A DNA stretch of 64,000 nucleotides from an uncultured virus (IMG/VR IMGVR_UViG_2894484731_000002) (IMGVR_UViG_2894484731_000002); one strand, 5' to 3'. Positions 1-64,000 are shown, counted from the first letter of the stretch. The notes: generated by a model from the sequence alone, not told the origin. Numbers and translations: made by a program.

Positions 1-501
1 TCACGGCCCCGCCACCCCCCGCTGCCCGCCCGGCCCCGCCGCATCCCCGGGCGCCTCGGCGGTGACCTCGCACAGCACCCGGGCGGCGTCGTGGATGCCC
101 CGCACCTGCTCCGGCGGCAGCTCGCGGAGCCGGTCCCGCAGCCGGTCCAGGTCACCCCGGAAGGCCAGGCCCATCGCGCCCGACGCCTGCATGGTGCGGT
201 GCGTCACCTCCATGCTCCGCCCGATCGCGCTGACCGCCTGGGCGAACGCCAGCAGCGGGTCCGGCGGCGGGTCGCCGTCGCGTTCCCACACCAGTTCGCG
301 GGGGCTGGTCCACAGGTGCTCCCCGTGGTCCCAGGCGATGTTAACCGAGCAGCAGTTCCCCGACACGTCGGAGTCGTGCACGCGGCCCGCCCCCGGCCTA
401 CCCTCCGGCCGGGGGGCGACCTCACCCGCCCAGTCCAGGTACAGGTGGCGGACGCGTCGGCCGACGGGCAGAACCTGCTTGGCCTCATCCAGCGTGATCA
501 C
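1..501 (-). CDS. hypothetical protein
   Basis: GTG start (VITLDEAK...) after purine-rich GAAGGGAAG; stop at 1-3; GC3-rich codons. Confidence 0.6.
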   Translation of the reverse strand: MITLDEAKQVLPVGRRVRHLYLDWAGEVAPRPEGRPGAGRVHDSDVSGNCCSVNIAWDHGEHLWTSPRELVWERDGDPPPDPLLAFAQAVSAIGRSMEVTHRTMQASGAMGLAFRGDLDRLRDRLRELPPEQVRGIHDAARVLCEVTAEAPGDAAGPGGQRGVAGP

Positions 502-776
502 AACGCGGCTTCCCTTCGCGGGGCGACGGTGCAGCGCATTACACCACCCGCCGCGGCCCGCCCGCCTGCGTCTTCGCCGAAGACACGGACGCGAGTGTGA
601 CGGGGCGGCTACGCTCGGCCACGCAACCAGCCCCCTCGGCGATCTCGACGCTCCAACGCCGCGGGGGCCGGCTACCCGTATGACGCGGCCCCCCGGACGG
701 TCACCCACCGGGGACGCGCCGCGCCGCACGCGGGGCTCGGGCCTCCTGGGGTTGGCCCGAGGCCTCCCGCGCCCCG

Positions 777-929
777 TCAGTCCGGGCGGCGCATCAGCTC
801 GCGGGGAGTGGGCACGCCTTCCCGGTTCAGGTGCTCGGCCAGCTCCTCGGTGTCGAACACCCCGTCGGCGTACAGCGCGTACACCTCGCGCACCACCTCG
901 GCCTGGGCCATATGCAGTCCGCGCTCCAT
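777..929 (-). CDS. small protein resembling the recombinase (RD) DNA-binding segment of large serine recombinases
   Basis: QAEVVREVYALYADG...LAEHLNREGVPTPR resembles the LSR 'EAEVVRxIF...IAxxLNxxGxPT' motif. Confidence 0.5.
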   Translation of the reverse strand: MERGLHMAQAEVVREVYALYADGVFDTEELAEHLNREGVPTPRELMRRPD

Positions 930-958
930 GCCAGCACGGTAGGCCGCCCCCCGCCCGG

Positions 959-995
959 TGTGACACAAGTTGGCACTTGTTGGCAGAAGTTGACA
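959..995. repeat. four direct repeats, core TGRCA, 10-bp period
   Basis: TGTGACA caa GTTGGCA ctt GTTGGCA gaa GTTGACA. Confidence 0.6.
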
Positions 996-1140
996 CCCCG
1001 CCGGTGGGCTCACCTGCGCCGCAGCAGCGCGAGCAGCCTCCGCGCCCACGCGGGCGGCGTGTACGCAAGGTCGCACACCACGCCGGACCGCAGCTGGAAC
1101 GTCCTGGCGTACGTGAACGACCGGCCCGCCCCGGCGCCGC

Positions 1141-1752
1141 TCACAGGCCCTCCCGCTGCGCGTGCAGGTCCAGCACCCGCACCCCACCGGCGGCCGACTC
1201 CAGCGCGTCAACCGTCTCCCCAAGGTCGGCGTCATCGGCGTCGACCCGCCCGAACAGGTCCCGCACCACGGGGACCAGCGCGGTCAGCCCCTCGGCCAGG
1301 TCGTGCACCACCTCGGCGACGTCCGGGGTGCGGGCCACGTCGACCGCGCCCAGCCGCACCGCCGCGGTGCGCAGCAACGCCGCCGCGGCGGCGCCGCTGT
1401 CGTCGCCGGCCAGCCGGGCCAGCGTCTCGAGCTCCAGGCGCTGCTCCTGGTCGGCGACCGCCGCCAGGACGCGGGCGACCAGGTCGCCCTCCGCGCCGCG
1501 CGGCGCGGCGACCAGCCCGATCAGGCACCGGGCGAACCGCTCCTCCAAGGTCGCGGCGCGCAGCCGCGCCTCGCGCAGCGCGGGTGGCACCCCGAACCCG
1601 GGCGGGGCGTCGCCCTCCGCTTGGGCCAGGTCGGCCTGCGCGGCCTGCATCTGGCGGCGCAGCAGCGACAGCTCCCCGTCGTGGAACCACAAGGGTGCCG
1701 ACCCCTCGGGCGGCCCCGCCACCAGGTCATCGTCCATCGGGTGATCGGTCAT
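1141..1752 (-). CDS. hypothetical protein
   Basis: ATG start (MTDHPM...), helical Ala/Leu-rich ORF within a minus-strand gene run. Confidence 0.65.
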   Translation of the reverse strand: MTDHPMDDDLVAGPPEGSAPLWFHDGELSLLRRQMQAAQADLAQAEGDAPPGFGVPPALREARLRAATLEERFARCLIGLVAAPRGAEGDLVARVLAAVADQEQRLELETLARLAGDDSGAAAAALLRTAAVRLGAVDVARTPDVAEVVHDLAEGLTALVPVVRDLFGRVDADDADLGETVDALESAAGGVRVLDLHAQREGL

Positions 1753-1766
1753 GGTCAGTCCTTCCG

Positions 1767-2123
1767 TCAGTCGGCGGGTTTGAACAGCTGCGTGTCGGGG
1801 TCCCACACGAACAGCCCGACCTCGATCAGGTCGAAGATTTCACGCTTGTCGACGCCGTACCGTTCGGCGGCGATGTCCTGGGGCCAGCGGCCCCACCACA
1901 TCGACGGCTTGTCGTCGATGACGCCGCCGAACACCTCGCACCCGGGCGGCTCGTGGCAGTCGTACCGCTGCCCGCCGCAGTACGGGCACCGCGCCTTGGC
2001 GCACCCGGGCCGGTGCGGCTCGTTCATCGCGGCGTGGCAGCCGCCGCACAGGCTCGACAGGTCATTGGGCACGGTCATCGACCGGCGGACGTACCGCCCG
2101 TCGGCGGGCGGGTCCTCACCCAC
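1767..2123 (-). CDS. Cys-rich hypothetical protein (possible Zn-binding)
   Basis: CGGC...HRPGC...CPYCGGQ...C motifs. Confidence 0.6.
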   Translation of the reverse strand: MGEDPPADGRYVRRSMTVPNDLSSLCGGCHAAMNEPHRPGCAKARCPYCGGQRYDCHEPPGCEVFGGVIDDKPSMWWGRWPQDIAAERYGVDKREIFDLIEVGLFVWDPDTQLFKPAD

Positions 2124-2523
2124 CGGCCTGCTCCCCGCCGGGGGTGTCGATCGCGACCGCATGCCGCCACATCCCGCCCGGGGTCCGCTCGTAGTGGCCG
2201 GGCTCGAAGCTGCCCGCCTGCAGCACGATCTCCAGCACCAGGCCCAGCTCACCCCGCAGCCGGTCGTAGCGGTCCACGTCCTCGTCGTCGTAGCCGCCGT
2301 CGGTGCGGCCGTCGACGATCTCCGCCATGTCGGCGTACACGTCGTCGCTGTCCCCGAACGGGTGCCTGCGGTCCAGGCTGGGGGCCCCGACGTCGCGGTG
2401 CCCCTCCCACGCGGTGTTGGCGCGGCGCAGCAGCCGGATGTGCTCGGGCCGCACCTCGAACTGGTGGGCGTCCCGCAGGCCCCGCCACACGTCGTACGGG
2501 CTCCACTCGTCGTCGGTGGTCAT
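2116..2523 (-). CDS. hypothetical protein
   Basis: ATG with GGAAGG SD; 135-aa ORF with normal composition. Confidence 0.7.
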   Translation of the reverse strand: MTTDDEWSPYDVWRGLRDAHQFEVRPEHIRLLRRANTAWEGHRDVGAPSLDRRHPFGDSDDVYADMAEIVDGRTDGGYDDEDVDRYDRLRGELGLVLEIVLQAGSFEPGHYERTPGGMWRHAVAIDTPGGEQAGG

Positions 2524-2569
2524 GCGGTGTTGATCCTTCCCGGCCGGGATCGGCCTACCAGTTAGGGGG

Positions 2570-3577
2570 TCAGCGGGCGATTGACTGCTGGCCCGAATCC
2601 GGGCCGCGCCCGCTCACCTCAGCCCGCAGGGGTTGGAGGCGGGACAGCGCGAGCCGGGGGTCGGTGAACAGCGACGGGTTCTCCTGCAGGACCTGCACCT
2701 GCTCGGGTGTGAGCTCCCGCACCACCGGCACCCCGTCGACCTTCACGATCAGGATGTTGCTGATCATGATGAGTGCGTCCGGGGTGGACTGCAGTTTGTC
2801 CAGCAGGTTGGCGACGGCCTCGCCCTGTGCCTTGGTGATCTGGGACTGCGGCTCGCCGTACCAGCGCGCCTTAGCCCCGGCTGTGAACGCGTCGCCGGCC
2901 TGATCCAGCCGGTCCGGTTCCACCTGCCGTTTGAACGCGGCCGTTATTACCTGCCATACGGACCCGCGAATGGGAGGGCTGCTGCGGACTGGGGCCAGGC
3001 CGAACGCCTCCATGGCGTCGTCGAGTGCCTCGCGCACGTCGTTGTATGCGTCGTCGTTGGAGACGTACAGCACAATGGGAGACAGTTGCTCAGCGTCGTC
3101 CATGTCTATGGCCTCGTCCAACAGTGCGAGGCTGATCCAGCCCTTCACTGCCAGCTGCGGATCTTCGGACTCGATCCAGGCCAGCAGTTCGAGCTGGCCG
3201 AGGCGGTAGAGCACCACCTCAACCTTAAAACTCTTCCACCGTGTCAAGAGGACTTCCCGCAAGGCGGGCGAGGACTCCCGGACGAACGTCTTCATGCGGG
3301 ACACCAGGACTTGAACCCTGCTGGCCTGGGTGATGATATTGGCCAAGGGCAGGGAGATGCGTTCTCTCAGCTGGGCTCGTAGAGGGGTTTCCAGACGACG
3401 CCATGCCTCCAGCGCATCGGCATAGCCCGGGAGTTCCCGCACGTGCTCCGACTGCCGAGTTAGCCGACCAGTTTCGTCAAGCCAAAGGTCTTCCATCAGC
3501 CTGTCGCCGGACTCGCCGAGATCCACCCGCACAGCTGGGGGCCGCGCATCGTCTGGCCGATCAGCTTCTCCGCTCAT
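2570..3577 (-). CDS. hypothetical protein
   Basis: ATG (MSGEADRP) with AGAAAGGG SD; globular-looking ORF of slightly lower GC. Confidence 0.7.
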   Translation of the reverse strand: MSGEADRPDDARPPAVRVDLGESGDRLMEDLWLDETGRLTRQSEHVRELPGYADALEAWRRLETPLRAQLRERISLPLANIITQASRVQVLVSRMKTFVRESSPALREVLLTRWKSFKVEVVLYRLGQLELLAWIESEDPQLAVKGWISLALLDEAIDMDDAEQLSPIVLYVSNDDAYNDVREALDDAMEAFGLAPVRSSPPIRGSVWQVITAAFKRQVEPDRLDQAGDAFTAGAKARWYGEPQSQITKAQGEAVANLLDKLQSTPDALIMISNILIVKVDGVPVVRELTPEQVQVLQENPSLFTDPRLALSRLQPLRAEVSGRGPDSGQQSIAR

Positions 3578-3603
3578 GTTCTGCCCTTTCTGGAGTCGCG
3601 CGA

Positions 3604-4629
3604 CTAAAGGCCAGCGCCGCGCATCGGGTTGTTGCGCCGCTTGTCGACGGCGCGGATGTAGCGCAGCACCACCGACGAGCCGGGTTTCCACCGCCCGTGC
3701 TCGGTGATCGCCGACATGGGCGCGCGTTCCGCGTACGCCCAGCTGGCGCCGGTCGCGCGCAGCGAATGCGCGGTGACGTCCTCCGCGCCGTCGATGCCCG
3801 CCCGGACGGCCAGGCCCCGGATGATGTCGTTGACGGCGTCGCCGCCGAGCGACGGCCCCACCCGGTGGTTGCGGTAGAAGCGGCGCAGCAGCCGGCCGCC
3901 GGTGTGGCCGTGTTCGGCGAGGAACGCCGTCCACTGCCGCCACGCCCCGACCGGGTCGGTCAGCGGGTGCTCCCCGGGCGGGATGTAGACGGTCTCGCCG
4001 TGGGCGTCCTGGTCGGTCTTGCTGTGCCGGATCAGCACTTCAAGCTCGCCGTCGACCACGCGGACGTCGTCCTGGAACAGGGCGATGAGCTCCGACCGGC
4101 GGCCCATCAGGGCGACGCCCAGGTCCAGGACCAGCCTGTCACGCCACCCGGCCGGGTCGTCGGGGCACACCCCGGCCATCGCCCGGACCTGCTCGATGGT
4201 GAGGACGGGGGCCTGCCGCTGGTTGCGGCGGCCGCTCTTGGCCCGCCGCTGGCGGTAGCCGCGCAGCGCGAGCGCGGCGCCCTCCCGGTCCGGCTGCCCC
4301 TTGTACCCGGCGGTGCGGTGGCAGGTGCGGATCGCCGCCATGGCCTGCTCGATGGAGACGGGGGCCAGGCCCCGCGCGCACATGTCGGTGACGTACTCGG
4401 TGAAGGTGTGCGGGGTGGCGGGCAGCGGCACCCGGCCGGTGTGGGCGCACCAGTCCTCGAAGTCCCGCCAGTGGCGGGCGTAGGCGCGGCGCGTTTCGTC
4501 GGCGACACCCTCCGCGATCAGTTCGCGCGCCTCGTCGCCGAGTGCGAAGTCCGTGTCGGTGTAGACAGGTTCGGGGCGGGTGCGCGCAACGTCACGGCTG
4601 GGTCGTATGACCAGCTGTGCGTCACTCAT
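3604..4629 (-). CDS. tyrosine recombinase/integrase (Cre-like, N-terminal core-binding domain)
   Basis: TRRAYARHW N-terminal motif; catalytic R (GRRSEL), K (HSKTDQ), HSLR, GRW, Y (VLRY). Confidence 0.92.
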   Translation of the reverse strand: MSDAQLVIRPSRDVARTRPEPVYTDTDFALGDEARELIAEGVADETRRAYARHWRDFEDWCAHTGRVPLPATPHTFTEYVTDMCARGLAPVSIEQAMAAIRTCHRTAGYKGQPDREGAALALRGYRQRRAKSGRRNQRQAPVLTIEQVRAMAGVCPDDPAGWRDRLVLDLGVALMGRRSELIALFQDDVRVVDGELEVLIRHSKTDQDAHGETVYIPPGEHPLTDPVGAWRQWTAFLAEHGHTGGRLLRRFYRNHRVGPSLGGDAVNDIIRGLAVRAGIDGAEDVTAHSLRATGASWAYAERAPMSAITEHGRWKPGSSVVLRYIRAVDKRRNNPMRGAGL

Positions 4630-4649
4630 CCGATCCCCCTGCTTACCGG

Positions 4650-4749
4650 TGGTAATTCAGGTTATCGCGTGTATAAAGGCCGGGTAACGGAATCGAACGA
4701 GTTTCTAACGGGGCACCAAGGGCGCGTCACACACACCTATATATAGGTG
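4650..4749. promoter_or_regulatory. candidate recombinase binding/res site upstream of the integrase
   Basis: AT-rich tract with imperfect GGTAA-N6-TTATC and perfect 16-bp palindrome CACCTATATATAGGTG (4734-4749). Confidence 0.4.
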
Positions 4750-4825
4750 CGCGCCGACAACCAGCCCCCGCTCGGAACATGCCCCCACATGCCCACCCGC
4801 GCCCGTGCGCGCCTAACATGCCCGC

Positions 4826-5002
4826 ATGTCCAGGTGGGTGGGGGTCGACGGCTGGGAGGTCGCCGTGGTCGAGCTCGACGGCCGCCCCGTGTTCCGCGTG
4901 CGGCACCTCGGCTACCACATCTGCTACGCCCGGTCCGTCGCCGGCGTCGCCCAGCACGTCGACCTGGCCGACCTCGTCGAGGTGGTGGAGCTGCGCCGGT
5001 AG
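4826..5002 (+). CDS. small hypothetical protein (58 aa; not in the ORF track)
   Basis: Manual translation MSRWVGVDGWEVAVVELDGRPVFRVRHLGYHICYARSVAGVAQHVDLADLVEVVELRR*; strong GC3 bias. Confidence 0.6.
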   Translation: MSRWVGVDGWEVAVVELDGRPVFRVRHLGYHICYARSVAGVAQHVDLADLVEVVELRR

Positions 5003-5029
5003 CGGTGCACGCGCCCAGCGGCGCACGTC

Positions 5030-6331
5030 CTACCCGAACAGACCATCGGCGTCGTTGATTCGCTCGTCCACGTAGGCTGCGGCCTGGTCCCACCAGCTGC
5101 GGTAGGAGTGAGCGCTGCCGAGCGCGAGACGCAGCACACCCTCGGGCGGGTCGTGCGGCGTACGCGGCAACTCGATCACCTGGTAGGCGGCGACGCTGTT
5201 GGCGTTGAGGGACCGCAGGCGGCGCAGCGCCTCCTCACGCCACGGTTTGGGCTCTTCGTCCGGAGGCTGGGGCGACAGCAGGTGGGGCTCGATGTGCGGC
5301 CGCAGTACGTCATGCACGACGGGCAGCGCCACCCGCGCGACGTTGTCGAGATCCTTGCCTTGCTCGGGGGGCACAACGAGGAAGGTCACCTTCACCGGGA
5401 CCACGAGGGACGTGAACAGCGGGTGCCGGGCCCGGAACCCTTCCAGTTGTTCGCGGAGTGCACGGGTGAACGCGGTGGCGTCGCCGGTGGCTCGGGGCAA
5501 CGCTGGCAGCGCCGCCGTGAGCGGGTTCGACAGCAGCAGGTGCCGGCTCATCATGTACGAGTCGCGGAGCAGCGCCTCGAATGCCTCCCGCCATTCTTCG
5601 AGGCGCCGTGCGGCCGTGTCGGAGAGGCTGTCGAGGTAGGAGCACAGGCCGGTCAGGAGCGCCGCGTCTGTCCGGGCCAGGACGGCGGTCTGCGTCTGCA
5701 TCGCGTCGAAGTAGACGCTGAACTCGTCGACCCACGACCACGAGGCGCGGTCGCCGGTTGGGAGATCCAGGGCGCGATCAAGCTCGTCGCGGAGTTCCGG
5801 CGAGTAGAACGGGCTGGACTCGTCCTCTTTGGCATCCCAGTCGTCGTGGCTGAGCCGTTGGGCGAGCTGGAGGTCGGAGGCGACGTCACGGACCGGGCGG
5901 GCGACGATGGTGCTCCACCCGGGGGTTTCGCCGTCGGCAGCCTCAGGGTCCCATCCCTGGTGCAGGCCCACGTACAGGAACTTGACTTGCCGGTCGTCCC
6001 GGTAGAGCACGCTGCGCCAGCGAGGCTGGACCGCTGCGTCGGCTGCGCCGAGGAGGTCAAGGACGTGCTTGGCGAGCTGGTGGATTGCCGGCGGGTTCCT
6101 GCGTCTCGTGTAGAACTGCAGGTCCAGCGCGACGGGCCCCGTGAAGGGACGCCGCCGCCTGGTCATCAACTGGTCGAGCACCTGCTGCTGGAAAGCAACG
6201 GATGATCGTTTCCCTCTCCGGCCTTTGCGTTCGGGTTCGCCGTGCATGGACAGGTAGAGCGTGCGTGCCCAGCGGGACCGCCGTTGCAGCACCCAGAAGT
6301 TGTCCGGGACATTCCATAAGGACTGTGTCAT
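5030..6331 (-). CDS. protein with two RusA-like (Holliday junction resolvase-like) segments
   Basis: FTGPVALDLQFY...LAKHVLDLL...LYRDDRQV and PVKVTFLVVPP...KDLDNVAR resemble RusA motifs. Confidence 0.55.
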   Translation of the reverse strand: MTQSLWNVPDNFWVLQRRSRWARTLYLSMHGEPERKGRRGKRSSVAFQQQVLDQLMTRRRRPFTGPVALDLQFYTRRRNPPAIHQLAKHVLDLLGAADAAVQPRWRSVLYRDDRQVKFLYVGLHQGWDPEAADGETPGWSTIVARPVRDVASDLQLAQRLSHDDWDAKEDESSPFYSPELRDELDRALDLPTGDRASWSWVDEFSVYFDAMQTQTAVLARTDAALLTGLCSYLDSLSDTAARRLEEWREAFEALLRDSYMMSRHLLLSNPLTAALPALPRATGDATAFTRALREQLEGFRARHPLFTSLVVPVKVTFLVVPPEQGKDLDNVARVALPVVHDVLRPHIEPHLLSPQPPDEEPKPWREEALRRLRSLNANSVAAYQVIELPRTPHDPPEGVLRLALGSAHSYRSWWDQAAAYVDERINDADGLFG

Positions 6332-6708
6332 CGCCCCTCCATGACAGGCATGGGAGCACGGACACGGGCCGCGCGCCAGGCGTGCGGGTCAGGCATCCTT
6401 CGTGGTGAGCAGGCGGGCGAGGAGTTCACGCTCGGCCGGGGCCAGGTGCCCGCGCAGGGCGACGGCGATGGCCCGCACCGGCGGGTAGGGCGCCGGGTAG
6501 CCGAAGATGTTGCCGACCGTGGGGGTAAATGTCAGCCCGTGGCGCGCCGGGTTGTACAACTCCCACTCCGGGTCGCAGTACGCGTCGGCGTCTGGCGCGC
6601 GGCAGCGCGGGCCTGGGAGCGGCCCCAGGCCGCATGCCCCTGGCCCGCTGGCCGCCAGCGCGGAGCCGCGCCAAAATGCTGCGCCGCTTCACCCGAGAGG
6701 CGTCGATG

Positions 6709-7791
6709 CTACGAGGGTGCGCCGAGTGCTGTCAGGGTGCCGTCGTGGGACAGCACGATCAGTCGGCCCTCCGCGATCCCGATGCCCCGTACCTGCGGGC
6801 ACGTGGCCACGAGCTCGGGCCGCTGCGGTTGCGCGGGGTGCATCACGAAGATCTGTCCACGATCGTCGGCGAGTACCAGTCGCCCGTCTGCGCTCCGAAT
6901 GGTCCGCGACTGATACACCCTGCCCATACCGGACACCTCGAACCGCACGTCGGCGACCACACGGGCCTGCGTCAAGTCCACGGCGAGCCAGCCGTGCTCG
7001 TCGACGATGTGCAGAACCCCAGCCTGATCCAGGACACCCGTCAGCCGTGACGTGCGGGGCAGCGCAACCCTCGCCATAGGGCGGCCAGAGTCCACACTGA
7101 ACCCGACCAACTGGTTGTTGATCCGATCGTCCACCCACAACACGGCGCGGACCACCGCGACTATGTCCGCCCCCCACAGCGAACCGCCCGGCCGCCGCCA
7201 CCGCTCAAGACCGGTGCGCACGTCCAGCGACACCAGGTCACCCCGACTAGGGGCCATGTGGCTGATGCCGATGAGCTGGTCGCCTACGGGCATCACCGGT
7301 GCCTGCACAACGGGGCTGCGCCACACGATATGCCCAGTGGCCTCCTCGACCAGCTGGGTTTCGGACCAAGAGTCGTCGAAGCAGGACGCCAGCAGCCGAC
7401 CGCCAGGCAGCCCCACCACGTCGACCTCGTCAGGGTGTTCCGTGCTCTCCCACACGGGCATGGGCGGCCGCTCGGGGCTGAGCCGGTACACCATGCCCGA
7501 GTTGTCGACCACCATCAGCTGCCCGGGATACCCCGAGCCAACGACACGGACCGGCACCGGCCATCGGCCCGCGTCCGACCTAAGGTCCGGCGGGGCCGCG
7601 CCTAGGGCCAGCACGCCGTGCTCCGAGGACGTCAGCATGGCCACTCCCGACACCGAATCCAGCCGGGCTTCGCGGGTGTAAAAGCCCGTCAAGGGCACCT
7701 GCCACGCCACAGTGAGCAGGGCGTCCAGCGGCCGATCTACTACGGCCTGCCCCATGTCGTACTTGGGTGCCACGATTACGCCGGTCTGCAT
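6709..7791 (-). CDS. PQQ-binding-like beta-propeller repeat protein
   Basis: Repeats of the type EEATGHIVWR, LDVRTGLERWR, FSVDSGR, SHDGTLTAL. Confidence 0.7.
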   Translation of the reverse strand: MQTGVIVAPKYDMGQAVVDRPLDALLTVAWQVPLTGFYTREARLDSVSGVAMLTSSEHGVLALGAAPPDLRSDAGRWPVPVRVVGSGYPGQLMVVDNSGMVYRLSPERPPMPVWESTEHPDEVDVVGLPGGRLLASCFDDSWSETQLVEEATGHIVWRSPVVQAPVMPVGDQLIGISHMAPSRGDLVSLDVRTGLERWRRPGGSLWGADIVAVVRAVLWVDDRINNQLVGFSVDSGRPMARVALPRTSRLTGVLDQAGVLHIVDEHGWLAVDLTQARVVADVRFEVSGMGRVYQSRTIRSADGRLVLADDRGQIFVMHPAQPQRPELVATCPQVRGIGIAEGRLIVLSHDGTLTALGAPS

Positions 7792-8321
7792 CGGCTCATG
7801 CTATTGGCGGTGCCGGCTTGGCGCTGGAGAAACGGGTCAAGCGCCGGCACTCCGTGGCACGACGACGAAACGTGGTACGGGCCCAGCAGTTCGACAACTG
7901 GTGTAGCGGCCGCTCGCGGCCGCCCCCAGGGCGGCCGGAATAAATACCGGGCATATGCGGGTGATGCACGGGCGCAGTGCAACTTCCCCGTACACCCGTC
8001 GCCTCGGTGACGGGCATGCTACCGTCAGCGACGAGTTAGAGGTCGAACCGCTTCTCGCGAGCCCCCGGCTCCCACGACTCGACAGACCACGAACGCGGGG
8101 CCGGGGTCTCGGGTCGTTGATTGCGAATGCAGGGTCCCAGTGCAGTGCGCCGGGGCCCTGCCGCTTTCCGGGGGTTTCAGCCGTTTAGCCGGGCGGGGTG
8201 GTGGTTACTCTGAGCGGTGACACGGGCACCCTCGGTCGGCGGATTAGCGTTCATCCACCGGGGGCCTCGTTGACGCGGGCCCAGGTGGGTGGCGCCACTT
8301 CCGGCCTGGGCCCGCCCCACG

Positions 8322-8636
8322 TCACCGGCCGGGCGGGTCGCGCCGCAGCGTCTGCGCCTGCGCAGCGGCGAGGCGCAGCGCCGCCGGTTCCTGCCGCACC
8401 GCCTCCACCTGCCGCTGGTGGTCGCGTACGCGGCGCTCGGCCCCGATCGGGTCTGGCGTCCCGTAGACCACGCCGCGCAGGATGCGGTCCTGCTGCTCCC
8501 CGGTGATCCCTTCGTCGTCCAGGGCCATGGACAGGTGTCGCAGCAGGCGGCGTACCGTGTCGGCCTGCGCCGTGAAGGTTGGGTCCTGGGCGGAGATGGC
8601 GGTCAAGTCGGCGCGGTTCAGGTAGGAGCCCCACAT
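8322..8636 (-). CDS. hypothetical protein
   Basis: 104-aa ORF with GC3 bias. Confidence 0.55.
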   Translation of the reverse strand: MWGSYLNRADLTAISAQDPTFTAQADTVRRLLRHLSMALDDEGITGEQQDRILRGVVYGTPDPIGAERRVRDHQRQVEAVRQEPAALRLAAAQAQTLRRDPPGR

Positions 8637-8656
8637 GTGGTCGGCGTGGGCTGCAA

Positions 8657-9166
8657 TCAGTCGGTCTGGATAAAGCCCATTCCCGGTTCGTACTGCCGCC
8701 TCTCAAGAGAAGGGGCGGTGGACGGCGAGGGGAATGTTGCTAGGTATTCCAGTGCTGTAGTTGGCATGACGGTCTTTTTTAGGTCGCTACGGCCGATTTG
8801 ATCAGCGATGTATGCTTTATCGCCTTTATCGCACTCCGTGCGAACGGACGATATTGACATGTCTGCAGCTTCGGCTAGGGCTTTCAATCGGTATGGTTCG
8901 GGCCGAGTGAACTCGCGTGCATATGTCAGGAGTAGGCGGATTTCGTTCTTGATTTCACGTTTCTTTCTGGCAAGTTCCTGTAGCCGGGCGAGGACCGGAT
9001 CCTCGGTGGGCGAGCTCTGTGCGGCGGCAACCAGCTCACCCGCGAGAGCCTCTCGCTGCTTACGGACGGCTTTGAGTTCCTCCTCGCGCTCCTTGGGTGC
9101 TCGCCCTTCGATTGCCTCTGGATCGGGCTTGAGGATCTTAGATAGCTCTCTTGCGGCTTCCATCAT
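8657..9166 (-). CDS. hypothetical protein, possible HTH
   Basis: YRLKALAEAADMSISSVR HTH-like segment; lower GC. Confidence 0.6.
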   Translation of the reverse strand: MMEAARELSKILKPDPEAIEGRAPKEREEELKAVRKQREALAGELVAAAQSSPTEDPVLARLQELARKKREIKNEIRLLLTYAREFTRPEPYRLKALAEAADMSISSVRTECDKGDKAYIADQIGRSDLKKTVMPTTALEYLATFPSPSTAPSLERRQYEPGMGFIQTD

Positions 9167-9499
9167 GGAGCACAGTATGCGCTCAGTGTTGCGAAAAGTG
9201 CAAAGGTTTACGCCTATTTGGCGATCGAGGTGAGACGATCAAGATCTTTACCGGAAGGTAGGGGCAAGATTTTCTCTACCGAGAGGGGTAAATCCATTCC
9301 TTGTGGCCGCCACCGGGAGGAACCTCTTATGCCGTGACCTGATTACGATGCGGGGGCTCCTGCTCATGTGGCATCGTGCACTGAGGAGCACCTCAAGAGG
9401 TGCCCAAGAACACGGCGAGCGGCCTCTCTGTAGCACCAGAGAGGCCGCTCTTCGCGGTCCGGTCCCAGCTCTAGGCATGCGAAAGGAGAGGCCGCACAC

Positions 9500-9754
9500 A
9501 TGAGCGTACTCCGAGGAGCCTTCAAAGAGAAAGACAAGGAACCCCATAAGGAGCCGCAGAAGCTCCCGCAGCGGTGGGCGATCATCATGCTCGCCGCTGC
9601 GGTCGGCTGGTGGATCGTCAAGTCGGCCGCTCAGGAAGTGGTAAGTAGGCTCTCCAGTGAGGAAACGTCCGCTGCGGTTACGGTCGGAGTTCAGACTGTT
9701 GGCTTCACTACCGCAGTCGCGATCATCGGTCTCCTCAATAACATCATGGAGTAG
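9500..9754 (+). CDS. small membrane protein
   Basis: AAGGAGAGG SD; two hydrophobic segments. Confidence 0.6.
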   Translation: MSVLRGAFKEKDKEPHKEPQKLPQRWAIIMLAAAVGWWIVKSAAQEVVSRLSSEETSAAVTVGVQTVGFTTAVAIIGLLNNIME

Positions 9755-10514
9755 CAGGACCTCCACTTCTTGAGCTCCCGGCCGCACCCTGACAGCCCGA
9801 ACTGCAAGGTGCGGCCGGGAACCAATCGGGCGTGCGCCGGCCGGCCGGGGCTGCTACTCCTGCGCGGGCGGGACCTCGCCCGCCCGGAGTCACCCTCCGT
9901 CTTCTGACGCGGGCCGGTGCTGGCCGGGTCCGCGGTGATGCGGCCCGTTGCACGCCACCCGGCGATGACCTCCTGCGCGGTGCCTGGCCCTGCCGGGTCA
10001 CCCAGCGCCTCGACCAGCTCGCGGGCGAAGCCCTCACCTCGTCGTTGATGAGGTGACGCACCCACGGGGACACCACCGGCACGGCCGCCACCAACGGCCC
10101 GCCGTCGGGGTCATGCCGGGCCAGGGCTTGCAGCAGTTGGGCGGCCACGTCCAGCGCCTCCGCCCGGTCCAGCTCCGGGGAGGTGGCCCTCACCACGTCG
10201 ACGCGCCGCTGCCCGGCCTGGTCACGGTCGGGTAAGTCGTACGGCACGCCCAGCAGGTCGAGCATCCGCTGAAACAGCCCCGCCTCCAGTAGGTAGGCGG
10301 GAACCTGCGTCCAGTGGGGCGCCCGGCCGAGGGCCCGGGTCAGGCGGGCGATCCGCGCGGCGATGGCGTCGCAGCGGGGCGACCAGTGGCCGTCGGCGCG
10401 CAACGCCAGGTCCAGGTCTTCCCACAGGCGGGCCTGCTCGTCCAAGGCCGCCGCCTCCACGTCAAGGTCGCCGGCCTGGTCAACGGCAGGGGGGATCCGG
10501 TCGCGGTAGTCCAC
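9744..10514 (-). CDS. hypothetical protein
   Basis: Probable GTG start (VDYRDRIP); C-terminus is low-complexity and uncertain. Confidence 0.45.
   Translation of the reverse strand: MDYRDRIPPAVDQAGDLDVEAAALDEQARLWEDLDLALRADGHWSPRCDAIAARIARLTRALGRAPHWTQVPAYLLEAGLFQRMLDLLGVPYDLPDRDQAGQRRVDVVRATSPELDRAEALDVAAQLLQALARHDPDGGPLVAAVPVVSPWVRHLINDEVRASPASWSRRWVTRQGQAPRRRSSPGGVQRAASPRTRPAPARVRRRRVTPGGRGPARAGVAAPAGRRTPDWFPAAPCSSGCQGAAGSSRSGGPATP
9850..9891 (+). repeat. left arm of long inverted repeat (pairs with 10588-10630)
   Basis: GCTGCTACTCCTGCGCGGGCGGGACCTCG (29 bp) is the exact reverse complement of 10602-10630; the match continues with mismatches. Confidence 0.85.
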
Positions 10515-10587
10515 GGCCGCCAGCGTACGGGGGCGGCCCAGGCGGTACCGGGCTGTTCCGGTAGTCCGGCGCCAGCCGACAAACGGC

Positions 10588-10630
10588 GACTTCGGGCGGG
10601 TCGAGGTCCCGCCCGCGCAGGAGTAGCAGC
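10588..10630 (-). repeat. right arm of long inverted repeat (pairs with 9850-9891)
   Basis: Reverse complement reads GCTGCTACTCCTGCGCGGGCGGGACCTCGACCCGCCCGAAGTC. Confidence 0.85.
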
Positions 10631-10761
10631 GCCGCCGCCGGCACATACCCCATCCCCATCTGCTCACACGAGCGCCGCGTGACCGGCCAGGTGTGAACGG
10701 TCATAAGCCTCAACCATCTCGTGGGCGAACGCCGCACGTCGTCGTCGGTGAGGCGACGCAC

Positions 10762-10986
10762 TCACCTCGGGCACAGCCGCCACCAGCACCCGACGTCGGG
10801 GTCGTGCTGGGCCAAGGGCGTGCAACTGGCGGGCGGCCACGTCCAGTGCATCCGCCCCCCTTTGGGTGAACGCCGCGAAGAGTACAACGCGGTGTCGGCG
10901 CGGCGCTGCCGCACCCCGTAGCAGGTGGGTGGTTCATACGGCACGGCCAGCAGGTCGAGTGCACCTTTATCGATGTTACAGCCCAC
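10762..10986 (-). CDS. hypothetical protein
   Basis: 74-aa ORF; start uncertain. Confidence 0.35.
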   Translation of the reverse strand: MGCNIDKGALDLLAVPYEPPTCYGVRQRRADTALYSSRRSPKGGRMHWTWPPASCTPLAQHDPDVGCWWRLCPR

Positions 10987-11147
10987 CCGAAAAATTGTGA
11001 TGTCGAATTACCAGATGAACTTGAGGTTCCAAGATCCCTGCTGACCTTTCAATATCACTCTTTGCGCGTGACGGCTCACTCATTTGGTCTTGTCAGGCAT
11101 GTGTTGGCGATTGATGATCACAGTCGTAGATCCACTCGAAAAAGTGC

Positions 11148-11645
11148 ATGAGTGTGGGCAGGAAAGGGAGCAGTAAATTGTCACGGACTACTAGGCGTAC
11201 AGTGATCGCCCTCGCCACAGCAGTCACGTCTGCGGTACTAGCGGTCGGCGCTTACACGATACCCGCCTTCGCCGCAACATCTTACCTCTTCCATAATTCC
11301 CAAACGAATGCGTGTCTGGACAGTAACAGCAACAGCGCTTACACAAATCCCTGTAACCCGAACAACAACTTCCAGCGGTACTATTACGCGACCGGCAATT
11401 ACGGCTATCTTATCCGGAGTGTGGCTACAAATTATTGCATTGACAGCAACGGCAGCGGAAACGCTTATACGAATCCATGTAGCGCCGGAAACGCCTACCA
11501 GAACTGGCAACGAGTCAACTGGTCAGGCTCTACCTTCGAACTGCAGGACATCGCGACAGGAAGATGCCTGGAGACGGACGGGACTGGCGCAGTTTTCACT
11601 AATAGCTGCAATGTCGGAAACAACGCGCAACGCTGGTGGAATTAG
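11148..11645 (+). CDS. secreted ricin-B/actinohivin-like beta-trefoil lectin 1
   Basis: Signal peptide ending AFA; three CLD-S-N...YTNPC...Q-x-W subrepeats; alternative TTG start at 11178. Confidence 0.88.
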   Translation: MSVGRKGSSKLSRTTRRTVIALATAVTSAVLAVGAYTIPAFAATSYLFHNSQTNACLDSNSNSAYTNPCNPNNNFQRYYYATGNYGYLIRSVATNYCIDSNGSGNAYTNPCSAGNAYQNWQRVNWSGSTFELQDIATGRCLETDGTGAVFTNSCNVGNNAQRWWN

Positions 11646-12007
11646 CTACAGGGCACATCAGCAGCGTAGGGCGACAGGCCGCTCGGGTGAACTTGCCCCC
11701 TAGTGGGTGCGGGTCGGGCCAACAGAGGGCGATGTCATGAGCCTGCTGACAGTTGTCGGTCGGCTTCGCCGCCGGGACAGGTGTCGCCCAGCAACTGCAG
11801 CAGTGTCACCGTTGGAAGCCTGCGATTGTAGGCGCATGGTCAATGCCCCGCGTTGAGCAGCCTGTCACCGTGATGGATAGGCGATCTACTGTAGCGAACT
11901 GCGATGACATCTGCCGAAACTCCTTCTTGAATCTCCTTGTATGGAGTTCCACGATCTCAAGGAACCATCATATAAAGGCGACTTACCAAACCCAAAGGAG
12001 AAAACTG

Positions 12008-12496
12008 TTGCTTCAGGTACAAGGTGCGAAACAGGCCAGGCGGGCTTCCGTCGCTTTCGCTGCAGCACTCACTGCTACAGCATTCGGGGTTACCGCTTAC
12101 CAAACACCCGCCTCTGCGGCACCGTTGCCACTACTCCGCAGTGTTCAAACAGGTGCATGTCTCGATAGCAATGCGAGCGGGAACGCCTACACGAATCCCT
12201 GCAGCAGTGGAAACAACTACCAGCGATGGAACTACTACTCCGGAAATTACGCCATTCTGTTCCAGAACTATGCCACGGGCAGGTGCCTCGATAGCAACCT
12301 GAGCGGAAGTGCCTACACAAACCCCTGTAGCGCCGGCAACGCCTACCAGAATTGGCAGATAGTCAATACCTCCGGCTCAAGCTTCGAGCTGCAGGACATT
12401 GCCACAGGAAAGTGTTTACAAACGGATGGGACCGGCGCAGTGTTCACTAGTAGCTGCAACGTCGGAAACAACGCTCAGCGATGGGTGTTTGCTTAG
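12008..12496 (+). CDS. secreted ricin-B/actinohivin-like lectin 2
   Basis: AAAGGAG SD plus TTG; signal peptide ending ASA; TGxCLDSN...YQRW repeats. Confidence 0.88.
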   Translation: MLQVQGAKQARRASVAFAAALTATAFGVTAYQTPASAAPLPLLRSVQTGACLDSNASGNAYTNPCSSGNNYQRWNYYSGNYAILFQNYATGRCLDSNLSGSAYTNPCSAGNAYQNWQIVNTSGSSFELQDIATGKCLQTDGTGAVFTSSCNVGNNAQRWVFA

Positions 12497-12573
12497 CTAG
12501 CCGTTTGTCCAGCACCGCGCTAGGCACGCACACCCCTGTCAGCTATTTGCCGGCACACGAGAAGGGAATTTTT

Positions 12574-13038
12574 ATGCACACTTCGAGCAAAAAGCGAATC
12601 TTCAGGATGATCCCATTCGCTCTGCTGCTTCCCGCTGTCCTGGCCTTGTCGACCACACACGCTTCAGCCGCTACAAGCTACCTCCTCAGGAACAACGGGA
12701 GCGGGGATTGCCTGGACTCAAACGCAAGCGGTAACGCGTACCTGAACCCATGCGATAGTGGGAACAACTTCCAGCGCTGGGAGTTCGTCAACGCTAACTG
12801 GGGGGCTCTCCTCAAGGATGTAGCAACAGGCCGCTGCCTGGACAGCAACGCAAGCGGATCCGTATATACCAACCCCTGCAGTACCGGTAACGCTTATCAG
12901 AACTGGGTACAGCCCTCGGGGAATTATTACAAGAACGTGGCTACGGGTCTTTGTCTCAGAGTTGGCGGAAACTACCTCGATGAAGCCCGTACGCAGAGCT
13001 GCGGAACTAGCAGCTACTTTAGCTGGACGAGGCTCTGA
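12574..13038 (+). CDS. secreted ricin-B/actinohivin-like lectin 3
   Basis: GAAGGG SD plus ATG; signal peptide ending ASA; CLDSNASG...FQRW repeats. Confidence 0.88.
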   Translation: MHTSSKKRIFRMIPFALLLPAVLALSTTHASAATSYLLRNNGSGDCLDSNASGNAYLNPCDSGNNFQRWEFVNANWGALLKDVATGRCLDSNASGSVYTNPCSTGNAYQNWVQPSGNYYKNVATGLCLRVGGNYLDEARTQSCGTSSYFSWTRL

Positions 13039-13135
13039 TGTAGGCGGCGCAAACCGTCCGTAAACAGCCGAACGAGGCTTCCAGATTTGCGTGATGGCAC
13101 AACCTCTGCCATCATGGCTACACAAGAACGGAATC

Positions 13136-13170
13136 AAGAGACGCTCCAGTCGCAACTGGAGCGTCTCTTT
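13136..13170 (+). terminator. intrinsic terminator-like hairpin after the lectin cluster
   Basis: AAGAGACGCTCCAGT-CGCA-ACTGGAGCGTCTCTT perfect 15-bp stem followed by a T-rich tail. Confidence 0.7.
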
Positions 13171-13184
13171 CCTTATTGGATTGG

Positions 13185-14657
13185 ATGATGAAAGGCTACA
13201 CAATAAGCCGCCTCAAGCTGCAGGGAAAAATAGGTTCGCATCGCTGCACTGTTTTCGCTATGTCTACGGCAGCCGCCGTCATTTATTCGACTCTAGGTTT
13301 AGTGAAGTTCTTCACCTATCGCACGGGGATATACGACCTCGTTATTTTCGATCAGGCCATACGTGGCTACTCGCGATTCACCGTGCCCGGATCCTATGTG
13401 AAGGATCAATGGAACCAGCTTGGAGAGGCTGTTTCGATTCTCGGTGACCATTTCTCGCCGATTTTGGCAACGCTGGCTCCGCTCTATTGGATATACGACG
13501 GCCCGCAAACACTCATTGTCGCCCAGGCCGTATTATTTGCAGCAGCCGCGCCGTTCTTGTGGGTGTTTACGTATAGAAAATTTGGGCGTGGTTGTGCCTA
13601 TTTTGTCAGTATGGCATATTTGCTGTCTTGGCCGATAGCGGAAGCTGTGGCCTTTCATTTTCATGAGTATGCGTTTATGCCTGTACTCACGGCGGTACTG
13701 TTTGAGCGCATGCAAGCAGCCAAGCCCTGGCATGTGGTGGTCGTCACCTTGTTGATCCTTCTGGTCAAGGAGGATATCGGCTTCTTTGTCATGGGCTTAG
13801 GCTTGGCGCTTCTATGGAAGCGGGAGTGGCGATGGATGGGGGTATCTTTTATCGGTCTTGGGCCTGTGGCAGTTTGGGCTACAAGTCAAGTATTGATTCC
13901 GGCCTTCGGTGGCGCATCGGATCGATACTGGTACTACAGTGAACTTGGGGGTAGCCCCAAAGCGGCTGTGATTCACATGCTAACGGACCCAATGAATGCA
14001 CTCGAACTCCTTTTTACTCCTAGTGCCAAAGTGGCCACGTTAGTCCTGCTGCTAGCCCCGCTGCTTTTTTTGTCATTAGCGTCTCCGTACTTCTTTGCTC
14101 CGATGATGCTGCTGTTGGAGCGGATGTTAGCCAGTGACCAGCCAGGATGGTGGGATACTCACTATCATTATAATTCGGCGATAATTGTAGCTCTGCTGTG
14201 TGCTGCTGTTGATGGTGCGGAGAGGCTGATTCGATGCGCCTCGCAGCGCATGCCCCAATTAGGCGGAAAGCGGAGACTGGGCTTGATATGGGGTGCGGCT
14301 AGCTTTTCCTGCACACTGGCCTTTGTCCCTTTTTTTGCGCTGGGAAACTTGCTTAGCCCCAGCTGGTATCAGAAGACTGAGCGTGATCACGCGGCGGACG
14401 CAGCAATCGCACTAGTGCCGGATGGGATCCTTGTGGAAGCGGCCAACCAGCTGGGGCCAAATCTATCGTCCCGAACGAAGGTTGTAATATGGCGAGAGAT
14501 GCCGCGTAGGGCGCCTTGGGTAATTGCCGATATCCACTCGCCTCAGCCCATGTTTCCCTCCCTGAAAGAGCAGTGGGAGGACATTGAAAACTTGCAAAGG
14601 AATGGTTACCGCATACTCTTCTGGCGGGAAGGATACGTCGTTCTTCACCGCGACTGA
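13185..14657 (+). CDS. DUF2079-like multi-pass membrane protein (GT-C-like putative glycosyltransferase)
   Basis: YDLVIFDQA, LGDHFSPIL, FHFHE, LLVKED, HYHY motifs; many TM helices. Confidence 0.8.
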   Translation: MMKGYTISRLKLQGKIGSHRCTVFAMSTAAAVIYSTLGLVKFFTYRTGIYDLVIFDQAIRGYSRFTVPGSYVKDQWNQLGEAVSILGDHFSPILATLAPLYWIYDGPQTLIVAQAVLFAAAAPFLWVFTYRKFGRGCAYFVSMAYLLSWPIAEAVAFHFHEYAFMPVLTAVLFERMQAAKPWHVVVVTLLILLVKEDIGFFVMGLGLALLWKREWRWMGVSFIGLGPVAVWATSQVLIPAFGGASDRYWYYSELGGSPKAAVIHMLTDPMNALELLFTPSAKVATLVLLLAPLLFLSLASPYFFAPMMLLLERMLASDQPGWWDTHYHYNSAIIVALLCAAVDGAERLIRCASQRMPQLGGKRRLGLIWGAASFSCTLAFVPFFALGNLLSPSWYQKTERDHAADAAIALVPDGILVEAANQLGPNLSSRTKVVIWREMPRRAPWVIADIHSPQPMFPSLKEQWEDIENLQRNGYRILFWREGYVVLHRD

Positions 14658-14770
14658 GCGTTGGCTCAAAGGTAAGATGGTTGACCCGCCTGTACTGGCA
14701 GTGGGCGGCATAACCGTAGCTTACGTGGGGAATCGCTAGGCTGTGCGCGCAAGCATAGGCTGGCACGGGT

Positions 14771-17554
14771 TCAGCGACGGCGGTCGCCAATGTTGCGCCC
14801 GTACACCCCGGCGGCGCTGGGCCCCTGCGGGGTGGGGCGGTTCGGCAGCGGCGCGTGCACGATCGCCCCGCCGGTGATGTCGGGCAGCAGCCCGAACGCC
14901 AGATATACCGACGCGTCGATCCGGCCGGGGCTGTCCGGGTCGGTTGGCATCCACGTCGACCATTCAGCCTCCAGGTCGTGGAACGCGCCGGCGAGCCGCA
15001 CCCGGTCCAGCTTCATCTGCTGCGCGATCGGCTCGGCGCGCAGGAGTTTGCCCTGGCGGGCGCGCAGCGCCTGCACCATCGGCGGCAGCTCCCGCGCGGG
15101 GATGCGGCCTTCCCGCTGCAGCGCGTCCCACGACGTGGCGATCGCCAGCTCGCACATGTCGCCGCCGTAGTTGTTCTCCACGAAGATCACCGACGCACCG
15201 GTTTCGTGCACGAGCAGGCACGCCTCCATGGACCACTCCGTGGACGACATGACGCCGGACCGGTCGTGGGTGATCCACACCCGCTGGTCGTCGCCCAAGA
15301 ACCCGCCGATCACACCGGCGGTGTCGCGGCCGCCGCCGGACGGGTCGACGGCGACGGCCACCCGCTGCGGCTGCACCCCCGCCGGGTTGGCGCGGATGGT
15401 GCGCAGCAGCTCGGCCGACACCAGCGCCCCCTCCACCGGCTTGGGGTCGCCCTGCCCGAGCGCGTGCCAGTCCCGCACGATCGACGTGCGTTTCATGTCC
15501 GACCACCAGGCCAGCAGCGCAGCCCGGTCACGGGTGCGGATCTTCGGGTGGGGCAGCGGCTCCCCGGGGGCGCGGCCCAGGGGGTCGGGCCCGAACTTGG
15601 GGTCGGCGATGGCGGGCAGGTGCAGGACCTTCCACCGGCCGCCTTCATCCAGGCGGCCCTCCTCGGCCAGGCGGCGGCCCGCCAGGTCGTCGCAGTTGTG
15701 CACCAGCACGCCGCCCGCCACGAAATCCCCGGTCGGCGTCTGCAGGTCGTACACCGGCCCCTCGTAGTGCGTGGCCTCGATCGACTTGACCCGCACCCAC
15801 AGACCGCTGTCGTCGGCGCGGATGTGTCGGTTGCCGCCGCCGGGGTGGTAGCGCAGCTCGTGCGGCGCGCCGCCACCCGACCGCATGATCGACGCGGCGA
15901 TGCCGTGCTGGGCCAGCAGCGTCTGCATGTCCCGCAGTAGTCGGAAGCTCGACGACGTGACCCGCTTCCACCCATCCCGGTTCCCGGAGGAGCGGTACTC
16001 GCAGCCGTCGCCCAAGGTCCAGCCGTCGATCAGGGCCAGGGCGTGCTCTCGTGGCAGCCGATGCGCCCAGTCGGGCAGCTGCTTTTTCGTCGCACCGAGG
16101 CCGAACTGCTTAAGCAGGTTGGCGAGCTGGGCGCTGGACACCGTGACGACGGCCGTGCGCTGGGAAGCGTTGGCCCAAGGGGACTGTTCGGGGTCCCCGC
16201 GTAGGTTCACCGCCGCGCGCAGCCCGTGGCGGCCCAGCACCTCCCGCACGTGCGCGGCGTGCGTGTCGCGCTCGTGCTCCCCGAACGACCAGCGGCAGAC
16301 ATTCAGCCGGTCCTTGTCTCTGCCGTACGTCAGGGTGCCCTCGGCGACCCAGTAGCCGACGACCCTCCAAAACTCGGGGTCGTGCACGCAGGCCAGGTCG
16401 ATCACGTTGCCCGCCGGGCGAGTGACGCCCAGCACCCGCGCCCACTCGTACGCGGCGGACCGGGTCTTGCTGCCGTACCGCTCGGCGATCTGCTGGTAGG
16501 TCATCCCGGCGGCTAGGTGGACCTCCATTTCCTCGCGGGTCAGCGGCGCGTTGCGGACGCGGGTCGACCTCGCAGGGTCCCGCCGAGGCGCGGGCGGCGA
16601 TGGCAGCAGGGCCGCCAGTTCCTCCGCCGTCATCTCCGGCCGCCTGCGGGCGGGCAGCAGCAGCCAGTCGAGCCGCTGCACCTGCCGGGCCTCGCGCCAC
16701 CCGTGCTCGGTCCACACACGGTGCTCGGGCGTGACCTGCAGCGTCTCCGGCGAGCCGTAGAACGCCAGGGTCAGCGTCTCGCCGTTGTGCAGCCGCGCCG
16801 CGGTGGCGACGACGGGTTGGTATCCGTCGCTTGTCAGGACCAGCTCACCGGGCTGGATGTCGCTGACCGGCTTGTCTCCCAGCACTGTACTCACACGTTG
16901 ATTCTCTACCAGGCAGTGCCATCGCGTCAGGATAATGACGACGGCGTTGCGGTCAGGCTGGAGCCGTTTCAACGCGGTCGAGGAGTACCAGTCGTGGACC
17001 CGCTGCCGGGACCGGACCGACTCCGCGTCCTTCCGGTCCTTGTGCGGGTCATCAATGACCAGAAAGTTGACAGAGAATCCTGTTAGTCCGCTTCCCACCG
17101 AAACGGACCGGACGCCGCCGCCGGTCCGCAGGTTGTAGTCGTGCGACGCGCCCGAGCCGGGCCGCAGCACCAGCCCGAACTCCTCCCCGTACTCCTCGAT
17201 GTACGCCTTGACCGCCTTGCCTCGGCGCAGCGCCAGGTCATCGCTGTAGGAGGTGATTGCGACGTTGTCCCGGGCGTGGAGGCACAGCCACCAGTACGGC
17301 CCCCACTCCGCGACAGAGGTACTTTTCCCGACCTGCGGCGGAGTGATCACAAGGAGCCGGTCGTACTCCCCGGCCTCCAGCCCCGCCATCGCGTCGCCAA
17401 TGACCCGCAGGTGCGGCCGCATGTGCCACGTCGGGTCCAGGGCCCGCGCCAGCGTCACCGGGTCCCGCAGGATGTCCTTACGCAGGGCCTCCTGGGCGGC
17501 GAGCAGTTCCGCCAGGGCGGCCTCGTCGTCCAGGTGGTCCAGCCCGCCGGTCAA
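14771..17554 (-). CDS. phage terminase large subunit containing an intein
   Basis: Walker A PPQVGKST, GSGLTG, Walker B LVIDDP, TRWH..DDL coupling motif, nuclease AVDPS...D and SPGRIDA motifs. Confidence 0.92.
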   Translation of the reverse strand: MTGGLDHLDDEAALAELLAAQEALRKDILRDPVTLARALDPTWHMRPHLRVIGDAMAGLEAGEYDRLLVITPPQVGKSTSVAEWGPYWWLCLHARDNVAITSYSDDLALRRGKAVKAYIEEYGEEFGLVLRPGSGASHDYNLRTGGGVRSVSVGSGLTGFSVNFLVIDDPHKDRKDAESVRSRQRVHDWYSSTALKRLQPDRNAVVIILTRWHCLVENQRVSTVLGDKPVSDIQPGELVLTSDGYQPVVATAARLHNGETLTLAFYGSPETLQVTPEHRVWTEHGWREARQVQRLDWLLLPARRRPEMTAEELAALLPSPPAPRRDPARSTRVRNAPLTREEMEVHLAAGMTYQQIAERYGSKTRSAAYEWARVLGVTRPAGNVIDLACVHDPEFWRVVGYWVAEGTLTYGRDKDRLNVCRWSFGEHERDTHAAHVREVLGRHGLRAAVNLRGDPEQSPWANASQRTAVVTVSSAQLANLLKQFGLGATKKQLPDWAHRLPREHALALIDGWTLGDGCEYRSSGNRDGWKRVTSSSFRLLRDMQTLLAQHGIAASIMRSGGGAPHELRYHPGGGNRHIRADDSGLWVRVKSIEATHYEGPVYDLQTPTGDFVAGGVLVHNCDDLAGRRLAEEGRLDEGGRWKVLHLPAIADPKFGPDPLGRAPGEPLPHPKIRTRDRAALLAWWSDMKRTSIVRDWHALGQGDPKPVEGALVSAELLRTIRANPAGVQPQRVAVAVDPSGGGRDTAGVIGGFLGDDQRVWITHDRSGVMSSTEWSMEACLLVHETGASVIFVENNYGGDMCELAIATSWDALQREGRIPARELPPMVQALRARQGKLLRAEPIAQQMKLDRVRLAGAFHDLEAEWSTWMPTDPDSPGRIDASVYLAFGLLPDITGGAIVHAPLPNRPTPQGPSAAGVYGRNIGDRRR
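15695..16915 (-). mobile_element. intein (407 aa) with LAGLIDADG homing endonuclease and an HTH-like insert
   Basis: Starts CLVENQRV; block B VTPEHRVW; LAGLIDADG-like VVGYWVAEG and LIDGWTLGDG; ends VYDL...VLVHN with +1 Cys; exteins rejoin as TRWH|CDDLAGR. Confidence 0.93.
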
Positions 17555-17555
17555 C

Positions 17556-18131
17556 CTACTCGCCGTCGTCGTCTTCGTCGCCGGCTGCGCGGGCGCGGCG
17601 GGCGACGTCCTGGGCGAGTTCGGCCAGGTGGGTGCGCCGCTGCTCCGGCGGCAGCTCCCGGAAGCGGGTGAGTGCCACCTGCAGGCGGCCGCCGTCCTCG
17701 GTGACCTCCACCTTCGACGTGGTCCCGGCGTGCAGGTCGGTCATGGCGTCGCGTTCGACCCGCACGCCCAGCTCCCACAGGCGGACCAGTTCGGCGACGG
17801 TCAGCTTGGCCGGGTCGAGCTCCAGCAGCCGTTGGGCGGCCTTGGACTGGGCGAGCTGCGCGGTGCGGATCTGCCGCTCGGCTGCTTTGCGGCGGGCTTT
17901 GGCTTGTTCCAGCAGCCACTGCTCTTCAAGGTGCCGGTCGTAGGCGGCGACCCGCTCCGGCCACTTGTGGGTCGAGCCCCAGCGGGCGATCAGCGTTGCA
18001 CTCTTGCCCAACTGGCGCGCAACGTCGCGGTAGGACCTCTCGGTCGCTGGCATGTCCCGGTATGCGGCGAACGCCTCGAACGCGGGGGCGGATTCGTCGT
18101 TGCGCCGCTCCCACGGCTTAGGGCTGTCCAT
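17556..18131 (-). CDS. terminase small subunit-like protein
   Basis: PWERR.DES..AFEAF..YRDM...RS...VARQLGKS..LIARW...W.ER..AYD N-terminal HTH; directly upstream of TerL. Confidence 0.75.
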   Translation of the reverse strand: MDSPKPWERRNDESAPAFEAFAAYRDMPATERSYRDVARQLGKSATLIARWGSTHKWPERVAAYDRHLEEQWLLEQAKARRKAAERQIRTAQLAQSKAAQRLLELDPAKLTVAELVRLWELGVRVERDAMTDLHAGTTSKVEVTEDGGRLQVALTRFRELPPEQRRTHLAELAQDVARRARAAGDEDDDGE

Positions 18132-19125
18132 CGGCGGGCTCGCTCGGGTCGTCGTCGTCGGGCAGGGTGATGTGGTGTGCGTCGGCGTACGCGGCGAACA
18201 CCTCCTCGACCAGCCTGTGGCGGGTGCTCTTGGTGACCGTGTTGCGGGCCAGGGCCTCGTCCACCACCGTCTGGATGACCGCCGCGGTGCGGGGCGGGAC
18301 CAGGGCGGTGCCCAGCAGCTCGGCCAGCGGGGTGTGGGCGTGCGGGTCCAGCTCGTCGGGGTCGGCGCCGTCCAGGCCGAGGGCTTGGGCGGTGGTGGTG
18401 ATGATGCGGGACACCACGGTTGACAGGGCGCGGGCGTCGTACTCGCGGCCGATGCGGCGGGTGAGGGCCTGCCACTGCTCGTACAGGGACCGGTCGACCA
18501 GGTACAGGTGGTCGCGGTCCAGGTCGACCTGCTCGGTGATCTGCTTGACCGCTGTTTCGAACTGGTCGGCCTGGTGCGGCAGGAACGTGATCAGCACGGT
18601 GCGGTAGGCCAGGTCGAGGTCCAGGTTCGGCAGGCTCACCCTCGGCGGAATGATCTCGATGTCGGGTGGGGTGACGAACGCCTCCAGCCGGGCGTCCACG
18701 TCGCTGATCTGCGCGTAGATCCGGGCGACGATCTGCTCCTCCGACTGGCCGTGGATCGCGTTGTGGGCCAGTTGCTTGGCCTTGACCTGGTCGGCGGTCA
18801 GGCCGGTGATGTCGACGATGGTCCACACGTAGGCGACGCCGGCCGCGCGGGACGCCCTCACGCGGTGGTGCCCGCTGATGATCTCCAACCGGTCGTTGAC
18901 CATCCCGCACAGGGGCAGGGATTCCAGGCGGCCGTCCCGGCCGATGGTGGCCGACAGCCGCTCGAACATGGCCGGGGGCATGGCCTGGGCGTTGAGTTCC
19001 TGCTCGTGCAGGTCGTCGACGTGGACGCGCCACAGCTCCAGGCCCTGCCCGAGGTCGAGCACCCGCTCCGGTGGGCGCCGCTCCTCCGCCTCGTCGGCGG
19101 CAGTCTTGCTCTTCGTGGTGGGCAT
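18118..19125 (-). CDS. ParB/Srx-like N-terminal domain protein
   Basis: ELNAQAM...LESLPL...EIISGHHRVRA...QLAHNAIHG; TGATG overlap with the upstream gene. Confidence 0.8.
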   Translation of the reverse strand: MPTTKSKTAADEAEERRPPERVLDLGQGLELWRVHVDDLHEQELNAQAMPPAMFERLSATIGRDGRLESLPLCGMVNDRLEIISGHHRVRASRAAGVAYVWTIVDITGLTADQVKAKQLAHNAIHGQSEEQIVARIYAQISDVDARLEAFVTPPDIEIIPPRVSLPNLDLDLAYRTVLITFLPHQADQFETAVKQITEQVDLDRDHLYLVDRSLYEQWQALTRRIGREYDARALSTVVSRIITTTAQALGLDGADPDELDPHAHTPLAELLGTALVPPRTAAVIQTVVDEALARNTVTKSTRHRLVEEVFAAYADAHHITLPDDDDPSEPADGQP

Positions 19126-20639
19126 CAGGCGGGTTCCCCTTCCGTGACGGCCGGCTGCTGCTGGGTGGAGGCTCCGCGGCCTTTGCGTTTCTTCCGCCGC
19201 TGCCCCGTCGCGGTGGGTTGGGGGAGGCGGGGGCCGTCCCAGCCGGGGCGGCAGACCCAGGCCTGTTCGGCGTGCCAGCGGCGCATCACCTCGGGCAGGG
19301 TGTCGGTGCGGAACTCGCCCTGGTACAGCAGCTGGAACCCGCCGCCGGGGCGGGGCTCGCGCTTGGCGAGCTTCATCACCCCGCGGTCGGTCTTCCCCTC
19401 GTGGTTGATGGTGGGGGACGCGGTGGAGATGCCGACGATCTCCGCCTGCTGCAGTCGCGGGTTGTTGGCCAGCACCCACCGCTTGAAGTCCCCGCTGGTG
19501 AGCGCGAGCATGAACAGTTTGCCGAGGCGGGCGTACCTGGCGGAGGTGACGGTGATGCCGAACACCTCGCCGACCCAGCCGGAGTTGCCGAGCCGGATGT
19601 CCCTGGTGTGCAGGCCGAACGCCGTGGTGACCCGGCCGTCGATCAGCATGAGGCAGTACCGTTCCGCCTTGGTCAGGCCGAGCCGGTGCACGAACAGGTC
19701 CCGGTAGTGGAGGCAGGTGTCTTTGTCGACCTGCTCGAAGCTGATCACGGACTCTGGGGTGATGTCCTGGTCGGCGTAGACGGGCCACTGGCGGGGCGGC
19801 CCGCCGAGGCCCTTGCGGACGACCAGGCGGTCCCCGGGGTCGCGGTTGCCGATGATGTAGTCGACCCGGTCGGGGCCTGCGGCGAACGCGCCGAGCTTCA
19901 CCCAGTCCGGCGGGGCCTGGTCGTCGCCGTGGTGGACGTAGGCGGCGGCGAACACCGGGGACTCGGTGAAGGAGTCGAGCCACATGCGGGCGTCGGCCGG
20001 GTCGAACTCTTCCGCGATCAGCCGGCAGGCCCAGATGCGCGTTTCAGCCGCGCCGTACTGCTTGGAGTACCCACCCTTGTACCCGGGGAGATTTGCGTAG
20101 AAAAAGGTGTTTTGCGGGTCGGGGGCGGCCAGGGCGTCGTTGATCACGTCGCGGACGTCGGCGACGTCGTACCGGCAGCCCCGCATCAGGTCGACCTGCT
20201 GGCGCAGCCCGTCGGCGAGCTTGTCCCGGATCGCGGCGGCGTTGCGCCACATCTCGGTGCGCAGCTCCTGGGCGTGGGTGTTCTTCGGCGGCGTCGACAG
20301 GAACTTCACCGTCAGCAGGACCCCGGCGGCGTGCTCGTGCTCGTCGCGGGCCCCGGCGGTGAAGCGGGCCAGGTCGCCGGGGATGCGGACCTCCAGCTCC
20401 TCCAGGGTGTGGCGGGGGTCGGCGAGGTAGCCGACGATGGAGGAGAACAGGCACAGGTCGGACGCCTCGACCCGCTCCGGGTGGCCGTGCTTGGCGACGA
20501 TCGCCGTGGCCGTCGACCAGCGGCCGACGCACGGCAGCACCCACCGGTGGTGGCGGGCGGGGTCGACCAGGGTGGCGACGAACTCGCGGGCCGGGGAGAT
20601 GTCCAGCCCGGCGAACAGGAGGGTTGCGGGGCCGGCCAA
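19125..20639 (-). CDS. putative antirestriction adenine methyltransferase-like domain fused to a GNAT (Mom-like) domain
   Basis: TTG start after GAGGAGG SD; degenerate motif I (VLPCVGRWS, EASD); motif IV variant FYANLPGYKGGY; C-terminal ~170 aa (HYRDLFVH...LIDG...RYARLGKLF...RGVMKL...LLY) read as GNAT-like by eye. Confidence 0.65.
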   Translation of the reverse strand: MAGPATLLFAGLDISPAREFVATLVDPARHHRWVLPCVGRWSTATAIVAKHGHPERVEASDLCLFSSIVGYLADPRHTLEELEVRIPGDLARFTAGARDEHEHAAGVLLTVKFLSTPPKNTHAQELRTEMWRNAAAIRDKLADGLRQQVDLMRGCRYDVADVRDVINDALAAPDPQNTFFYANLPGYKGGYSKQYGAAETRIWACRLIAEEFDPADARMWLDSFTESPVFAAAYVHHGDDQAPPDWVKLGAFAAGPDRVDYIIGNRDPGDRLVVRKGLGGPPRQWPVYADQDITPESVISFEQVDKDTCLHYRDLFVHRLGLTKAERYCLMLIDGRVTTAFGLHTRDIRLGNSGWVGEVFGITVTSARYARLGKLFMLALTSGDFKRWVLANNPRLQQAEIVGISTASPTINHEGKTDRGVMKLAKREPRPGGGFQLLYQGEFRTDTLPEVMRRWHAEQAWVCRPGWDGPRLPQPTATGQRRKKRKGRGASTQQQPAVTEGEPA

Positions 20640-20681
20640 CGGGACCTCCTCGGGGGTGGTGCTGCTGGCTCCCGGCGGGGG

Positions 20682-20754
20682 TGGTCCGGCGGGCAGGTAG
20701 TGAGCCTGCACCTCCCAGCGGAAAAGCTGGGTGAGCTACTTGCTCCACCGCCGG
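20682..20754 (-). ncRNA. non-canonical tRNA-like RNA (73 nt, encoded CCA)
   Basis: Minus strand folds as CCGGCGG UG GAGC-AAGUA-GCUC A CCCAG-CUUUUCCG-CUGGG AGGU GCAGG-CUCACUA-CCUGC CCGCCGG A CCA; all four stems are fully Watson-Crick. Confidence 0.85.
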
Positions 20755-20920
20755 TCGCTTTCGGGCAGGTCACACCATAGATCCCGGCGCCGCCTATGCG
20801 GGGGCGGTGCAACGTCCGGGCGGTCGATCATGGGGAAGTCTTGACCTTCGCCAGTGCCCGGGTGGGGCGGTCACCGCCCGCACGGGGTGCGGGGGTGGCC
20901 GCCCCTGCCCGGCCTGTGGG

Positions 20921-21367
20921 TCAGAACAGGCGCGGCTCGGGGGCGGGGGAGACCTCCGGCACGTCCCAGCCGAGCCGGTCGGCGAACCAGTTCGCCGCCC
21001 ACGTGCGGTGGCACGCGTCCCCGGCGTGGACGTCCTCATAACAGAGCAGGACCAGGGTGCGGCCGGGGTGGGCGTCGGCCAGGGCGCCGAGCGCGGCCAG
21101 GACCTCCTCCCGTTTGGAGTCCAGGCGGCGGTAGAACGCCGCCTCCTTGACGTCCATCGGCTTGCCCTCGAACTCCGGGGCGTTGAAGATCCCGAACGGG
21201 GCGAGGGCGGCGACGAACTCGTATGGGTGGCGGAAGAACCGGGGGCGGCCGACGGTGATGCGGACGGCCACCCCCATGTCCCGGGTGTACGTCTTGAAGC
21301 TGCACGTCGCCAACGGCGGCTGCCCCGCCGGTGCGTCCGGCGGGGCCTCGGGCGGGTGTTCGGTCAT
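20921..21367 (-). CDS. DUF488-like protein
   Basis: VRITVGRP...LAP...LVLLCYE...CHR...A.W pattern. Confidence 0.65.
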   Translation of the reverse strand: MTEHPPEAPPDAPAGQPPLATCSFKTYTRDMGVAVRITVGRPRFFRHPYEFVAALAPFGIFNAPEFEGKPMDVKEAAFYRRLDSKREEVLAALGALADAHPGRTLVLLCYEDVHAGDACHRTWAANWFADRLGWDVPEVSPAPEPRLF

Positions 21368-21440
21368 CGCGGGTTGTTGTCCTTTCGTGTGCGGGTGGTC
21401 CGCGGCCCGGGGCGGGTGTCCGCCCCGGGCGCGCGGCGGG

Positions 21441-21995
21441 TCAGATGAGGCCGCCCTGCACGGCGTACCAGCGGCCGAGCTCCCACGTGTACTGGTCGTG
21501 CTGGCCGTTGTCGACGACCTCGGCCTCGGGGGAGTAACCGCCGTCGGTGCGGACGGCGTACGCGGCGCAGGACACCGTGCTGGTCCCGCGGATCTCGGCC
21601 TGCGCGGGCGCCATCACGTACCCCACGTAGTAGCCCTTGCGGGCGTCGTTGGCGCGGGCGCGCTTGGCGTCCTGCGCCTTCGACGGGGTGAACCAGGTGC
21701 CGGTGATGCGGCCGCGCTCGTCGAGCAGGGCGAAGTACACGCCCCACTGGCCGGACATGAGCTTGGCCGGGACCAGCCGGCCGGCCGTGTCGAACAGGGC
21801 GGGGAACAGGGCCTTGCCGCCCGCCTCCTCGATGGACGCCTGCAGGCGCAGCTCCTGGGCGACGACGCCGTGCGCCCACTGGGAGACGAACCCGTCGGTG
21901 TCGCAGTCCTCGTACGACCTCTGGGCCTTGGCGTCCTCGGCGGCGGCCTGGGCGCGCAGCTCCTCGGCGGTCGTCGCGGTGGCGGTGGCGGTCAT
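21441..21995 (-). CDS. hypothetical protein
   Basis: ATG with GAAGGG SD, below a repeated promoter box; contains SYEDCDTDGFVSQWA. Confidence 0.75.
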   Translation of the reverse strand: MTATATATTAEELRAQAAAEDAKAQRSYEDCDTDGFVSQWAHGVVAQELRLQASIEEAGGKALFPALFDTAGRLVPAKLMSGQWGVYFALLDERGRITGTWFTPSKAQDAKRARANDARKGYYVGYVMAPAQAEIRGTSTVSCAAYAVRTDGGYSPEAEVVDNGQHDQYTWELGRWYAVQGGLI

Positions 21996-22020
21996 GTCGG
22001 CGTCCCTTCATCGTTCCCTT

Positions 22021-22054
22021 ATATCTTTATAATAGCCTGCACTTATCTAGATAC
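22021..22054 (-). promoter_or_regulatory. ATATC-N24-GATAT box, copy 1
   Basis: ATATC tttataatagcctgcacttatcta GATAC. Confidence 0.75.
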
Positions 22055-22139
22055 AAGAGGACTGGCGGAAGTTTCCGCAGCTCAGCGGGTGTGGGGGCGG
22101 CGCGTACCCCCGGCCCAGCGGGCAGGGACGGCGGGCCGG

Positions 22140-22412
22140 CTACTCGCGCCGGGTGTCCCATACCACGGTGACCCGCCACCGCCCCGGCTGCAGCGGGTTG
22201 GGGTCGGCGGTGACCTCGGCGTGCCGCAGGTCGTCCTGGTAGTCGTGGTGGATCCACGCCAGGACCCGCTGCTCGGCCTCCACGCCGCTGCCGGCGTCGA
22301 CCGTGTAGAACGACCGGTGAGTGCCGTAGTCGTCGCCCTCCTCGCCCAGCTTCTCGGCGTGCCACCGGTTGACCGGCACCTCCGGGAGCAGGGAAGCGAA
22401 GCTCGTCGCCAT
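22140..22412 (-). CDS. hypothetical protein
   Basis: ATG with AGAAAGG SD. Confidence 0.65.
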   Translation of the reverse strand: MATSFASLLPEVPVNRWHAEKLGEEGDDYGTHRSFYTVDAGSGVEAEQRVLAWIHHDYQDDLRHAEVTADPNPLQPGRWRVTVVWDTRRE

Positions 22413-22490
22413 GTCGGCTCGGTTCCTTTCTGTCGGGTTACAGGGGATGTGGTGGGCGGCCGCCCCCGCTCGGGGGCGGCCGCCGCGCCG

Positions 22491-23588
22491 TCACCAGGTG
22501 GAGACCAGCAGGGTCGACACCTGGGCGTGGACGACCTTGAGGGCGTCCTGCGTCTCGCCGAGGCTGGTGGCCAGCATCCGCTCGTGCTCGTCGGCCTGCT
22601 TCTGCAGCTCCTGGAACCGCTTCACCAGGCCCTGCATGTGCGCCTCGGTCGCGCCGTCGCGGTTGGCGGTGGCGATGTCGGCGGCCAGCTTCTGCAGGTC
22701 CTCCTTGGCCTTGGTGGTGATGGCCCGCACCACCATGTCGCGCTGCTCGGCGGTGTCGGGCAGCGGCACCCGCACCAGCTCGCTGTCCCCGCCGAGCCGG
22801 TCGACCAGGCCCTTGAGGGCGTCAATGGCCCCGTCGTGGTAGCGGTGCACGAAGTACACCCCGCCCGACGGGCGGACCTTGACGGCGCTCAGGCCCTCCA
22901 CGTAGGTGCGGACCACCGCGCGCAGCCGGTCGGTGGTGTAGTAGCGGCAGGCCTGCGCGTACGTCTCGCGCACCTCGTCGAGGACGGCGCGGACCTTGGC
23001 CTGCTCGCTTTCGCACAGCAGGGCGATCGCCGTCTCGTTCGGCTCGATGTTGAGGACCCCGGCGCCGGGCACCCCGGTCTGGGCGGGGTCGCGCCAGAAC
23101 TCGATCGTGGCGAGGCGCGGGTCGTACTCGAGCTCCGAGGCGTTTTCGTCGCGGACCTCGCGGACCAGGTTGCGGACCAGCTTGTTGTCCTCGCGGGACA
23201 CGTGCCGGATCATCAGCGTGACGCCGAGGGTGCGGCTGTCGTCGTCGCGGCGGTTGCGGCGGCGGGTCGTGGTCACGGGGGCCTCGCCGTGGGCGTGGGC
23301 CAGGCGGTAGGAGGCGTGGACGCCGCGCGGGCCGGTGATCTGCTCGAACGCGTCGATCTGGCGGATCGCGGGGGGCAGGAACGTCTCGTCGAGGCCGAGC
23401 TGCCGGAACCACAGCTCCAGCTGGTCGCGGCTGACGGGGGCCTGTGGCTCGAACACCGAGTACCACAGGATGTGGCCGAGGTGCGGGGCGTCGGCCATGG
23501 CGGCGGTGAAGGCGTTGAGCCCGGCCAGGGTCTCGACGGTGCCGCCCTGCTCGGCGGGGGTGGTCGCGGCGGGGGTGGGGGTGTTCAT
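22491..23588 (-). CDS. DUF6744-like protein
   Basis: LGHILWYSV...VSRDQLELWFRQLGL...VRPSGGVYFV; coiled-coil C-terminus; next to the AAA/vWA pair. Confidence 0.6.
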   Translation of the reverse strand: MNTPTPAATTPAEQGGTVETLAGLNAFTAAMADAPHLGHILWYSVFEPQAPVSRDQLELWFRQLGLDETFLPPAIRQIDAFEQITGPRGVHASYRLAHAHGEAPVTTTRRRNRRDDDSRTLGVTLMIRHVSREDNKLVRNLVREVRDENASELEYDPRLATIEFWRDPAQTGVPGAGVLNIEPNETAIALLCESEQAKVRAVLDEVRETYAQACRYYTTDRLRAVVRTYVEGLSAVKVRPSGGVYFVHRYHDGAIDALKGLVDRLGGDSELVRVPLPDTAEQRDMVVRAITTKAKEDLQKLAADIATANRDGATEAHMQGLVKRFQELQKQADEHERMLATSLGETQDALKVVHAQVSTLLVSTW

Positions 23589-23618
23589 CGGGGCCGTCCT
23601 TTCATCACATCAGCACTT

Positions 23619-23652
23619 ATATCTAAACCATAGCATCCTCTGCGCATGATGT
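23619..23652 (-). promoter_or_regulatory. ATATC-N24-GATAT box, copy 2
   Basis: ATATC taaaccatagcatcctctgcgcat GATGT. Confidence 0.7.
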
Positions 23653-23689
23653 GCAGGGGTTTTGGTGTTCTGACCTGCGGAAATGCCGC

Positions 23690-23965
23690 TCACAGTTCGA
23701 CGATGCCGGGGACGGAGAGCACGGCCCGGCCGGTCGCGTCGGCCTGCTCCCTGGTGGCGAGCAGCTGGTGCAGCGGCACGCCGAGCACGGCCCGCAGGTC
23801 GCCGGCCACGCACCCGCAGACCGCCCACGACTGGTGCAGGTGGCCGCCGTCGGGCTGCAGTTCGGTGACCGACAGCACCGCCTCCGAGCAGCCGGCGTGC
23901 TCGCCGTCGCGCGGGGCGGGGTCAGGGGCCGAGGTCGTCACGGGGCACCTCCGCGGGGCCGTCAA
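23690..23965 (-). CDS. small hypothetical protein
   Basis: ORF with H.GC and CGC; start uncertain. Confidence 0.45.
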   Translation of the reverse strand: MTAPRRCPVTTSAPDPAPRDGEHAGCSEAVLSVTELQPDGGHLHQSWAVCGCVAGDLRAVLGVPLHQLLATREQADATGRAVLSVPGIVEL

Positions 23966-24004
23966 GGGGGGCGGGGGCGGGCGGTGCGCCCGCCCCCGGG
24001 CCGG

Positions 24005-25615
24005 TCAGATCAGGCGGAACAGGTCGCGCGGGGTGTCCAGGTCGGCCAGGCGGGCGACGTGCCGCAGGTTGTCGCACAGGTCGGCCAGGACCTGGCCGGG
24101 GGTGTGCTGCACCGCCACCCCGAACACCCGGAAGCCGAGGGCGGCCTTGCGCTGCTGCCAGCCCTCCAGCCACTCGGCGGGCACCCGGGTCTCCCCGTCG
24201 GTGATGAGCACGATGTCGCCGTTGCGGACCGCCTCCCCGTTGGCGGGCTCGGCCAGGATGTCGGCGGCGGTGTCGAGCGGCTGGGGGAAGCTGGTGCCGC
24301 CCCGCAGGAACGTCTCCCCGAACTCCAGGACGTCGGCGATGGGGCCGCGCCCCTTCGGGAAGTGGAACACCCGCTGGCTGCCAGGGCCGGAGAACAGGAT
24401 GCCGACGAAGTCGCGGCCCTCGCTGCGGGCCTGGTCCAGCAGGGACAGGGCGGCGGCCTTCGCCCACGCCTCCCGGGTGATGCCGCCCTCCTCGTGGTCC
24501 ATGCTGGTGGAGGTGTCGACCAGCGCGATGATCGCGCCCTTCCCGGCGGGGGCGTCGCCGCGCGTCTCGTACGTCAGCAGGCGGCCCTCGGCGAGGCGCA
24601 CCGCGAAGTCGGCGCGCAGCGCGGGCACCGCCAGGTTCGCCAGCTCCGAGGGGACCAGCTTGGACGGGTCGGAGCCGAGGGCGACGCCGACCAGCTCCCC
24701 GGCGGCGTTGTTCACCCGGTGGGCGCGCTCACCGGCCGCCATCTGCCGGAACCTGCCGATGAGGTGCGCGAACCGGGACAGGCGGTGCCCGCGCAGCGCC
24801 TGCGCCAGCTGGGCCCGCTCGTCGAAGCTCATGCGCTGCAGCTCGCCCGGCTCCAGCCCCCACCCGGCGGCGAGGGCGGCGTCCTGCCCGGCCTGCTCCG
24901 ACGCCTGCTGGGCGGCGGCGCGGGCAGCCGCCCGCACCCCCGGCGCGGCCTGGTCGAGGGCTTTCGCCGCCTGCTGCGCGGCCTGCTGGGCGGCGGCGTC
25001 GGCCTGCTGGGCGGCGGCGACGGCGGCCTCCACCGCGTCGGCGGCGTCCTGCGTCGTCGCCTCCCCGTCCCCGGCCTGCTCGGCGGCGTGCATGGCGTCG
25101 GCGATGTCGGCGGCAGCCTGCGCCGCCTGCTCGGCGGCGTCCTGCGCGGCGCGGGCCGCCTCAGCGGCTTCCTTGGAACGCTCCAGTATGGTGCGCAGCG
25201 CGTCGCCCTGCGCCAGCACCGCCATCGCCGAGGCGTACGCGTCGCCCACGGTGTGGCGGCGCAGCTCCGCGAAGTCGGGGGCGTCCAGCAGGGACGCCAC
25301 GACCTGCCGGTTGACGTGGCGGGACGGGTGGACCTGGTCGGCGGGCAGCACCTCGGGGAACGCCCGGAAAGCCGCCGTCCACGCGTCGCGCACCAGGTCC
25401 TCGGTGTAGTCGTGCTCGGTGTTCAGGTCCTCGGCGAGGGCCCGCAGCGCGGCCGCCTGCCCCCAGGTGTCGCGCCAGGTCATGTCGTCGAACCGGTCGC
25501 AGGTCACGACCCGCACACCCGGGGCAGCGGCGGGGGCGGGGGTGGCCGCCGCCAGGCCCAGCCAGCGGCCGGCTGTAGCGGCGAGGTCCTTGAGCTTGGC
25601 GGTCAGTCGCATCAC
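24005..25615 (-). CDS. vWA domain protein (ViaA-like partner of the AAA ATPase)
   Basis: MIDAS DTSTSM, GGTSF and VLITDGE motifs. Confidence 0.88.
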   Translation of the reverse strand: MMRLTAKLKDLAATAGRWLGLAAATPAPAAAPGVRVVTCDRFDDMTWRDTWGQAAALRALAEDLNTEHDYTEDLVRDAWTAAFRAFPEVLPADQVHPSRHVNRQVVASLLDAPDFAELRRHTVGDAYASAMAVLAQGDALRTILERSKEAAEAARAAQDAAEQAAQAAADIADAMHAAEQAGDGEATTQDAADAVEAAVAAAQQADAAAQQAAQQAAKALDQAAPGVRAAARAAAQQASEQAGQDAALAAGWGLEPGELQRMSFDERAQLAQALRGHRLSRFAHLIGRFRQMAAGERAHRVNNAAGELVGVALGSDPSKLVPSELANLAVPALRADFAVRLAEGRLLTYETRGDAPAGKGAIIALVDTSTSMDHEEGGITREAWAKAAALSLLDQARSEGRDFVGILFSGPGSQRVFHFPKGRGPIADVLEFGETFLRGGTSFPQPLDTAADILAEPANGEAVRNGDIVLITDGETRVPAEWLEGWQQRKAALGFRVFGVAVQHTPGQVLADLCDNLRHVARLADLDTPRDLFRLI

Positions 25616-25648
25616 GCGTCTCCAATCATCTCGGGAAGGGGAAGGGGG

Positions 25649-26887
25649 TTAGAGCTGGCTGACGGTGGCGCGGGCCACGGCGGCGGGCATCTGCAGCGCC
25701 TCCGTCATGATCTTCACGAAGACGCCGGTGTGCCGCTGCATGACCTCCTCCAGGGTGGCGGTGGACCGGCCCGCCTTCGCGGAGTCGGCGTGCAGCTCCT
25801 GCAGCTTCTTCCCGGCCGCCTTGAGCTTTGGCATGGCCTCCTGCATCGCCCAGGTGCTGATCTCGTTGGTGGACTTGCCCTGCAGGGCGTCCAGCTGGGC
25901 GTTCAGCTCCTCCACGGCGTCCCGCAGCTCCAGCGCCTCCCGGGCCGACGGGTTGACCAGGTTCAGCACCTCCTTCTCCACGGTGGGCCGCGTCGCCGGG
26001 CTGTCCCACAGGGCGTGCGCGAGGACCGCCAGGTCGTTCGTAGCGACCTCGGCGCGGCCGTCCAGCCAGGCGTGGGCCTGCAGCAGCCGGACGATCTGCC
26101 GCCACCGCCGGTCCGACGGCACCAGGCCCTCGTGGCGGAGCGCCGCCCGCAGCGTGACCACCGCGTCGATGATCTGGTCGGGGACGCCGACCGCGGGGAC
26201 GTGCACGCCGACGGCCGCCTGCAGGTCCGTCAGCAGGACCCTGGTGCGGGACGCGGCCGGGGCCGAGCTGGTCCGCAGCAGGTCCGCGAACCTGGTGGCG
26301 TCCTGGATGTAGTCGACCTCGACCCGGACCAGCAGCCGGTCATAGATCGCGGCGGACTCCGTCGCCGTCGGCAGCTCGTTGCTGGCCGTCACCGCGCTGA
26401 TCAGCGGGCAGGGGATGGGGGCGCCGCCCGCCTCCGGGTGGTACACCCTCTCGTTGAGGAACGCCAGGAGGGCATTCAGGGACGCGGGGGAGCACTTGAA
26501 GATCTCGTCGATGAACGCGATGTGCCCCGTCGTGGCCCGGCCGTCCCACACCTGCTCGTAGCGGCCCTGCATGAGGGCGGCCACGTCGATCGGGCCGAAC
26601 ATCGCCGTCGGCGCGGTGTAGGCGTTCAGCTGGATCTCCCACAGGCGGGCGTCCTGGATGCGGTCCGTCAGGTCGCGGGCCAGCTCCGACTTGGCGGTGC
26701 CGGGCGGGCCGATCAGCAGGGAGTGCTGCTGGGCCAGCATCGCGGCGACGATCGCCCGGATGGCGCTGGACCGCTCGTGGTACGTCGCGTCGAGCTCGGC
26801 GACGATCTGCCGCAGGCGGGCCGAGGTGACCGAGCCGTCGCCCGGGTCGGCGGGGGCGGCGGCGGGGTGGGCGGCGGTCGTGGTCAT
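25649..26887 (-). CDS. MoxR/RavA-like AAA+ ATPase
   Basis: Walker A GPPGTAKS, Walker B FIDEIFK, ASNELP, AIYDR, SDRRW. Confidence 0.92.
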   Translation of the reverse strand: MTTTAAHPAAAPADPGDGSVTSARLRQIVAELDATYHERSSAIRAIVAAMLAQQHSLLIGPPGTAKSELARDLTDRIQDARLWEIQLNAYTAPTAMFGPIDVAALMQGRYEQVWDGRATTGHIAFIDEIFKCSPASLNALLAFLNERVYHPEAGGAPIPCPLISAVTASNELPTATESAAIYDRLLVRVEVDYIQDATRFADLLRTSSAPAASRTRVLLTDLQAAVGVHVPAVGVPDQIIDAVVTLRAALRHEGLVPSDRRWRQIVRLLQAHAWLDGRAEVATNDLAVLAHALWDSPATRPTVEKEVLNLVNPSAREALELRDAVEELNAQLDALQGKSTNEISTWAMQEAMPKLKAAGKKLQELHADSAKAGRSTATLEEVMQRHTGVFVKIMTEALQMPAAVARATVSQL

Positions 26888-26926
26888 CGGTACTCCTGTC
26901 AGTCGGGGGATCACCAGATCCAACTT

Positions 26927-26960
26927 ATATCTTAAGAATAGTCTGCACTGCTACTGATAT
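26927..26960 (-). promoter_or_regulatory. ATATC-N24-GATAT box, copy 3
   Basis: ATATC ttaagaatagtctgcactgctact GATAT. Confidence 0.75.
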
Positions 26961-27492
26961 CAAGCGGTTTCGCGGGGACTGCCCAGGGTTTTTCCGCACC
27001 CGGCGCGGGCTGTAGAGCTGGGGCGTTGCGGCGGCCGGCCGGACAGGCCCCGGGGATTTCCCCAGGTCAAAACCCCTCGCGGGGGTGGCGGGGCGTCGGG
27101 AAAAGCGGGGCATCTCACCGCAGCCCTACGAATCCCCAGCGTTCCCACCCAATTCGTGACGCGCGGTGGGGAAACCTGTGGCACACTCTTAGGTGCTGCA
27201 CACCACCCCACGAGCGGCCCATAGGAGCTCGCGGGACGCAGCGCGAAGGGAAACACCACACCGCCACTAGTTCCCTAACCTGGTGGCGCCCCTGGCCGGC
27301 TGTAACCGGCTCGGGTTCGGGTCTCTTTCCTGGGAGACCCTGGATTGGCTGTTGTCAGCCCCTTAGCCAAGGGCTGGCGGCATGACGCGTTGGGCGCGGC
27401 CGACGGGCAGCATCCGACGTGACAACTGAATATTCCGCTGCGTTCATGCGCTGCGCCTACATGCGGGTTACAGGAGACCCGGTTCCTCGTAG

Positions 27493-27810
27493 GTGCGACG
27501 TGTGGGCGCTTTTTTATTTCCCGGGAAGGAGAATGCGCCTTTGTCCAGTGAAGAGCCCCAACCAGATGGGGCGGAGGAAACCAGCGACATCCTCGGGGTG
27601 GAGGTGGTGAGGCAGGGCGGCCGGACGGTCCGGGACGCGATCAGTGACTGGTCCAAGGCCGCCCGGCTGGGCGTGTTGCTCCTGTTCGCAGCAGGAGCGA
27701 TCGCCGTCTACCACTGGGCGACGTCCTCTTCGCAGGAGGAGCCGCCCCAGTGCCGCATCGACATCGTCCTCCCCGCACCCGCCAAGGCTGGAGGTGAACT
27801 GCACATCTAG
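27493..27810 (+). CDS. small membrane protein
   Basis: One TM segment (LGVLLLFAAGAIAVY); the true start may be TTG at 27541 after GAAGGAG. Confidence 0.5.
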   Translation: MRRVGAFLFPGKENAPLSSEEPQPDGAEETSDILGVEVVRQGGRTVRDAISDWSKAARLGVLLLFAAGAIAVYHWATSSSQEEPPQCRIDIVLPAPAKAGGELHI

Positions 27811-27902
27811 CGGACTGAACTCCCAAACTGTACGCCTTTTCCCCGTAGTTCGGCCCCGGCTTTCATCGGAAGCCGGGGCCGCCATGCGTGAACGGCGGCG
27901 GT

Positions 27903-29117
27903 TCAGCGGCGCGCGGCAGCCACCAGGGCCGTCTCGGCGGCCTCGTCGAGCGGCGGCGCCATCACCTGGCTGGTGTCCGCCCGGGCGGCCAGCTCGACGG
28001 CGCGGCGGGCGGCGGCCAGCACCTCCGCGGTGCGGGCGCCGGCCCGGGCCGCCAGCGTGGCGGCCGTCCACGGTGTTCGCGCCTTCCCGGATTTGGTGAC
28101 GCCTTCGCCGCGCGCTTGCGGGGTGGCGGCCAGGCGGTCGCGGACCAGCCCGTACAGCAGGAGCGCCGCGTCCGCCGCGGCGGGGTCGCCGGCTGCCTCG
28201 GCGCGGGCGGCGTCGAGCCCGGCCAGGATCTCGCCCATCGACAGCCGCTCGGTGAACGGCTGCCCCAACTCGAGCTCCGCCGCGCGGTAGTCAGCGGCTA
28301 GGGCGGGCCGCAGCGCGGCGGCCAGCATCAGATCCTCCAGGCTCGCCAGGACGCACAATGCGCAGGAGAGGCGGGCGAGGCCCCAGCTGTACCCGGCGTG
28401 GGGGCGCAGCCCGGCGCGGCGGATCTCCGCCCACACCTCCGCGATCGACCAGCCGTGGATGGGCAGCCACCGGGTGATGGTGCGGTTACGCGACGACTGC
28501 CGCCGGTCCACCTGCAGAAGCGGCTGGGCGGCGCGGCCCGGCGACTCCTGGGCGCGCAGCCCGAGGCAGTACAGCACGGGCACCGGCTGCCCGGCCGGGA
28601 TGCGTTCAGCGGCGCGGACCTCGGCGACCGCCCGGGTCACCCAGGCCATGGCGGGGCCGGTCTTCTGATCGCTGGTGCAGAAACGCGCGTTGTTGCTCAT
28701 CCAGCGGCGGCGCTGCACCAGCACCTGGTGCCACAGCCCGCCGCCGTTGCGGGTGACGGTGACGAACTCCAGCCCGTAGGCGGCGGCGTGCTCGCGGGCG
28801 GCGGCCTCCACCCCTGGCCACTCCACCGGCTCGCCCGAGCCGGTCACCCCGAGGTGGTTGTGCAGCACGACGACCCGCCCCCGGTAGTCCTGCTCCTCGA
28901 TGAGGCGGCAAACGTGCGCCAGCATGGCCAGGGAGTCCTTCCCGGCCGAGGTGCACACCACGATCAGGCGGTAGGCGTTCAGGTCCGGCGCCGCCCCGCC
29001 GGAACACGCCGGCCCCCGCCGCCGAGGTGGCGGCAGGGGCAGGGCTGTTTGGACCAGCCCGGCTGCCGGGCGGGCACGCCCCGGGTTACCGACCCGCACC
29101 CCGCGCCGGGCGGTCAC
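27903..29117 (-). CDS. PAPS-reductase-family (PP-loop, Fe-S) protein
   Basis: TSAGKDS PP-loop, RFCTSDQK, GLRAQES..R, WLPIHGW, RLSCALC; GTGA-coupled start. Confidence 0.88.
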   Translation of the reverse strand: MTARRGVRVGNPGRARPAAGLVQTALPLPPPRRRGPACSGGAAPDLNAYRLIVVCTSAGKDSLAMLAHVCRLIEEQDYRGRVVVLHNHLGVTGSGEPVEWPGVEAAAREHAAAYGLEFVTVTRNGGGLWHQVLVQRRRWMSNNARFCTSDQKTGPAMAWVTRAVAEVRAAERIPAGQPVPVLYCLGLRAQESPGRAAQPLLQVDRRQSSRNRTITRWLPIHGWSIAEVWAEIRRAGLRPHAGYSWGLARLSCALCVLASLEDLMLAAALRPALAADYRAAELELGQPFTERLSMGEILAGLDAARAEAAGDPAAADAALLLYGLVRDRLAATPQARGEGVTKSGKARTPWTAATLAARAGARTAEVLAAARRAVELAARADTSQVMAPPLDEAAETALVAAARR

Positions 29118-29359
29118 CGGCACTGCTCGCGCCACCACACCTCCACGGGCACCGGCCCATCGCACGTCACCGTGTACGCGGGGTCACCCAGGCGGGCCTG
29201 GTAGGTGGACCCCGCCCACTCCCCGGCGCGGACGTGCCAGATCAGGTGCCCGTACGGGCAGACCACGCTGACCCCGCCGCCGCGTAGGCGGCGCACGATC
29301 GGGCGGGCGGCGTGCGGGCGCGGCAGGCCGGGGTCGCCCAGCAGCGACAGCTGGCTCAC
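29114..29359 (-). CDS. hypothetical protein
   Basis: Translationally coupled small ORF with CPYGH. Confidence 0.6.
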   Translation of the reverse strand: MSQLSLLGDPGLPRPHAARPIVRRLRGGGVSVVCPYGHLIWHVRAGEWAGSTYQARLGDPAYTVTCDGPVPVEVWWREQCR

Positions 29360-30069
29360 CCGCCCGCCCCCTCAAGCGGCGGGAGGACCAGCCCGGGCAC
29401 CTCCACCGGGTACAGCGAATAGCCGTCCTCGCCTTCGCGGGCGTCGAAGTACACCCGGACCGCCTGGGCGTCGTCGGCGGGCGGCACCTCCGGCACGCCG
29501 GGCTCGCCGGCCACCCGGTGCCACGACTCGCGGACCTTCGGAGCCAGGTGCGCGACCCCGGCCTGTTCGCTGGGGTGGACGGTGACCTCCCCGGTGGTGC
29601 GGGCGTCGTCGTCGTGGTGCAGCAGCCACACCACCGGCACCCGCGCGGCGGGCACCTCCACGGCGGGCAGGGGGAGCGTGTACTGCTCGTGGTCGTGCTC
29701 GGCCTGCTGCCACCCCGCCTCGGCCAGCACCTGGTGGGTGACGTCGAACGCCAGCGCGTCGAACAGCAGCTCCTCGATCTCCCGCGTCTCCGGCAGGGTG
29801 AGCCGCCACTCGATGTCAGGGTCGTCCCAGTCCCACACCGCCCCGGCCGGCTCGCCGATGCGCACCAGGCTGGGCCGCACGTCGCCGCGCGGCATGCAGT
29901 CGGTCAGGTCGACCGTCACCGTGGCCGCGCCCGGGAAGTGCTGCCGCACCAGGCGGGCCAGGCGCACCGCGCAGCGGCGCAGGTGCTCGGCGCGGGCGGC
30001 GTCCCCGGCCGCCCACGCCTGCTGCACCCAGGCGGCTACCTCCTCATCCGTCACGTGCTGGGCGGTCAC
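29356..30069 (-). CDS. hypothetical protein
   Basis: GTGA-coupled start (VTAQHV). Confidence 0.65.
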   Translation of the reverse strand: MTAQHVTDEEVAAWVQQAWAAGDAARAEHLRRCAVRLARLVRQHFPGAATVTVDLTDCMPRGDVRPSLVRIGEPAGAVWDWDDPDIEWRLTLPETREIEELLFDALAFDVTHQVLAEAGWQQAEHDHEQYTLPLPAVEVPAARVPVVWLLHHDDDARTTGEVTVHPSEQAGVAHLAPKVRESWHRVAGEPGVPEVPPADDAQAVRVYFDAREGEDGYSLYPVEVPGLVLPPLEGAGG

Positions 30070-30548
30070 GGCGTCTGCCCCTTCCCGGCGGCGGGGACCA
30101 GCGTGACGGCTTCCAGCGGGTTGAACCGGGACGACGCCGCCCCGCCGTACGGCGGCAGCGGCTCGTCGTCGGGGTGGTCGACCTCGCAGCCGCGGGCCGC
30201 CTGGTGCAGCTCGGCCAGGCGGCGGCCCCGCTTGCACGCGCACGGCACGCCCGGCCCCGCCTGCGGGTGCAGGCCGGTGTCGCCGCAGGCGGCGCAGTCG
30301 GGGGCGTCCCGCCAGCCGCGCCCCGCCCCGGGGGTGCGCCGCGGTGCCAGGGCGGCGGGGGCGGTCGCCTGCACCGCCGCCACGATCAGGTCCGCGACGA
30401 CCCTGCCGTTGGGGCAGGCGGTCACGTCCACGACCAGCGGCGGCTGCCCGGGGCGGGCCGGGGTGTCGACGATTTGCCACACCCCCAGGTCCGACTCCAT
30501 CGGGTTGTCCTCGCGGGGCAGGGCCTGCCAGGTGGTGACGTCCGTCAT
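30066..30548 (-). CDS. hypothetical protein with CxxC...CxC
   Basis: ATGA-coupled; CAACGDTG...PCAC. Confidence 0.6.
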   Translation of the reverse strand: MTDVTTWQALPREDNPMESDLGVWQIVDTPARPGQPPLVVDVTACPNGRVVADLIVAAVQATAPAALAPRRTPGAGRGWRDAPDCAACGDTGLHPQAGPGVPCACKRGRRLAELHQAARGCEVDHPDDEPLPPYGGAASSRFNPLEAVTLVPAAGKGQTP

Positions 30549-30775
30549 GGCTGCTCGTTCCCTCCGGTGTGGTCGTGCTCGGTGACCAGGTCGGCGAGCT
30601 GGTCAGGGGTGGGGTAGGCGTCGAAGGACTCGTCGAGGGTCAGCGTGTCGCCGGTCGCGGCGTCTTCGACGTCGTAGCTGCGGCCGTCCTGCCCGCGCCA
30701 GGTGATCTCGACGACGCGGACGCGGCGGCCGCTCACCGTGTGCTCGCCGACGGCGCGCTCTGAGGTGACGGTCAT
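30545..30775 (-). CDS. hypothetical protein
   Basis: GGAGG SD plus ATG. Confidence 0.7.
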   Translation of the reverse strand: MTVTSERAVGEHTVSGRRVRVVEITWRGQDGRSYDVEDAATGDTLTLDESFDAYPTPDQLADLVTEHDHTGGNEQP

Positions 30776-30832
30776 GGGTGGTGTCCTCCAAGCGGTTGGG
30801 GGCCGGGCGGCGCGGACGCCCGGCTGGGCGGG

Positions 30833-31171
30833 TTAGTTGTCGGCGGGCAGGACTCCGGCCATGCGGCAGACCTCGGCGGCGAACTCGTGGGTGATGTTGG
30901 GCTGGCCGTAGGCGCGGACGTGGTCGTGGAAGTCGTCGAGGTGGCTGCTGATGTCCCGCCACTGCTCGGGGGTCAGCTGCAGCCCGTGCGCCCGGTGCAG
31001 GTAGTCGGCGAACCAGTCGCGGTTGAGGTAGGCCACGGCCAGGTCGCCGATGTCGGCCAGGTCCAGCAGGGCGGCCACCGGGTCGCCGCCGTAGGCGTCG
31101 TCGAGCAGCTGGCGAAGCTGCTGCTGGGCGTGGGGTGCGCTCGGGCGGGACATCAACACAACCTCTTTCAT
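30833..31171 (-). CDS. hypothetical protein
   Basis: ORF directly below a repeated box; alternative start MSRP. Confidence 0.65.
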   Translation of the reverse strand: MKEVVLMSRPSAPHAQQQLRQLLDDAYGGDPVAALLDLADIGDLAVAYLNRDWFADYLHRAHGLQLTPEQWRDISSHLDDFHDHVRAYGQPNITHEFAAEVCRMAGVLPADN

Positions 31172-31203
31172 GTCCTAACTATAGCACGCAATGACTCTGA
31201 TAT
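31170..31203 (-). promoter_or_regulatory. ATATC-N24-GATAT box, copy 4
   Basis: ATGTC ctaactatagcacgcaatgactct GATAT. Confidence 0.7.
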
Positions 31204-31211
31204 GGAGATGG

Positions 31212-32387
31212 TTATGGGTTCTGGGTGTCCTGCGCGGGCAGGCCCCGCGCCTCGCGGAACCGCCGGTTGATCAGCGCCTTCACGTCGGCGACGCTCATCC
31301 CGGCCGCAGCCCGCCCCTCCTCCGCCGACAGGCGGCCCTGCACCTTGTCGTACGGCACGGTGGCGGTGTTGAGCGGGCCGCCGAACCGGTGCTGCCCCTT
31401 CGCCCACTCCACGGTGATCAGCGGCAGACCGCTGCCCGCCCAGTAGATGCCCCACGGGATGGTCACCGACTTGGGGTTTACCCGCATCACCTCGATGGCG
31501 TGCCCCATGTAGATCACGAAGTCGTGCTTGGTGAAGTCGGCCCGGGTCCACACCTTCACCCCGGCCTGCTCGGCGGCGGCCAGCCTGCCCTGCCAGTACG
31601 TGATCTGCTCGTCGAGGTGCGCCAGGTCGGCCTGGTCGCTGGCCAGGCGTTCCCCGGACGGCCACACCCGGCACCAGCGGGTGCCGTCGGGCAGGGTGTC
31701 CAGCACCTTGCACCGCTCGGGCAGCGGCACGCCCGCCCGGATGCTGGTTGTCCAGCCGTCCTCCAGCCGGGAGGCCAGGCGGCGGCGGTCGGCCTGCAGC
31801 CGGTCGATGCGGCGGCGGGTGGTGCCGACGTCTTCCCGGTGCGCCTGGTTGGCGGTGGCGCCCTCGGCGCGGCCCGCCCAGTACCGGCCCTTGCGCAGCT
31901 CGGTCACGGCGCGGCCGTCCTGGGTGTCGGCCCAGCGCAGCAAGCGGCGGTGCCCCCGCTCCCCGGACGACCCGACCAGGATGGGCTGCCCCGGCGGCAG
32001 GTGCTGCATGCGGGCGCGGGTCGCCTCCCACCGGGCGTTGCCGGCCGAGGTGTTGCGCCAGGCGCGGGCGGCGAACCGGGCGGCCCGCTCCCGGGCGGCG
32101 TCGCGCCGCTCCGCCTCCACCTGCGCGACCGGGCGGCCCGGGGTGGTGTTGTCGATGTCGAGCTGCACCGTCCACCCGGCGGCGCGCAGCGCCTCCGCCG
32201 CGGTGTCGATCGTCCACCGGTCGGCGGCGCGGTCGCGGGAGTGGCGGATGTACAGGCCGACGTTGCGGGACCAGTGCCACCCCCTGACGGCGCGGACGAT
32301 GTCCCACACGCCGTCGCCCTTGCGGGACCCGTGCAGGATCGTGCCGTCGGCGCGGGTGTGGACGATGCGCAGCGTGCCCTTGCTCAT
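31212..32387 (-). CDS. DUF3560-like protein
   Basis: GQPILVGSSGERGHRR variant of the GQPILVGHHSE motif; GGAGG SD. Confidence 0.7.
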   Translation of the reverse strand: MSKGTLRIVHTRADGTILHGSRKGDGVWDIVRAVRGWHWSRNVGLYIRHSRDRAADRWTIDTAAEALRAAGWTVQLDIDNTTPGRPVAQVEAERRDAARERAARFAARAWRNTSAGNARWEATRARMQHLPPGQPILVGSSGERGHRRLLRWADTQDGRAVTELRKGRYWAGRAEGATANQAHREDVGTTRRRIDRLQADRRRLASRLEDGWTTSIRAGVPLPERCKVLDTLPDGTRWCRVWPSGERLASDQADLAHLDEQITYWQGRLAAAEQAGVKVWTRADFTKHDFVIYMGHAIEVMRVNPKSVTIPWGIYWAGSGLPLITVEWAKGQHRFGGPLNTATVPYDKVQGRLSAEEGRAAAGMSVADVKALINRRFREARGLPAQDTQNP

Positions 32388-32444
32388 GCTGGTTTTCCTC
32401 CGTTGCGGGGCGGCCCGGCCGCGCGGTGGCCGGGTCCCTTGGGG

Positions 32445-32867
32445 TCAGGGCGTGTCGTTGATGGCGTAGCCGACGGCGAACCCGGCGCCGCGCAGCGCGG
32501 CGGCCGCCGCCTGGATGCTGTCCCAGTCCGCCGCCCGGCCGGACGAACGGGGGATTTCGACGCGGCCCCGCCTGCGGTTCATGCGGAACCCGTGCAGGCG
32601 GGCCACCGCCAGCACCCCGTTGCCGGGCTCGGTGCCGTCGATGTGGGTGCCGTCGGCGCGGCTGTGGGTGATGATCAGGCGGGGGCGGCCGGTGCCGCCC
32701 ACCAGCTTGGCCAGGTCCCACAGCAGGTCCAGGCCCTTGGTGTCGCTGTCGTCCCACTCGGCGTCGCGGACGCGTTCCCCGGCGGCGTCGCGGGCGATGA
32801 GCTTGGCGCGGGCCTCCTGCCACTCGGTGATCGCTTCGACGTGCTCGCCCAGGTCGAACAGGTCCAT
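32445..32867 (-). CDS. hypothetical protein; C-terminus paralogous to the N-terminus of the downstream DUF3560-like gene
   Basis: GGAGGAGG SD plus ATG; ITHSRADGT...AAAALRGAG matches IVHTRADGT...AAEALRAAG. Confidence 0.7.
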   Translation of the reverse strand: MDLFDLGEHVEAITEWQEARAKLIARDAAGERVRDAEWDDSDTKGLDLLWDLAKLVGGTGRPRLIITHSRADGTHIDGTEPGNGVLAVARLHGFRMNRRRGRVEIPRSSGRAADWDSIQAAAAALRGAGFAVGYAINDTP

Positions 32868-32887
32868 GGTGTTGGCCTCCTCCGATG

Positions 32888-33451
32888 TCAGCCGGCCGCA
32901 CCGGCGCGGTCGAACAGGTCGAACAGGTCCAGGCGCTCCCGCAGCGGGTCCAGCCACTCGGCGGTCGGCTCGGCCGGGGGCAGCTCCACGTCCGACACGT
33001 CGAACCCGCCGCCGGCCTGGAAGAACAGGCCCGACCGCAGCAGCAGGGCCAGCCGGTAGGTGGGCTGGGCTTCGAGGGCGATGCTCAGCGCCAGGTGCGC
33101 GCCGCGCACGTTGCCGTACAGCTGGCAGGCGTGCGCGGCGAGGACGGCGGCGGGGGCGACGAACACCGGCGGCACCCGCACCCCGAGCCGTGACCACTGC
33201 ACCGCCATGCGGGGCGCGTTGAGGCGGGTGATGCGGGCGGCGGAGGCGTCGCGGACCCAGATGATGTGCAGGGCCACGGCCAGGCGGGCGGCGTCGCCGT
33301 CGTCCAGGTGCTCCCCGCGGTGGAGGCGGTCGAGCAGGGCCGTGCCGTCGGCCGTCATGTCCCCGGCCAGGGCGGCCGGGTCGGCGGCGGCGCGGGCGGC
33401 CAGGTCCGCGCAGTGGGCGCGCAGCGTGTCGGCGTCGATCCTCGTGGGCAT
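32888..33451 (-). CDS. DUF4192-like protein
   Basis: RLAVAL...VRD...W..L...APAAVLAA...G...A..AL..AL...P.Y.LA.LL pattern. Confidence 0.6.
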   Translation of the reverse strand: MPTRIDADTLRAHCADLAARAAADPAALAGDMTADGTALLDRLHRGEHLDDGDAARLAVALHIIWVRDASAARITRLNAPRMAVQWSRLGVRVPPVFVAPAAVLAAHACQLYGNVRGAHLALSIALEAQPTYRLALLLRSGLFFQAGGGFDVSDVELPPAEPTAEWLDPLRERLDLFDLFDRAGAAG

Positions 33452-33489
33452 CGCAAGCTCCGTTCTGGGGCGGTCAGGTGGTCGGGTTG

Positions 33490-33732
33490 TCAGGCGGTGG
33501 CGCGGGGGATGCCGTCGGCGTCCCGCTGGACCCGCACCAGCCGGTCGGGGTGGTAGGCGTCGGTGCCGCCCTCGGGGCCGGGCCAGCACACCAGCACGTA
33601 GGGGGTGCCGTGGTTGACGGTGTGGCCGCCGCCGATGACCTCGCCGACGGCGGTGTTCCGGTGCGGGGTGCCGTCGACGACTGCGCGGCGCATCGCGACC
33701 TGGTCGCGGCGGGTGAACTGGCCGGGGATCAT
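33490..33732 (-). CDS. hypothetical protein
   Basis: AAGGGAG SD plus ATG. Confidence 0.6.
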   Translation of the reverse strand: MIPGQFTRRDQVAMRRAVVDGTPHRNTAVGEVIGGGHTVNHGTPYVLVCWPGPEGGTDAYHPDRLVRVQRDADGIPRATA

Positions 33733-33809
33733 GCGGGTGGCTCCCTTGCTGCTGGTGGGCGGTGCGGGCGGGTCGGGGGCGGGGGCGCGGGCCCCGCCCC
33801 GGTCGGGGG

Positions 33810-33962
33810 TCAGGCGATCCAGAAGTGCAGGCCGCCCTTGGCCAGCTCGGCGGCCAGCTGCTCGCGGTCGGCGGTGGGGACGTCGACGCGGACCTCCCGG
33901 CCCTCGGCGACGATCACGAACGAGGTGGTCGCGGTGGTGGCGCTGGCGGCGGTGGCGGTCAT
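33810..33962 (-). CDS. small hypothetical protein (50 aa)
   Basis: GAAAGGA SD plus ATG (MTATAASA...) below a repeated box. Confidence 0.6.
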   Translation of the reverse strand: MTATAASATTATTSFVIVAEGREVRVDVPTADREQLAAELAKGGLHFWIA

Positions 33963-33989
33963 CGGTTCGTCCTTTCGTCGTACTTTCTT

Positions 33990-34023
33990 ATATCTAAACC
34001 ATAGCACGCACTGATTTTGATAG
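33990..34023 (-). promoter_or_regulatory. ATATC-N24-GATAT box, copy 5
   Basis: ATATC taaaccatagcacgcactgatttt GATAG. Confidence 0.75.
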
Positions 34024-34071
34024 CACAAGGGACCGGGCGGGACTGGCGGAAAGTTTTCCCTGGTCAGGCGG

Positions 34072-34437
34072 CTACGGCAGGAGCGCGGGCGGGTCCGGCT
34101 CCGGGGCCGGCTCGGGGGCGGGGACGTCGGGCATGTTGATGTGCGCCACCCCGACGCGGCCGCCGTCGAGGCTGACGCGCAGGTACTCCTCCACGGCCAG
34201 GTGCGGCGGCGACCACGCCCCGGACGTGCCGCCGACGCGGCGGCCCGCCTCGTCGTGGAACTCGATGCGCCACTCACCGGCCGCGACCCGGCACGCGGCG
34301 AACCCCGCGTAGTCGCCCTCCCCGTCGTACAGCTCGATGTGGGCGCGGGTCACGCCGCCGGGCGCGCCGCGCGGTGACAGCAGCTCGGCCAGCCCGGCGG
34401 GGATGTGGCGCAGGTCGTCCTGCCGCTGGGCGGTCAC
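34072..34437 (-). CDS. hypothetical protein
   Basis: GTGA-coupled start (VTAQRQ). Confidence 0.6.
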   Translation of the reverse strand: MTAQRQDDLRHIPAGLAELLSPRGAPGGVTRAHIELYDGEGDYAGFAACRVAAGEWRIEFHDEAGRRVGGTSGAWSPPHLAVEEYLRVSLDGGRVGVAHINMPDVPAPEPAPEPDPPALLP

Positions 34438-34673
34438 GCCGCCGCCTCGTCGATGTCGGCGACCTGCTCCAGGAACACCACCGCCTGCGGCTCGTCGCTG
34501 CCGGGCGGGCACAGCCAGGCGAAGGCACGGCCCCGCTCGTAGGTGAACACCAGCCGCCGGTACTCGGCGGCGTCGTCGCCGGTCTTGTCGCCGTCGTGTG
34601 TGGTCAGGTCGACCGTTTTGCCCGCCCACTGGGCGGCGTGCTCGGCCTTGAATCGTCCGAACGCGAACTGCAT
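34434..34673 (-). CDS. hypothetical protein
   Basis: GAGGAG SD plus ATG (MQFAFG). Confidence 0.65.
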   Translation of the reverse strand: MQFAFGRFKAEHAAQWAGKTVDLTTHDGDKTGDDAAEYRRLVFTYERGRAFAWLCPPGSDEPQAVVFLEQVADIDEAAA

Positions 34674-34701
34674 GGGGGCGCTCCTCTCATCGTCCAACTT
34701 T

Positions 34702-34735
34702 ATATCTAAATCATAGCCTGTGCTGCTCTTGATAT
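34702..34735 (-). promoter_or_regulatory. ATATC-N24-GATAT box, copy 6
   Basis: ATATC taaatcatagcctgtgctgctctt GATAT. Confidence 0.75.
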
Positions 34736-34931
34736 GAAGGTGGCGGTCGGACTGGTGCAGACCGGCCGCCCACCCCGGGGGCTACTGCCCGCCGTCGCCG
34801 TGGTCGTCGCCGTCCTTGCCGGGCAGCACCACCCGGTCGACGATGCGCATCTGGTCGCGCACCAGCCGCTCCAGCTCCTCGTTCGTCACCTCGTCACCCC
34901 CTCCCCGGGTGCCGGCCCCCACCGCGTGGGG

Positions 34932-35456
34932 TCAGCCGAACAGGGACGTCTGCACGGGCTGCTCCGCCGGCCGCCGCCCGGCGCCGGGCCGGTCGGGCCG
35001 GTCGGGGCGGACGACCGCCATGGCGTACCCGCCGCCCGGGGCCCGCCCCGGCACGTGGCGGGTCCCCGCGGAGCCGCGCCACTCCAGCACCGGGCCGCCC
35101 CGCTCGAACCAGCCCTCCGGGTAGGCCCTGCGGGCGTCGGCCTCCCACTTGGCGATCTTCTTCTTGCTGCTGCTGTCGATGTTGTAGGGGCAGTGCACCA
35201 GCACCGGCATGCCCCGCCAGCCGGGGAAGGCGTGGTCGTGGCCGTCCTCCACCGCCTCGCCCTCCCCGGACCGGATCGGCCCGGCGTGGCCGCAGCCGTC
35301 GCAGAACGACCGGTACCGCAGGTGGCGCTCCGGATCCCGCACCGTCGGCGGGTTCGGCATCGGTGGGTTGTGCGACCACGACAGGACCGCCACCACGCAC
35401 TGCCCCGTCGGGCTCGGGGCCGGGTCGGCGGTGCCGGGTGCGGCGTCAACGCTCAT
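34932..35456 (-). CDS. DUF6349-like hypothetical protein
   Basis: CDGCG..GP...AVEDGHDHAFPGWR..P...GTRHVPGR..GGY. Confidence 0.55.
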   Translation of the reverse strand: MSVDAAPGTADPAPSPTGQCVVAVLSWSHNPPMPNPPTVRDPERHLRYRSFCDGCGHAGPIRSGEGEAVEDGHDHAFPGWRGMPVLVHCPYNIDSSSKKKIAKWEADARRAYPEGWFERGGPVLEWRGSAGTRHVPGRAPGGGYAMAVVRPDRPDRPGAGRRPAEQPVQTSLFG

Positions 35457-35521
35457 GCTCAAACGCTCCTTTGCGTCAGGGGTGGCGGGGTGGCGGCCCG
35501 GTGGCCGCCACCCCGGCGGGG

Positions 35522-35983
35522 CTACTGCCTGGCCGCCTCACGGGCGGCGCGGGCGTCGCGCTCGGCGCGGGCCTGGCGGGCGGCGTCCTTGGCGGCGCGG
35601 GCGGCGGTGCGCTCGGCGGCGACGGCGCGGACCGTGCCCAGTTCGGCCGTCACCAGGGCGGCCGCCGCCGGGTTGGACTGCTCCGCATCCCGGCGGGCCA
35701 GGCGGGTGGCGGTGCGGGCCACGACCCGCTCGTGGCGGGCGGTGTCGTACCGCCGCTCGGCCGTCTGCCTGCGCTCCGCCGTGCCCCGGAACCCGTACAG
35801 GCGGTCGTCGTCGGCGACGGCCTGCTGCCAGGACTGGCGGGCCAGGTGGTCGGCGTACTCGGCGCCGGGCAGGCCCAGCCCGGCCCGGAGGTAGGCGTCC
35901 GCCGCCGGGTCGCCGGTCGCCACCAGGCGGTCGCGGGCGGGGGCGGGCTCGTCCTCGGTCCACATCAGCTCGAACGGGATCAT
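35522..35983 (-). CDS. hypothetical protein
   Basis: GAGGAGG SD plus ATG below a repeated box. Confidence 0.7.
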   Translation of the reverse strand: MIPFELMWTEDEPAPARDRLVATGDPAADAYLRAGLGLPGAEYADHLARQSWQQAVADDDRLYGFRGTAERRQTAERRYDTARHERVVARTATRLARRDAEQSNPAAAALVTAELGTVRAVAAERTAARAAKDAARQARAERDARAAREAARQ

Positions 35984-36017
35984 CGGGGCGCCTCCTCAGG
36001 TCGGACACGAACTCCTT

Positions 36018-36051
36018 ATATCAAAACCATAGCCTACACTGGCAATGATGT
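36018..36051 (-). promoter_or_regulatory. ATATC-N24-GATAT box, copy 7
   Basis: ATATC aaaaccatagcctacactggcaat GATGT. Confidence 0.7.
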
Positions 36052-36112
36052 CCAGTGTTTTCGCAGGCCAGGAGGGGTGCGCCCGCCCCCGGCGGGGCGG
36101 GCGCACCCGGGG

Positions 36113-36787
36113 TCAGCGGGTGCGGGCGCGGGTGCCGCGCGGGGCGCGCGGCCGCCGGTTCAGGCGGGCGGCGACCTGGTCGCGGCGGGCGCGCAGCCGG
36201 TCGAAGAACTCCCACTCGTCGGCGGGGGCGGGCACGGTGCGGGTCATGTCGCCCAGGCCCCGGCCCGTCCAGTCCACCTCCTCGTTCAGGCGGGCCAGAC
36301 AGCCGGCCAGGACGGCGGCGGCCAGCGGGTGCGCGGCGGTGTGGTGCGTGCGCCGGACCCTGCGGGCGATGCGCGCCGCGGCCTTCCGCATCCCGGCGGT
36401 CTCGCGCCGCTCGTTCGCGCACTCCCAGCACGGGTGCGGCTGGTCGGCGCAGTCGCCGCCGGTCCGGTCGAGCAGCCGGGCCGCGCCGTCGGCAACGCCC
36501 TCGGCGACGCTGGCCCACTCGGCGGCCAGCAGGGCGGCGGGGCGGTAGCGGCCCCGCCCGGCGACCTGCGGGCGCAGCCGGTCGACCAGGTCCCGCAGGT
36601 CGTAGGCGCGGGCCTCGCCGGCCGCGCAGTCGTCGCACAGGCCCGTCTCCGGGTCCAGGTCCGGGCAGAAGCACCAGCCCGGCCCGTCGAGGCGGCTGGC
36701 CGACCACAGCAGGGCGTCGATGACCTGCGTCCACTGCTCGGCGGGCAGGGTGACGACGACGGGCGCGGCGGCCGGGCGTGTGATCAT
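36113..36787 (-). CDS. Cys-containing hypothetical protein
   Basis: GAGGAGG SD; CFC...CDDC and C...CWEC. Confidence 0.7.
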   Translation of the reverse strand: MITRPAAAPVVVTLPAEQWTQVIDALLWSASRLDGPGWCFCPDLDPETGLCDDCAAGEARAYDLRDLVDRLRPQVAGRGRYRPAALLAAEWASVAEGVADGAARLLDRTGGDCADQPHPCWECANERRETAGMRKAAARIARRVRRTHHTAAHPLAAAVLAGCLARLNEEVDWTGRGLGDMTRTVPAPADEWEFFDRLRARRDQVAARLNRRPRAPRGTRARTR

Positions 36788-36803
36788 TCGGGATGCCTCC
36801 TCG

Positions 36804-36837
36804 GTGTCAGGATCAGATGGGGCGATGGTGGTGATAT
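36804..36837 (-). promoter_or_regulatory. ATATC-N24-GATAT box, copy 8 (degenerate)
   Basis: GTGTC aggatcagatggggcgatggtggt GATAT. Confidence 0.45.
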
Positions 36838-36883
36838 GACCGGGGGTGCGGGCCTGCCCGCGCGGGCGGGCCCGCGCGGCGGG

Positions 36884-37207
36884 TCAGCCGTTCATGCGGT
36901 GGGCGGCGGGGCCGTGCACCTCGCGCAGGATGGTGCCGCGTATGCCGATGCGGGCCCCGTGGATCTGGCCGTCGGTCGTGTAGTACACGAAGGAGAAGGG
37001 GCCGACGTAGTCGGGCCGCAGCTGCGCCATCAGCTCGCTGCACGGGTTGCCGGTGGCGAAGGCGAAGCCGTCGCGGGCGGCGATCGCCAGGATCGCGGCG
37101 CGCTGCTCGGCGGTACGGACCGGCTGCAGCGCCTCGGCGTCGCGGCGGACGCCGACGGGGATGGTCGGCAGGGCGGCGGCGGGGGCGGTGATCGAGTCAG
37201 CGTTCAT
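36884..37207 (-). CDS. hypothetical protein (possibly leaderless)
   Basis: ATG overlaps the half-site of the repeated box. Confidence 0.65.
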   Translation of the reverse strand: MNADSITAPAAALPTIPVGVRRDAEALQPVRTAEQRAAILAIAARDGFAFATGNPCSELMAQLRPDYVGPFSFVYYTTDGQIHGARIGIRGTILREVHGPAAHRMNG

Positions 37208-37239
37208 GTCTCGATTATAGCCTACTATTCCTCTGATAT
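37206..37239 (-). promoter_or_regulatory. ATATC-N24-GATAT box, copy 9
   Basis: ATGTC tcgattatagcctactattcctct GATAT. Confidence 0.7.
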
Positions 37240-37315
37240 GCCTTCTGAGCTGGGGTTTTACGCTCGGGTTTCCGGCGGCGGCGGGGGGCGGCGCGCGGCC
37301 TCCGCCCCCTGGGTG

Positions 37316-37606
37316 TCACGCCTCCGCCTCGTCGTCCTCGTCGTCGTCGGGGGTGCAGGCGGGGGCCTTGACCAGCGGCCGGCCGCAGCCGCTGCACACC
37401 AGGTCCGGGTCCCCCGGCCACAGGTCGACCGTCCAGGGGTGCACCTCCCCGGCCTCCCGCCCCGCGTCGGCCAGGTCTTGCGCCTCCTGGTGCGACATGC
37501 AGCCCGGGGCGCACAGCACCCGCCCGCCGGGCAGGTTGTAGGCGATCGGCTCCACGGGCGGCGTGCGGGGGTACTCCCAGCCCCGCAGGTTCGGCATGCT
37601 CATCAC
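37316..37606 (-). CDS. small Cys-containing hypothetical protein
   Basis: GAGGAG SD; CAPGC...CSGCG. Confidence 0.6.
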   Translation of the reverse strand: MMSMPNLRGWEYPRTPPVEPIAYNLPGGRVLCAPGCMSHQEAQDLADAGREAGEVHPWTVDLWPGDPDLVCSGCGRPLVKAPACTPDDDEDDEAEA

Positions 37607-37625
37607 AGGCTCCTCGGTCGGGGGG

Positions 37626-38009
37626 TCAGCGTGCGGGGGAGGCGGTCACGTGCGCGGAGTCGAGCCCGACGCGCAGCCCATAGGCGTCCCAGGTGAACGC
37701 CCACCGGCCGACGGTCAGCAGGTCGCCCCGGGCGAACGGCGGCAGGCCGGCCGCCCGCCACGCGGCGCGGTGGTGGCGCTCGTCGCCGGTCAGGGCGTCC
37801 TCGTCGTGGTCGCCCGCCCCGAACACCCAGCGCAGCCGCTCGGCGACCTGCCCGGCGAACATGTCGGCCACCTCCTCCGGCAGGGTCAGGGTGTAGGCGG
37901 GGGCCAGCCGGTCACCAGGCAGCCACCGCTCGCCCCGCCGGTTGCGGTTGCGGTACACGAACACCTGCGAACGGGGGGCGGTGGGGCAGCTCATGGCGAA
38001 CCTCCTCAT
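37626..38009 (-). CDS. hypothetical protein
   Basis: ORF below a repeated box; alternative start MSCPT after GAGGAGG. Confidence 0.65.
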   Translation of the reverse strand: MRRFAMSCPTAPRSQVFVYRNRNRRGERWLPGDRLAPAYTLTLPEEVADMFAGQVAERLRWVFGAGDHDEDALTGDERHHRAAWRAAGLPPFARGDLLTVGRWAFTWDAYGLRVGLDSAHVTASPAR

Positions 38010-38041
38010 ATCGTAAGGGTAGGGCGGTATGGGATTGATAT
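38008..38041 (-). promoter_or_regulatory. ATATC-N24-GATAT box, copy 10
   Basis: ATATC gtaagggtagggcggtatgggatt GATAT. Confidence 0.65.
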
Positions 38042-38083
38042 GGTGCCGCCCGAGGTGCGGCGCGCACCCCGGGCGGCGGGCGG

Positions 38084-39082
38084 TCAGGCGTCGGCCGCGT
38101 CCTCGGCGGGGGCGTCGGCGACGGCCTGCGGGTCGACGTCGACGCCGCCCGCGCGGAGCTTCAGGGCCGCCTCAGCCTGGCGGAGCCGGTCGTTGGCCCG
38201 CCACGCCACCGTGCGCAGGTCGGTGATCCGCTGGCGGTATGCGCCGATCCCGCCGGTCGCACCGCCCAGCACCGTGGCCAGCTCCTCCGGGTCCATGGCG
38301 GCGATCTCGGCGAGGATTTCACCGGCGATGCCCAGCCGGTCAAGCTTGGAGGTGACCTTCGTGCGGGCGGCGCGGATCGCGGCCTTGCGCTCCTCGGACA
38401 GCTCCTCGACGACGAACAGGCCGCCCTGCCTGCGCTCGGTCTCCTGGGTGACCGCCGCCTGCGCGAACGCGATGGCGTCGCGGCCGTTGGCGAACTCGCC
38501 GCGCAGCGTCTTGCGGAGGATCGCCGCCTGCGCGTCGGCGGGCAGCTTGGCCATCTCCTGGGCCAGGCCCACGTTCACGTGACCCTTGTTGATCGCCTCC
38601 TGCACGGCCGGGGTGCAGTTCAGCAGCTCGGTCCGCGACTCGATGTAGGCGGCGGACTTGCCGAGGTTGTCGGCGATCTGCTCGACCGTGTACCCGCCGT
38701 CGAGCAGCCGCTGGAAGCCGCGGCCCTCCTCGATGGGCGTCATGTCGGCGCGGGTCAGGTTCTCCGACATCGCCTTGAGGAACGTCTCCGGGTCGCCCTC
38801 GGTCAGGCCGTGCATGACGATCGCCTTGAGCGTCTGCAGACCGGCCATCTGGGCGGCGCGCCACCGGCGCTCACCCATGATCAGGGTGTAGCGGCGGCTG
38901 ACCGGGTTGTAGCGGACGGTGACCGCCTGCAGCTGGCCCAGCTTCTGCATGGAGGTCGCCAGCTCCTGCAGCTTCGCCTCGTCGAAGATCTCCCGGGGCT
39001 GCGTCTCGTCGCGGTCGATCCGGTCGACCGGGATGTCCTTCATGGTGGTGGTGACGGCGGCGGGGGCGGTGGTGGCGGTCAT
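38084..39082 (-). CDS. parB: ParB/RepB/Spo0J family protein
   Basis: QPREIFD..L.ELA.S...GQLQ, GERRWRAA, ENLTRADMTPIEE, HTH VEQIADNLGKS. Confidence 0.9.
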   Translation of the reverse strand: MTATTAPAAVTTTMKDIPVDRIDRDETQPREIFDEAKLQELATSMQKLGQLQAVTVRYNPVSRRYTLIMGERRWRAAQMAGLQTLKAIVMHGLTEGDPETFLKAMSENLTRADMTPIEEGRGFQRLLDGGYTVEQIADNLGKSAAYIESRTELLNCTPAVQEAINKGHVNVGLAQEMAKLPADAQAAILRKTLRGEFANGRDAIAFAQAAVTQETERRQGGLFVVEELSEERKAAIRAARTKVTSKLDRLGIAGEILAEIAAMDPEELATVLGGATGGIGAYRQRITDLRTVAWRANDRLRQAEAALKLRAGGVDVDPQAVADAPAEDAADA

Positions 39083-39129
39083 TTCGGCCTCCTGGGGCTG
39101 AGGTTGGTGCGCGTCGATCGCGCTTCCTT

Positions 39130-39163
39130 ATATCCAAATAATAGCCTGCTCCGCAGTTGATAC
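39130..39163 (-). promoter_or_regulatory. ATATC-N24-GATAT box, copy 11
   Basis: ATATC caaataatagcctgctccgcagtt GATAC. Confidence 0.75.
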
Positions 39164-39262
39164 AAGAGGGCTCGGGGGACTGGGCTGAGGAATTTTCCCT
39201 GGTCACAGCAGGGGCGGGCGCGGCGGCCGTGCCGCCTCGCCCGCCCCCCCGGGGACCCCGTG

Positions 39263-40945
39263 TCAGGCCACCGCCACCGGCATGATCAGGTACAGGTACG
39301 CGGTGTCGGGCTCGCCGTCCTCGCCCAGCGGCACCAGCACCGCCGGCTGCTTCGGCGTGGTCAGGTTCAGCCGCGCCCGAGCCGCGCCCATCGCGCCCAG
39401 CCCGTCCAGCAGGTACGCGGCGTTGAACCGGATCTCGAAGTCGGGGCCGTCCCACGCGGCGGGCAGCTTCTCCGTGCCCAGCGCGTCATCGCGCGCCCCG
39501 GCCTCGACCGTGACCTGCCCGCCGGACAGGGTCAGCCGGACCGGCGTCTTGCGGTCGGCGACCAGCGTGACCCGCTTGACGGCCTCCGTGAGCGGAGCGA
39601 CGTCCACGTCGGCGAACCCGCTGAACTCCGACGGGATCAGGTCCCGGTAGTTGGGGAACTCCGGGTCGAGCAGCCGCGTCGTCACCCGCCGGTCGCCGCC
39701 GGACAGGGCCAGCAGGTCCGCCTGCTCGTCGCCGTCGGCGGGGGCGGCCAGCTCCACCAGCCCCGCCGAGCCGAACGTCTTGGCGGCCGCGCCCAGCGTG
39801 CGGGCGGGGATCATGAACGTCGCGCGGAAGCCGGGCGACGGCGGCTGCCACGTCAGCTCCCGCACCGCCAGCCGGTAGCGGTCGGTCGCCGCCAGGGTGA
39901 CCCGCTCCCCGTCGATCGTGGCGTGGACCCCGGTCAGCATGGGCAGCGTGTCGTCCTTCCCGGCGGCCACCACCGCCTGGGCGGCGGCCTCCGCGAACGC
40001 GGCGGCGTCCAGCTGCCCCGCCTGCGGCGGCGACACCGGCAGGGCCGGGTAGTCCTCCACCGGCATCGTCGTCAGCTGGAACGTGGCGGGGCCGCACTCC
40101 AGCGTCACCCGGGGGCCGTCCACCGTCACGTCCACCGGGTGGTCCGGCAGGGCCTTGGTGATCTCGGCGAGGAGCTTGCCCGGGACCAGCACCGTGGCCG
40201 GGCCGTCCCCGTCCACCGGGATCGTCGCCTGCGACGACACCTCGTAGTCGTAGGCGGCGACCGTCAACGCCCCCGACCACAGGGTGAGGTGCATCCCGCC
40301 GAGCACCGGCACCGACGGCATGGGCGGCAGGGACTTGGCCGTCCAGCCCACCGCGTTCGCCAACTCGTCCCGGTCGACCCGGAACGACGCCTTGACGGGG
40401 GCGGGCCGCTTCGGCAGCACCACCGGCGCGGGCGCGGGCTCCGGCTCCTGGTCGCCCTGGCCGCCGTCGGCGGGCGCGGCCTCGTCGGCGGGTGCGGCCT
40501 CCGTGTCCGGCGCGACGTCCTCGGCGGGCGCGTCCTGTTCGGGCGCGGGCTCCGCCTGCGGCGCGGCGGGCTCCGCGTCGTCGGCGGGCGCGTCCTCCAC
40601 GGGCGCGATGTCCTCGGCGGGCGCGGGGGCAGCCTCCGCCTGCTCGGCGGGCGCGACCTCCTCGGCGGGCGCGGGCTCCGGCTCCGAGCCGGCCGCCGCC
40701 TCCGGCGTGACCTCCTCGGGCGCAGCCTCCGCCTCGGCGGCGGCAGCCTGCGCGGCGCGGCCGCGCCGCATGCCGCGCTTGGGCGCGGCCCGCTCCTGCG
40801 GGGCGTCCTGCCCGGCCGGGGCGGCGGCAGCCGTCTCCACGGCGGCCTCCGTGGTCGTCTCCACCTCGGGGGCGGCGGCGCGGGCGCGCGGCTTCCTGCC
40901 CTTGCGCGTCGTCGTCGCGGGGGCGTCGGCGGTCGTGGCGGTCAT
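39263..40945 (-). CDS. dnaN: DNA polymerase III beta sliding clamp with a long Ala/Pro/Glu-rich N-terminal extension
   Basis: FRVDRDELANAV...PVLGG, DDTLPMLTG, AATDRYRLA, FPNY, FNAAYLLDGL, YLIMPV. Confidence 0.92.
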   Translation of the reverse strand: MTATTADAPATTTRKGRKPRARAAAPEVETTTEAAVETAAAAPAGQDAPQERAAPKRGMRRGRAAQAAAAEAEAAPEEVTPEAAAGSEPEPAPAEEVAPAEQAEAAPAPAEDIAPVEDAPADDAEPAAPQAEPAPEQDAPAEDVAPDTEAAPADEAAPADGGQGDQEPEPAPAPVVLPKRPAPVKASFRVDRDELANAVGWTAKSLPPMPSVPVLGGMHLTLWSGALTVAAYDYEVSSQATIPVDGDGPATVLVPGKLLAEITKALPDHPVDVTVDGPRVTLECGPATFQLTTMPVEDYPALPVSPPQAGQLDAAAFAEAAAQAVVAAGKDDTLPMLTGVHATIDGERVTLAATDRYRLAVRELTWQPPSPGFRATFMIPARTLGAAAKTFGSAGLVELAAPADGDEQADLLALSGGDRRVTTRLLDPEFPNYRDLIPSEFSGFADVDVAPLTEAVKRVTLVADRKTPVRLTLSGGQVTVEAGARDDALGTEKLPAAWDGPDFEIRFNAAYLLDGLGAMGAARARLNLTTPKQPAVLVPLGEDGEPDTAYLYLIMPVAVA

Positions 40946-40997
40946 GAAACGCTCCTTTGCGTCACCGGTCGCGGCGGGGGCCGCAACACGAAAGGTC

Positions 40998-41031
40998 ATA
41001 TCAGAAACGTAGTGGACTGCTGTCTAGATAT
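40998..41031 (-). promoter_or_regulatory. ATATC-N24-GATAT box, copy 12
   Basis: ATATC agaaacgtagtggactgctgtcta GATAT. Confidence 0.7.
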
Positions 41032-41086
41032 CAATGGGGTTGTGGGGACTGACCTGCGGAAATACCGGCGGTCAGTCCCCGGGGGG

Positions 41087-41437
41087 TCAGGCGGCGCGCA
41101 GGCCGCGCGCCGCCGCCATGATCGCGGCACCGGCCCGGTGGTAGCAGCGGCGCTGCCTGCGGCCGGCCGGGCAGGTGCAGGCCTGCACCGCCGTCAGGTA
41201 GGTGGCCTCGCCGTCGCTGCTGACGACCGTCCACATGGTGGGCCGCCGGGTCGGCAGCAGCCCGCCCAGCTCGATCACCTCCCGCGCCTTGTCGACCTGC
41301 ACAGGCGTGAACTCCCGCAGGTCCGCCACCCGGGCGGCGGCCCGGACCTTCGCCTTGCAGCGGGGGCCGCGACGGTCGGCGATCGACCTGGCCGAGCGGA
41401 GGGCTCGGCCGCAGTCCAGGCACTTCACGACGTCCAT
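41087..41437 (-). CDS. Zn-finger protein (DUF6011-like plus SWIM-like)
   Basis: CLDCGRAL...S....GPRC and CTCPA...CYH. Confidence 0.7.
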   Translation of the reverse strand: MDVVKCLDCGRALRSARSIADRRGPRCKAKVRAAARVADLREFTPVQVDKAREVIELGGLLPTRRPTMWTVVSSDGEATYLTAVQACTCPAGRRQRRCYHRAGAAIMAAARGLRAA

Positions 41438-41474
41438 GGGGCTGCTCCTTCCGGAGCGGGTGGCGGGCAGGGGA

Positions 41475-41813
41475 TCAGGCGGCGGCGGGGCTGGCGATGT
41501 GCGCCAGGCGGGAGGCCAGCTCGGCGCGCAGCTCGAACGTCTCCGGGTCGGCCTCGGCCTGTAGGTCGGCCAGCATCTCCTCCAGCGCCTCGGCCTCGGA
41601 CACCTCGGCGCGGTCGTCGGCGGGGGCGGACGCGGCGGCGGGGGAGCAGACCACCAGGTTCTGCGCGACCGCGATGTGCGTGCGGCCGTCCTCGCCGCGC
41701 ACCTGGGCGAGGCCGCGGGCGTGGTCGACGTCGGCGACGTGCAGCGGCTCGCCGGGGCGGACGGCCCAGTGGACGTGGCCGGTGCTCGGGGCGGTGCAGG
41801 TGAGGTGGTTCAT
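41475..41813 (-). CDS. hypothetical protein
   Basis: GAGGAG SD plus ATG below a repeated box. Confidence 0.65.
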   Translation of the reverse strand: MNHLTCTAPSTGHVHWAVRPGEPLHVADVDHARGLAQVRGEDGRTHIAVAQNLVVCSPAAASAPADDRAEVSEAEALEEMLADLQAEADPETFELRAELASRLAHIASPAAA

Positions 41814-41833
41814 GGGGCGGGCTCCTCTCTCTT

Positions 41834-41867
41834 ATATCTAAACTATAGCCTGCACCGCTCCTGATAT
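41834..41867 (-). promoter_or_regulatory. ATATC-N24-GATAT box, copy 13
   Basis: ATATC taaactatagcctgcaccgctcct GATAT. Confidence 0.75.
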
Positions 41868-41905
41868 CACTCGTTCCGCAGGACTGGCCGGGATATTTTC
41901 CCTGG

Positions 41906-42190
41906 TCACAGCCCTGCGCGGTCAGCGGCGGGGCAGAGGCCGCGCCGCAGCAGCTCCAGCACGGGTGCCCGGTACTTCCGCACCGCGTTCGGCTGCTTGA
42001 TGCCGAGCCGCTGCGCGACCTCATCCCACGTCGCGCCAGCCTGGCGGGCGACGGCCACCGCCCGCACCTCCGCCTTCTCCGCCTCGGTGATGCGGCGGCG
42101 GGCGGCGGCGACACCGGCCAGCGCACGCTCCCGCCGCACCGCCTGCAGCCCGTCGTCCCCGGCGCGGGGGGCGGGCACCAGCGCGGTCAC
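41906..42190 (-). CDS. small HTH protein
   Basis: AVAVARQAGATWDEVAQRLGIKQPNAVRKY. Confidence 0.7.
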   Translation of the reverse strand: MTALVPAPRAGDDGLQAVRRERALAGVAAARRRITEAEKAEVRAVAVARQAGATWDEVAQRLGIKQPNAVRKYRAPVLELLRRGLCPAADRAGL

Positions 42191-42573
42191 CGGGGGCCGC
42201 CTTCCGGGGCGGCGGGCAGCCACGCCCGCACGACGACTCGGACGCCCATGTGCCAGCCGGTGGCGGTCAGCTCGCCCCCGGCGCCGCACGGCCCGCCGTC
42301 GTGCAGCGGCACCCACTCCGGGGCGGCCTGCAGGAACCCCGCCCAGGCGTGGACGGCGGCGGCGTGCTCGGCGAACTCGGCGTCGAAGCGCGCCGCCCCC
42401 GGCACGGCCCCGCGCAGGAACGGCACCGCCACCTCCCGGGGCGGGATGATCCAGACGAGCTCCGGCAGGTCCTCGGCCAGCAGGTCGGCCAGGACCAGCG
42501 CGGCGCGCGACTGCCTGCGCCGGGCCGCCTCGTCGGCGGCGCGGGTGGTCGTGATGTTCGGCAGGGTCCCCAT
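42187..42573 (-). CDS. hypothetical protein
   Basis: GGGAGG SD plus ATG. Confidence 0.65.
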   Translation of the reverse strand: MGTLPNITTTRAADEAARRRQSRAALVLADLLAEDLPELVWIIPPREVAVPFLRGAVPGAARFDAEFAEHAAAVHAWAGFLQAAPEWVPLHDGGPCGAGGELTATGWHMGVRVVVRAWLPAAPEGGPR

Positions 42574-42602
42574 GCGGGGGCCTCCCTTCTGGTTGGGGGC
42601 GG

Positions 42603-43055
42603 TCAGGCCGCCCTCGGGGCGAACAGGTCCAGCTGCACCGGCTCCGGGCCGGGCGCCGGCTGGCCGACGGCGGGCAACACCGCCGTCGGGTCAAGGGTGG
42701 GGCTGTCGGGGTAGAGGGCGGCGTGGTGGACACAGCAGGAGCCCAGGTGCCACTGGCAGCCGTCGACGAGCCGCCCGCCCGACCGGCGCGCCTGGTACCA
42801 GCCCTCGTTGTGCTCCGACAGCAGGGCGCGGGCCTCGGCCACGCTGGCGGCGGTCAAGCTGATGTGGGTGCGGCACCCGCCGATCTCGCAGCCGATCACC
42901 ACCCGCGCCGTCTTCCGGGCGGTGGTGCCGGGGAAGCGGGCCTCGTGCAGGGCCATCGCGGCGGCCGCCGTGTCGACCCTGTACCAGGCGTCGTCGTCGC
43001 AGCCCGCCGCGTACAGGCGGTGATCCGGGCAGGTGACCAGGAAGTGCGCGGTCAC
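42603..43055 (-). CDS. Cys/His-rich hypothetical protein
   Basis: GTGA-coupled start; several Cys pairs. Confidence 0.6.
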   Translation of the reverse strand: MTAHFLVTCPDHRLYAAGCDDDAWYRVDTAAAAMALHEARFPGTTARKTARVVIGCEIGGCRTHISLTAASVAEARALLSEHNEGWYQARRSGGRLVDGCQWHLGSCCVHHAALYPDSPTLDPTAVLPAVGQPAPGPEPVQLDLFAPRAA

Positions 43056-43306
43056 CGGGCCACCCGCAGCATGATCTCGGCCGCCCACTCGGCGCCGATC
43101 CGGGCGACCAGCACCCCGGCCTTGTCGGCCAGGTCCGCGGGCCAGCCCTTGGCCAGCGCCTCGGCCTTGGCGTCGCATGCGGCGCGCACCGTGGCGGCGC
43201 GCAGCGTCATGCCCCCCACCACGTGGCGGGCGATCAGGTTGCGGGCGCGCTCGGTGAAGCTCGCCGCGGCGTCGGGCGCGGTGGCGGTGGCCGTCATCTC
43301 TGTCAT
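43052..43306 (-). CDS. hypothetical protein (possibly leaderless)
   Basis: ATG overlaps the half-site of the repeated box. Confidence 0.65.
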   Translation of the reverse strand: MTEMTATATAPDAAASFTERARNLIARHVVGGMTLRAATVRAACDAKAEALAKGWPADLADKAGVLVARIGAEWAAEIMLRVAR

Positions 43307-43338
43307 ATCAAAAGCATAGCCTGCGCTTGCTTTGAAAT
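43305..43338 (-). promoter_or_regulatory. ATATC-N24-GATAT box, copy 14
   Basis: ATATC aaaagcatagcctgcgcttgcttt GAAAT. Confidence 0.65.
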
Positions 43339-43452
43339 GAATGGGTTGGTGGGGGCTCGCGGAAGGAAAAACCGCAGCTCAATGGGGCGGTGACAGCGCG
43401 ACGCCCCCGCGCCCCGCGCGGTGCGGGGCCGGGGGCGTCGAGGACCAGCGGG

Positions 43453-44031
43453 CTACTCCTCCCGCAGCCACCTGCCCAGCAGCTCGTCGGCCCCGTCCCT
43501 GGTGGCCTTACCCTTGGCGGCCGTCCCGGCCTTCTCGGCCTTCTTGCCGCCGGCGCCGGGTTCCTTGCCCTTCACCCACACCCGGACGATGCGCTCCTCC
43601 ACCAGCAGCGGCTTGAACTTCGCGATCACGTTCGGCTGGTGCATGCTGAACACCTCGGCGATGTCGTCCCACGTCACCTCCGCCGCGCGGGCGTCGGCGA
43701 CGGCCTGCAGCTCGGCCGCCTCCATGTCGACCAGCGCCTGCTTGGCGTGGCGCACCGCCACGAGCGCAGGCGCCGCCCGGTCCTCCGCCGGCAGGGCGTC
43801 CCACTTGGGGCGCGGCTTCCACTTCCCCGCCTCGATCATCGGCTTGTACTTGCGGGTGCAGTTCGGCTGCAGGATGCCCAGCTCCTCGGCGATCAGCCGC
43901 CACCCCGCGTTCACATGCCGCGCGTCGATCACCGACCGCTCGATCTCGTTCTCCGCGTCAAGGCGCGCCTTGCGGGCGGCCCGCAAAGCGTTCAGCGCAG
44001 CCTCCGCGGCGGCGTTCATCTCCTCTGCCAT
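43453..44031 (-). CDS. tandem-HTH putative regulator
   Basis: Two repeats: ARHVNAGWRLIAEELGILQPNCTRKY and ARAAEVTWDDIAEVFSMHQPNVIAKF. Confidence 0.75.
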   Translation of the reverse strand: MAEEMNAAAEAALNALRAARKARLDAENEIERSVIDARHVNAGWRLIAEELGILQPNCTRKYKPMIEAGKWKPRPKWDALPAEDRAAPALVAVRHAKQALVDMEAAELQAVADARAAEVTWDDIAEVFSMHQPNVIAKFKPLLVEERIVRVWVKGKEPGAGGKKAEKAGTAAKGKATRDGADELLGRWLREE

Positions 44032-44078
44032 ACCGCCAGCATCGCAAACTATGGACGCGATAACAACTCGCATAGCGG

Positions 44079-44522
44079 TCACCCCCCGGGGGCGGGGCCG
44101 CCGAGCGCGGCAGCCGTCACCCGCAGGCTGTCGACCCACCGGCGGCGGAACGGGGCGAAGTCGGGGCGGTCGCCCCACCGGTGCTGGGCGTGCACCCGGA
44201 TCACGTTGACCAGCGCCTCAACGGCCCCGGTGTGCGACAGTGCCTTCCAGCCGCCGCGCCGCAGCGCCGCCCGCGTCTCCGCCGCGCCGTCGTACATCGC
44301 GAGGACCTGCCGCAGCACCGCCAGGTCCGCCCCCGCCTTGGCCGCGTCCAGCGCCGCCCAGGTGCGGCGGCGCGCCTGGTCCTCCGTCACCCCCGGCGGC
44401 AGGCCCGGGCACGCCGCGTCGAACGCCACCTCCAGCGCGTCGCCCTGTTCGGCGAGGCGGGCCCGCACGTAGCCGACCAGCTGCTCCTCGTCGCCGACGA
44501 CCTGCGCATCCTGCGCGGTCAC
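44079..44522 (-). CDS. hypothetical protein
   Basis: GTGA-coupled; LVGYVRARLAE...W.DRPDF pattern. Confidence 0.6.
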   Translation of the reverse strand: MTAQDAQVVGDEEQLVGYVRARLAEQGDALEVAFDAACPGLPPGVTEDQARRRTWAALDAAKAGADLAVLRQVLAMYDGAAETRAALRRGGWKALSHTGAVEALVNVIRVHAQHRWGDRPDFAPFRRRWVDSLRVTAAALGGPAPGG

Positions 44523-45316
44523 GGCCGCCTCCCCGGCTGCCGAAGCTGGATGACCCCGTTGCCGTCCGTGCACAGGCACACGGCGGGCAGCGACCACGGC
44601 GACACCATCCGGTGCAGCCCGTCGTTCGTCTTCGGGTTGACCGCCTTCACCCGCACGTGCGAGCCGAGGCGCGGCGACTCCATCACCGCCCGCACCTGCG
44701 ACTCGGCGACGACACCTGCCAGCAGCAGCACCTCGCCCGTCTCGGCGCGCCGCACCTCGGCGCGCCGCACCTCGCCGATCTGCCGGCCCTGCCGGTCCAG
44801 CAGCGGCACCGGCAGGGACCCGGCCTTCGGCGTCCAGTCGTACGGGGCGACGATGCCGCGCTCCCGGTCGTCGGGCCGCCGCCGCTGCTGCTCCTCTTCG
44901 CTGACGAACCGCAGCAGCACACCCTCCCATTCGACGCTGTCGTACGCGGGCTCCCACAACGCCCGGTTGGGGGGCGGCGCTGACGGGTCGTTGGCGACGT
45001 CGTCCATGCGGACCGTCACCCACCGATCGATCCGCCCGCTGGATCCGACTTTCGTCATCTCCGACGGGTTGGTCAGCCGCACCCCCCGCCGGACCAGCAT
45101 GTCCAGCGCGTCGGCGACGTCGTCCTCCTCCCCTCGCAGCCGCACCTCGACCGGCCGGTACGCGGGCCGCACATGCGGGTCGACCACCCGCATCCCGAGG
45201 CGTTCCGCCTCAGCCTGGACGGCGGCCCTGCGCTGGTCCAGGGTGAGCTCGGCGGGGGCGATCGGCACGGTGCGGGTCGCGTCGTCCGCCTCCGCGCCGG
45301 TTTCGGTGTATGCCAT
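44519..45316 (-). CDS. hypothetical protein
   Basis: GAGG SD plus ATG (MAYTETG). Confidence 0.65.
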   Translation of the reverse strand: MAYTETGAEADDATRTVPIAPAELTLDQRRAAVQAEAERLGMRVVDPHVRPAYRPVEVRLRGEEDDVADALDMLVRRGVRLTNPSEMTKVGSSGRIDRWVTVRMDDVANDPSAPPPNRALWEPAYDSVEWEGVLLRFVSEEEQQRRRPDDRERGIVAPYDWTPKAGSLPVPLLDRQGRQIGEVRRAEVRRAETGEVLLLAGVVAESQVRAVMESPRLGSHVRVKAVNPKTNDGLHRMVSPWSLPAVCLCTDGNGVIQLRQPGRRP

Positions 45317-45393
45317 GGGTCCTCGCTTGTCGTGGTCAGGGTGCCGCCCCGGCGGGGGTCGCCGGGGCGGGGACAGCTCGAAAGGGGCGCGGG

Positions 45394-45822
45394 TCAGGTT
45401 TTCCAGGTCAGCTCGACCCGCTCGGTGAACTCCCCGTCCCCGGTGCGGACGGTGAGGTGGTCGAGCAGCGCCCGCAGGAACGCCCGCTGCTGTGGGGAGC
45501 CGGCCGAGTGCCACCAGTGGACCAGCCCGGGCAGGTTGTCGACGGCGGGCAGGCCCGCCCCGGGCGGGGCGGAACCCGGGGCGGGGCGGGTGAGTCCGTG
45601 CACCGTCATGGCCCGGTCGAACGCGGCCAGGGTCCGCACCGCCACCAGCCACTCCATGTGGTCGGCGTCGGCGCGGGTGCAGCCGCCGGGGCGGCGGGTG
45701 AAACACACGTAGGCGCGGCCGTCGGCGTCCAGGTGCTCCGCCAGTTCCCGGCCGTCGCAGCGGCCGCAGCGGGCCAAGCCGTGCAGCACCGCCTCCACCC
45801 GCATCTCCGGGGTGGCGCCCAT
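45394..45822 (-). CDS. stand-alone large-serine-recombinase-like Zn-ribbon/C-terminal domain protein
   Basis: LHGLARCGRCDG...YVC...C and RAFLRALLDHLTV...ERVELTW. Confidence 0.55.
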   Translation of the reverse strand: MGATPEMRVEAVLHGLARCGRCDGRELAEHLDADGRAYVCFTRRPGGCTRADADHMEWLVAVRTLAAFDRAMTVHGLTRPAPGSAPPGAGLPAVDNLPGLVHWWHSAGSPQQRAFLRALLDHLTVRTGDGEFTERVELTWKT

Positions 45823-46022
45823 CGGGGTCAGCCCCCCAGCAGCGGCAGGATGACGGCCGCCAGGACCACGCCGAGGATCGCAGCCGCGGCGACGACGCCG
45901 AGGGCGGCCAGGCCCTGCGCGGGCCAGTACGGGCGGGGCTCGTTGATGCGCCTACTCATGATCAGTTCCCCTTTGGTCGGGTGCCGGTGTCAGGTGGTGA
46001 GGGGGTGGGGGAGGGGGCGGGG

Positions 46023-46373
46023 TCAGGTGCCGCCGAGCGCGGCCGTAACCGCGTTCCGCACGAGCCCCCGGTTGATGTGGTCCAGCCGGTCGAACTCGAA
46101 CACGTCGGAGCCGAGCGCGAGGGCCAGCCGCAGGATCGCCTTCTCCGACGCGGTGCCGACGGCCACCCCGGACCGCAGGGCGATCATGGCGCGGTCCCAG
46201 TCGATGAACGCCAGCCGCCGGTCCTCGGTGAACTCGATCGCGGCGGCGGTGAACTCCGGGCAGGTCAGCCAGTGCCCGTGGTCGACGAGCAGCCGGACGG
46301 CGGCCCGCACGTTCTTGTCGTTGCCGTCCGCCCACGCCAGCAGGGCGGCGGCCAGGCCGGGGCTACTGCTCAT
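46023..46373 (-). CDS. hypothetical protein
   Basis: ATG (MSSSPG) overlapping the end of the upstream gene. Confidence 0.65.
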   Translation of the reverse strand: MSSSPGLAAALLAWADGNDKNVRAAVRLLVDHGHWLTCPEFTAAAIEFTEDRRLAFIDWDRAMIALRSGVAVGTASEKAILRLALALGSDVFEFDRLDHINRGLVRNAVTAALGGT

Positions 46374-46746
46374 CGCCGTACTCCTGCATGAACTCGTTGC
46401 CGGTCTCCCGCAGGTAGCGGCCGACCAGCAGCTCGGCGCGGCGCGCCGCCCGGTAGGCGTCCTGGTCGCCGCCGCGGAACGCCGCGTCCTGCCCGGCCCC
46501 GACCGCCGTGCCGGTGAGGTCGGACAACAGGGCCAGCCCGAACTGGTCGTCCAGCGCCCGGTACTCCTCGAACGCGCGGCGGCGGCCCTCCAGCCTCCGC
46601 CACTGCCCGAGCAGGTCCTCCAGCTGCTGGTGCAGCGCCCCGACGCGGCGGGCGATGGCATCACGGATGGCGCGCTCGGCCTCCTCCCGCTCGGCCGGGG
46701 TCAGGGGGGCGGGCGTAGCCGGCTGCGTGCCGGGGCGGCGGCTCAC
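46363..46746 (-). CDS. hypothetical protein
   Basis: GTGA-coupled start. Confidence 0.6.
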   Translation of the reverse strand: MSRRPGTQPATPAPLTPAEREEAERAIRDAIARRVGALHQQLEDLLGQWRRLEGRRRAFEEYRALDDQFGLALLSDLTGTAVGAGQDAAFRGGDQDAYRAARRAELLVGRYLRETGNEFMQEYGDEQ

Positions 46747-47090
46747 TGGGCCGCCCACGTGTCGACGGGCAGGCCCTGCCCGGCCAGCCAGTAGCAGACC
46801 GTGTGGAACTGCGCCGCCGCCTCCCGGGCGTCCTGCGTGGCGACGGCGCTGCCCGGGTTGGCCTGGGTGACGTTCGACGCCTGGGCGACGCGCTGCTGCA
46901 ACGCCCGGTAGATCGCCTCGCCCTGTTCGGGGGTGAGGTCGTCGCCGCGTTCCCACGCCTGCGCGCGGTTGAGGGCCGCTTCCAGGTCCAGCTGCGCGAA
47001 TATCAGGCGCTTCTGCGCGTCGTTCACCTGGTCCCGGAAGTACGCGCCCAGCGTCAACCGGGCCAAGGCCTCGCCGTGGGTTTGCAACAT
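46743..47090 (-). CDS. hypothetical protein
   Basis: GAGGAGG SD plus ATG. Confidence 0.7.
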   Translation of the reverse strand: MLQTHGEALARLTLGAYFRDQVNDAQKRLIFAQLDLEAALNRAQAWERGDDLTPEQGEAIYRALQQRVAQASNVTQANPGSAVATQDAREAAAQFHTVCYWLAGQGLPVDTWAAQ

Positions 47091-47113
47091 CAGCCAGTGT
47101 CCTCCTCATCGGG

Positions 47114-47165
47114 TGCAAGGCAGACCGTACACCTAGGTACTGGCCATTGCAAGAAAGTCCGTACA
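47114..47165 (-). promoter_or_regulatory. paired TGCAAG-N4-WCCGTAC boxes
   Basis: TGCAAGgcagACCGTAC (47114) and TGCAAGaaagTCCGTAC (47148). Confidence 0.6.
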
Positions 47166-47171
47166 GGCGAG

Positions 47172-47399
47172 CTAATGGGTTTTGCCGGAGGAGGTGCGGG
47201 ACGGCCGGGGGATGTTGCGGATGCGCCGCCGCCGGTCGGCGAGCGTGCCACGTCCGCGCCGCAGCTCGTCGTACACCTCCGGCCTGCAGTTCGGGCAGGG
47301 CACGGCCTTGTCGCCGTTGCTGTCCACCCACCCGGCGACGCACCCCACATGGGTGCATGAGCAGGCCGGGAACGGACAGGGCACCGTCACGGCAATCAC
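47172..47399 (-). CDS. small Cys-rich hypothetical protein
   Basis: GGAGG-adjacent GTG; CSCTH.GC..GW...PCPNCRP. Confidence 0.55.
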   Translation of the reverse strand: MIAVTVPCPFPACSCTHVGCVAGWVDSNGDKAVPCPNCRPEVYDELRRGRGTLADRRRRIRNIPRPSRTSSGKTH

Positions 47400-47509
47400 C
47401 TCCTGCGGTTATGGCACTTTTAATGCGCCCGCATAGGTGAATGGTAAATCGCTTCACCGACAAAGTCCCTGCAATTCCCGGGGAAATATCCGGGCGGTAA
47501 GGTGCCGCC

Positions 47510-47967
47510 GTGCGGGCTTTCGCGAACGTGGAAGAGCTGAAAGCGGCGGCGGGGGAGACATTCGGCCCTGGTGAATGGCGGCCGGTGACGCAGCAGCAGG
47601 TCAACATGTTCGCCGACGCCACCGGCGACCACCAGCGGATCCACGTCGATGCGGCGCGGGTAGCAAATGGGCCGTTCGGTTCGGCGATCGCCCACGGGTT
47701 TATGAGCCTCGCCCTTCTGCCTGTTCTGATGGGTGACCTGCTGCACGTCGGCGGGGTGGTGGCGGCGGTGAACCACGGCATGAACAAGGTGCGTTTCCCC
47801 GCCCCGGTGCCGGTCGGTTCCCGGGTGCGGGCCAGCGCGGAACTGCTCGACGTCAAGGGCGCCCCTCCTGGGGCCAGCCCGTCGTGGGCGTCGCCGTGGA
47901 GGTGGAGGGCGGGCAGCGGCCGGTGCGCGTCGCCGGGTGGCTGACCCTGTACGTGCCGGCCACCTGA
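47510..47967 (+). pseudogene. MaoC-family dehydratase, frameshifted
   Basis: FADATGDHQRIHVD, IAHGF, KVRFPAPVPVGSRVR; the C-terminus (VAVEVEGGQRPVRVA...LYV*) lies in another frame after ~47870. Confidence 0.8.
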
Positions 47968-47984
47968 CGCAGGACGGCGGCCGG

Positions 47985-49193
47985 TCACGCGACCACCGCC
48001 AGCTGCCGGGGGCCGTTCAGCCCCGCCGCCCACGCCTTATCGAACCCGGGGCCTTTCTTCGTCTCGACGACAGCCGGGGCGGCGGTCACCAGCTCCTCGA
48101 CGCACGGGAACAGGTCGTTGCGGCGGTGCAGCCACAGGCGGCGGTGCGGGCCGTCCACCTCCAAGGCGCGGCCGTGCCGGGCGGCGACCCGCTGCAGCGA
48201 CGCCAGCACCCGGGCGCGGTCCCCGGCGCCCAGCACCTCGACGTCGCGGACCGCGTTGCCCATCTTCCGCTCGTCGCCCTTCTTCGCGCGGAACGCCCGC
48301 CGCACCCGGTACAGCGCCCACTCCTGGGCGTCCAGGTGCCGACGGAACTCGGCGAGCAGGGGAGCGGCGTCGGGGTGGGCGGCCAGCACGTCGACCAGCC
48401 TCTGCCCGCCGATGAGGCCCTGCCTGGCGTTGAGCGCCACCGCGGCGTGCTCCATCGACAGGGGCAGCATCGCCACCTCCGGGTGCGCGACGAAACGCGG
48501 CAGCGTCCGCTGCAGCCCCTCCCGATGCGTCAACGCAAACGGACAAAACGTACAGGCGCTTTTGGGCCAGTCGACGCCGAGGTGCTGGCGGATGTAGGCC
48601 AGGGCGTCGCTGCGGAACCAGCCCCACTCGACCAGCGGGTACACGGGGTTGCGGCTGGGCAGGCGGCCCTGCTCCCGGTCGGTGGCGACCCGGTCGAGCT
48701 CGCCCAGCTCGAACCCCACCACGTGGTCGTACGGGCGGCCCCCGGTGTGGGCGGAGATCCACTGGTCCAGCACCCAGCCCTTGAAGCGGATGCTGCACTT
48801 GCGGGTGCCGCCGACCTGGGGGACGGTCCCCATGGTGACCATCTCCGTCGACAGCTTGTACACGCCGCCGATGTGACACACCGTTGGGTGGCGGGTGTCG
48901 TCGAGGACCACGAACCCGTCCCGCTCGTAGTGGCCGGCCCGGGCCACCTGCACGGTGCGCACGCCGTGCGCGGCCAGCAGCGGGTAGATGTGCCGCTCCA
49001 CCAGGTGCCCGGTCTCCGGCCACTCGTCGCCGGTCTGCGCCGTGACCACGACCAGATCCGACAGGTCGAAGTCGCGGCTGGACGGGTCGAGCAGCCACCG
49101 CAGGAGGATCGCCGTGGAGTCCGCGCCCAGCCCGTACGACAACACGACCAGGCGGCGGCACTCCACGGCGGCGCGGAGCGCCGCCCCGGTCAC
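47985..49193 (-). CDS. PAPS-reductase-like / adenine nucleotide alpha-hydrolase-superfamily Fe-S protein
   Basis: VLSYGLGADST PP-loop variant, TGDEW, KCSIRFK, YPLVEWGW.R, KSACTFCPF. Confidence 0.78.
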   Translation of the reverse strand: MTGAALRAAVECRRLVVLSYGLGADSTAILLRWLLDPSSRDFDLSDLVVVTAQTGDEWPETGHLVERHIYPLLAAHGVRTVQVARAGHYERDGFVVLDDTRHPTVCHIGGVYKLSTEMVTMGTVPQVGGTRKCSIRFKGWVLDQWISAHTGGRPYDHVVGFELGELDRVATDREQGRLPSRNPVYPLVEWGWFRSDALAYIRQHLGVDWPKSACTFCPFALTHREGLQRTLPRFVAHPEVAMLPLSMEHAAVALNARQGLIGGQRLVDVLAAHPDAAPLLAEFRRHLDAQEWALYRVRRAFRAKKGDERKMGNAVRDVEVLGAGDRARVLASLQRVAARHGRALEVDGPHRRLWLHRRNDLFPCVEELVTAAPAVVETKKGPGFDKAWAAGLNGPRQLAVVA

Positions 49194-49774
49194 GGCAGCC
49201 GCTCCACCGCCGGGGCGGCCGCCTTCGCGGTCAGGCCGAGGCTGCGCAGGAACCGGAACTCACCCGGCCGGGCGTCGCTCATGAGCTGGGCGGCCAGCGC
49301 GTACGCGGCGTCGTCGCCGTCGGCCGCCACGGTCAGGGTGTACCGGTACCACGCGCCGTCGAACATGTCGGCCTGGACGCGGTAGGTGCGCGGCCCGGCG
49401 GTGGCGAGCAGGCGGCGCACCAGCATGCGGGCCTTCACCTGCTCCGCCGTGGGGGCGGTCCAGGCGTGGTCGCCCACCACCTTGCCGTCGTCGCCGGTCA
49501 GGCTCGACCAGCACCGGCCGTGGTCGGGGGGGAGCAGGACGCACCAGCGGCACGCGCCGGGGGCGGGCATCCGGTCCAGGGTCCGCCAGTCGGCGCCGGG
49601 CTGCGCGCGGTACACGATGTGGCAGCCGATGTCGTAGCCGGGCCACTCGGCGACCGTACGGATGCGGGCGGCCTGCGCGCGGTCCAGCGTCGGGGCCTTA
49701 GCGTCGCGGATCGTGCGGACGTTGCCGAAGATCCGGTCGGTGTAGCGGACGGCGAACTCAATACCCTGCGTCAT
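49190..49774 (-). CDS. hypothetical protein (possibly leaderless)
   Basis: ATG overlaps the repeated box; CRWC...HG...H.W.APT.EQVKARM motif. Confidence 0.65.
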   Translation of the reverse strand: MTQGIEFAVRYTDRIFGNVRTIRDAKAPTLDRAQAARIRTVAEWPGYDIGCHIVYRAQPGADWRTLDRMPAPGACRWCVLLPPDHGRCWSSLTGDDGKVVGDHAWTAPTAEQVKARMLVRRLLATAGPRTYRVQADMFDGAWYRYTLTVAADGDDAAYALAAQLMSDARPGEFRFLRSLGLTAKAAAPAVERLP

Positions 49775-49806
49775 ATCAAAACCATATGATGTGCTGACTC
49801 TGATAT
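49773..49806 (-). promoter_or_regulatory. ATATC-N24-GATAT box, copy 15
   Basis: ATATC aaaaccatatgatgtgctgactct GATAT. Confidence 0.75.
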
Positions 49807-50150
49807 CAAGTGGTTTTGGTGGGCTGACCTGCACAAACACAACGACGCCCCCTCCCGCAGGGCTGCGAAGCGACACGGGAGAGGGCGGCGCAGGTGCCCC
49901 CGCTACTGGAGAAACAGGCGGGCGGGCACACCCCCGGCCTTCCGGGCGACCGAGGGGGAACAGATGACCAGGGCCACACTAACGGCGACACCCCCCACCA
50001 GCGCGGTAGGTGGGAGGCGCCGCGCACCCGGCCGGTGCCTTGAATGACCGGGTGCTATGTGGAGTCGGACCCCCGCCACGAGCGTGGCGGAGATCGTCGC
50101 GGCACGACCGTACCGCCCCCACCTGGGCGGGCGCAGGCGAACGCCTGGGG

Positions 50151-50675
50151 TCACACCCTCTCGGGCCAGTGCCACGTCCCCGGCAGGTGACGCCCGTCGA
50201 CCTGCTCATGGTGCTTGACCGTGGTGTGGAACACCCCCGCCGGGTTGAGCACGACCAGCGCGCACGCGTCGCCGTGCCACTGCTCGACCACCTCCCGCAG
50301 GCGGGTGTTGTCCTCGGCGACGAACGGGGCGCGCCGCACCTCCGGCACCCACGCCCCGACCTCGGCGATCGTCGCGGCCCGGCACACCGACGGGAACTCC
50401 CCCGCCGGGGTGCCGTACGACACGTAGTGGACGACGCGGCCCACGCTCGGCACCGGTGGCACCGGCGGCACCGGCGGCCCCGCCGCGACGTCGGGCGGCC
50501 GGGCCGGCTGCTGCGGCTGCCCCTCGGCGCCGAGCACCGCCTGCAGCTGGTCACGCAGCACCTGCTTGTCGTCGACGCCGGCGGCCGCCAAGGCGAACAC
50601 CAGCGCGACGCCGAGCGGGCCGTACGTGCCGCCCAGCACCTCCAGGGCCTCGCGCACGCGCGGGTCGGCGCTCAC
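50151..50675 (-). CDS. phage-type hypothetical protein
   Basis: PSVGRVVHYVSYGTP.GE....CRAA.I...GTWHWPER motif. Confidence 0.7.
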   Translation of the reverse strand: MSADPRVREALEVLGGTYGPLGVALVFALAAAGVDDKQVLRDQLQAVLGAEGQPQQPARPPDVAAGPPVPPVPPVPSVGRVVHYVSYGTPAGEFPSVCRAATIAEVGAWVPEVRRAPFVAEDNTRLREVVEQWHGDACALVVLNPAGVFHTTVKHHEQVDGRHLPGTWHWPERV

Positions 50676-50840
50676 GCCCGCCCCCCGGTGTTCGACCCCG
50701 GGGCGGCCGGGGCGGCGGGTGCGGGCCGCACCTGCAGCAGCCCGCCCCGCCCGGGCACGCCCCGCCGCAGGAGTCGGGGTCGCACAGGTCCGGGTCGCAA
50801 CCCGCCCCCTGCCCACATGAACGCACGTTTTCGTGCGCGG

Positions 50841-51401
50841 TCATGCGCGGGCCGCCTTCCCGCCGGTCGACTGTTCCAGCGCCGACCAGGCCGCCTCCAT
50901 CACCTGCGGCGGTACCTGCACCTCGCACCCGGCGGCCGCGTGGACCAGCTCGTACAGCCCGGTCGTCACGACCAGCGGCGGCACCTTCTCCGGCTCCACC
51001 GGGCCGATGTGCCGGGCGATGTCCTGGATGCGGGTCATCAGCCCGTGACAGGCCACGCTCGCCTCCCTCGGCTGGGACTCGCTGCCCAGGTACGCCACCG
51101 CCAGGTCGGCCCACAGGTCGAGCACGGCGGCACGCAGCAACTCCAAATGCAGGTCCGGCGCGCCGGCGTCCAGCACCATCCAGCCCGGGTGCCCGCATGG
51201 GCGGTCGCACACCAGGCGGGCCGGCTGCCCCCACCCGTCCCGCAGGACCGTCACGTCGTGCCCGAACTCGGCGCACTCCCGCTGGGCGAGCTCCCGGCGG
51301 GCCTGGTCCAGCGTGAACAGCTTCGGCCCCGGGCGGTCCCCGCCGTCCCGTCGTTCCGGCGGCTCACCGCCGCGCCCAGCGTCAGCCGGTATCACGGTCA
51401 C
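50841..51401 (-). CDS. hypothetical protein
   Basis: GAGGGG SD plus GTG. Confidence 0.6.
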   Translation of the reverse strand: MTVIPADAGRGGEPPERRDGGDRPGPKLFTLDQARRELAQRECAEFGHDVTVLRDGWGQPARLVCDRPCGHPGWMVLDAGAPDLHLELLRAAVLDLWADLAVAYLGSESQPREASVACHGLMTRIQDIARHIGPVEPEKVPPLVVTTGLYELVHAAAGCEVQVPPQVMEAAWSALEQSTGGKAARA

Positions 51402-51594
51402 CCATCCCCCTCGTTGTGATCGCGGACGCCCCGCGCGGGCAAGATGCGGGGGCGCGATCGAATGGTCACCCCCTACCACTGCCAGGGCCACCGCGACGTG
51501 CCGCGCCTGCGTATTTGCTGAGGGTTCGGCGGGGCGGGCATGACCGGGGCGTGGTGAACGCACCACCACGCGTTGAGGAACACCCGGCGGGCGG

Positions 51595-51756
51595 TCAGCA
51601 GAAGGACGTGAACCAGGGCAGCCACGCCAGCACCACCGCGGCGACGACGAACCCCACCAGCACCTGCACCGCCTCATAGAGCATGAAGACGGCGGCGACG
51701 ACGGCGAGCAGCACGGCAACAACGATCGCGGCACGCGCCGCGACAGTGGCGTTCAT
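51595..51756 (-). CDS. small membrane protein
   Basis: Two hydrophobic helices. Confidence 0.5.
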   Translation of the reverse strand: MNATVAARAAIVVAVLLAVVAAVFMLYEAVQVLVGFVVAAVVLAWLPWFTSFC

Positions 51757-51942
51757 TGGTGGAGGCCCCGAGACTCGGAAACGGGCGGGTGTGTTGCTCA
51801 ACCGTACGGCAGGTGCGCGGGCGCGATGCGTATGCGCACCCCCGCATCTTGGCGTGTCGCGATCCCCCCGGACATGGGTGGTGCCGCCCCCCTTTCCGCG
51901 CCGGGGGGCGGCACCACCATGGCTGGGGACGGGTTCCCCTCC

Positions 51943-52461
51943 TTACCCGTCCCCGGCCTGCGCGCCGCCTTCCGCGGTGCCGTTCCGTGCACGTGGCTGC
52001 CGACCCGCCCGCTGCACGGCTAGGCGGAACCACTCCTCCAGGTCCAGCGACGCGTATACCGTCACCTGCGACTCGTTGTGGGGCACCGGCCTCGTCCGGT
52101 GGTCCAGGTGGATGTGCTTGGCGTCGAGCAGGGCCAGCGCCGCCTGTACGTCGGTGAGGCGGCCGGTCAGCTCCACCTGCACCGCCCTGCCGCGCTCGTC
52201 AGGCGACAGGGGGCCGAAGCCCACCTCGTCGTCGTCGAGCACCGGCGCCGGGGGGCGGCCCGCGCGCCGCAGGGCGGCGGTGAGCGCGCCGCTGGTGCCG
52301 CCCGCCGCCTGCTCCTGGTCGCCCAGCAGGTCCAGCGCGGCGGCCAGCTGCGCGTGCCACTGCGTGTGGCCGTCGACGTGCTGCTCGGGCACCGGCGCGT
52401 GGCACACCCCGCACCGCAGCACCCGCTGCGGCGGGATCTCGTGGAACTCCGGGCCGGTCAC
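51943..52461 (-). CDS. hypothetical protein
   Basis: Coupled start; CGVC...H..WH. Confidence 0.6.
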   Translation of the reverse strand: MTGPEFHEIPPQRVLRCGVCHAPVPEQHVDGHTQWHAQLAAALDLLGDQEQAAGGTSGALTAALRRAGRPPAPVLDDDEVGFGPLSPDERGRAVQVELTGRLTDVQAALALLDAKHIHLDHRTRPVPHNESQVTVYASLDLEEWFRLAVQRAGRQPRARNGTAEGGAQAGDG

Positions 52462-52647
52462 GCCGGCTGCACCTGGACGAACAGGTCGGAGCCGTCGTCC
52501 ATGGTGATGCTCAGCACCGCCGGGTCGGCGGGCAGCAGCCCGGCGTACGCGACGTCGTCCATCGCGTTTGCCGCATCCAGGATGCGGCGGGCGAAGTCTC
52601 TAGCGTCCACAGTGATCACCTTTCGTGTCGTGGTGGGAGGCGGAGGG

Positions 52648-53013
52648 TCAGCGGGGGAACTCGGTGCGGTGGCCGTGCACCTGGAACAGGTAGGCCCGGA
52701 CAAGGTCCAGCTCGTCGCGCATCCGGTCGGCCGTCCCCGGCTGCTCGGCCCGCCCGTCGTGCTGCTCGTTGAGGGCCATCTGGTAGGCGTCCACGGACAC
52801 GCGGACCAGTTCGGCGGCCATGTCGTCGTCCACCACCATGTCGGCCAGCCACCGCTCCCGGCCGGTCCGGGCGTCGTGCAGCGCCTCGTTCGCGCGGCGC
52901 ACCAGACCCTCCGCGGCCCTCACCTTGGCCCGCAGGTACCGGTCGATGGCGTTCTCCGCCGCCGTCTCCTGCTCGTCGGACAGCGGCTCCTCCAGCGGGC
53001 GGCGGCCGGTCAC
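52648..53013 (-). CDS. hypothetical protein
   Basis: GTGA-coupled helical ORF. Confidence 0.6.
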   Translation of the reverse strand: MTGRRPLEEPLSDEQETAAENAIDRYLRAKVRAAEGLVRRANEALHDARTGRERWLADMVVDDDMAAELVRVSVDAYQMALNEQHDGRAEQPGTADRMRDELDLVRAYLFQVHGHRTEFPR

Positions 53014-53303
53014 AGCTCCGCCCCCTGCGCGGCGATGGACGGGTCGGTGGCGGCGGCCGCCGCCATCTGCGCCCGGATGAACCCGGCGAAGCCGTGCATC
53101 ACCGCCAGCTGGTCGCGGTCCAGGTATTCGGCCAGCTGCACCACGTCGTTGCCTTTCGCCCTGGCGGTGGCGAGCCGCGATTCGGCCTCGGCCCGGTGGG
53201 CGTTGATCAGCTCTTCCAGGTGGGAGGCGTGCGTGTCGGCCGCCTCGTACGCCGCCGGGCCCGACAGGACGGCGGGGATGCGCAGCCTCGGCTGCTGGTC
53301 CAT
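53010..53303 (-). CDS. hypothetical protein
   Basis: GGAG SD plus ATG. Confidence 0.65.
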   Translation of the reverse strand: MDQQPRLRIPAVLSGPAAYEAADTHASHLEELINAHRAEAESRLATARAKGNDVVQLAEYLDRDQLAVMHGFAGFIRAQMAAAAATDPSIAAQGAEL

Positions 53304-53319
53304 GGGAGTTCTCCGTTCC

Positions 53320-53871
53320 TCAGCTGGTGGTGTCGGCGTCGCCGTGCAGGCCGGTGTCGATGAGCTCGACGGCCGCCTCCAGCGCCCGCCGAAGCTCCTT
53401 GGTCAAGCGGCCCGCCTCGTCGGCCTCGGCCAGCCGCTGGGCGGCCAGCCCGATCGTCAGCGGCAGCAGCGCGACCTGCGTGTGCCGGGTGGCGTCGGCC
53501 CGGCACGGGCCGATCGCCTGCTGCCACTCGGCGGTCTTCTGCAGGTCTGTCAGGGCGATCGCCGCGCCGGTGGTCGCCAGGTCGGCGTCCGTCAGATCCA
53601 GCGGCGTCACATCGGTGTCGACGGTCAGCGACCGGATCCGGGTGATCGCCGCACCGGCCCGGGCGGTGACCAGGTCCACGGCAGCCTGGCACGGCTCGGC
53701 GGCCGGGGTGGTCGGGGCGGCGGTGCTCGGCGCCGCCGTGGTGGGGCCGCCGCCGCACCCCGCCATGGTGACGGAGGCCAGGGTGGTGACGGCGGTCAGG
53801 GCCGCCGCGGCGGCGGTGACGGGCGGCCAGCGCACAGGCTTTCCTCTTCTCGTGGTCGTGGTGGTGGTCAT
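53320..53871 (-). CDS. putative lipoprotein
   Basis: Basic N-terminus, hydrophobic stretch, MAGC lipobox-like motif, Pro/Thr linker. Confidence 0.6.
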   Translation of the reverse strand: MTTTTTTRRGKPVRWPPVTAAAAALTAVTTLASVTMAGCGGGPTTAAPSTAAPTTPAAEPCQAAVDLVTARAGAAITRIRSLTVDTDVTPLDLTDADLATTGAAIALTDLQKTAEWQQAIGPCRADATRHTQVALLPLTIGLAAQRLAEADEAGRLTKELRRALEAAVELIDTGLHGDADTTS

Positions 53872-54059
53872 TCGGCCGCCGCCAGGCGGGCGGCGATCTG
53901 CTGCAGCTGGCGGGCGGTGTCGACGGGGGCGACCTCGCCCCGCTGGACCCGGCCGGCGAGCTGGGCGACCTCCTCCGACAGGGCGTTGATCAGCGCGCCG
54001 CGCTGCAGCGCCAGCCGCACCACGTCGTCGACGCTGCGGACGTTGTCGTAGGTGGTCAC
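53868..54059 (-). CDS. small hypothetical protein
   Basis: Coupled on both sides. Confidence 0.55.
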   Translation of the reverse strand: MTTYDNVRSVDDVVRLALQRGALINALSEEVAQLAGRVQRGEVAPVDTARQLQQIAARLAAAE

Positions 54060-54418
54060 GGCTCGCGCCGCCCCAGCAGGCGGCGCGCCTCGGCGTCGGC
54101 GTCGTCCCAGCTCAGCGTGCCGTCGGCGATGCCCCAGAACAGCTGCACGATCCCGGGGTCGACGTGCTCGCCGGTGAACAACCAGTTGACCGCCTCCCGC
54201 ATCCGGCACTCCTGCTCGCGCGCCTCCTCACGGCGGGTTATCGCGCCTTTGAGGTCGGTGGCGGTCAGCCCGGTGTCGATCACCTTTGCGGCGCGCGTCA
54301 GCAGGTGGCAGGCGGAGTCGCGGGCTTTGTCGGCCCCGACGGGGCCGTGCGTGCCGGGGATGTCCAGGAAGTGCCGCAGCACGTCGAGCGCGGCCCGCGC
54401 CTCGCCGGGAGTCGTCAT
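54056..54418 (-). CDS. hypothetical protein
   Basis: ATGA-coupled (MTTPGEAR). Confidence 0.6.
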   Translation of the reverse strand: MTTPGEARAALDVLRHFLDIPGTHGPVGADKARDSACHLLTRAAKVIDTGLTATDLKGAITRREEAREQECRMREAVNWLFTGEHVDPGIVQLFWGIADGTLSWDDADAEARRLLGRREP

Positions 54419-55638
54419 GCGCGGCGACCCCCCGCCGGGACCTCGGCGGAGGCGGCGAAGTACGCGCTCAGCAGGCCCCGCACGAACGCCTCCCGGGGCA
54501 GCAGCCCCAGGGCGGTGCGGGCTGCGCCGCCCGCGTCGGCGGCGTGCGCGGCGGCCGCGCCGACCTGGTGGGCGGCGACGGCGGCGCGTTCGGCCATGCG
54601 GCCGAAGTCCTCCACGTCGTGGTCGTCCTCCAGGCGCACACCGACGAGGTTGGCGTGCTCGAACACCGCGCCCATGTGCGTGGCCGCGCCCGACAGCCGG
54701 TCGAGCAGCGCCGCGTAGTCTCCGGACCAGCCCGCGGCGGGGTCGTTGAGGGTGGTGACCAGCCGGTCGAGCGTCGCCTCCGCGCGGGCGGCCAGCTCCA
54801 GCGGGTCGACGGCGGCGGGCCAGTCGGCCACCATGTCGCGGATGGCGCTGGCCAGGTAGCGGCGGCCGACGTCCTGCCCGACGTAGGAGCGCAGCCCGAA
54901 CCGCCACACCACCCCGTGCGGGCTGCCGGTGGCGCGGACGCTGCCGTACACGCGGTCGGTGTGCGCGCCGGTTCCGTGGACATCCCACCGGTAGGGGCCC
55001 GTGGCGCGCAGCTCGTAGGCGACGCCGTCGACCAGCACCCGGTGGAACGGGCCGACCTGTTCGGCGACGCGGCGCAGCTCGGCGTCGCCGTCGGCGGGTT
55101 TGGTGACGGTGCACCCGCCGGTGGGGGTGACCATAAAGATGAACTGCCCGTGGTGGCCTTCGGCCATGTGCTCCCACTCGGGGTCGATGCGCCACATCTC
55201 CGCCTGGCCGTCACGCAGGACCAGGGTGGCGTCCTGGCGGATGCCCTCCTCCGACTGCCAGCTGCGCAGCGTCCGGGCGCGGGTGTCGGCTCCGGCGCGG
55301 TCGCGCGGGTCGAACGTGTGGGGGTCGTAGGACAGCCACGTCGCGCCGTCGGCGCGGGTGTAGGCGACGGCCCACTCGCGGGTCGGGGTGTCTTCGTTGG
55401 CGATGAGGGCGGCGGCCACCGGCTCCAGTCGGTCGGCGGGGACGAACCCGTACTCCCGCAGCACGGCGGTGCCGGTCACGTCGACCAGCAGCACCCGGAA
55501 CAGGTCGGCGCTGGTGGTCGGGTGCACCTCCACCCGGTAGCGGTCGGCCACCTCGGCGGGGGTGAGGGGGTTGGCGCAGGTCGCGGCCCGGTGGGTGTCC
55601 CAGCGGACGCCGCACCGGGGGCAGACGCGGTCAGCCAT
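54415..55638 (-). CDS. hypothetical protein
   Basis: GGAG SD plus ATG; N-terminal CPRCG; 407 aa. Confidence 0.7.
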   Translation of the reverse strand: MADRVCPRCGVRWDTHRAATCANPLTPAEVADRYRVEVHPTTSADLFRVLLVDVTGTAVLREYGFVPADRLEPVAAALIANEDTPTREWAVAYTRADGATWLSYDPHTFDPRDRAGADTRARTLRSWQSEEGIRQDATLVLRDGQAEMWRIDPEWEHMAEGHHGQFIFMVTPTGGCTVTKPADGDAELRRVAEQVGPFHRVLVDGVAYELRATGPYRWDVHGTGAHTDRVYGSVRATGSPHGVVWRFGLRSYVGQDVGRRYLASAIRDMVADWPAAVDPLELAARAEATLDRLVTTLNDPAAGWSGDYAALLDRLSGAATHMGAVFEHANLVGVRLEDDHDVEDFGRMAERAAVAAHQVGAAAAHAADAGGAARTALGLLPREAFVRGLLSAYFAASAEVPAGGRRA

Positions 55639-55836
55639 GTGGTGATCTCCGTTCGTGCGGTCAGGTGCGCGGGTGGCGGATGGCCGGGGCGGGGCGCGCG
55701 GGGGACGCGGTGGTCAGCTGGCGTCCTGGTGCGCGCCCGCCCGGCGTTCAGCGGGTCAGGTCCACGACAGTCCGGCGCGGGAGCGCCGGGCGGGGACGAT
55801 GCGGATCATGGTGGTGCCTTTCTCGGGGGGAAGGCT

Positions 55837-55979
55837 TGCAAGACCGACCGTACGCCTATGTTCGCTGCCATTGCAAGGTGGTCCGTACAAGTGTGGTCGT
55901 GTTTTGCCGTCCCGTGCTGGTCAGCTATGCAAGATAGACCGTACACCTATGCGGGCGCGTTCGCAAGATGGACCGGACG
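55837..55979 (-). promoter_or_regulatory. two pairs of TGCAAG-N4-WCCGTAC boxes
   Basis: Copies at 55837, 55872, 55928 and 55962 (last one degenerate). Confidence 0.65.
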
Positions 55980-56162
55980 CCGGTGGTGGGAGGGGAACAG
56001 ACGGCCCCGGCCTTCGTGGGGATGAAGGCCGGGGCCGCGGGGCCGGCCAGCCCGCATGGGGGCAACGGGCGGCTGGCAGTTCCAGGCGCGGCCCACGCGG
56101 GGGGCCCGGGCCGGGCCTGGGGGCCGACGTGCCCGCATGGGGGGGCGGGCCGCCGGCGGCTC

Positions 56163-56588
56163 TCAGGAGGTGGAGGCGGGTGCCTGCTCGGGCAGCAGCC
56201 GCAGCATCTGTTCAAGCACCCGCACGGCGTGCCCGGTGTCCTCGGCGGGGCAGATCCGCTGCAGCGACGGCTCGCCCTCGCCGCGCAGCCCCTCACCCCA
56301 CAGCAGATGCCAGGCGTAGGAGCCGGGACGCTCGGGGTCGGTCGAGAACACCACGTCCTGCGTCAGCCCGGCGAAGTTCGCGAACCCGTCCAGGTCGTGC
56401 TGGTAGTCGGCGGCGGTCGGCACGAGCGACTGCCGCACCTCCAGCAGGACGTAGGTGCGCGTGCGCCGCTGGTTCACCGTGAAGCCGCGGGCGGTCAGTT
56501 CATCCCGCAAGGCGTCGATCATGTGGGTCAGCTGCTCCCCCTGCGAACGGGGGCGGGTGGTGCCGTGCGTGTGTCGCCTTTCAGTCAT
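56163..56588 (-). CDS. hypothetical protein
   Basis: Plausible globular ORF; start at MTERR or at the later MIDAL. Confidence 0.55.
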   Translation of the reverse strand: MTERRHTHGTTRPRSQGEQLTHMIDALRDELTARGFTVNQRRTRTYVLLEVRQSLVPTAADYQHDLDGFANFAGLTQDVVFSTDPERPGSYAWHLLWGEGLRGEGEPSLQRICPAEDTGHAVRVLEQMLRLLPEQAPASTS

Positions 56589-56695
56589 GTCTGATCGGTG
56601 CTTCCGCTGGGTTGTCAGGTCCGCACGCAGCGTAAGACCGGCCCGCGGAGGCAACTGGTACAGGGCGTACCACCTGCCCCCACGGACAGTAACGA

Positions 56696-57922
56696 TCAGA
56701 TCACGCCCGCGCGGACGGCGAGCTGGTGCAGCGCACCCGGCCGGGCGGTGCGGATCATCGTGGTCAGCGTCTCCCGCACCCCGGGGTGCATGCGGGTCTG
56801 CTGCGGCGCGACCTGCTCCGCCTGCAGGAACGCGGCCAGCGCCCGGTCCCGGTTGCCCGCGTAGAAGTAGGCGCGGCCCACGTCCATGTGGAAGTGCCCG
56901 GCCCGCTCCTTGGAGTAGCCCTTCGGGATGCGCACCCGCTCCGCCCGCTTGATCGCCTCGCGGCCGTCGCCGAACTCGATCGGCACCGTCACCCCCCAGA
57001 TCAGGGTGTTGGTCGGGCCGAACATGAGCTGGTAGTCGTTGCGGTCCTCGCCCAGCTGCTCGGCGACTTCCATGGCGCTCCGCCACGACGCCTCCGCCTG
57101 CGGCCGGTCCGCCGCCCTGGCGGCGTTCAGCGCCATCTTGAGGTGCATCGCCCCGCGCAGGCTGACCGCCTGCGGGGTGCGCGACCCGTACTCGTCGAGC
57201 TCCACCAACGCGCCGTCGATGATGTCGGCGGCGACTTGGTGCTCGCCGACCGCGATGTACTCCCCGGCCTCGTACCAGCGGGAGGCCATCACCCGCAGCG
57301 GGTCGCCGGTCTCCAGGGCGGACCACACCACCCGCTCCGTCGCCAGCGTCGCGGTGGAGATGTGCCCGAGCTTGTAGGCGACCTGCATGACGCACTCGTA
57401 CGCCGACGCCAGTAGGTCGTACGCCGCGCGCCGGTCCGGGCCCGCCGCCAGAACCGCCACCGCCACCTGCAGGTCCCGCACGAGCTGCGGCAGCAACTCC
57501 CCGGAGCGGGCCAGCGCGGCACGCTGCCGCAACTCCGTCGCCTTGCCGACGCGGGCGGCCAGCACCTGCAGGTCCACGGCGTCGGCCTCCGCGGCCGTGA
57601 TCTGCCCGGGCCGGCCGTGGCACAGCAGCGCCCGGTGCAGCGCGGGCATCGCCGACGACGCGACCTGCCCGTCCCGGTCGCTCGGCGCCACTGGGTACGG
57701 GGCGCCGGTGATCTGCGTGGGGTGGCAGCCCAGGGCGTCGGCCAGGAGCGTGATGGTGTGCCAGTTCTCCAGGCCGCGCCTGCCCTGCTCGTACGCCTGG
57801 ATGGTGTGGATGGAGATGCCGTCGGCGGCGGCGGCCAGCTGGTCGCGGCTCCACCCCTTGGCCAGGCGGAGTTTGCGCAGCCTGTCGCCGTTTGACTGGA
57901 TCGTGGGTGTCGTGTCACGCAT
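56696..57922 (-). CDS. XRE-family HTH transcriptional regulator with a TPR-like C-terminus
   Basis: GDRLRKLRLAKGWSRDQLAAAADGIS...YEQGRR; FGPTN, ERAGHF, AEQVAPQ. Confidence 0.88.
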   Translation of the reverse strand: MRDTTPTIQSNGDRLRKLRLAKGWSRDQLAAAADGISIHTIQAYEQGRRGLENWHTITLLADALGCHPTQITGAPYPVAPSDRDGQVASSAMPALHRALLCHGRPGQITAAEADAVDLQVLAARVGKATELRQRAALARSGELLPQLVRDLQVAVAVLAAGPDRRAAYDLLASAYECVMQVAYKLGHISTATLATERVVWSALETGDPLRVMASRWYEAGEYIAVGEHQVAADIIDGALVELDEYGSRTPQAVSLRGAMHLKMALNAARAADRPQAEASWRSAMEVAEQLGEDRNDYQLMFGPTNTLIWGVTVPIEFGDGREAIKRAERVRIPKGYSKERAGHFHMDVGRAYFYAGNRDRALAAFLQAEQVAPQQTRMHPGVRETLTTMIRTARPGALHQLAVRAGVI

Positions 57923-58191
57923 GGGGACGTCCCTCGGGGGTCAGCGAAGTGTGTCAGGTCCCTACACCTGCGAGAGTACGCCGCCCCTCGCCGTTCCGGC
58001 AGGGCTCGGGTACTCTCGGTGACTGTCAGGTGGTCGGCGGAAACGCGGACCTCGCGGCCCGCAGGGATGGTCAGCCCCTGCGGGCTGCGCCTTTTCCAGC
58101 CCCGTCCAGTGCGAGAACCCCGGTCGACGGGGCGTCGTCCCGGGGTCCTCGCGGGTGGGCACGCGGCATGGCGGCCGTTTGCGCGCCAATC

Positions 58192-58476
58192 CTACGGCTG
58201 GTGCCTGCGCTGGGCGCGCCGGCGCCGCCGCGCGTCCAGATCCGTGTTCACCATGTACTGCACGTTCGACTTCGAGATGCCCAGGCGGGCGGCGATCCGC
58301 GGCCATGACTCGTTGGCGGCGTCGAGCGCCTTGACCGCCGCGTACCAGCGGTCCATCTGCTCCTCCGCCTCCTGGGCCATGCGCGCGTAGGCGGCTTTCT
58401 CCCGCTCCGCCGCCGCGTACAGCTCGTCGACGTCCGGGGCAGCCTCGTCGGGGTGGGGAAGTTCCTCGCCAGGCAT
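58192..58476 (-). CDS. small HTH protein
   Basis: ESWPRIAARLGISKSNVQY. Confidence 0.7.
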   Translation of the reverse strand: MPGEELPHPDEAAPDVDELYAAAEREKAAYARMAQEAEEQMDRWYAAVKALDAANESWPRIAARLGISKSNVQYMVNTDLDARRRRRAQRRHQP

Positions 58477-58525
58477 GATCGGAGTGTAGGGGAACGACGC
58501 AACACGCGCGTTTATGCCCTTCGTG

Positions 58526-58954
58526 TCAGCAGCCGGGCCCGGTGCCGCGCAGGACCCGGGCCGCCAGGTCGTCGCTCATGTCGTAGGCGGCGGTCAGCAG
58601 GTCCAGCGTCACCGGCGTCCCGGCCTGGCGGGCGGCGGCCACGCTGCGGGCCGCTGCCGCCAGCCGGTCCCGGTCGAACATCTGCTCCTGTTCGGCGAAC
58701 GACGGCACGCCGGGCAGCGTCGCCATTGCCGCCAGCCGGGTCGCCCGCCAGTGCAGGTCGTCGGCGGCCTCCAGCAGCTTCTCCGGGGTGGTGACGCGGG
58801 GCAGCAGCTCCCCGGCGAGGGCCAGCAGGTCCTCGTACTGGCGGCGGACCGTCACATCAGGGGGCAGCACGCCCCGCCCGTGCGCGGCGGCCTCCGACGC
58901 GTTGTTCAGCACCCGGGCGGCTGTCATCGGCTCGGGACGGGGGGTGGGGCTCAC
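58526..58954 (-). CDS. hypothetical protein
   Basis: GTGA-coupled to the upstream membrane protein gene. Confidence 0.55.
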   Translation of the reverse strand: MSPTPRPEPMTAARVLNNASEAAAHGRGVLPPDVTVRRQYEDLLALAGELLPRVTTPEKLLEAADDLHWRATRLAAMATLPGVPSFAEQEQMFDRDRLAAAARSVAAARQAGTPVTLDLLTAAYDMSDDLAARVLRGTGPGC

Positions 58955-60246
58955 TTCGCTTGCTCCTGTTCGTCGGGCGTGTCGTCGATCTCACCCTGCA
59001 GCACCTCCCGCACCTCCTTGATGCGCATCCGCGCCCACGACTCGGACATGCCCAGCGCGTTGGCGATCTTGTCGGCTTTCAGGGCGACGCCGTCGAGCTT
59101 GGCAGCGCGGATCGCGTCGCGGGCGGTTTCCCGCTTCTCTTCGTCGCTCATCCCCGCGACCTCCTGCGGGGTCGGCAGGTAGGGGTCGCGGCCGGAATCA
59201 AGCTCCTTGCGCTGCTTGGCCTCCAGCCGGGCGAGGCGCCGCGCCTCAATCCTCGCGGTGCGCTCCGCACGCCGCTGCGCGATCTTGGCGGCGCGTTCCG
59301 CACGCTTGTCGTCACGTGCCGCACGCTTGTCGTCAAGGTGCGCACGGGCCGCACGCAACGCCTGCTCGGGGTCGGTGATGCGGTGGATCACAGCCTGCCG
59401 TTTGGCGGCGAACACCAGCCGGGACCACAGCAGCCACTGCGCCCAGTCGAACTCCGCGACCCGCCATGCGGGGCCGTGCGCAACCGTGTCGCCGCCTTCC
59501 GCAACCGTGCGGGCGGTTGCCGCACCCCCCGCAACCGCCCGCACGGGGCCGCCGTCGGGGCGGGTCGCGTCGGCGTACCACATCCACATCGGCGGCCCCA
59601 GCAGCGACAGCAGCGCCGAGGGGATGGCCAGCCCGTGCAGGCCCGGCGCACCCGACCAGTGCGTGTAGTTGATGGCTGCCACAAGGGCCGCAAGGAGCCC
59701 CGCGGCGGCGAACTTCGCGTGGTAGCGGCGGCCCTCCCGGCGGGCCACGATGCCGTAGTCCAGGACGGTCACGGCGACCAGTTCCAGCCCTGCGGCGAGC
59801 ATGACGGCCGCCCCCGCAGGCAGGTGCAGGTTGAGGTGGAAGAACCGGAACTGGCCGTACCCGGCGCCGCCGTTGACGATCACGTTGACGGTGAGGCGGC
59901 GCAGCCGTGACGCGTTGTCCGACAGCACCGTGCGGACGTGTGCGGCTGTCGTGCTGCGCTTGCGGCGGCCTGCCGCAACGTGCGCCAAGCGTGCGGCTTC
60001 GGCGTCACGCGCCTCCTCGGCGGAGGCGCGGCGCTCCCGCCGCCGCCGCTCCAGGGCAGCGCGGTGGCGGATCGCGTCGAGCTTGGCGGCGGTCTCGGCG
60101 TCGGCGACGGCCGCCTTGGCGAGTGCGGCGCGCCGCTCGGCGTCGGCCTGTGCGGCGAGTGCGGCAGCTTCCGCAACTTCCGCAACCGCCAGCGGGTCGG
60201 GGGCAGGGGCGGGGGTGCGCCGGAGCAGTGATCGAAGCATGGGCAT
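58951..60246 (-). CDS. plasmid spread (SpdB/DUF2637-like) membrane protein
   Basis: N-terminal coiled coil, about 4 TM helices with INYTH, C-terminal HTH (ADKIANALGMSESWAR); lies downstream of traB. Confidence 0.65.
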   Translation of the reverse strand: MPMLRSLLRRTPAPAPDPLAVAEVAEAAALAAQADAERRAALAKAAVADAETAAKLDAIRHRAALERRRRERRASAEEARDAEAARLAHVAAGRRKRSTTAAHVRTVLSDNASRLRRLTVNVIVNGGAGYGQFRFFHLNLHLPAGAAVMLAAGLELVAVTVLDYGIVARREGRRYHAKFAAAGLLAALVAAINYTHWSGAPGLHGLAIPSALLSLLGPPMWMWYADATRPDGGPVRAVAGGAATARTVAEGGDTVAHGPAWRVAEFDWAQWLLWSRLVFAAKRQAVIHRITDPEQALRAARAHLDDKRAARDDKRAERAAKIAQRRAERTARIEARRLARLEAKQRKELDSGRDPYLPTPQEVAGMSDEEKRETARDAIRAAKLDGVALKADKIANALGMSESWARMRIKEVREVLQGEIDDTPDEQEQAK

Positions 60247-60364
60247 GGTCCTCGGGGTTGGTCAGCTGGTGGCCATGAAAGCGACCTGCGGGGGGTCCGC
60301 GCAGCCGTACGGGAGCAATCCCAGGTCCGCGCCCCTGCACCTCCCGCTAAAGGATCAAGGTGGG

Positions 60365-60709
60365 TTAGCCGTACAGGGCGAGCGCGACGACGGACACAGC
60401 GCAGCCGAGGGTGACGGCCACGACGGCGGGCACCGCCGAGCGGCGGCCGCGAAGGTTGGCGGCGGCGCAGTGCGCGGCGGCCAGCGCGACGACGGCGAAG
60501 GCGACCCAGAACGCCGGCTCGGGGATCGGCGCCAGCTGCAGGACCTGCGGCCGCGACATGAGGATCACCACCATGAGCGCGGCGAGCGACACGGTGTTGA
60601 TCACCCCTGCGGGCCTGGTCGGGTGGCTGCGCAGGTAGCGGCGGCCGGGCCGGTCCGCGGCGGGCTCTGCGGGATGCTCGGGGGCCTGGTCGCGGGTGTC
60701 GTCGGTCAT
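60365..60709 (-). CDS. small membrane protein
   Basis: GAGGAG SD; three hydrophobic segments. Confidence 0.65.
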   Translation of the reverse strand: MTDDTRDQAPEHPAEPAADRPGRRYLRSHPTRPAGVINTVSLAALMVVILMSRPQVLQLAPIPEPAFWVAFAVVALAAAHCAAANLRGRRSAVPAVVAVTLGCAVSVVALALYG

Positions 60710-60914
60710 CTCAGCTCCTCTTCGTGATCTTGTCTGGGTGCGGTGCGCGCGCGTGCGCCGAGCCCTGCGGGGGCTGGGCGGGCAGTGTGAGGCGCACTGT
60801 GACGTTCGGGCTGTGACGCCCCGGGTCTATAAGGGCTGTGCCAGGGGAGGGGGCGGTTTGCCCCGATTCACTGTGAGGTGATCATGGGCGTAACAGTGAG
60901 GTGATCAAGACCCG

Positions 60915-63362
60915 TCACAGGTCCTGCACCGGCCACGACCCGCCGCCGCCGTCGGCGGGGCCGGGCCGGTCCTGACGCTGGGTGTGGATCACCTCGTACA
61001 CGCCGTACACCTCGGTGTCGCGGATGCAGCCCCACGCGGTGAGGGTGGCCATCTCCTTACGCACCCACGAGTCGGAGCGCTTGGCCCGCCCGCGGATCGC
61101 CGCGTACACATCCGACGGCCGGAACTGGTTGCCCACCCCGATGTCGATGGCCAGGACGTCGAGCAGGACGTCCATGGCCTCATCCCGGCTGACCTCCTCC
61201 AGGTCCTCGTCCGGGTCGGGGAAGTCGATGTCGTCGAACCGCTCCACCGGGGGCCCGGTCTGCGGTTCGTCGTCACGCGGGTCGCCCATCCGTTCCAGCG
61301 CGTCGACCGCCTGGTGCAGGACGTGCACCGCGTCGGGGTCGCCGTCCATCTCCGCCGCCATGTCGCCGATGACCCGCTCGGCGACCTCCGTCAGCTCCGC
61401 CCGGTCCTCCTCCGCCCCGGGCTCGGTGCCGTCGAACTCGGGGTCGTCGCCGGGGTCGAGGTCGAACCCGGTGCCCGGCACCTGCCGTGGGGCGGGCGCG
61501 GGCTCGGCGGGCGCGGCCGGGGTGCTGCGCCGCTGCGCCGCCGGCGGCACCACCAGACCCGGCGCAGGCTCGGCCGGGGCAGGCGCGGGCGCGGGGGGCT
61601 GGCCGACCAGCACCGCGCCGCGCGTCACCGGCGGCTGCCCCAGCGGGTCGGCGTAGCGCGGCCCGGGCTGGCCGGTGAACGCGTGCTGCCGGGGCCGGGC
61701 GTCGCGCCTGGCCTGCCGGGCGGCGGCGAACTTGGCGTACGGGTCGCCGAACGACGCGGCGGTCACCGGGTCCAGGTCGATCTCCACGAACGGCCGGTGC
61801 TCGTCCAGCGCGGCCGCCACATCCGACCCGTCGCGGGCGCGCCGCGCCCACCGGGCGGGGATCACCTGCCGGTTCAGCGGCAGGTGCGTCAACGCCGTGA
61901 GACACATGCCGGGCTGCTTGTTGCGCCACACCCACGGCTTGGCCCCCATGTCGATCAGCTCCGGGGGCAGGGTGAACCGCGCGTCGTCCGGGTCCTTACA
62001 CCCGAAGTGGACGATGTCGGCGGTGTTGGCCCGCTGCGTCGTGTCGACCCGGTCGTGGACGAACCGCTGCGCCTCCGTCAGCAGCATGATCCCCACCGAC
62101 GCGGCCTGCTCCGTGATCTTCACCATGTTCTCGTTGCCGTACAGCGCGGACGCCTCGTACATGTGAACCATCAGCCACGTCAGGCCGCACCCGGGAACCC
62201 ACTCCCGCAGGTTCTTCCCCAGCGGGTTGCGCCACGGCTCGCCCAGGTGCTGGGCGCGCATCGGGATGGTGCGGTGGACCAGGCACCACAGGAACGCCCG
62301 CACCGCCGACATGGTCGACAGCGACCAGATCGCGGCGTCGCCGATCACCCCGAGCTGCTGGGCGCCCTTCACCGGGTCCAGCAGGATCACCCCGGAGTCC
62401 CTGCGGCAGGCCACGTTGACGTCCAGGAGTTCCCCGGCGTCGCCCTTGCCGGATCGGGACATGCCGGTGAACGCCATGTGCGACTGCTGCTTGTCCTCCG
62501 CCAGGTCGCCCTTCCCGGCGACGTGCGGCAGCAGCATCGTCAGCGGCACGAAGTCCCGGTACCGGCCCAGCCCATCGATCGTCTCGATGATGCTTTCGCC
62601 CGGCCCGGACGGGCCGAGCCACGGGAACGGCTGCTTGAGCGGGTCGCGGCGCAGCACCTGCACACCGACCCGGTCCAGCTGCTCCCCGACGAACAGGGTG
62701 GTGCCCCCGGCGATGCCCCCCGCCCATCGGGTGATCTTGTCGATGACGCGTTCGTCGATGTCGCCCGGCACCTCGCCCGGCCCCAGGTCGATCCCGCCGC
62801 GGAACTCGTCCTTCGTGTTGGCGAGCACCACCATCTCGCTGTCGCGGATCGTCGGCATGTGCTCGGCGGCGAACACCCGCCACGCGGCCGACATCGCGGC
62901 GGGCGAGGCCGCGCCGCGCCGCTCCAGGTCCCGCAGCGTGTGGTTGCCGTGCCGCTTGTGCCAGATGATCGCCGACGCGAGCCCGGCGAAGAACGTGCCG
63001 ATCTCCAGGAGAGCGTTCGGGCCGTACAGCACGGTGTAGGCGAACACGGCAAACGGGGCACCGAAGTTGAACGCCTCGTGGCAGGTCGCGAAGATCTCGC
63101 GCCCCCTGTTGAGGTGCAGCGACGACCCGACCAGCACGGTCCCGCAGGCGGCCGCGCAGAACGCGGTGAACCCCTGCGCGTCGGCGGCCTGCGCCCCGAG
63201 GTACGCCAGCGGGGCCAGGCCGATCGACGCCAGCAGGATGATCCACGGGGCGAGCAGCCGCAGCGTGGCGGAGATCTCCCCGGCCTCCGACATCTGCCGG
63301 CGGAGCTTGCGCTCCTCGGCCTTGCCGCGCCGCTTGGGGTCGGACGTCAGGAACGCGACCAT
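60915..63362 (-). CDS. traB: TraB-like FtsK/SpoIIIE conjugative DNA translocase
   Basis: N-terminal TM helices, Walker A TGMSRSGKG, DPVKG, GAKPWVWRNKQPG, Pro-rich linker, C-terminal wHTH (RSDSWVRKEM). Confidence 0.8.
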   Translation of the reverse strand: MVAFLTSDPKRRGKAEERKLRRQMSEAGEISATLRLLAPWIILLASIGLAPLAYLGAQAADAQGFTAFCAAACGTVLVGSSLHLNRGREIFATCHEAFNFGAPFAVFAYTVLYGPNALLEIGTFFAGLASAIIWHKRHGNHTLRDLERRGAASPAAMSAAWRVFAAEHMPTIRDSEMVVLANTKDEFRGGIDLGPGEVPGDIDERVIDKITRWAGGIAGGTTLFVGEQLDRVGVQVLRRDPLKQPFPWLGPSGPGESIIETIDGLGRYRDFVPLTMLLPHVAGKGDLAEDKQQSHMAFTGMSRSGKGDAGELLDVNVACRRDSGVILLDPVKGAQQLGVIGDAAIWSLSTMSAVRAFLWCLVHRTIPMRAQHLGEPWRNPLGKNLREWVPGCGLTWLMVHMYEASALYGNENMVKITEQAASVGIMLLTEAQRFVHDRVDTTQRANTADIVHFGCKDPDDARFTLPPELIDMGAKPWVWRNKQPGMCLTALTHLPLNRQVIPARWARRARDGSDVAAALDEHRPFVEIDLDPVTAASFGDPYAKFAAARQARRDARPRQHAFTGQPGPRYADPLGQPPVTRGAVLVGQPPAPAPAPAEPAPGLVVPPAAQRRSTPAAPAEPAPAPRQVPGTGFDLDPGDDPEFDGTEPGAEEDRAELTEVAERVIGDMAAEMDGDPDAVHVLHQAVDALERMGDPRDDEPQTGPPVERFDDIDFPDPDEDLEEVSRDEAMDVLLDVLAIDIGVGNQFRPSDVYAAIRGRAKRSDSWVRKEMATLTAWGCIRDTEVYGVYEVIHTQRQDRPGPADGGGGSWPVQDL

Positions 63363-63754
63363 CACACCTCCATGGCCTCGTTGCGGGCGGCCTTCTTCCG
63401 CCAGTCGGTGCCGTACTTCTTGTCGCGCAGCCCGTCGATCGCCACCCCGGCGTACTGCTCCAGGTTGGGGTAGAGGGTGCGCAGCCCCATGCGGGCCATG
63501 CGCAGGCCCATGGCGCAGGTGACCAGCCCGACGGTGCACAGCCGGGCGCGCACCCACTTGTCGTGGCCTTTGTCGACGCCCTGCCGCTGCGCCTCCTTGA
63601 GCAGGGCGTGGATGCGGGCGGTCAGCTCCGACCGCCGCCAGGTGGATTCGGTGATCAGGTCGGTCAGGTGCTCCTCGAAGAAGCGGGCGTAGGTGCGGAC
63701 CTGCTCGGGTTTGCGGGTCTGCAGGTTGCGCAGTTCCTCCGCGCGCTTGGCCAC
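63362..63754 (-). CDS. hypothetical protein coupled to traB (TraA-like position)
   Basis: GGAGG SD; TGATG overlap with traB. Confidence 0.65.
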   Translation of the reverse strand: MAKRAEELRNLQTRKPEQVRTYARFFEEHLTDLITESTWRRSELTARIHALLKEAQRQGVDKGHDKWVRARLCTVGLVTCAMGLRMARMGLRTLYPNLEQYAGVAIDGLRDKKYGTDWRKKAARNEAMEV

Positions 63755-63755
63755 G

Positions 63756-64000
63756 TCACACCTCCAGGGTCATGTGCGGGGGATCGCCGGGGTCCTCGTC
63801 GGGGGCGGGGCCGGTGGGGCGGGTCGCGTGGTGCCACAGCTGGTGGCCCTCGGCGGGCCGCAGCCGCATCCACGCCAGGGCGGCGGCGGCGACGGCCAGG
63901 CCGCCGCACACCACGGCGGCCGCCGCCACGGTGGCGGCGGCGACCACGGCGGCGGCCACCGCCACGGCGAGCGTCAGCGACAGGCCGCGCCGCGCCCACA
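63756..64000 (-). CDS. membrane protein, 5'-truncated by the window edge
   Basis: Hydrophobic Ala/Val-rich ORF running off the window. Confidence 0.45.
   Translation of the reverse strand, partial: WARRGLSLTLAVAVAAAVVAAATVAAAAVVCGGLAVAAAALAWMRLRPAEGHQLWHHATRPTGPAPDEDPGDPPHMTLEV

Follow-up and report, generated by a model that had tools for sequence, protein, structure and literature searches.

In a stretch of 64,000 nucleotides of DNA from an uncultured virus (IMG/VR IMGVR_UViG_2894484731_000002; the whole stretch is called the window below), it was found that a genuine but non-decoding tRNA-like gene lies just ahead of a gene encoding a Dam-like/GNAT fusion protein. The two genes are found together in most of the related loci. 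I am inclined to believe, with modest confidence, that the RNA is a dedicated aminoacyl carrier for a Mom-like, tRNA-dependent acylation of DNA bases before packaging. The module consists of the following features, given in the order of transcription.

20921..21367, minus strand: conserved upstream gene with a DUF488-like C-terminus (phrog_2450, E 2e-9)
20679..20754, minus strand: non-decoding tRNA-like RNA, a cloverleaf with an 8-nt anticodon loop, no G18G19, T loop CUCACUA, C1-G72, A73 and an encoded CCA
19125..20639, minus strand: Dam-like/GNAT fusion gene, 504 aa (PF22555, PF22559, phrog_7858)
18118..19125, minus strand: ParB-like partner gene (phrog_7405, E 6e-48; ParB-like phrog_620, E 2e-9)
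17556..18131, minus strand: terminase small subunit, TerS (phrog_6299, E 3e-18)
14771..17554, minus strand: terminase large subunit, TerL, with an intein carrying a LAGLIDADG domain (phrog_38, E 3e-65, in two stretches)

The fusion gene starts with a TTG codon at 20639 behind a GAGGAGG sequence, and its product is identical over 504 residues to a database protein (P0001). The start of the ParB-like gene overlaps with the stop codon of the fusion gene (TGATG), and its end overlaps with the start of TerS by 14 nt. A first-pass annotation of this DNA had described an SD-supported TTG start and a coupled ParB-like gene followed by TerS and TerL, and both descriptions are borne out by these overlaps and by the phrog matches. 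In Pfam, the ParB-like protein gave only ParB_N at E 0.02, below the cutoff, while the TerL intein matched Intein_splicing and LAGLIDADG_3, with Hint_2 below the cutoff. The DUF488-like gene, which has no Pfam match at E<=10, ends 166 nt ahead of the RNA. No terminator-like site was found between the RNA and the fusion gene. All ORFs of the module are intact. Since portal and capsid genes are lacking after TerL in the window, the prophage may be a remnant.

The 76-nt RNA has an acceptor stem of CCGGCGG/CCGCCGG followed by U8-G9, and its CCA is encoded at 20681-20679. The D stem (GAGC/GCUC) closes a 5-nt loop (AAGUA), the anticodon stem (CCCAG/CUGGG) closes the 8-nt loop CUUUUCCG, the variable loop is AGGU, and the T stem is GCAGG/CCUGC. 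Thus, the stems, non-canonical loops, discriminator A and CCA listed by the first-pass annotation are all present in the sequence. ARAGORN reported a single tRNA in the whole 64 kb window, at 20682-20754 on the minus strand, as 'tRNA-???' with the 4-base anticodon tttc, which is the pseudo or undetermined call that had been expected. The MFE fold is a cloverleaf with stems of 7, 4, 5 and 5 bp; its energy is -37.7 kcal/mol, whereas shuffled sequences average -27.6 (z -3.44), and none of 200 shuffles folds as stably. In this fold C32 and G38 are paired too, making a 6-bp anticodon stem with a 6-nt loop. The anticodon loop therefore differs from that of a decoding tRNA both in having 8 nt instead of 7 nt and in the pairing of its C and G ends. 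The Rfam tRNA model (RF00005) gave no match within 19000-23000 at E<=10, so that the gathering threshold was not reached. A covariance model (R1) built from 24 tRNA-like sequences of related loci scored the window RNA at 71.5 bits. Processing enzymes and synthetases normally read the tRNA elbow (the D-loop GG and T54/A58), and the window RNA has neither the D-loop GG, the T54/A58 positions nor a UUCRANY T loop. It has also lost the Glu-like D-stem pairs that most relatives keep.

Is the window RNA then a decaying, non-functional relic of the family's carrier tRNA in a defective prophage? The lack of structural genes after TerL, a low-GC segment (52-59% GC, 11-15 kb) adjoining TerL, the missing Rfam match and the D and T loops, which are the most eroded of the family, would agree with decay. 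On the other hand, all four stems are intact, and the D and anticodon stems differ from those of the orthologue in L001 by compensatory changes. The CUCAC-type T loop is common to other lineages (L078, L093, L077, and L125), and the enzyme ORF is intact with a GC3 of 0.95. I consider a relic improbable.

The relatives of the RNA share its cloverleaf. In a MAFFT alignment (A2), 94.3% of the cells were paired, as opposed to 62.0% in shuffles (none of 500 reached the observed value) and 41-50% in slid controls. The covarying cloverleaf that the first-pass annotation had proposed to look for upstream of homologous genes was indeed present; 21 of the 22 pairs change on both sides. Sequence features were counted in 53 distinct family RNAs, among which 34 have a seven-nt anticodon loop, and in 22 host tRNAs as a control. 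The remaining 19 RNAs have an anticodon loop of 6, 8, 10 or 24 nt. Within the seven-nt loops, U33 is found in 14 of 34 (host, 22/22) and a purine at position 37 in 21 of 34 (host, 22/22), while a Watson-Crick 32-38 pair is formed in 25 of 34 (host, 2/22). A canonical T loop is found in 21 of 53 family RNAs, compared with 21 of 22 host tRNAs. G1 is entirely absent (0/53; C 24, A 20, U 9), compared with 16 of 22 host tRNAs, and an A1.G72 mismatch is found in 20 of 53. A73 is found in 33 and an encoded CCA in 30 of the 53. By these counts, the RNA family has lost decoding features and has kept its acceptor arm. The lack of G1, the A1.G72 mismatch and the lost anticodon-loop consensus may be indirect signs of what is expected of a carrier tRNA, namely to be aminoacylated yet kept away from the ribosome or EF-Tu.

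Some other positions are well kept. By a tally of triplet counts, C34 and U35 occur in 28 and 31 of the 34 seven-nt loops, respectively, and the variable loop has 4 nt in 46 of the 53 RNAs. The first-pass annotation had hinted at a Gly-UCC identity for the window RNA. In most relatives the D arm is Glu-like and the triplets are CUC, UUC or CUG, some have Gly-like triplets, and the RNAs of L010 and L011 have a hairpin in place of the anticodon arm. A normal phage tRNA for translation, or a +1 frameshift suppressor (8-nt loop, UUUC) for late genes, its position being accidental, might be suspected from the 4-base anticodon read by ARAGORN, from canonical-looking relatives and from a +1 frame change in the enzyme gene of N. 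salmonea. The canonical-looking relatives include a tRNA-Lys (ctt) upstream of the enzyme gene of the Faecalibacterium phage FP_Brigit, and the Rfam gathering score was reached in 7 of the 20 RNA-bearing loci submitted. However, the counts for U33, the 32-38 pair, G1 and loop length given above argue against decoding. The frame change consists of one additional C within a run of C in a draft assembly and does not lie at a GAAA site. A 7-nt loop is found in L001, the closest orthologue, despite the frame change in its gene. In addition, no companion tRNAs accompany the RNA-bearing loci, except for one in L130. A role in translation is therefore very improbable.

The linkage between the RNA and the enzyme gene was assessed in 103 metagenomic or viral loci with at least 120 nt upstream of a fusion-gene homologue. 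R1 revealed a same-strand tRNA-like gene within 400 nt upstream in 54 of them, usually 0-100 nt ahead of the enzyme gene, and one at 1.3-2.2 kb upstream in a further 7. Thus, 61 of the 103 loci are linked. With ARAGORN, 21 of 98 eligible metagenome or viral loci showed a tRNA on the same strand just upstream, mostly called tRNA-Glu (ctc or ttc). Over about 650 kb, R1 gave zero matches on the opposite strand and one downstream. Among full-length genomic or phage relatives (25-72% identity), all five have a tRNA-like gene directly upstream: L001 (72% identity), L010, L011 and L012 (28-30%), and FP_Brigit (26%). Genetic coupling to a GNAT gene, of the kind that a carrier tRNA would have with its transferase, is thus seen in both sets. 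No such RNA was found by R1 upstream in 42 of the 103 loci; 24 of these hold less than 2.3 kb of upstream sequence, while 18 hold at least 2.3 kb. A 15.4-kb provirus fragment has no such RNA anywhere. A quick tree has one tight clade of 31 rows, to which 12 of the 16 rows whose RNA is distant or missing belong.

The neighbours are partly conserved as well. A ParB-like homologue lies downstream in 76 of the 92 related loci with at least 900 nt downstream, and a DUF488-like homologue lies upstream in 29 of 93 loci by tblastn. In L010, L011 and L012, the same DUF488-like C-terminal motif ends just ahead of the tRNA-like RNA, and the equivalent ORF end of L072 has a weak match to PF22751 (DUF488-N3a) at E 0.005, below the cutoff. 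The module occurs in prophages of actinobacteria, in a Faecalibacterium phage and in numerous viral contigs from soil and sediment.

The position of the RNA might also suggest a cis-acting processing or regulatory element, a substrate of RNase P and RNase Z that is never charged. Such an element could mark breaks in the late transcript, fix the 5′ end of the downstream mRNA or its stability, or keep early expression apart from late expression. Tight same-strand placement and the lack of a terminator-like site in the window would suit it, and for a processing signal it would be indifferent whether the anticodon, D loop and T loop keep their consensus. tRNA-like processing elements such as mascRNA and tRNA punctuation are likewise non-decoding cloverleaves inside a longer transcript. 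However, such elements are linked with no particular enzyme family and do not conserve their identity-type nucleotides, while here the bond to a single enzyme family extends over 25-76% identity. Nor is a cleavage signal expected to keep C34-U35, a Glu-type D arm and a variable loop of 4 nt. Within one clade the RNA is separated from the enzyme gene by other genes, and this weakens the tRNA-mimic leader that the first-pass annotation had offered as its second interpretation; the RNA lies 1.3-2.2 kb upstream in 7 loci, and in L072 three ORFs, including a HAD hydrolase, stand in between. A cis-acting element is unlikely on the whole. The interpretation given by the first-pass annotation is supported in part, its computationally testable points having turned out as it proposed.

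The partner protein matches PF22555 (DAM-like-phage1; E 2e-18, 66.9 bits) and PF22559 (GNAT-phage-like; E 7e-18, 65.3 bits), each against a cutoff of 27. It has 141 relatives at E<=1e-5, and nearly all of them have both domains. In the AF2 model (pLDDT 88; 92 for the GNAT domain model), a Dam-fold domain spans about residues 1-280 and a GNAT-fold domain about residues 295-460. Foldseek matched the N-terminal domain to E. coli Dam, DpnM and T4 Dam (4rtn, 2ore, 2g1p, 2dpm, 1yf3) at E 1e-4 to 6e-4 and TM to target of about 0.5. These are DNA adenine methyltransferases co-crystallised with DNA. Canonical Dam-type enzymes have a catalytic (D/N)PPY and a SAM-binding FxGxG. The window protein shares the fold of these N6-adenine methyltransferases but has neither motif, reading NLPGY at the motif-IV position and PCVGRW at the motif-I position. 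Motif IV is varied among 39 aligned relatives (NPPGY, NVPTY, SVPHY, DLHGL). The protein thus joins a Dam fold whose catalytic motif is degenerate, as the first-pass annotation had proposed, to a GNAT fold.

The GNAT-like C-terminus proposed earlier is recovered in the predicted structure, with Mom among the top structural matches. VIA-align superposed 143 residues on Mom (8bv8_B) at rmsd 3.7 and Z 9.4, tied with 3bln_A as the best, while Foldseek placed Mom at rank 36 (E 6.5e-3). Ordinary acetyl-CoA GNATs gave Z 8-9.4, and neither Mom nor FemA (Z 8.2) is closer. CoA-binding GNATs have a motif A of Q/RxxGxG/A; at this position (the beta4-alpha3 loop), the family has a nearly invariant SxRYxRLGK, and Y312, R313, H318 and D334 are also invariant. 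PF22559 was the sole Pfam match of the domain at E<=10, without PF25680 (the Mom family), which Mu Mom itself matches at 2e-75 as a control. An hhalign comparison of alignment A4 with Mu Mom gave a probability of 0.1%. By sequence, the fusion protein lies outside the Mom family.

Might the RNA be the target or structural partner of the enzyme rather than a donor? The protein would then modify or sequester tRNA, and the RNA would serve as decoy or antidote, or as part of a ribonucleoprotein. Tight linkage suits any RNA-protein partnership, whole-protein Foldseek gave a weak match to TmcA (2zpa; E 2e-3, probability 0.38), and GNATs acting on tRNA, the toxin TacT and the tRNA acetylase TmcA, are mentioned in the main text of a recent paper (PMC13219725). 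Nevertheless, the likeness of the N-terminal domain to enzymes that bind DNA and the company of ParB-like and terminase genes in 76 of 92 loci point to DNA, and a decoy should mimic the host tRNA, while the family RNAs diverge from host tRNAs. I regard this possibility as unlikely, to much the same degree as the cis-acting element or slightly more so.

For the carrier reading, the precedent is Mom. To my knowledge, it is the only enzyme known to modify DNA with a charged tRNA, which it borrows from the host. According to the main text of Silva et al. (Nat Commun 2026; PMC13219725), Mu Mom is a GNAT that transfers glycine from Gly-tRNA-Gly to the adenine N6 in dsDNA for restriction evasion, with R111, S124, D149 and R151 as essential residues and an HTH-like insertion. 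The analogy is strengthened because the donor of Mom is now shown to be Gly-tRNA-Gly in that text. The window GNAT likewise belongs to a phage enzyme and superposes on Mom (PF25680; PDB 8bv8) as well as on any solved GNAT. It differs in having no sequence relation to Mom, in its fusion to a Dam-like domain and in its pairing with a ParB-like gene ahead of the terminase. While Mom takes the host tRNA-Gly, as that text describes, the window module has its own non-decoding tRNA as a putative donor. The same main text does not mention fusions, methyltransferase, ParB or phage-encoded tRNAs; the one passage in which it speaks of a 'tRNA gene' deals with cloned genes of E. coli.

Another parallel is found in Staphylococcus. 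Its non-proteinogenic tRNA-Gly species have an altered D/T-loop consensus, are diverted from translation and are used by FemXAB. Their genes are chromosomal, their Gly anticodon loop is normal, and they supply cell-wall synthesis. They resemble the present RNAs in standing apart from translation and in having a GNAT-fold partner, but the family RNAs are phage-borne beside the enzyme gene, their anticodon loop is often destroyed, and G1 never occurs. PF22555 and PF22559, to which the window protein belongs, are defined in Pfam only; no paper naming these families, no recorded function and, in the family descriptions, no tRNA linkage were found. No paper describing the RNA with the Dam-like/GNAT module was found in the literature either.

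The carrier reading may be outlined as follows. The RNA would be transcribed on the same strand with the late module, from the DUF488-like gene through the RNA, fusion and ParB-like genes to TerS and TerL. Host tRNA-processing enzymes would excise it, and a host aminoacyl-tRNA synthetase would charge it. The Dam-like domain, with its methyl-transfer motif lost, would bind DNA and present a flipped base, most likely adenine, and the GNAT domain, which may use aminoacyl-tRNA, would pass on to this base the aminoacyl group attached to the carrier's 3′ end. The phage genome would be so marked shortly before packaging and be shielded from host nucleases. Expression, processing, charging, donor role, DNA target, adenine base and anti-restriction purpose are what I infer here. 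The carrier reading is supported by the linkage, a structure under selection, the loss of decoding with the acceptor end kept, the protein folds and the Mom precedent. Counted against it are the GNAT domain, no nearer to Mom or FemA than to acetyl-CoA GNATs and without a sequence relation to Mom, the absence of the elbow positions and Glu-like D-stem pairs from the window RNA, the 18 loci and the provirus fragment without the RNA, and the lack of portal and capsid genes after TerL.

Since a tRNA-like gene stands ahead of the fusion gene in most relatives, it is suggested that an amino-acid carrier RNA is supplied by these phages themselves. More tentatively, the RNAs might form a family of anticodon-free carriers in which the tRNA body, which varies by lineage (mostly Glu-like, in FP_Brigit Lys-like), picks the amino acid loaded by the host synthetase and hence the DNA adduct. 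The RNA would then be an exchangeable cofactor diversifying hypermodification, with the dead methylase domain as a base-flipping reader. If the carrier reading is true, the family would be a second, unrelated GNAT lineage with tRNA-dependent DNA chemistry, and its non-decoding carrier tRNA would be the first known to be encoded by a phage. The module would also offer a test bed for tRNA identity reading outside translation. Such RNA genes are overlooked or mislabelled by tRNA finders and Rfam. Under the carrier reading, new DNA adducts are to be expected, which would block restriction enzymes and disturb sequencing.

The window has a GC content of 71.6%, and its phage-type genes on the minus strand run from 64000 down to 14771. 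The tRNA-like RNA lies in this run, before a gene for a Dam-like/GNAT protein (the enzyme). The first-pass annotation had given this gene a TTG start with Shine-Dalgarno support and had coupled it to a ParB-like gene, followed by TerS and TerL. Both the start and the coupling were seen in the sequence, as listed here.

Features of the window around the RNA
20921-21367, minus strand: gene with a DUF488-like C-terminus (phrog_2450, 148 aa), which precedes the RNA
20754-20679, minus strand: tRNA-like RNA
19125-20639, minus strand: enzyme, 504 aa (Pfam DAM-like-phage1 and GNAT-phage-like), with its TTG start at 20639 behind GAGGAGG
3′ of the enzyme gene: ParB-like gene, whose own ATG overlaps the enzyme stop codon as TGATG
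next: TerS, with a 14-nt overlap with the ParB-like gene
14771-17554, minus strand: TerL with an intein, after TerS
13176-14657, plus strand: DUF2079 membrane protein, within the low-GC stretch beyond TerL
3604-4629, minus strand: tyrosine integrase

The TerL intein has about 400 aa and a LAGLIDADG homing-endonuclease domain (Pfam Intein_splicing, LAGLIDADG_3), and it splits the PHROG terminase match to TerL into two stretches. Elsewhere in the element there are genes for a MoxR-type AAA ATPase and a VWA partner, two genes resembling PAPS reductase, and one for a DnaN sliding clamp whose N-terminus is extended by about 200 aa; this group lies at 24005-26935, 27903-29165, 47985-49193 and 39263-40999, all on the minus strand.

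The structural description in the first-pass annotation matches the minus-strand sequence of 20754-20679 feature by feature. The acceptor stem of 7 bp is followed by U8-G9 and then by the D arm, which has a stem of 4 bp and a loop of 5 nt lacking GG. The anticodon arm has a 5-bp stem and an 8-nt loop (CUUUUCCG), the variable loop has 4 nt, and the T arm has a 5-bp stem and the loop CUCACUA. A discriminator A is followed by CCA in the DNA. The cloverleaf is the minimum-energy fold of the 76-nt RNA (-37.7 kcal/mol, z -3.44; 0 of 200 shuffles were as stable), in which C32 and G38 are also paired. ARAGORN reported it as the sole tRNA across the 64-kb window and, as had been expected, gave it no named type ('tRNA-???', with a 4-base anticodon tttc). 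Within 4 kb around the RNA, the Rfam tRNA model had no match, even with the threshold relaxed to E<=10. Since the cloverleaf beats its shuffles, ARAGORN cannot name it and the Rfam model is silent, the RNA is real and non-canonical, beyond chance.

Is the RNA linked to the enzyme gene elsewhere? The only close genomic relative, at 72% identity, is a locus of Nonomuraea salmonea (L001). The tRNA at the same spot is tRNA-Glu ctc according to ARAGORN and has a loop of 7 nt. The T arm and acceptor stem do not differ from those of the window, while compensatory changes are seen in the D stem (GACC/GGUC versus GAGC/GCUC in the window) and in the anticodon stem (CCCGG/CCGGG versus CCCAG/CUGGG). In a crude global alignment, the window and L001 RNAs were nearest to host initiator tRNA-Met, with a score of 19 and a small margin. 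The L001 enzyme orthologue shifts frame near residue 290 (about 4885-4900), where a C run has an extra C relative to the window, which points either to an error in the draft assembly or to a pseudogene. In three actinobacterial genomes (L010-L012, 28-30% identity), a tRNA-like gene lies directly 5′ of the enzyme homologue, and the anticodon loop is a 24-nt hairpin in two and a 6-nt loop in one. In L010 (1369-1461) and L011 (3079-3171, minus strand), the D and T loops are canonical, the hairpin replacing the anticodon loop is GNRA-capped, and CUA stands at the CCA position. Faecalibacterium phage FP_Brigit (26% identity), which has been cultured on Faecalibacterium prausnitzii, has a tRNA-Lys ctt directly 5′ of the enzyme gene and the same gene order as the window: enzyme, ParB-like, TerS and TerL. 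A match to the GNAT part alone (L013) has no tRNA-like gene 5′ of it. A search of the phage collection gave FP_Brigit alone by protein and nothing by DNA. Viral contigs gave no match in a single-protein scan, while profile scans did find loci, and among sequencing runs small shares of the region were matched in soil metagenomes and none in an RNA run.

With a profile from 39 aligned relatives, 38 viral and 80 metagenomic loci were fetched. ARAGORN called a same-strand tRNA, mostly 'tRNA-Glu', just 5′ of the enzyme gene in 21 of the 98 eligible loci. I then used R1, a covariance model made from 24 tRNA-like sequences of these loci.

R1 matches upstream of the enzyme gene in the 103 loci whose upstream sequence is at least 120 nt long (15 more loci are without usable upstream sequence)
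Match within 400 nt: 54/103
Match at 1.3-2.2 kb: 7/103
Negative, at least 2.3 kb upstream present: 18/103
Negative, shorter upstream present: 24/103

The proposed cloverleaf upstream of homologous genes was thus borne out by the matches within 400 nt, and by covariation as described below. When both strands of about 650 kb were searched, R1 had no opposite-strand match, and its one downstream match is an ordinary-looking tRNA-Gln (L130). A ParB-like gene lies 3′ of the enzyme gene in 76 of the 92 loci with enough downstream sequence. In a tree of the GNAT domain made by a quick method (82 rows), the RNA is distant or missing in 16 rows, and 12 of these group within a single tight clade of 31. 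In L072, a member of this peat/sediment clade, the RNA directly follows a DUF488-type gene and is separated from the enzyme gene by three ORFs (297-2003 of the locus) for a 122-aa unknown protein, an 8xMP-like membrane protein and a HAD hydrolase. A 15.4-kb provirus fragment of the same clade has no such RNA anywhere. A processing or regulatory tRNA-like element is another reading of an RNA placed in this way, and a rather improbable one. In the window, a scan of 20400-21500 gave no terminator-like and no sigma-70-like site; by eye, a TATGGT can be made out roughly 20 nt 5′ of the RNA, with no support from the promoter scan.

Tandem tRNA-like copies with differing anticodon-loop sequences precede the enzyme gene in L042 (1519-1591 and 1602-1674) and L049 (2296-2374 and 2390-2464). 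To look for the RNA apart from the enzyme, viral contigs were searched with a D-arm pattern, which proved too unspecific for a count: it gave 10 loci, two of them tRNA-like and one of these two with the enzyme within 2.5 kb. The viral contig L149 has a canonical-looking tRNA-Glu ctc at 2501-2576 (A1-U72, A73, CCA), and no Dam-like/GNAT gene was found within 2.5 kb of it.

There are near-duplicates among the loci; the alignment drew on 51 sources, from which 53 different RNA sequences were obtained. In a structure-blind MAFFT alignment, standard pairs make up 94.3% of the cells, against 62.0% in column shuffles (0 of 500 were as high) and 41-50% in slid controls. Changes on both sides were found in 21 of the 22 pairs. 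Because pairing so far exceeds both controls and nearly every pair changes on both sides, the cloverleaf is under selection. The decoding features are not, as a comparison with 22 host tRNAs (three actinobacterial genomes) shows.

Decoding features in the RNA family and in host tRNAs
G1: RNA family 0/53 (C 24, A 20, U 9); host tRNAs 16/22
U33, 7-nt loops only: RNA family 14/34; host tRNAs 22/22
Purine-37, 7-nt loops only: RNA family 21/34; host tRNAs 22/22
Watson-Crick 32-38 pair, 7-nt loops only: RNA family 25/34; host tRNAs 2/22
Canonical T loop: RNA family 21/53; host tRNAs 21/22

Position 1-72 is a C-G pair in 24 sequences, an A.G mismatch in 20 and a U-A pair in 9. The anticodon loop has 7 nt in 34 sequences, 8 nt in 14, 6 nt in two, 10 nt in one and 24 nt in two. 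The discriminator is A in 33 of the 53 sequences, and 30 have an encoded CCA. The Rfam tRNA gathering score was reached by 7 of the 20 family loci submitted. A decoding or frameshift-suppressor tRNA is highly unlikely. On three host genomes, R1 did not separate isoacceptors: tRNAs for Gly, Met, Glu, Asn and Val scored alike, at 60-64 bits. In L070, L071, L075 and L019, an insert of 9-20 nt takes the place of the T loop, and the acceptor and D arms are retained.

Other features are kept. The variable loop has 4 nt in 46 of the 53 sequences, and most of the family has a UCGUCUA...GGAC D arm resembling host tRNA-Glu genes. C34-U35 is kept, with the central triplets CUC (15), CUG (9), UUC (3), CUA (3), UCC (2) and others (2). 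These features suit recognition by a protein, for example glutamyl-tRNA synthetase by its identity rules. Some lineages have UCC or CCC triplets, and the Glu-like D-stem pairs are gone from the window RNA. None of 53 further window ORFs was found to encode a phage-borne synthetase or ligase. That the RNA is instead a target or partner of the enzyme itself is improbable.

The GC content falls to 52-59% directly beyond TerL (11000-15000), and in the interval from this stretch to the integrase no genes for portal, capsid or tail proteins were found. Since portal and capsid genes were not found beyond TerL, the prophage may be incomplete, either truncated or interrupted. The RNA could then be a relic in this particular prophage, which I consider very improbable. 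The CUCAC... type of T loop also occurs in L078, L093, L077 and L125, so it is a lineage trait rather than private decay.

The enzyme was modelled by AlphaFold2 from 39 aligned relatives (pLDDT 88). Foldseek matched residues 1 to about 280 to E. coli Dam, DpnM and T4 Dam; for the C-terminal part, the matches were GNATs. The canonical motifs of adenine methylases are DPPY (motif IV) and FxGxG (motif I). The motif-IV position reads NLPGY in the window and NPPGY, NVPTY, SVPHY or DLHGL among relatives, and the motif-I position of the window enzyme reads PCVGRW. The degenerate adenine-methyltransferase domain of the first-pass annotation was thus recovered. In the model, the C-terminal domain certainly has a GNAT fold (pLDDT 92 alone; 210 chains match at Z of at least 5). 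Phage Mu Mom (8bv8_B, Z 9.4 over 143 residues) shares the top place with an uncharacterised acetyltransferase, and FemA reaches Z 8.2; Foldseek ranks Mom 36th. The GNAT part of the earlier GNAT/Mom assignment therefore stood, and the fold does not single out Mom. Invariant residues of the domain include R313, H318 and D334. No sequence relation to Mom was found, and profile A1, used against solved structures by sequence, gave chance-level matches only. As far as sequence tells, the enzyme falls outside the Mom family. In GNATs, the loop that joins strand 4 to helix 3 binds the CoA pyrophosphate through Q/RxxGxG/A; here, this loop has a nearly invariant SxRYxRLGK.

According to the main text of Silva et al. 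(PMC13219725), Mom moves glycine from host Gly-tRNA-Gly onto adenine N6 in dsDNA; that text has no mention of fusions, methyltransferase, phage-encoded tRNA or ParB. The consulted part of a jumbo-phage survey describes Mom-family GNATs fused to nucleases and does not mention a module of the window type. In full-text literature, no paper was found on PF22555/PF22559, this gene set or a phage carrier tRNA. The best-supported reading, and on balance a probable one, is that first proposed: the RNA is a putative carrier tRNA that would serve a Mom-like reaction and no other. On this reading, the module would belong with tRNA-dependent GNAT modification of DNA, outside the Mom family. Its enzyme represents a GNAT lineage other than that of Mom, fused to an adenine-methylase fold without the catalytic motif; because this motif is lost, the fold may plausibly serve as a base-flipping reader. 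Whereas the donor for Mom is host Gly-tRNA-Gly, this module, placed before the packaging genes, would bring its own tRNA, released from decoding.
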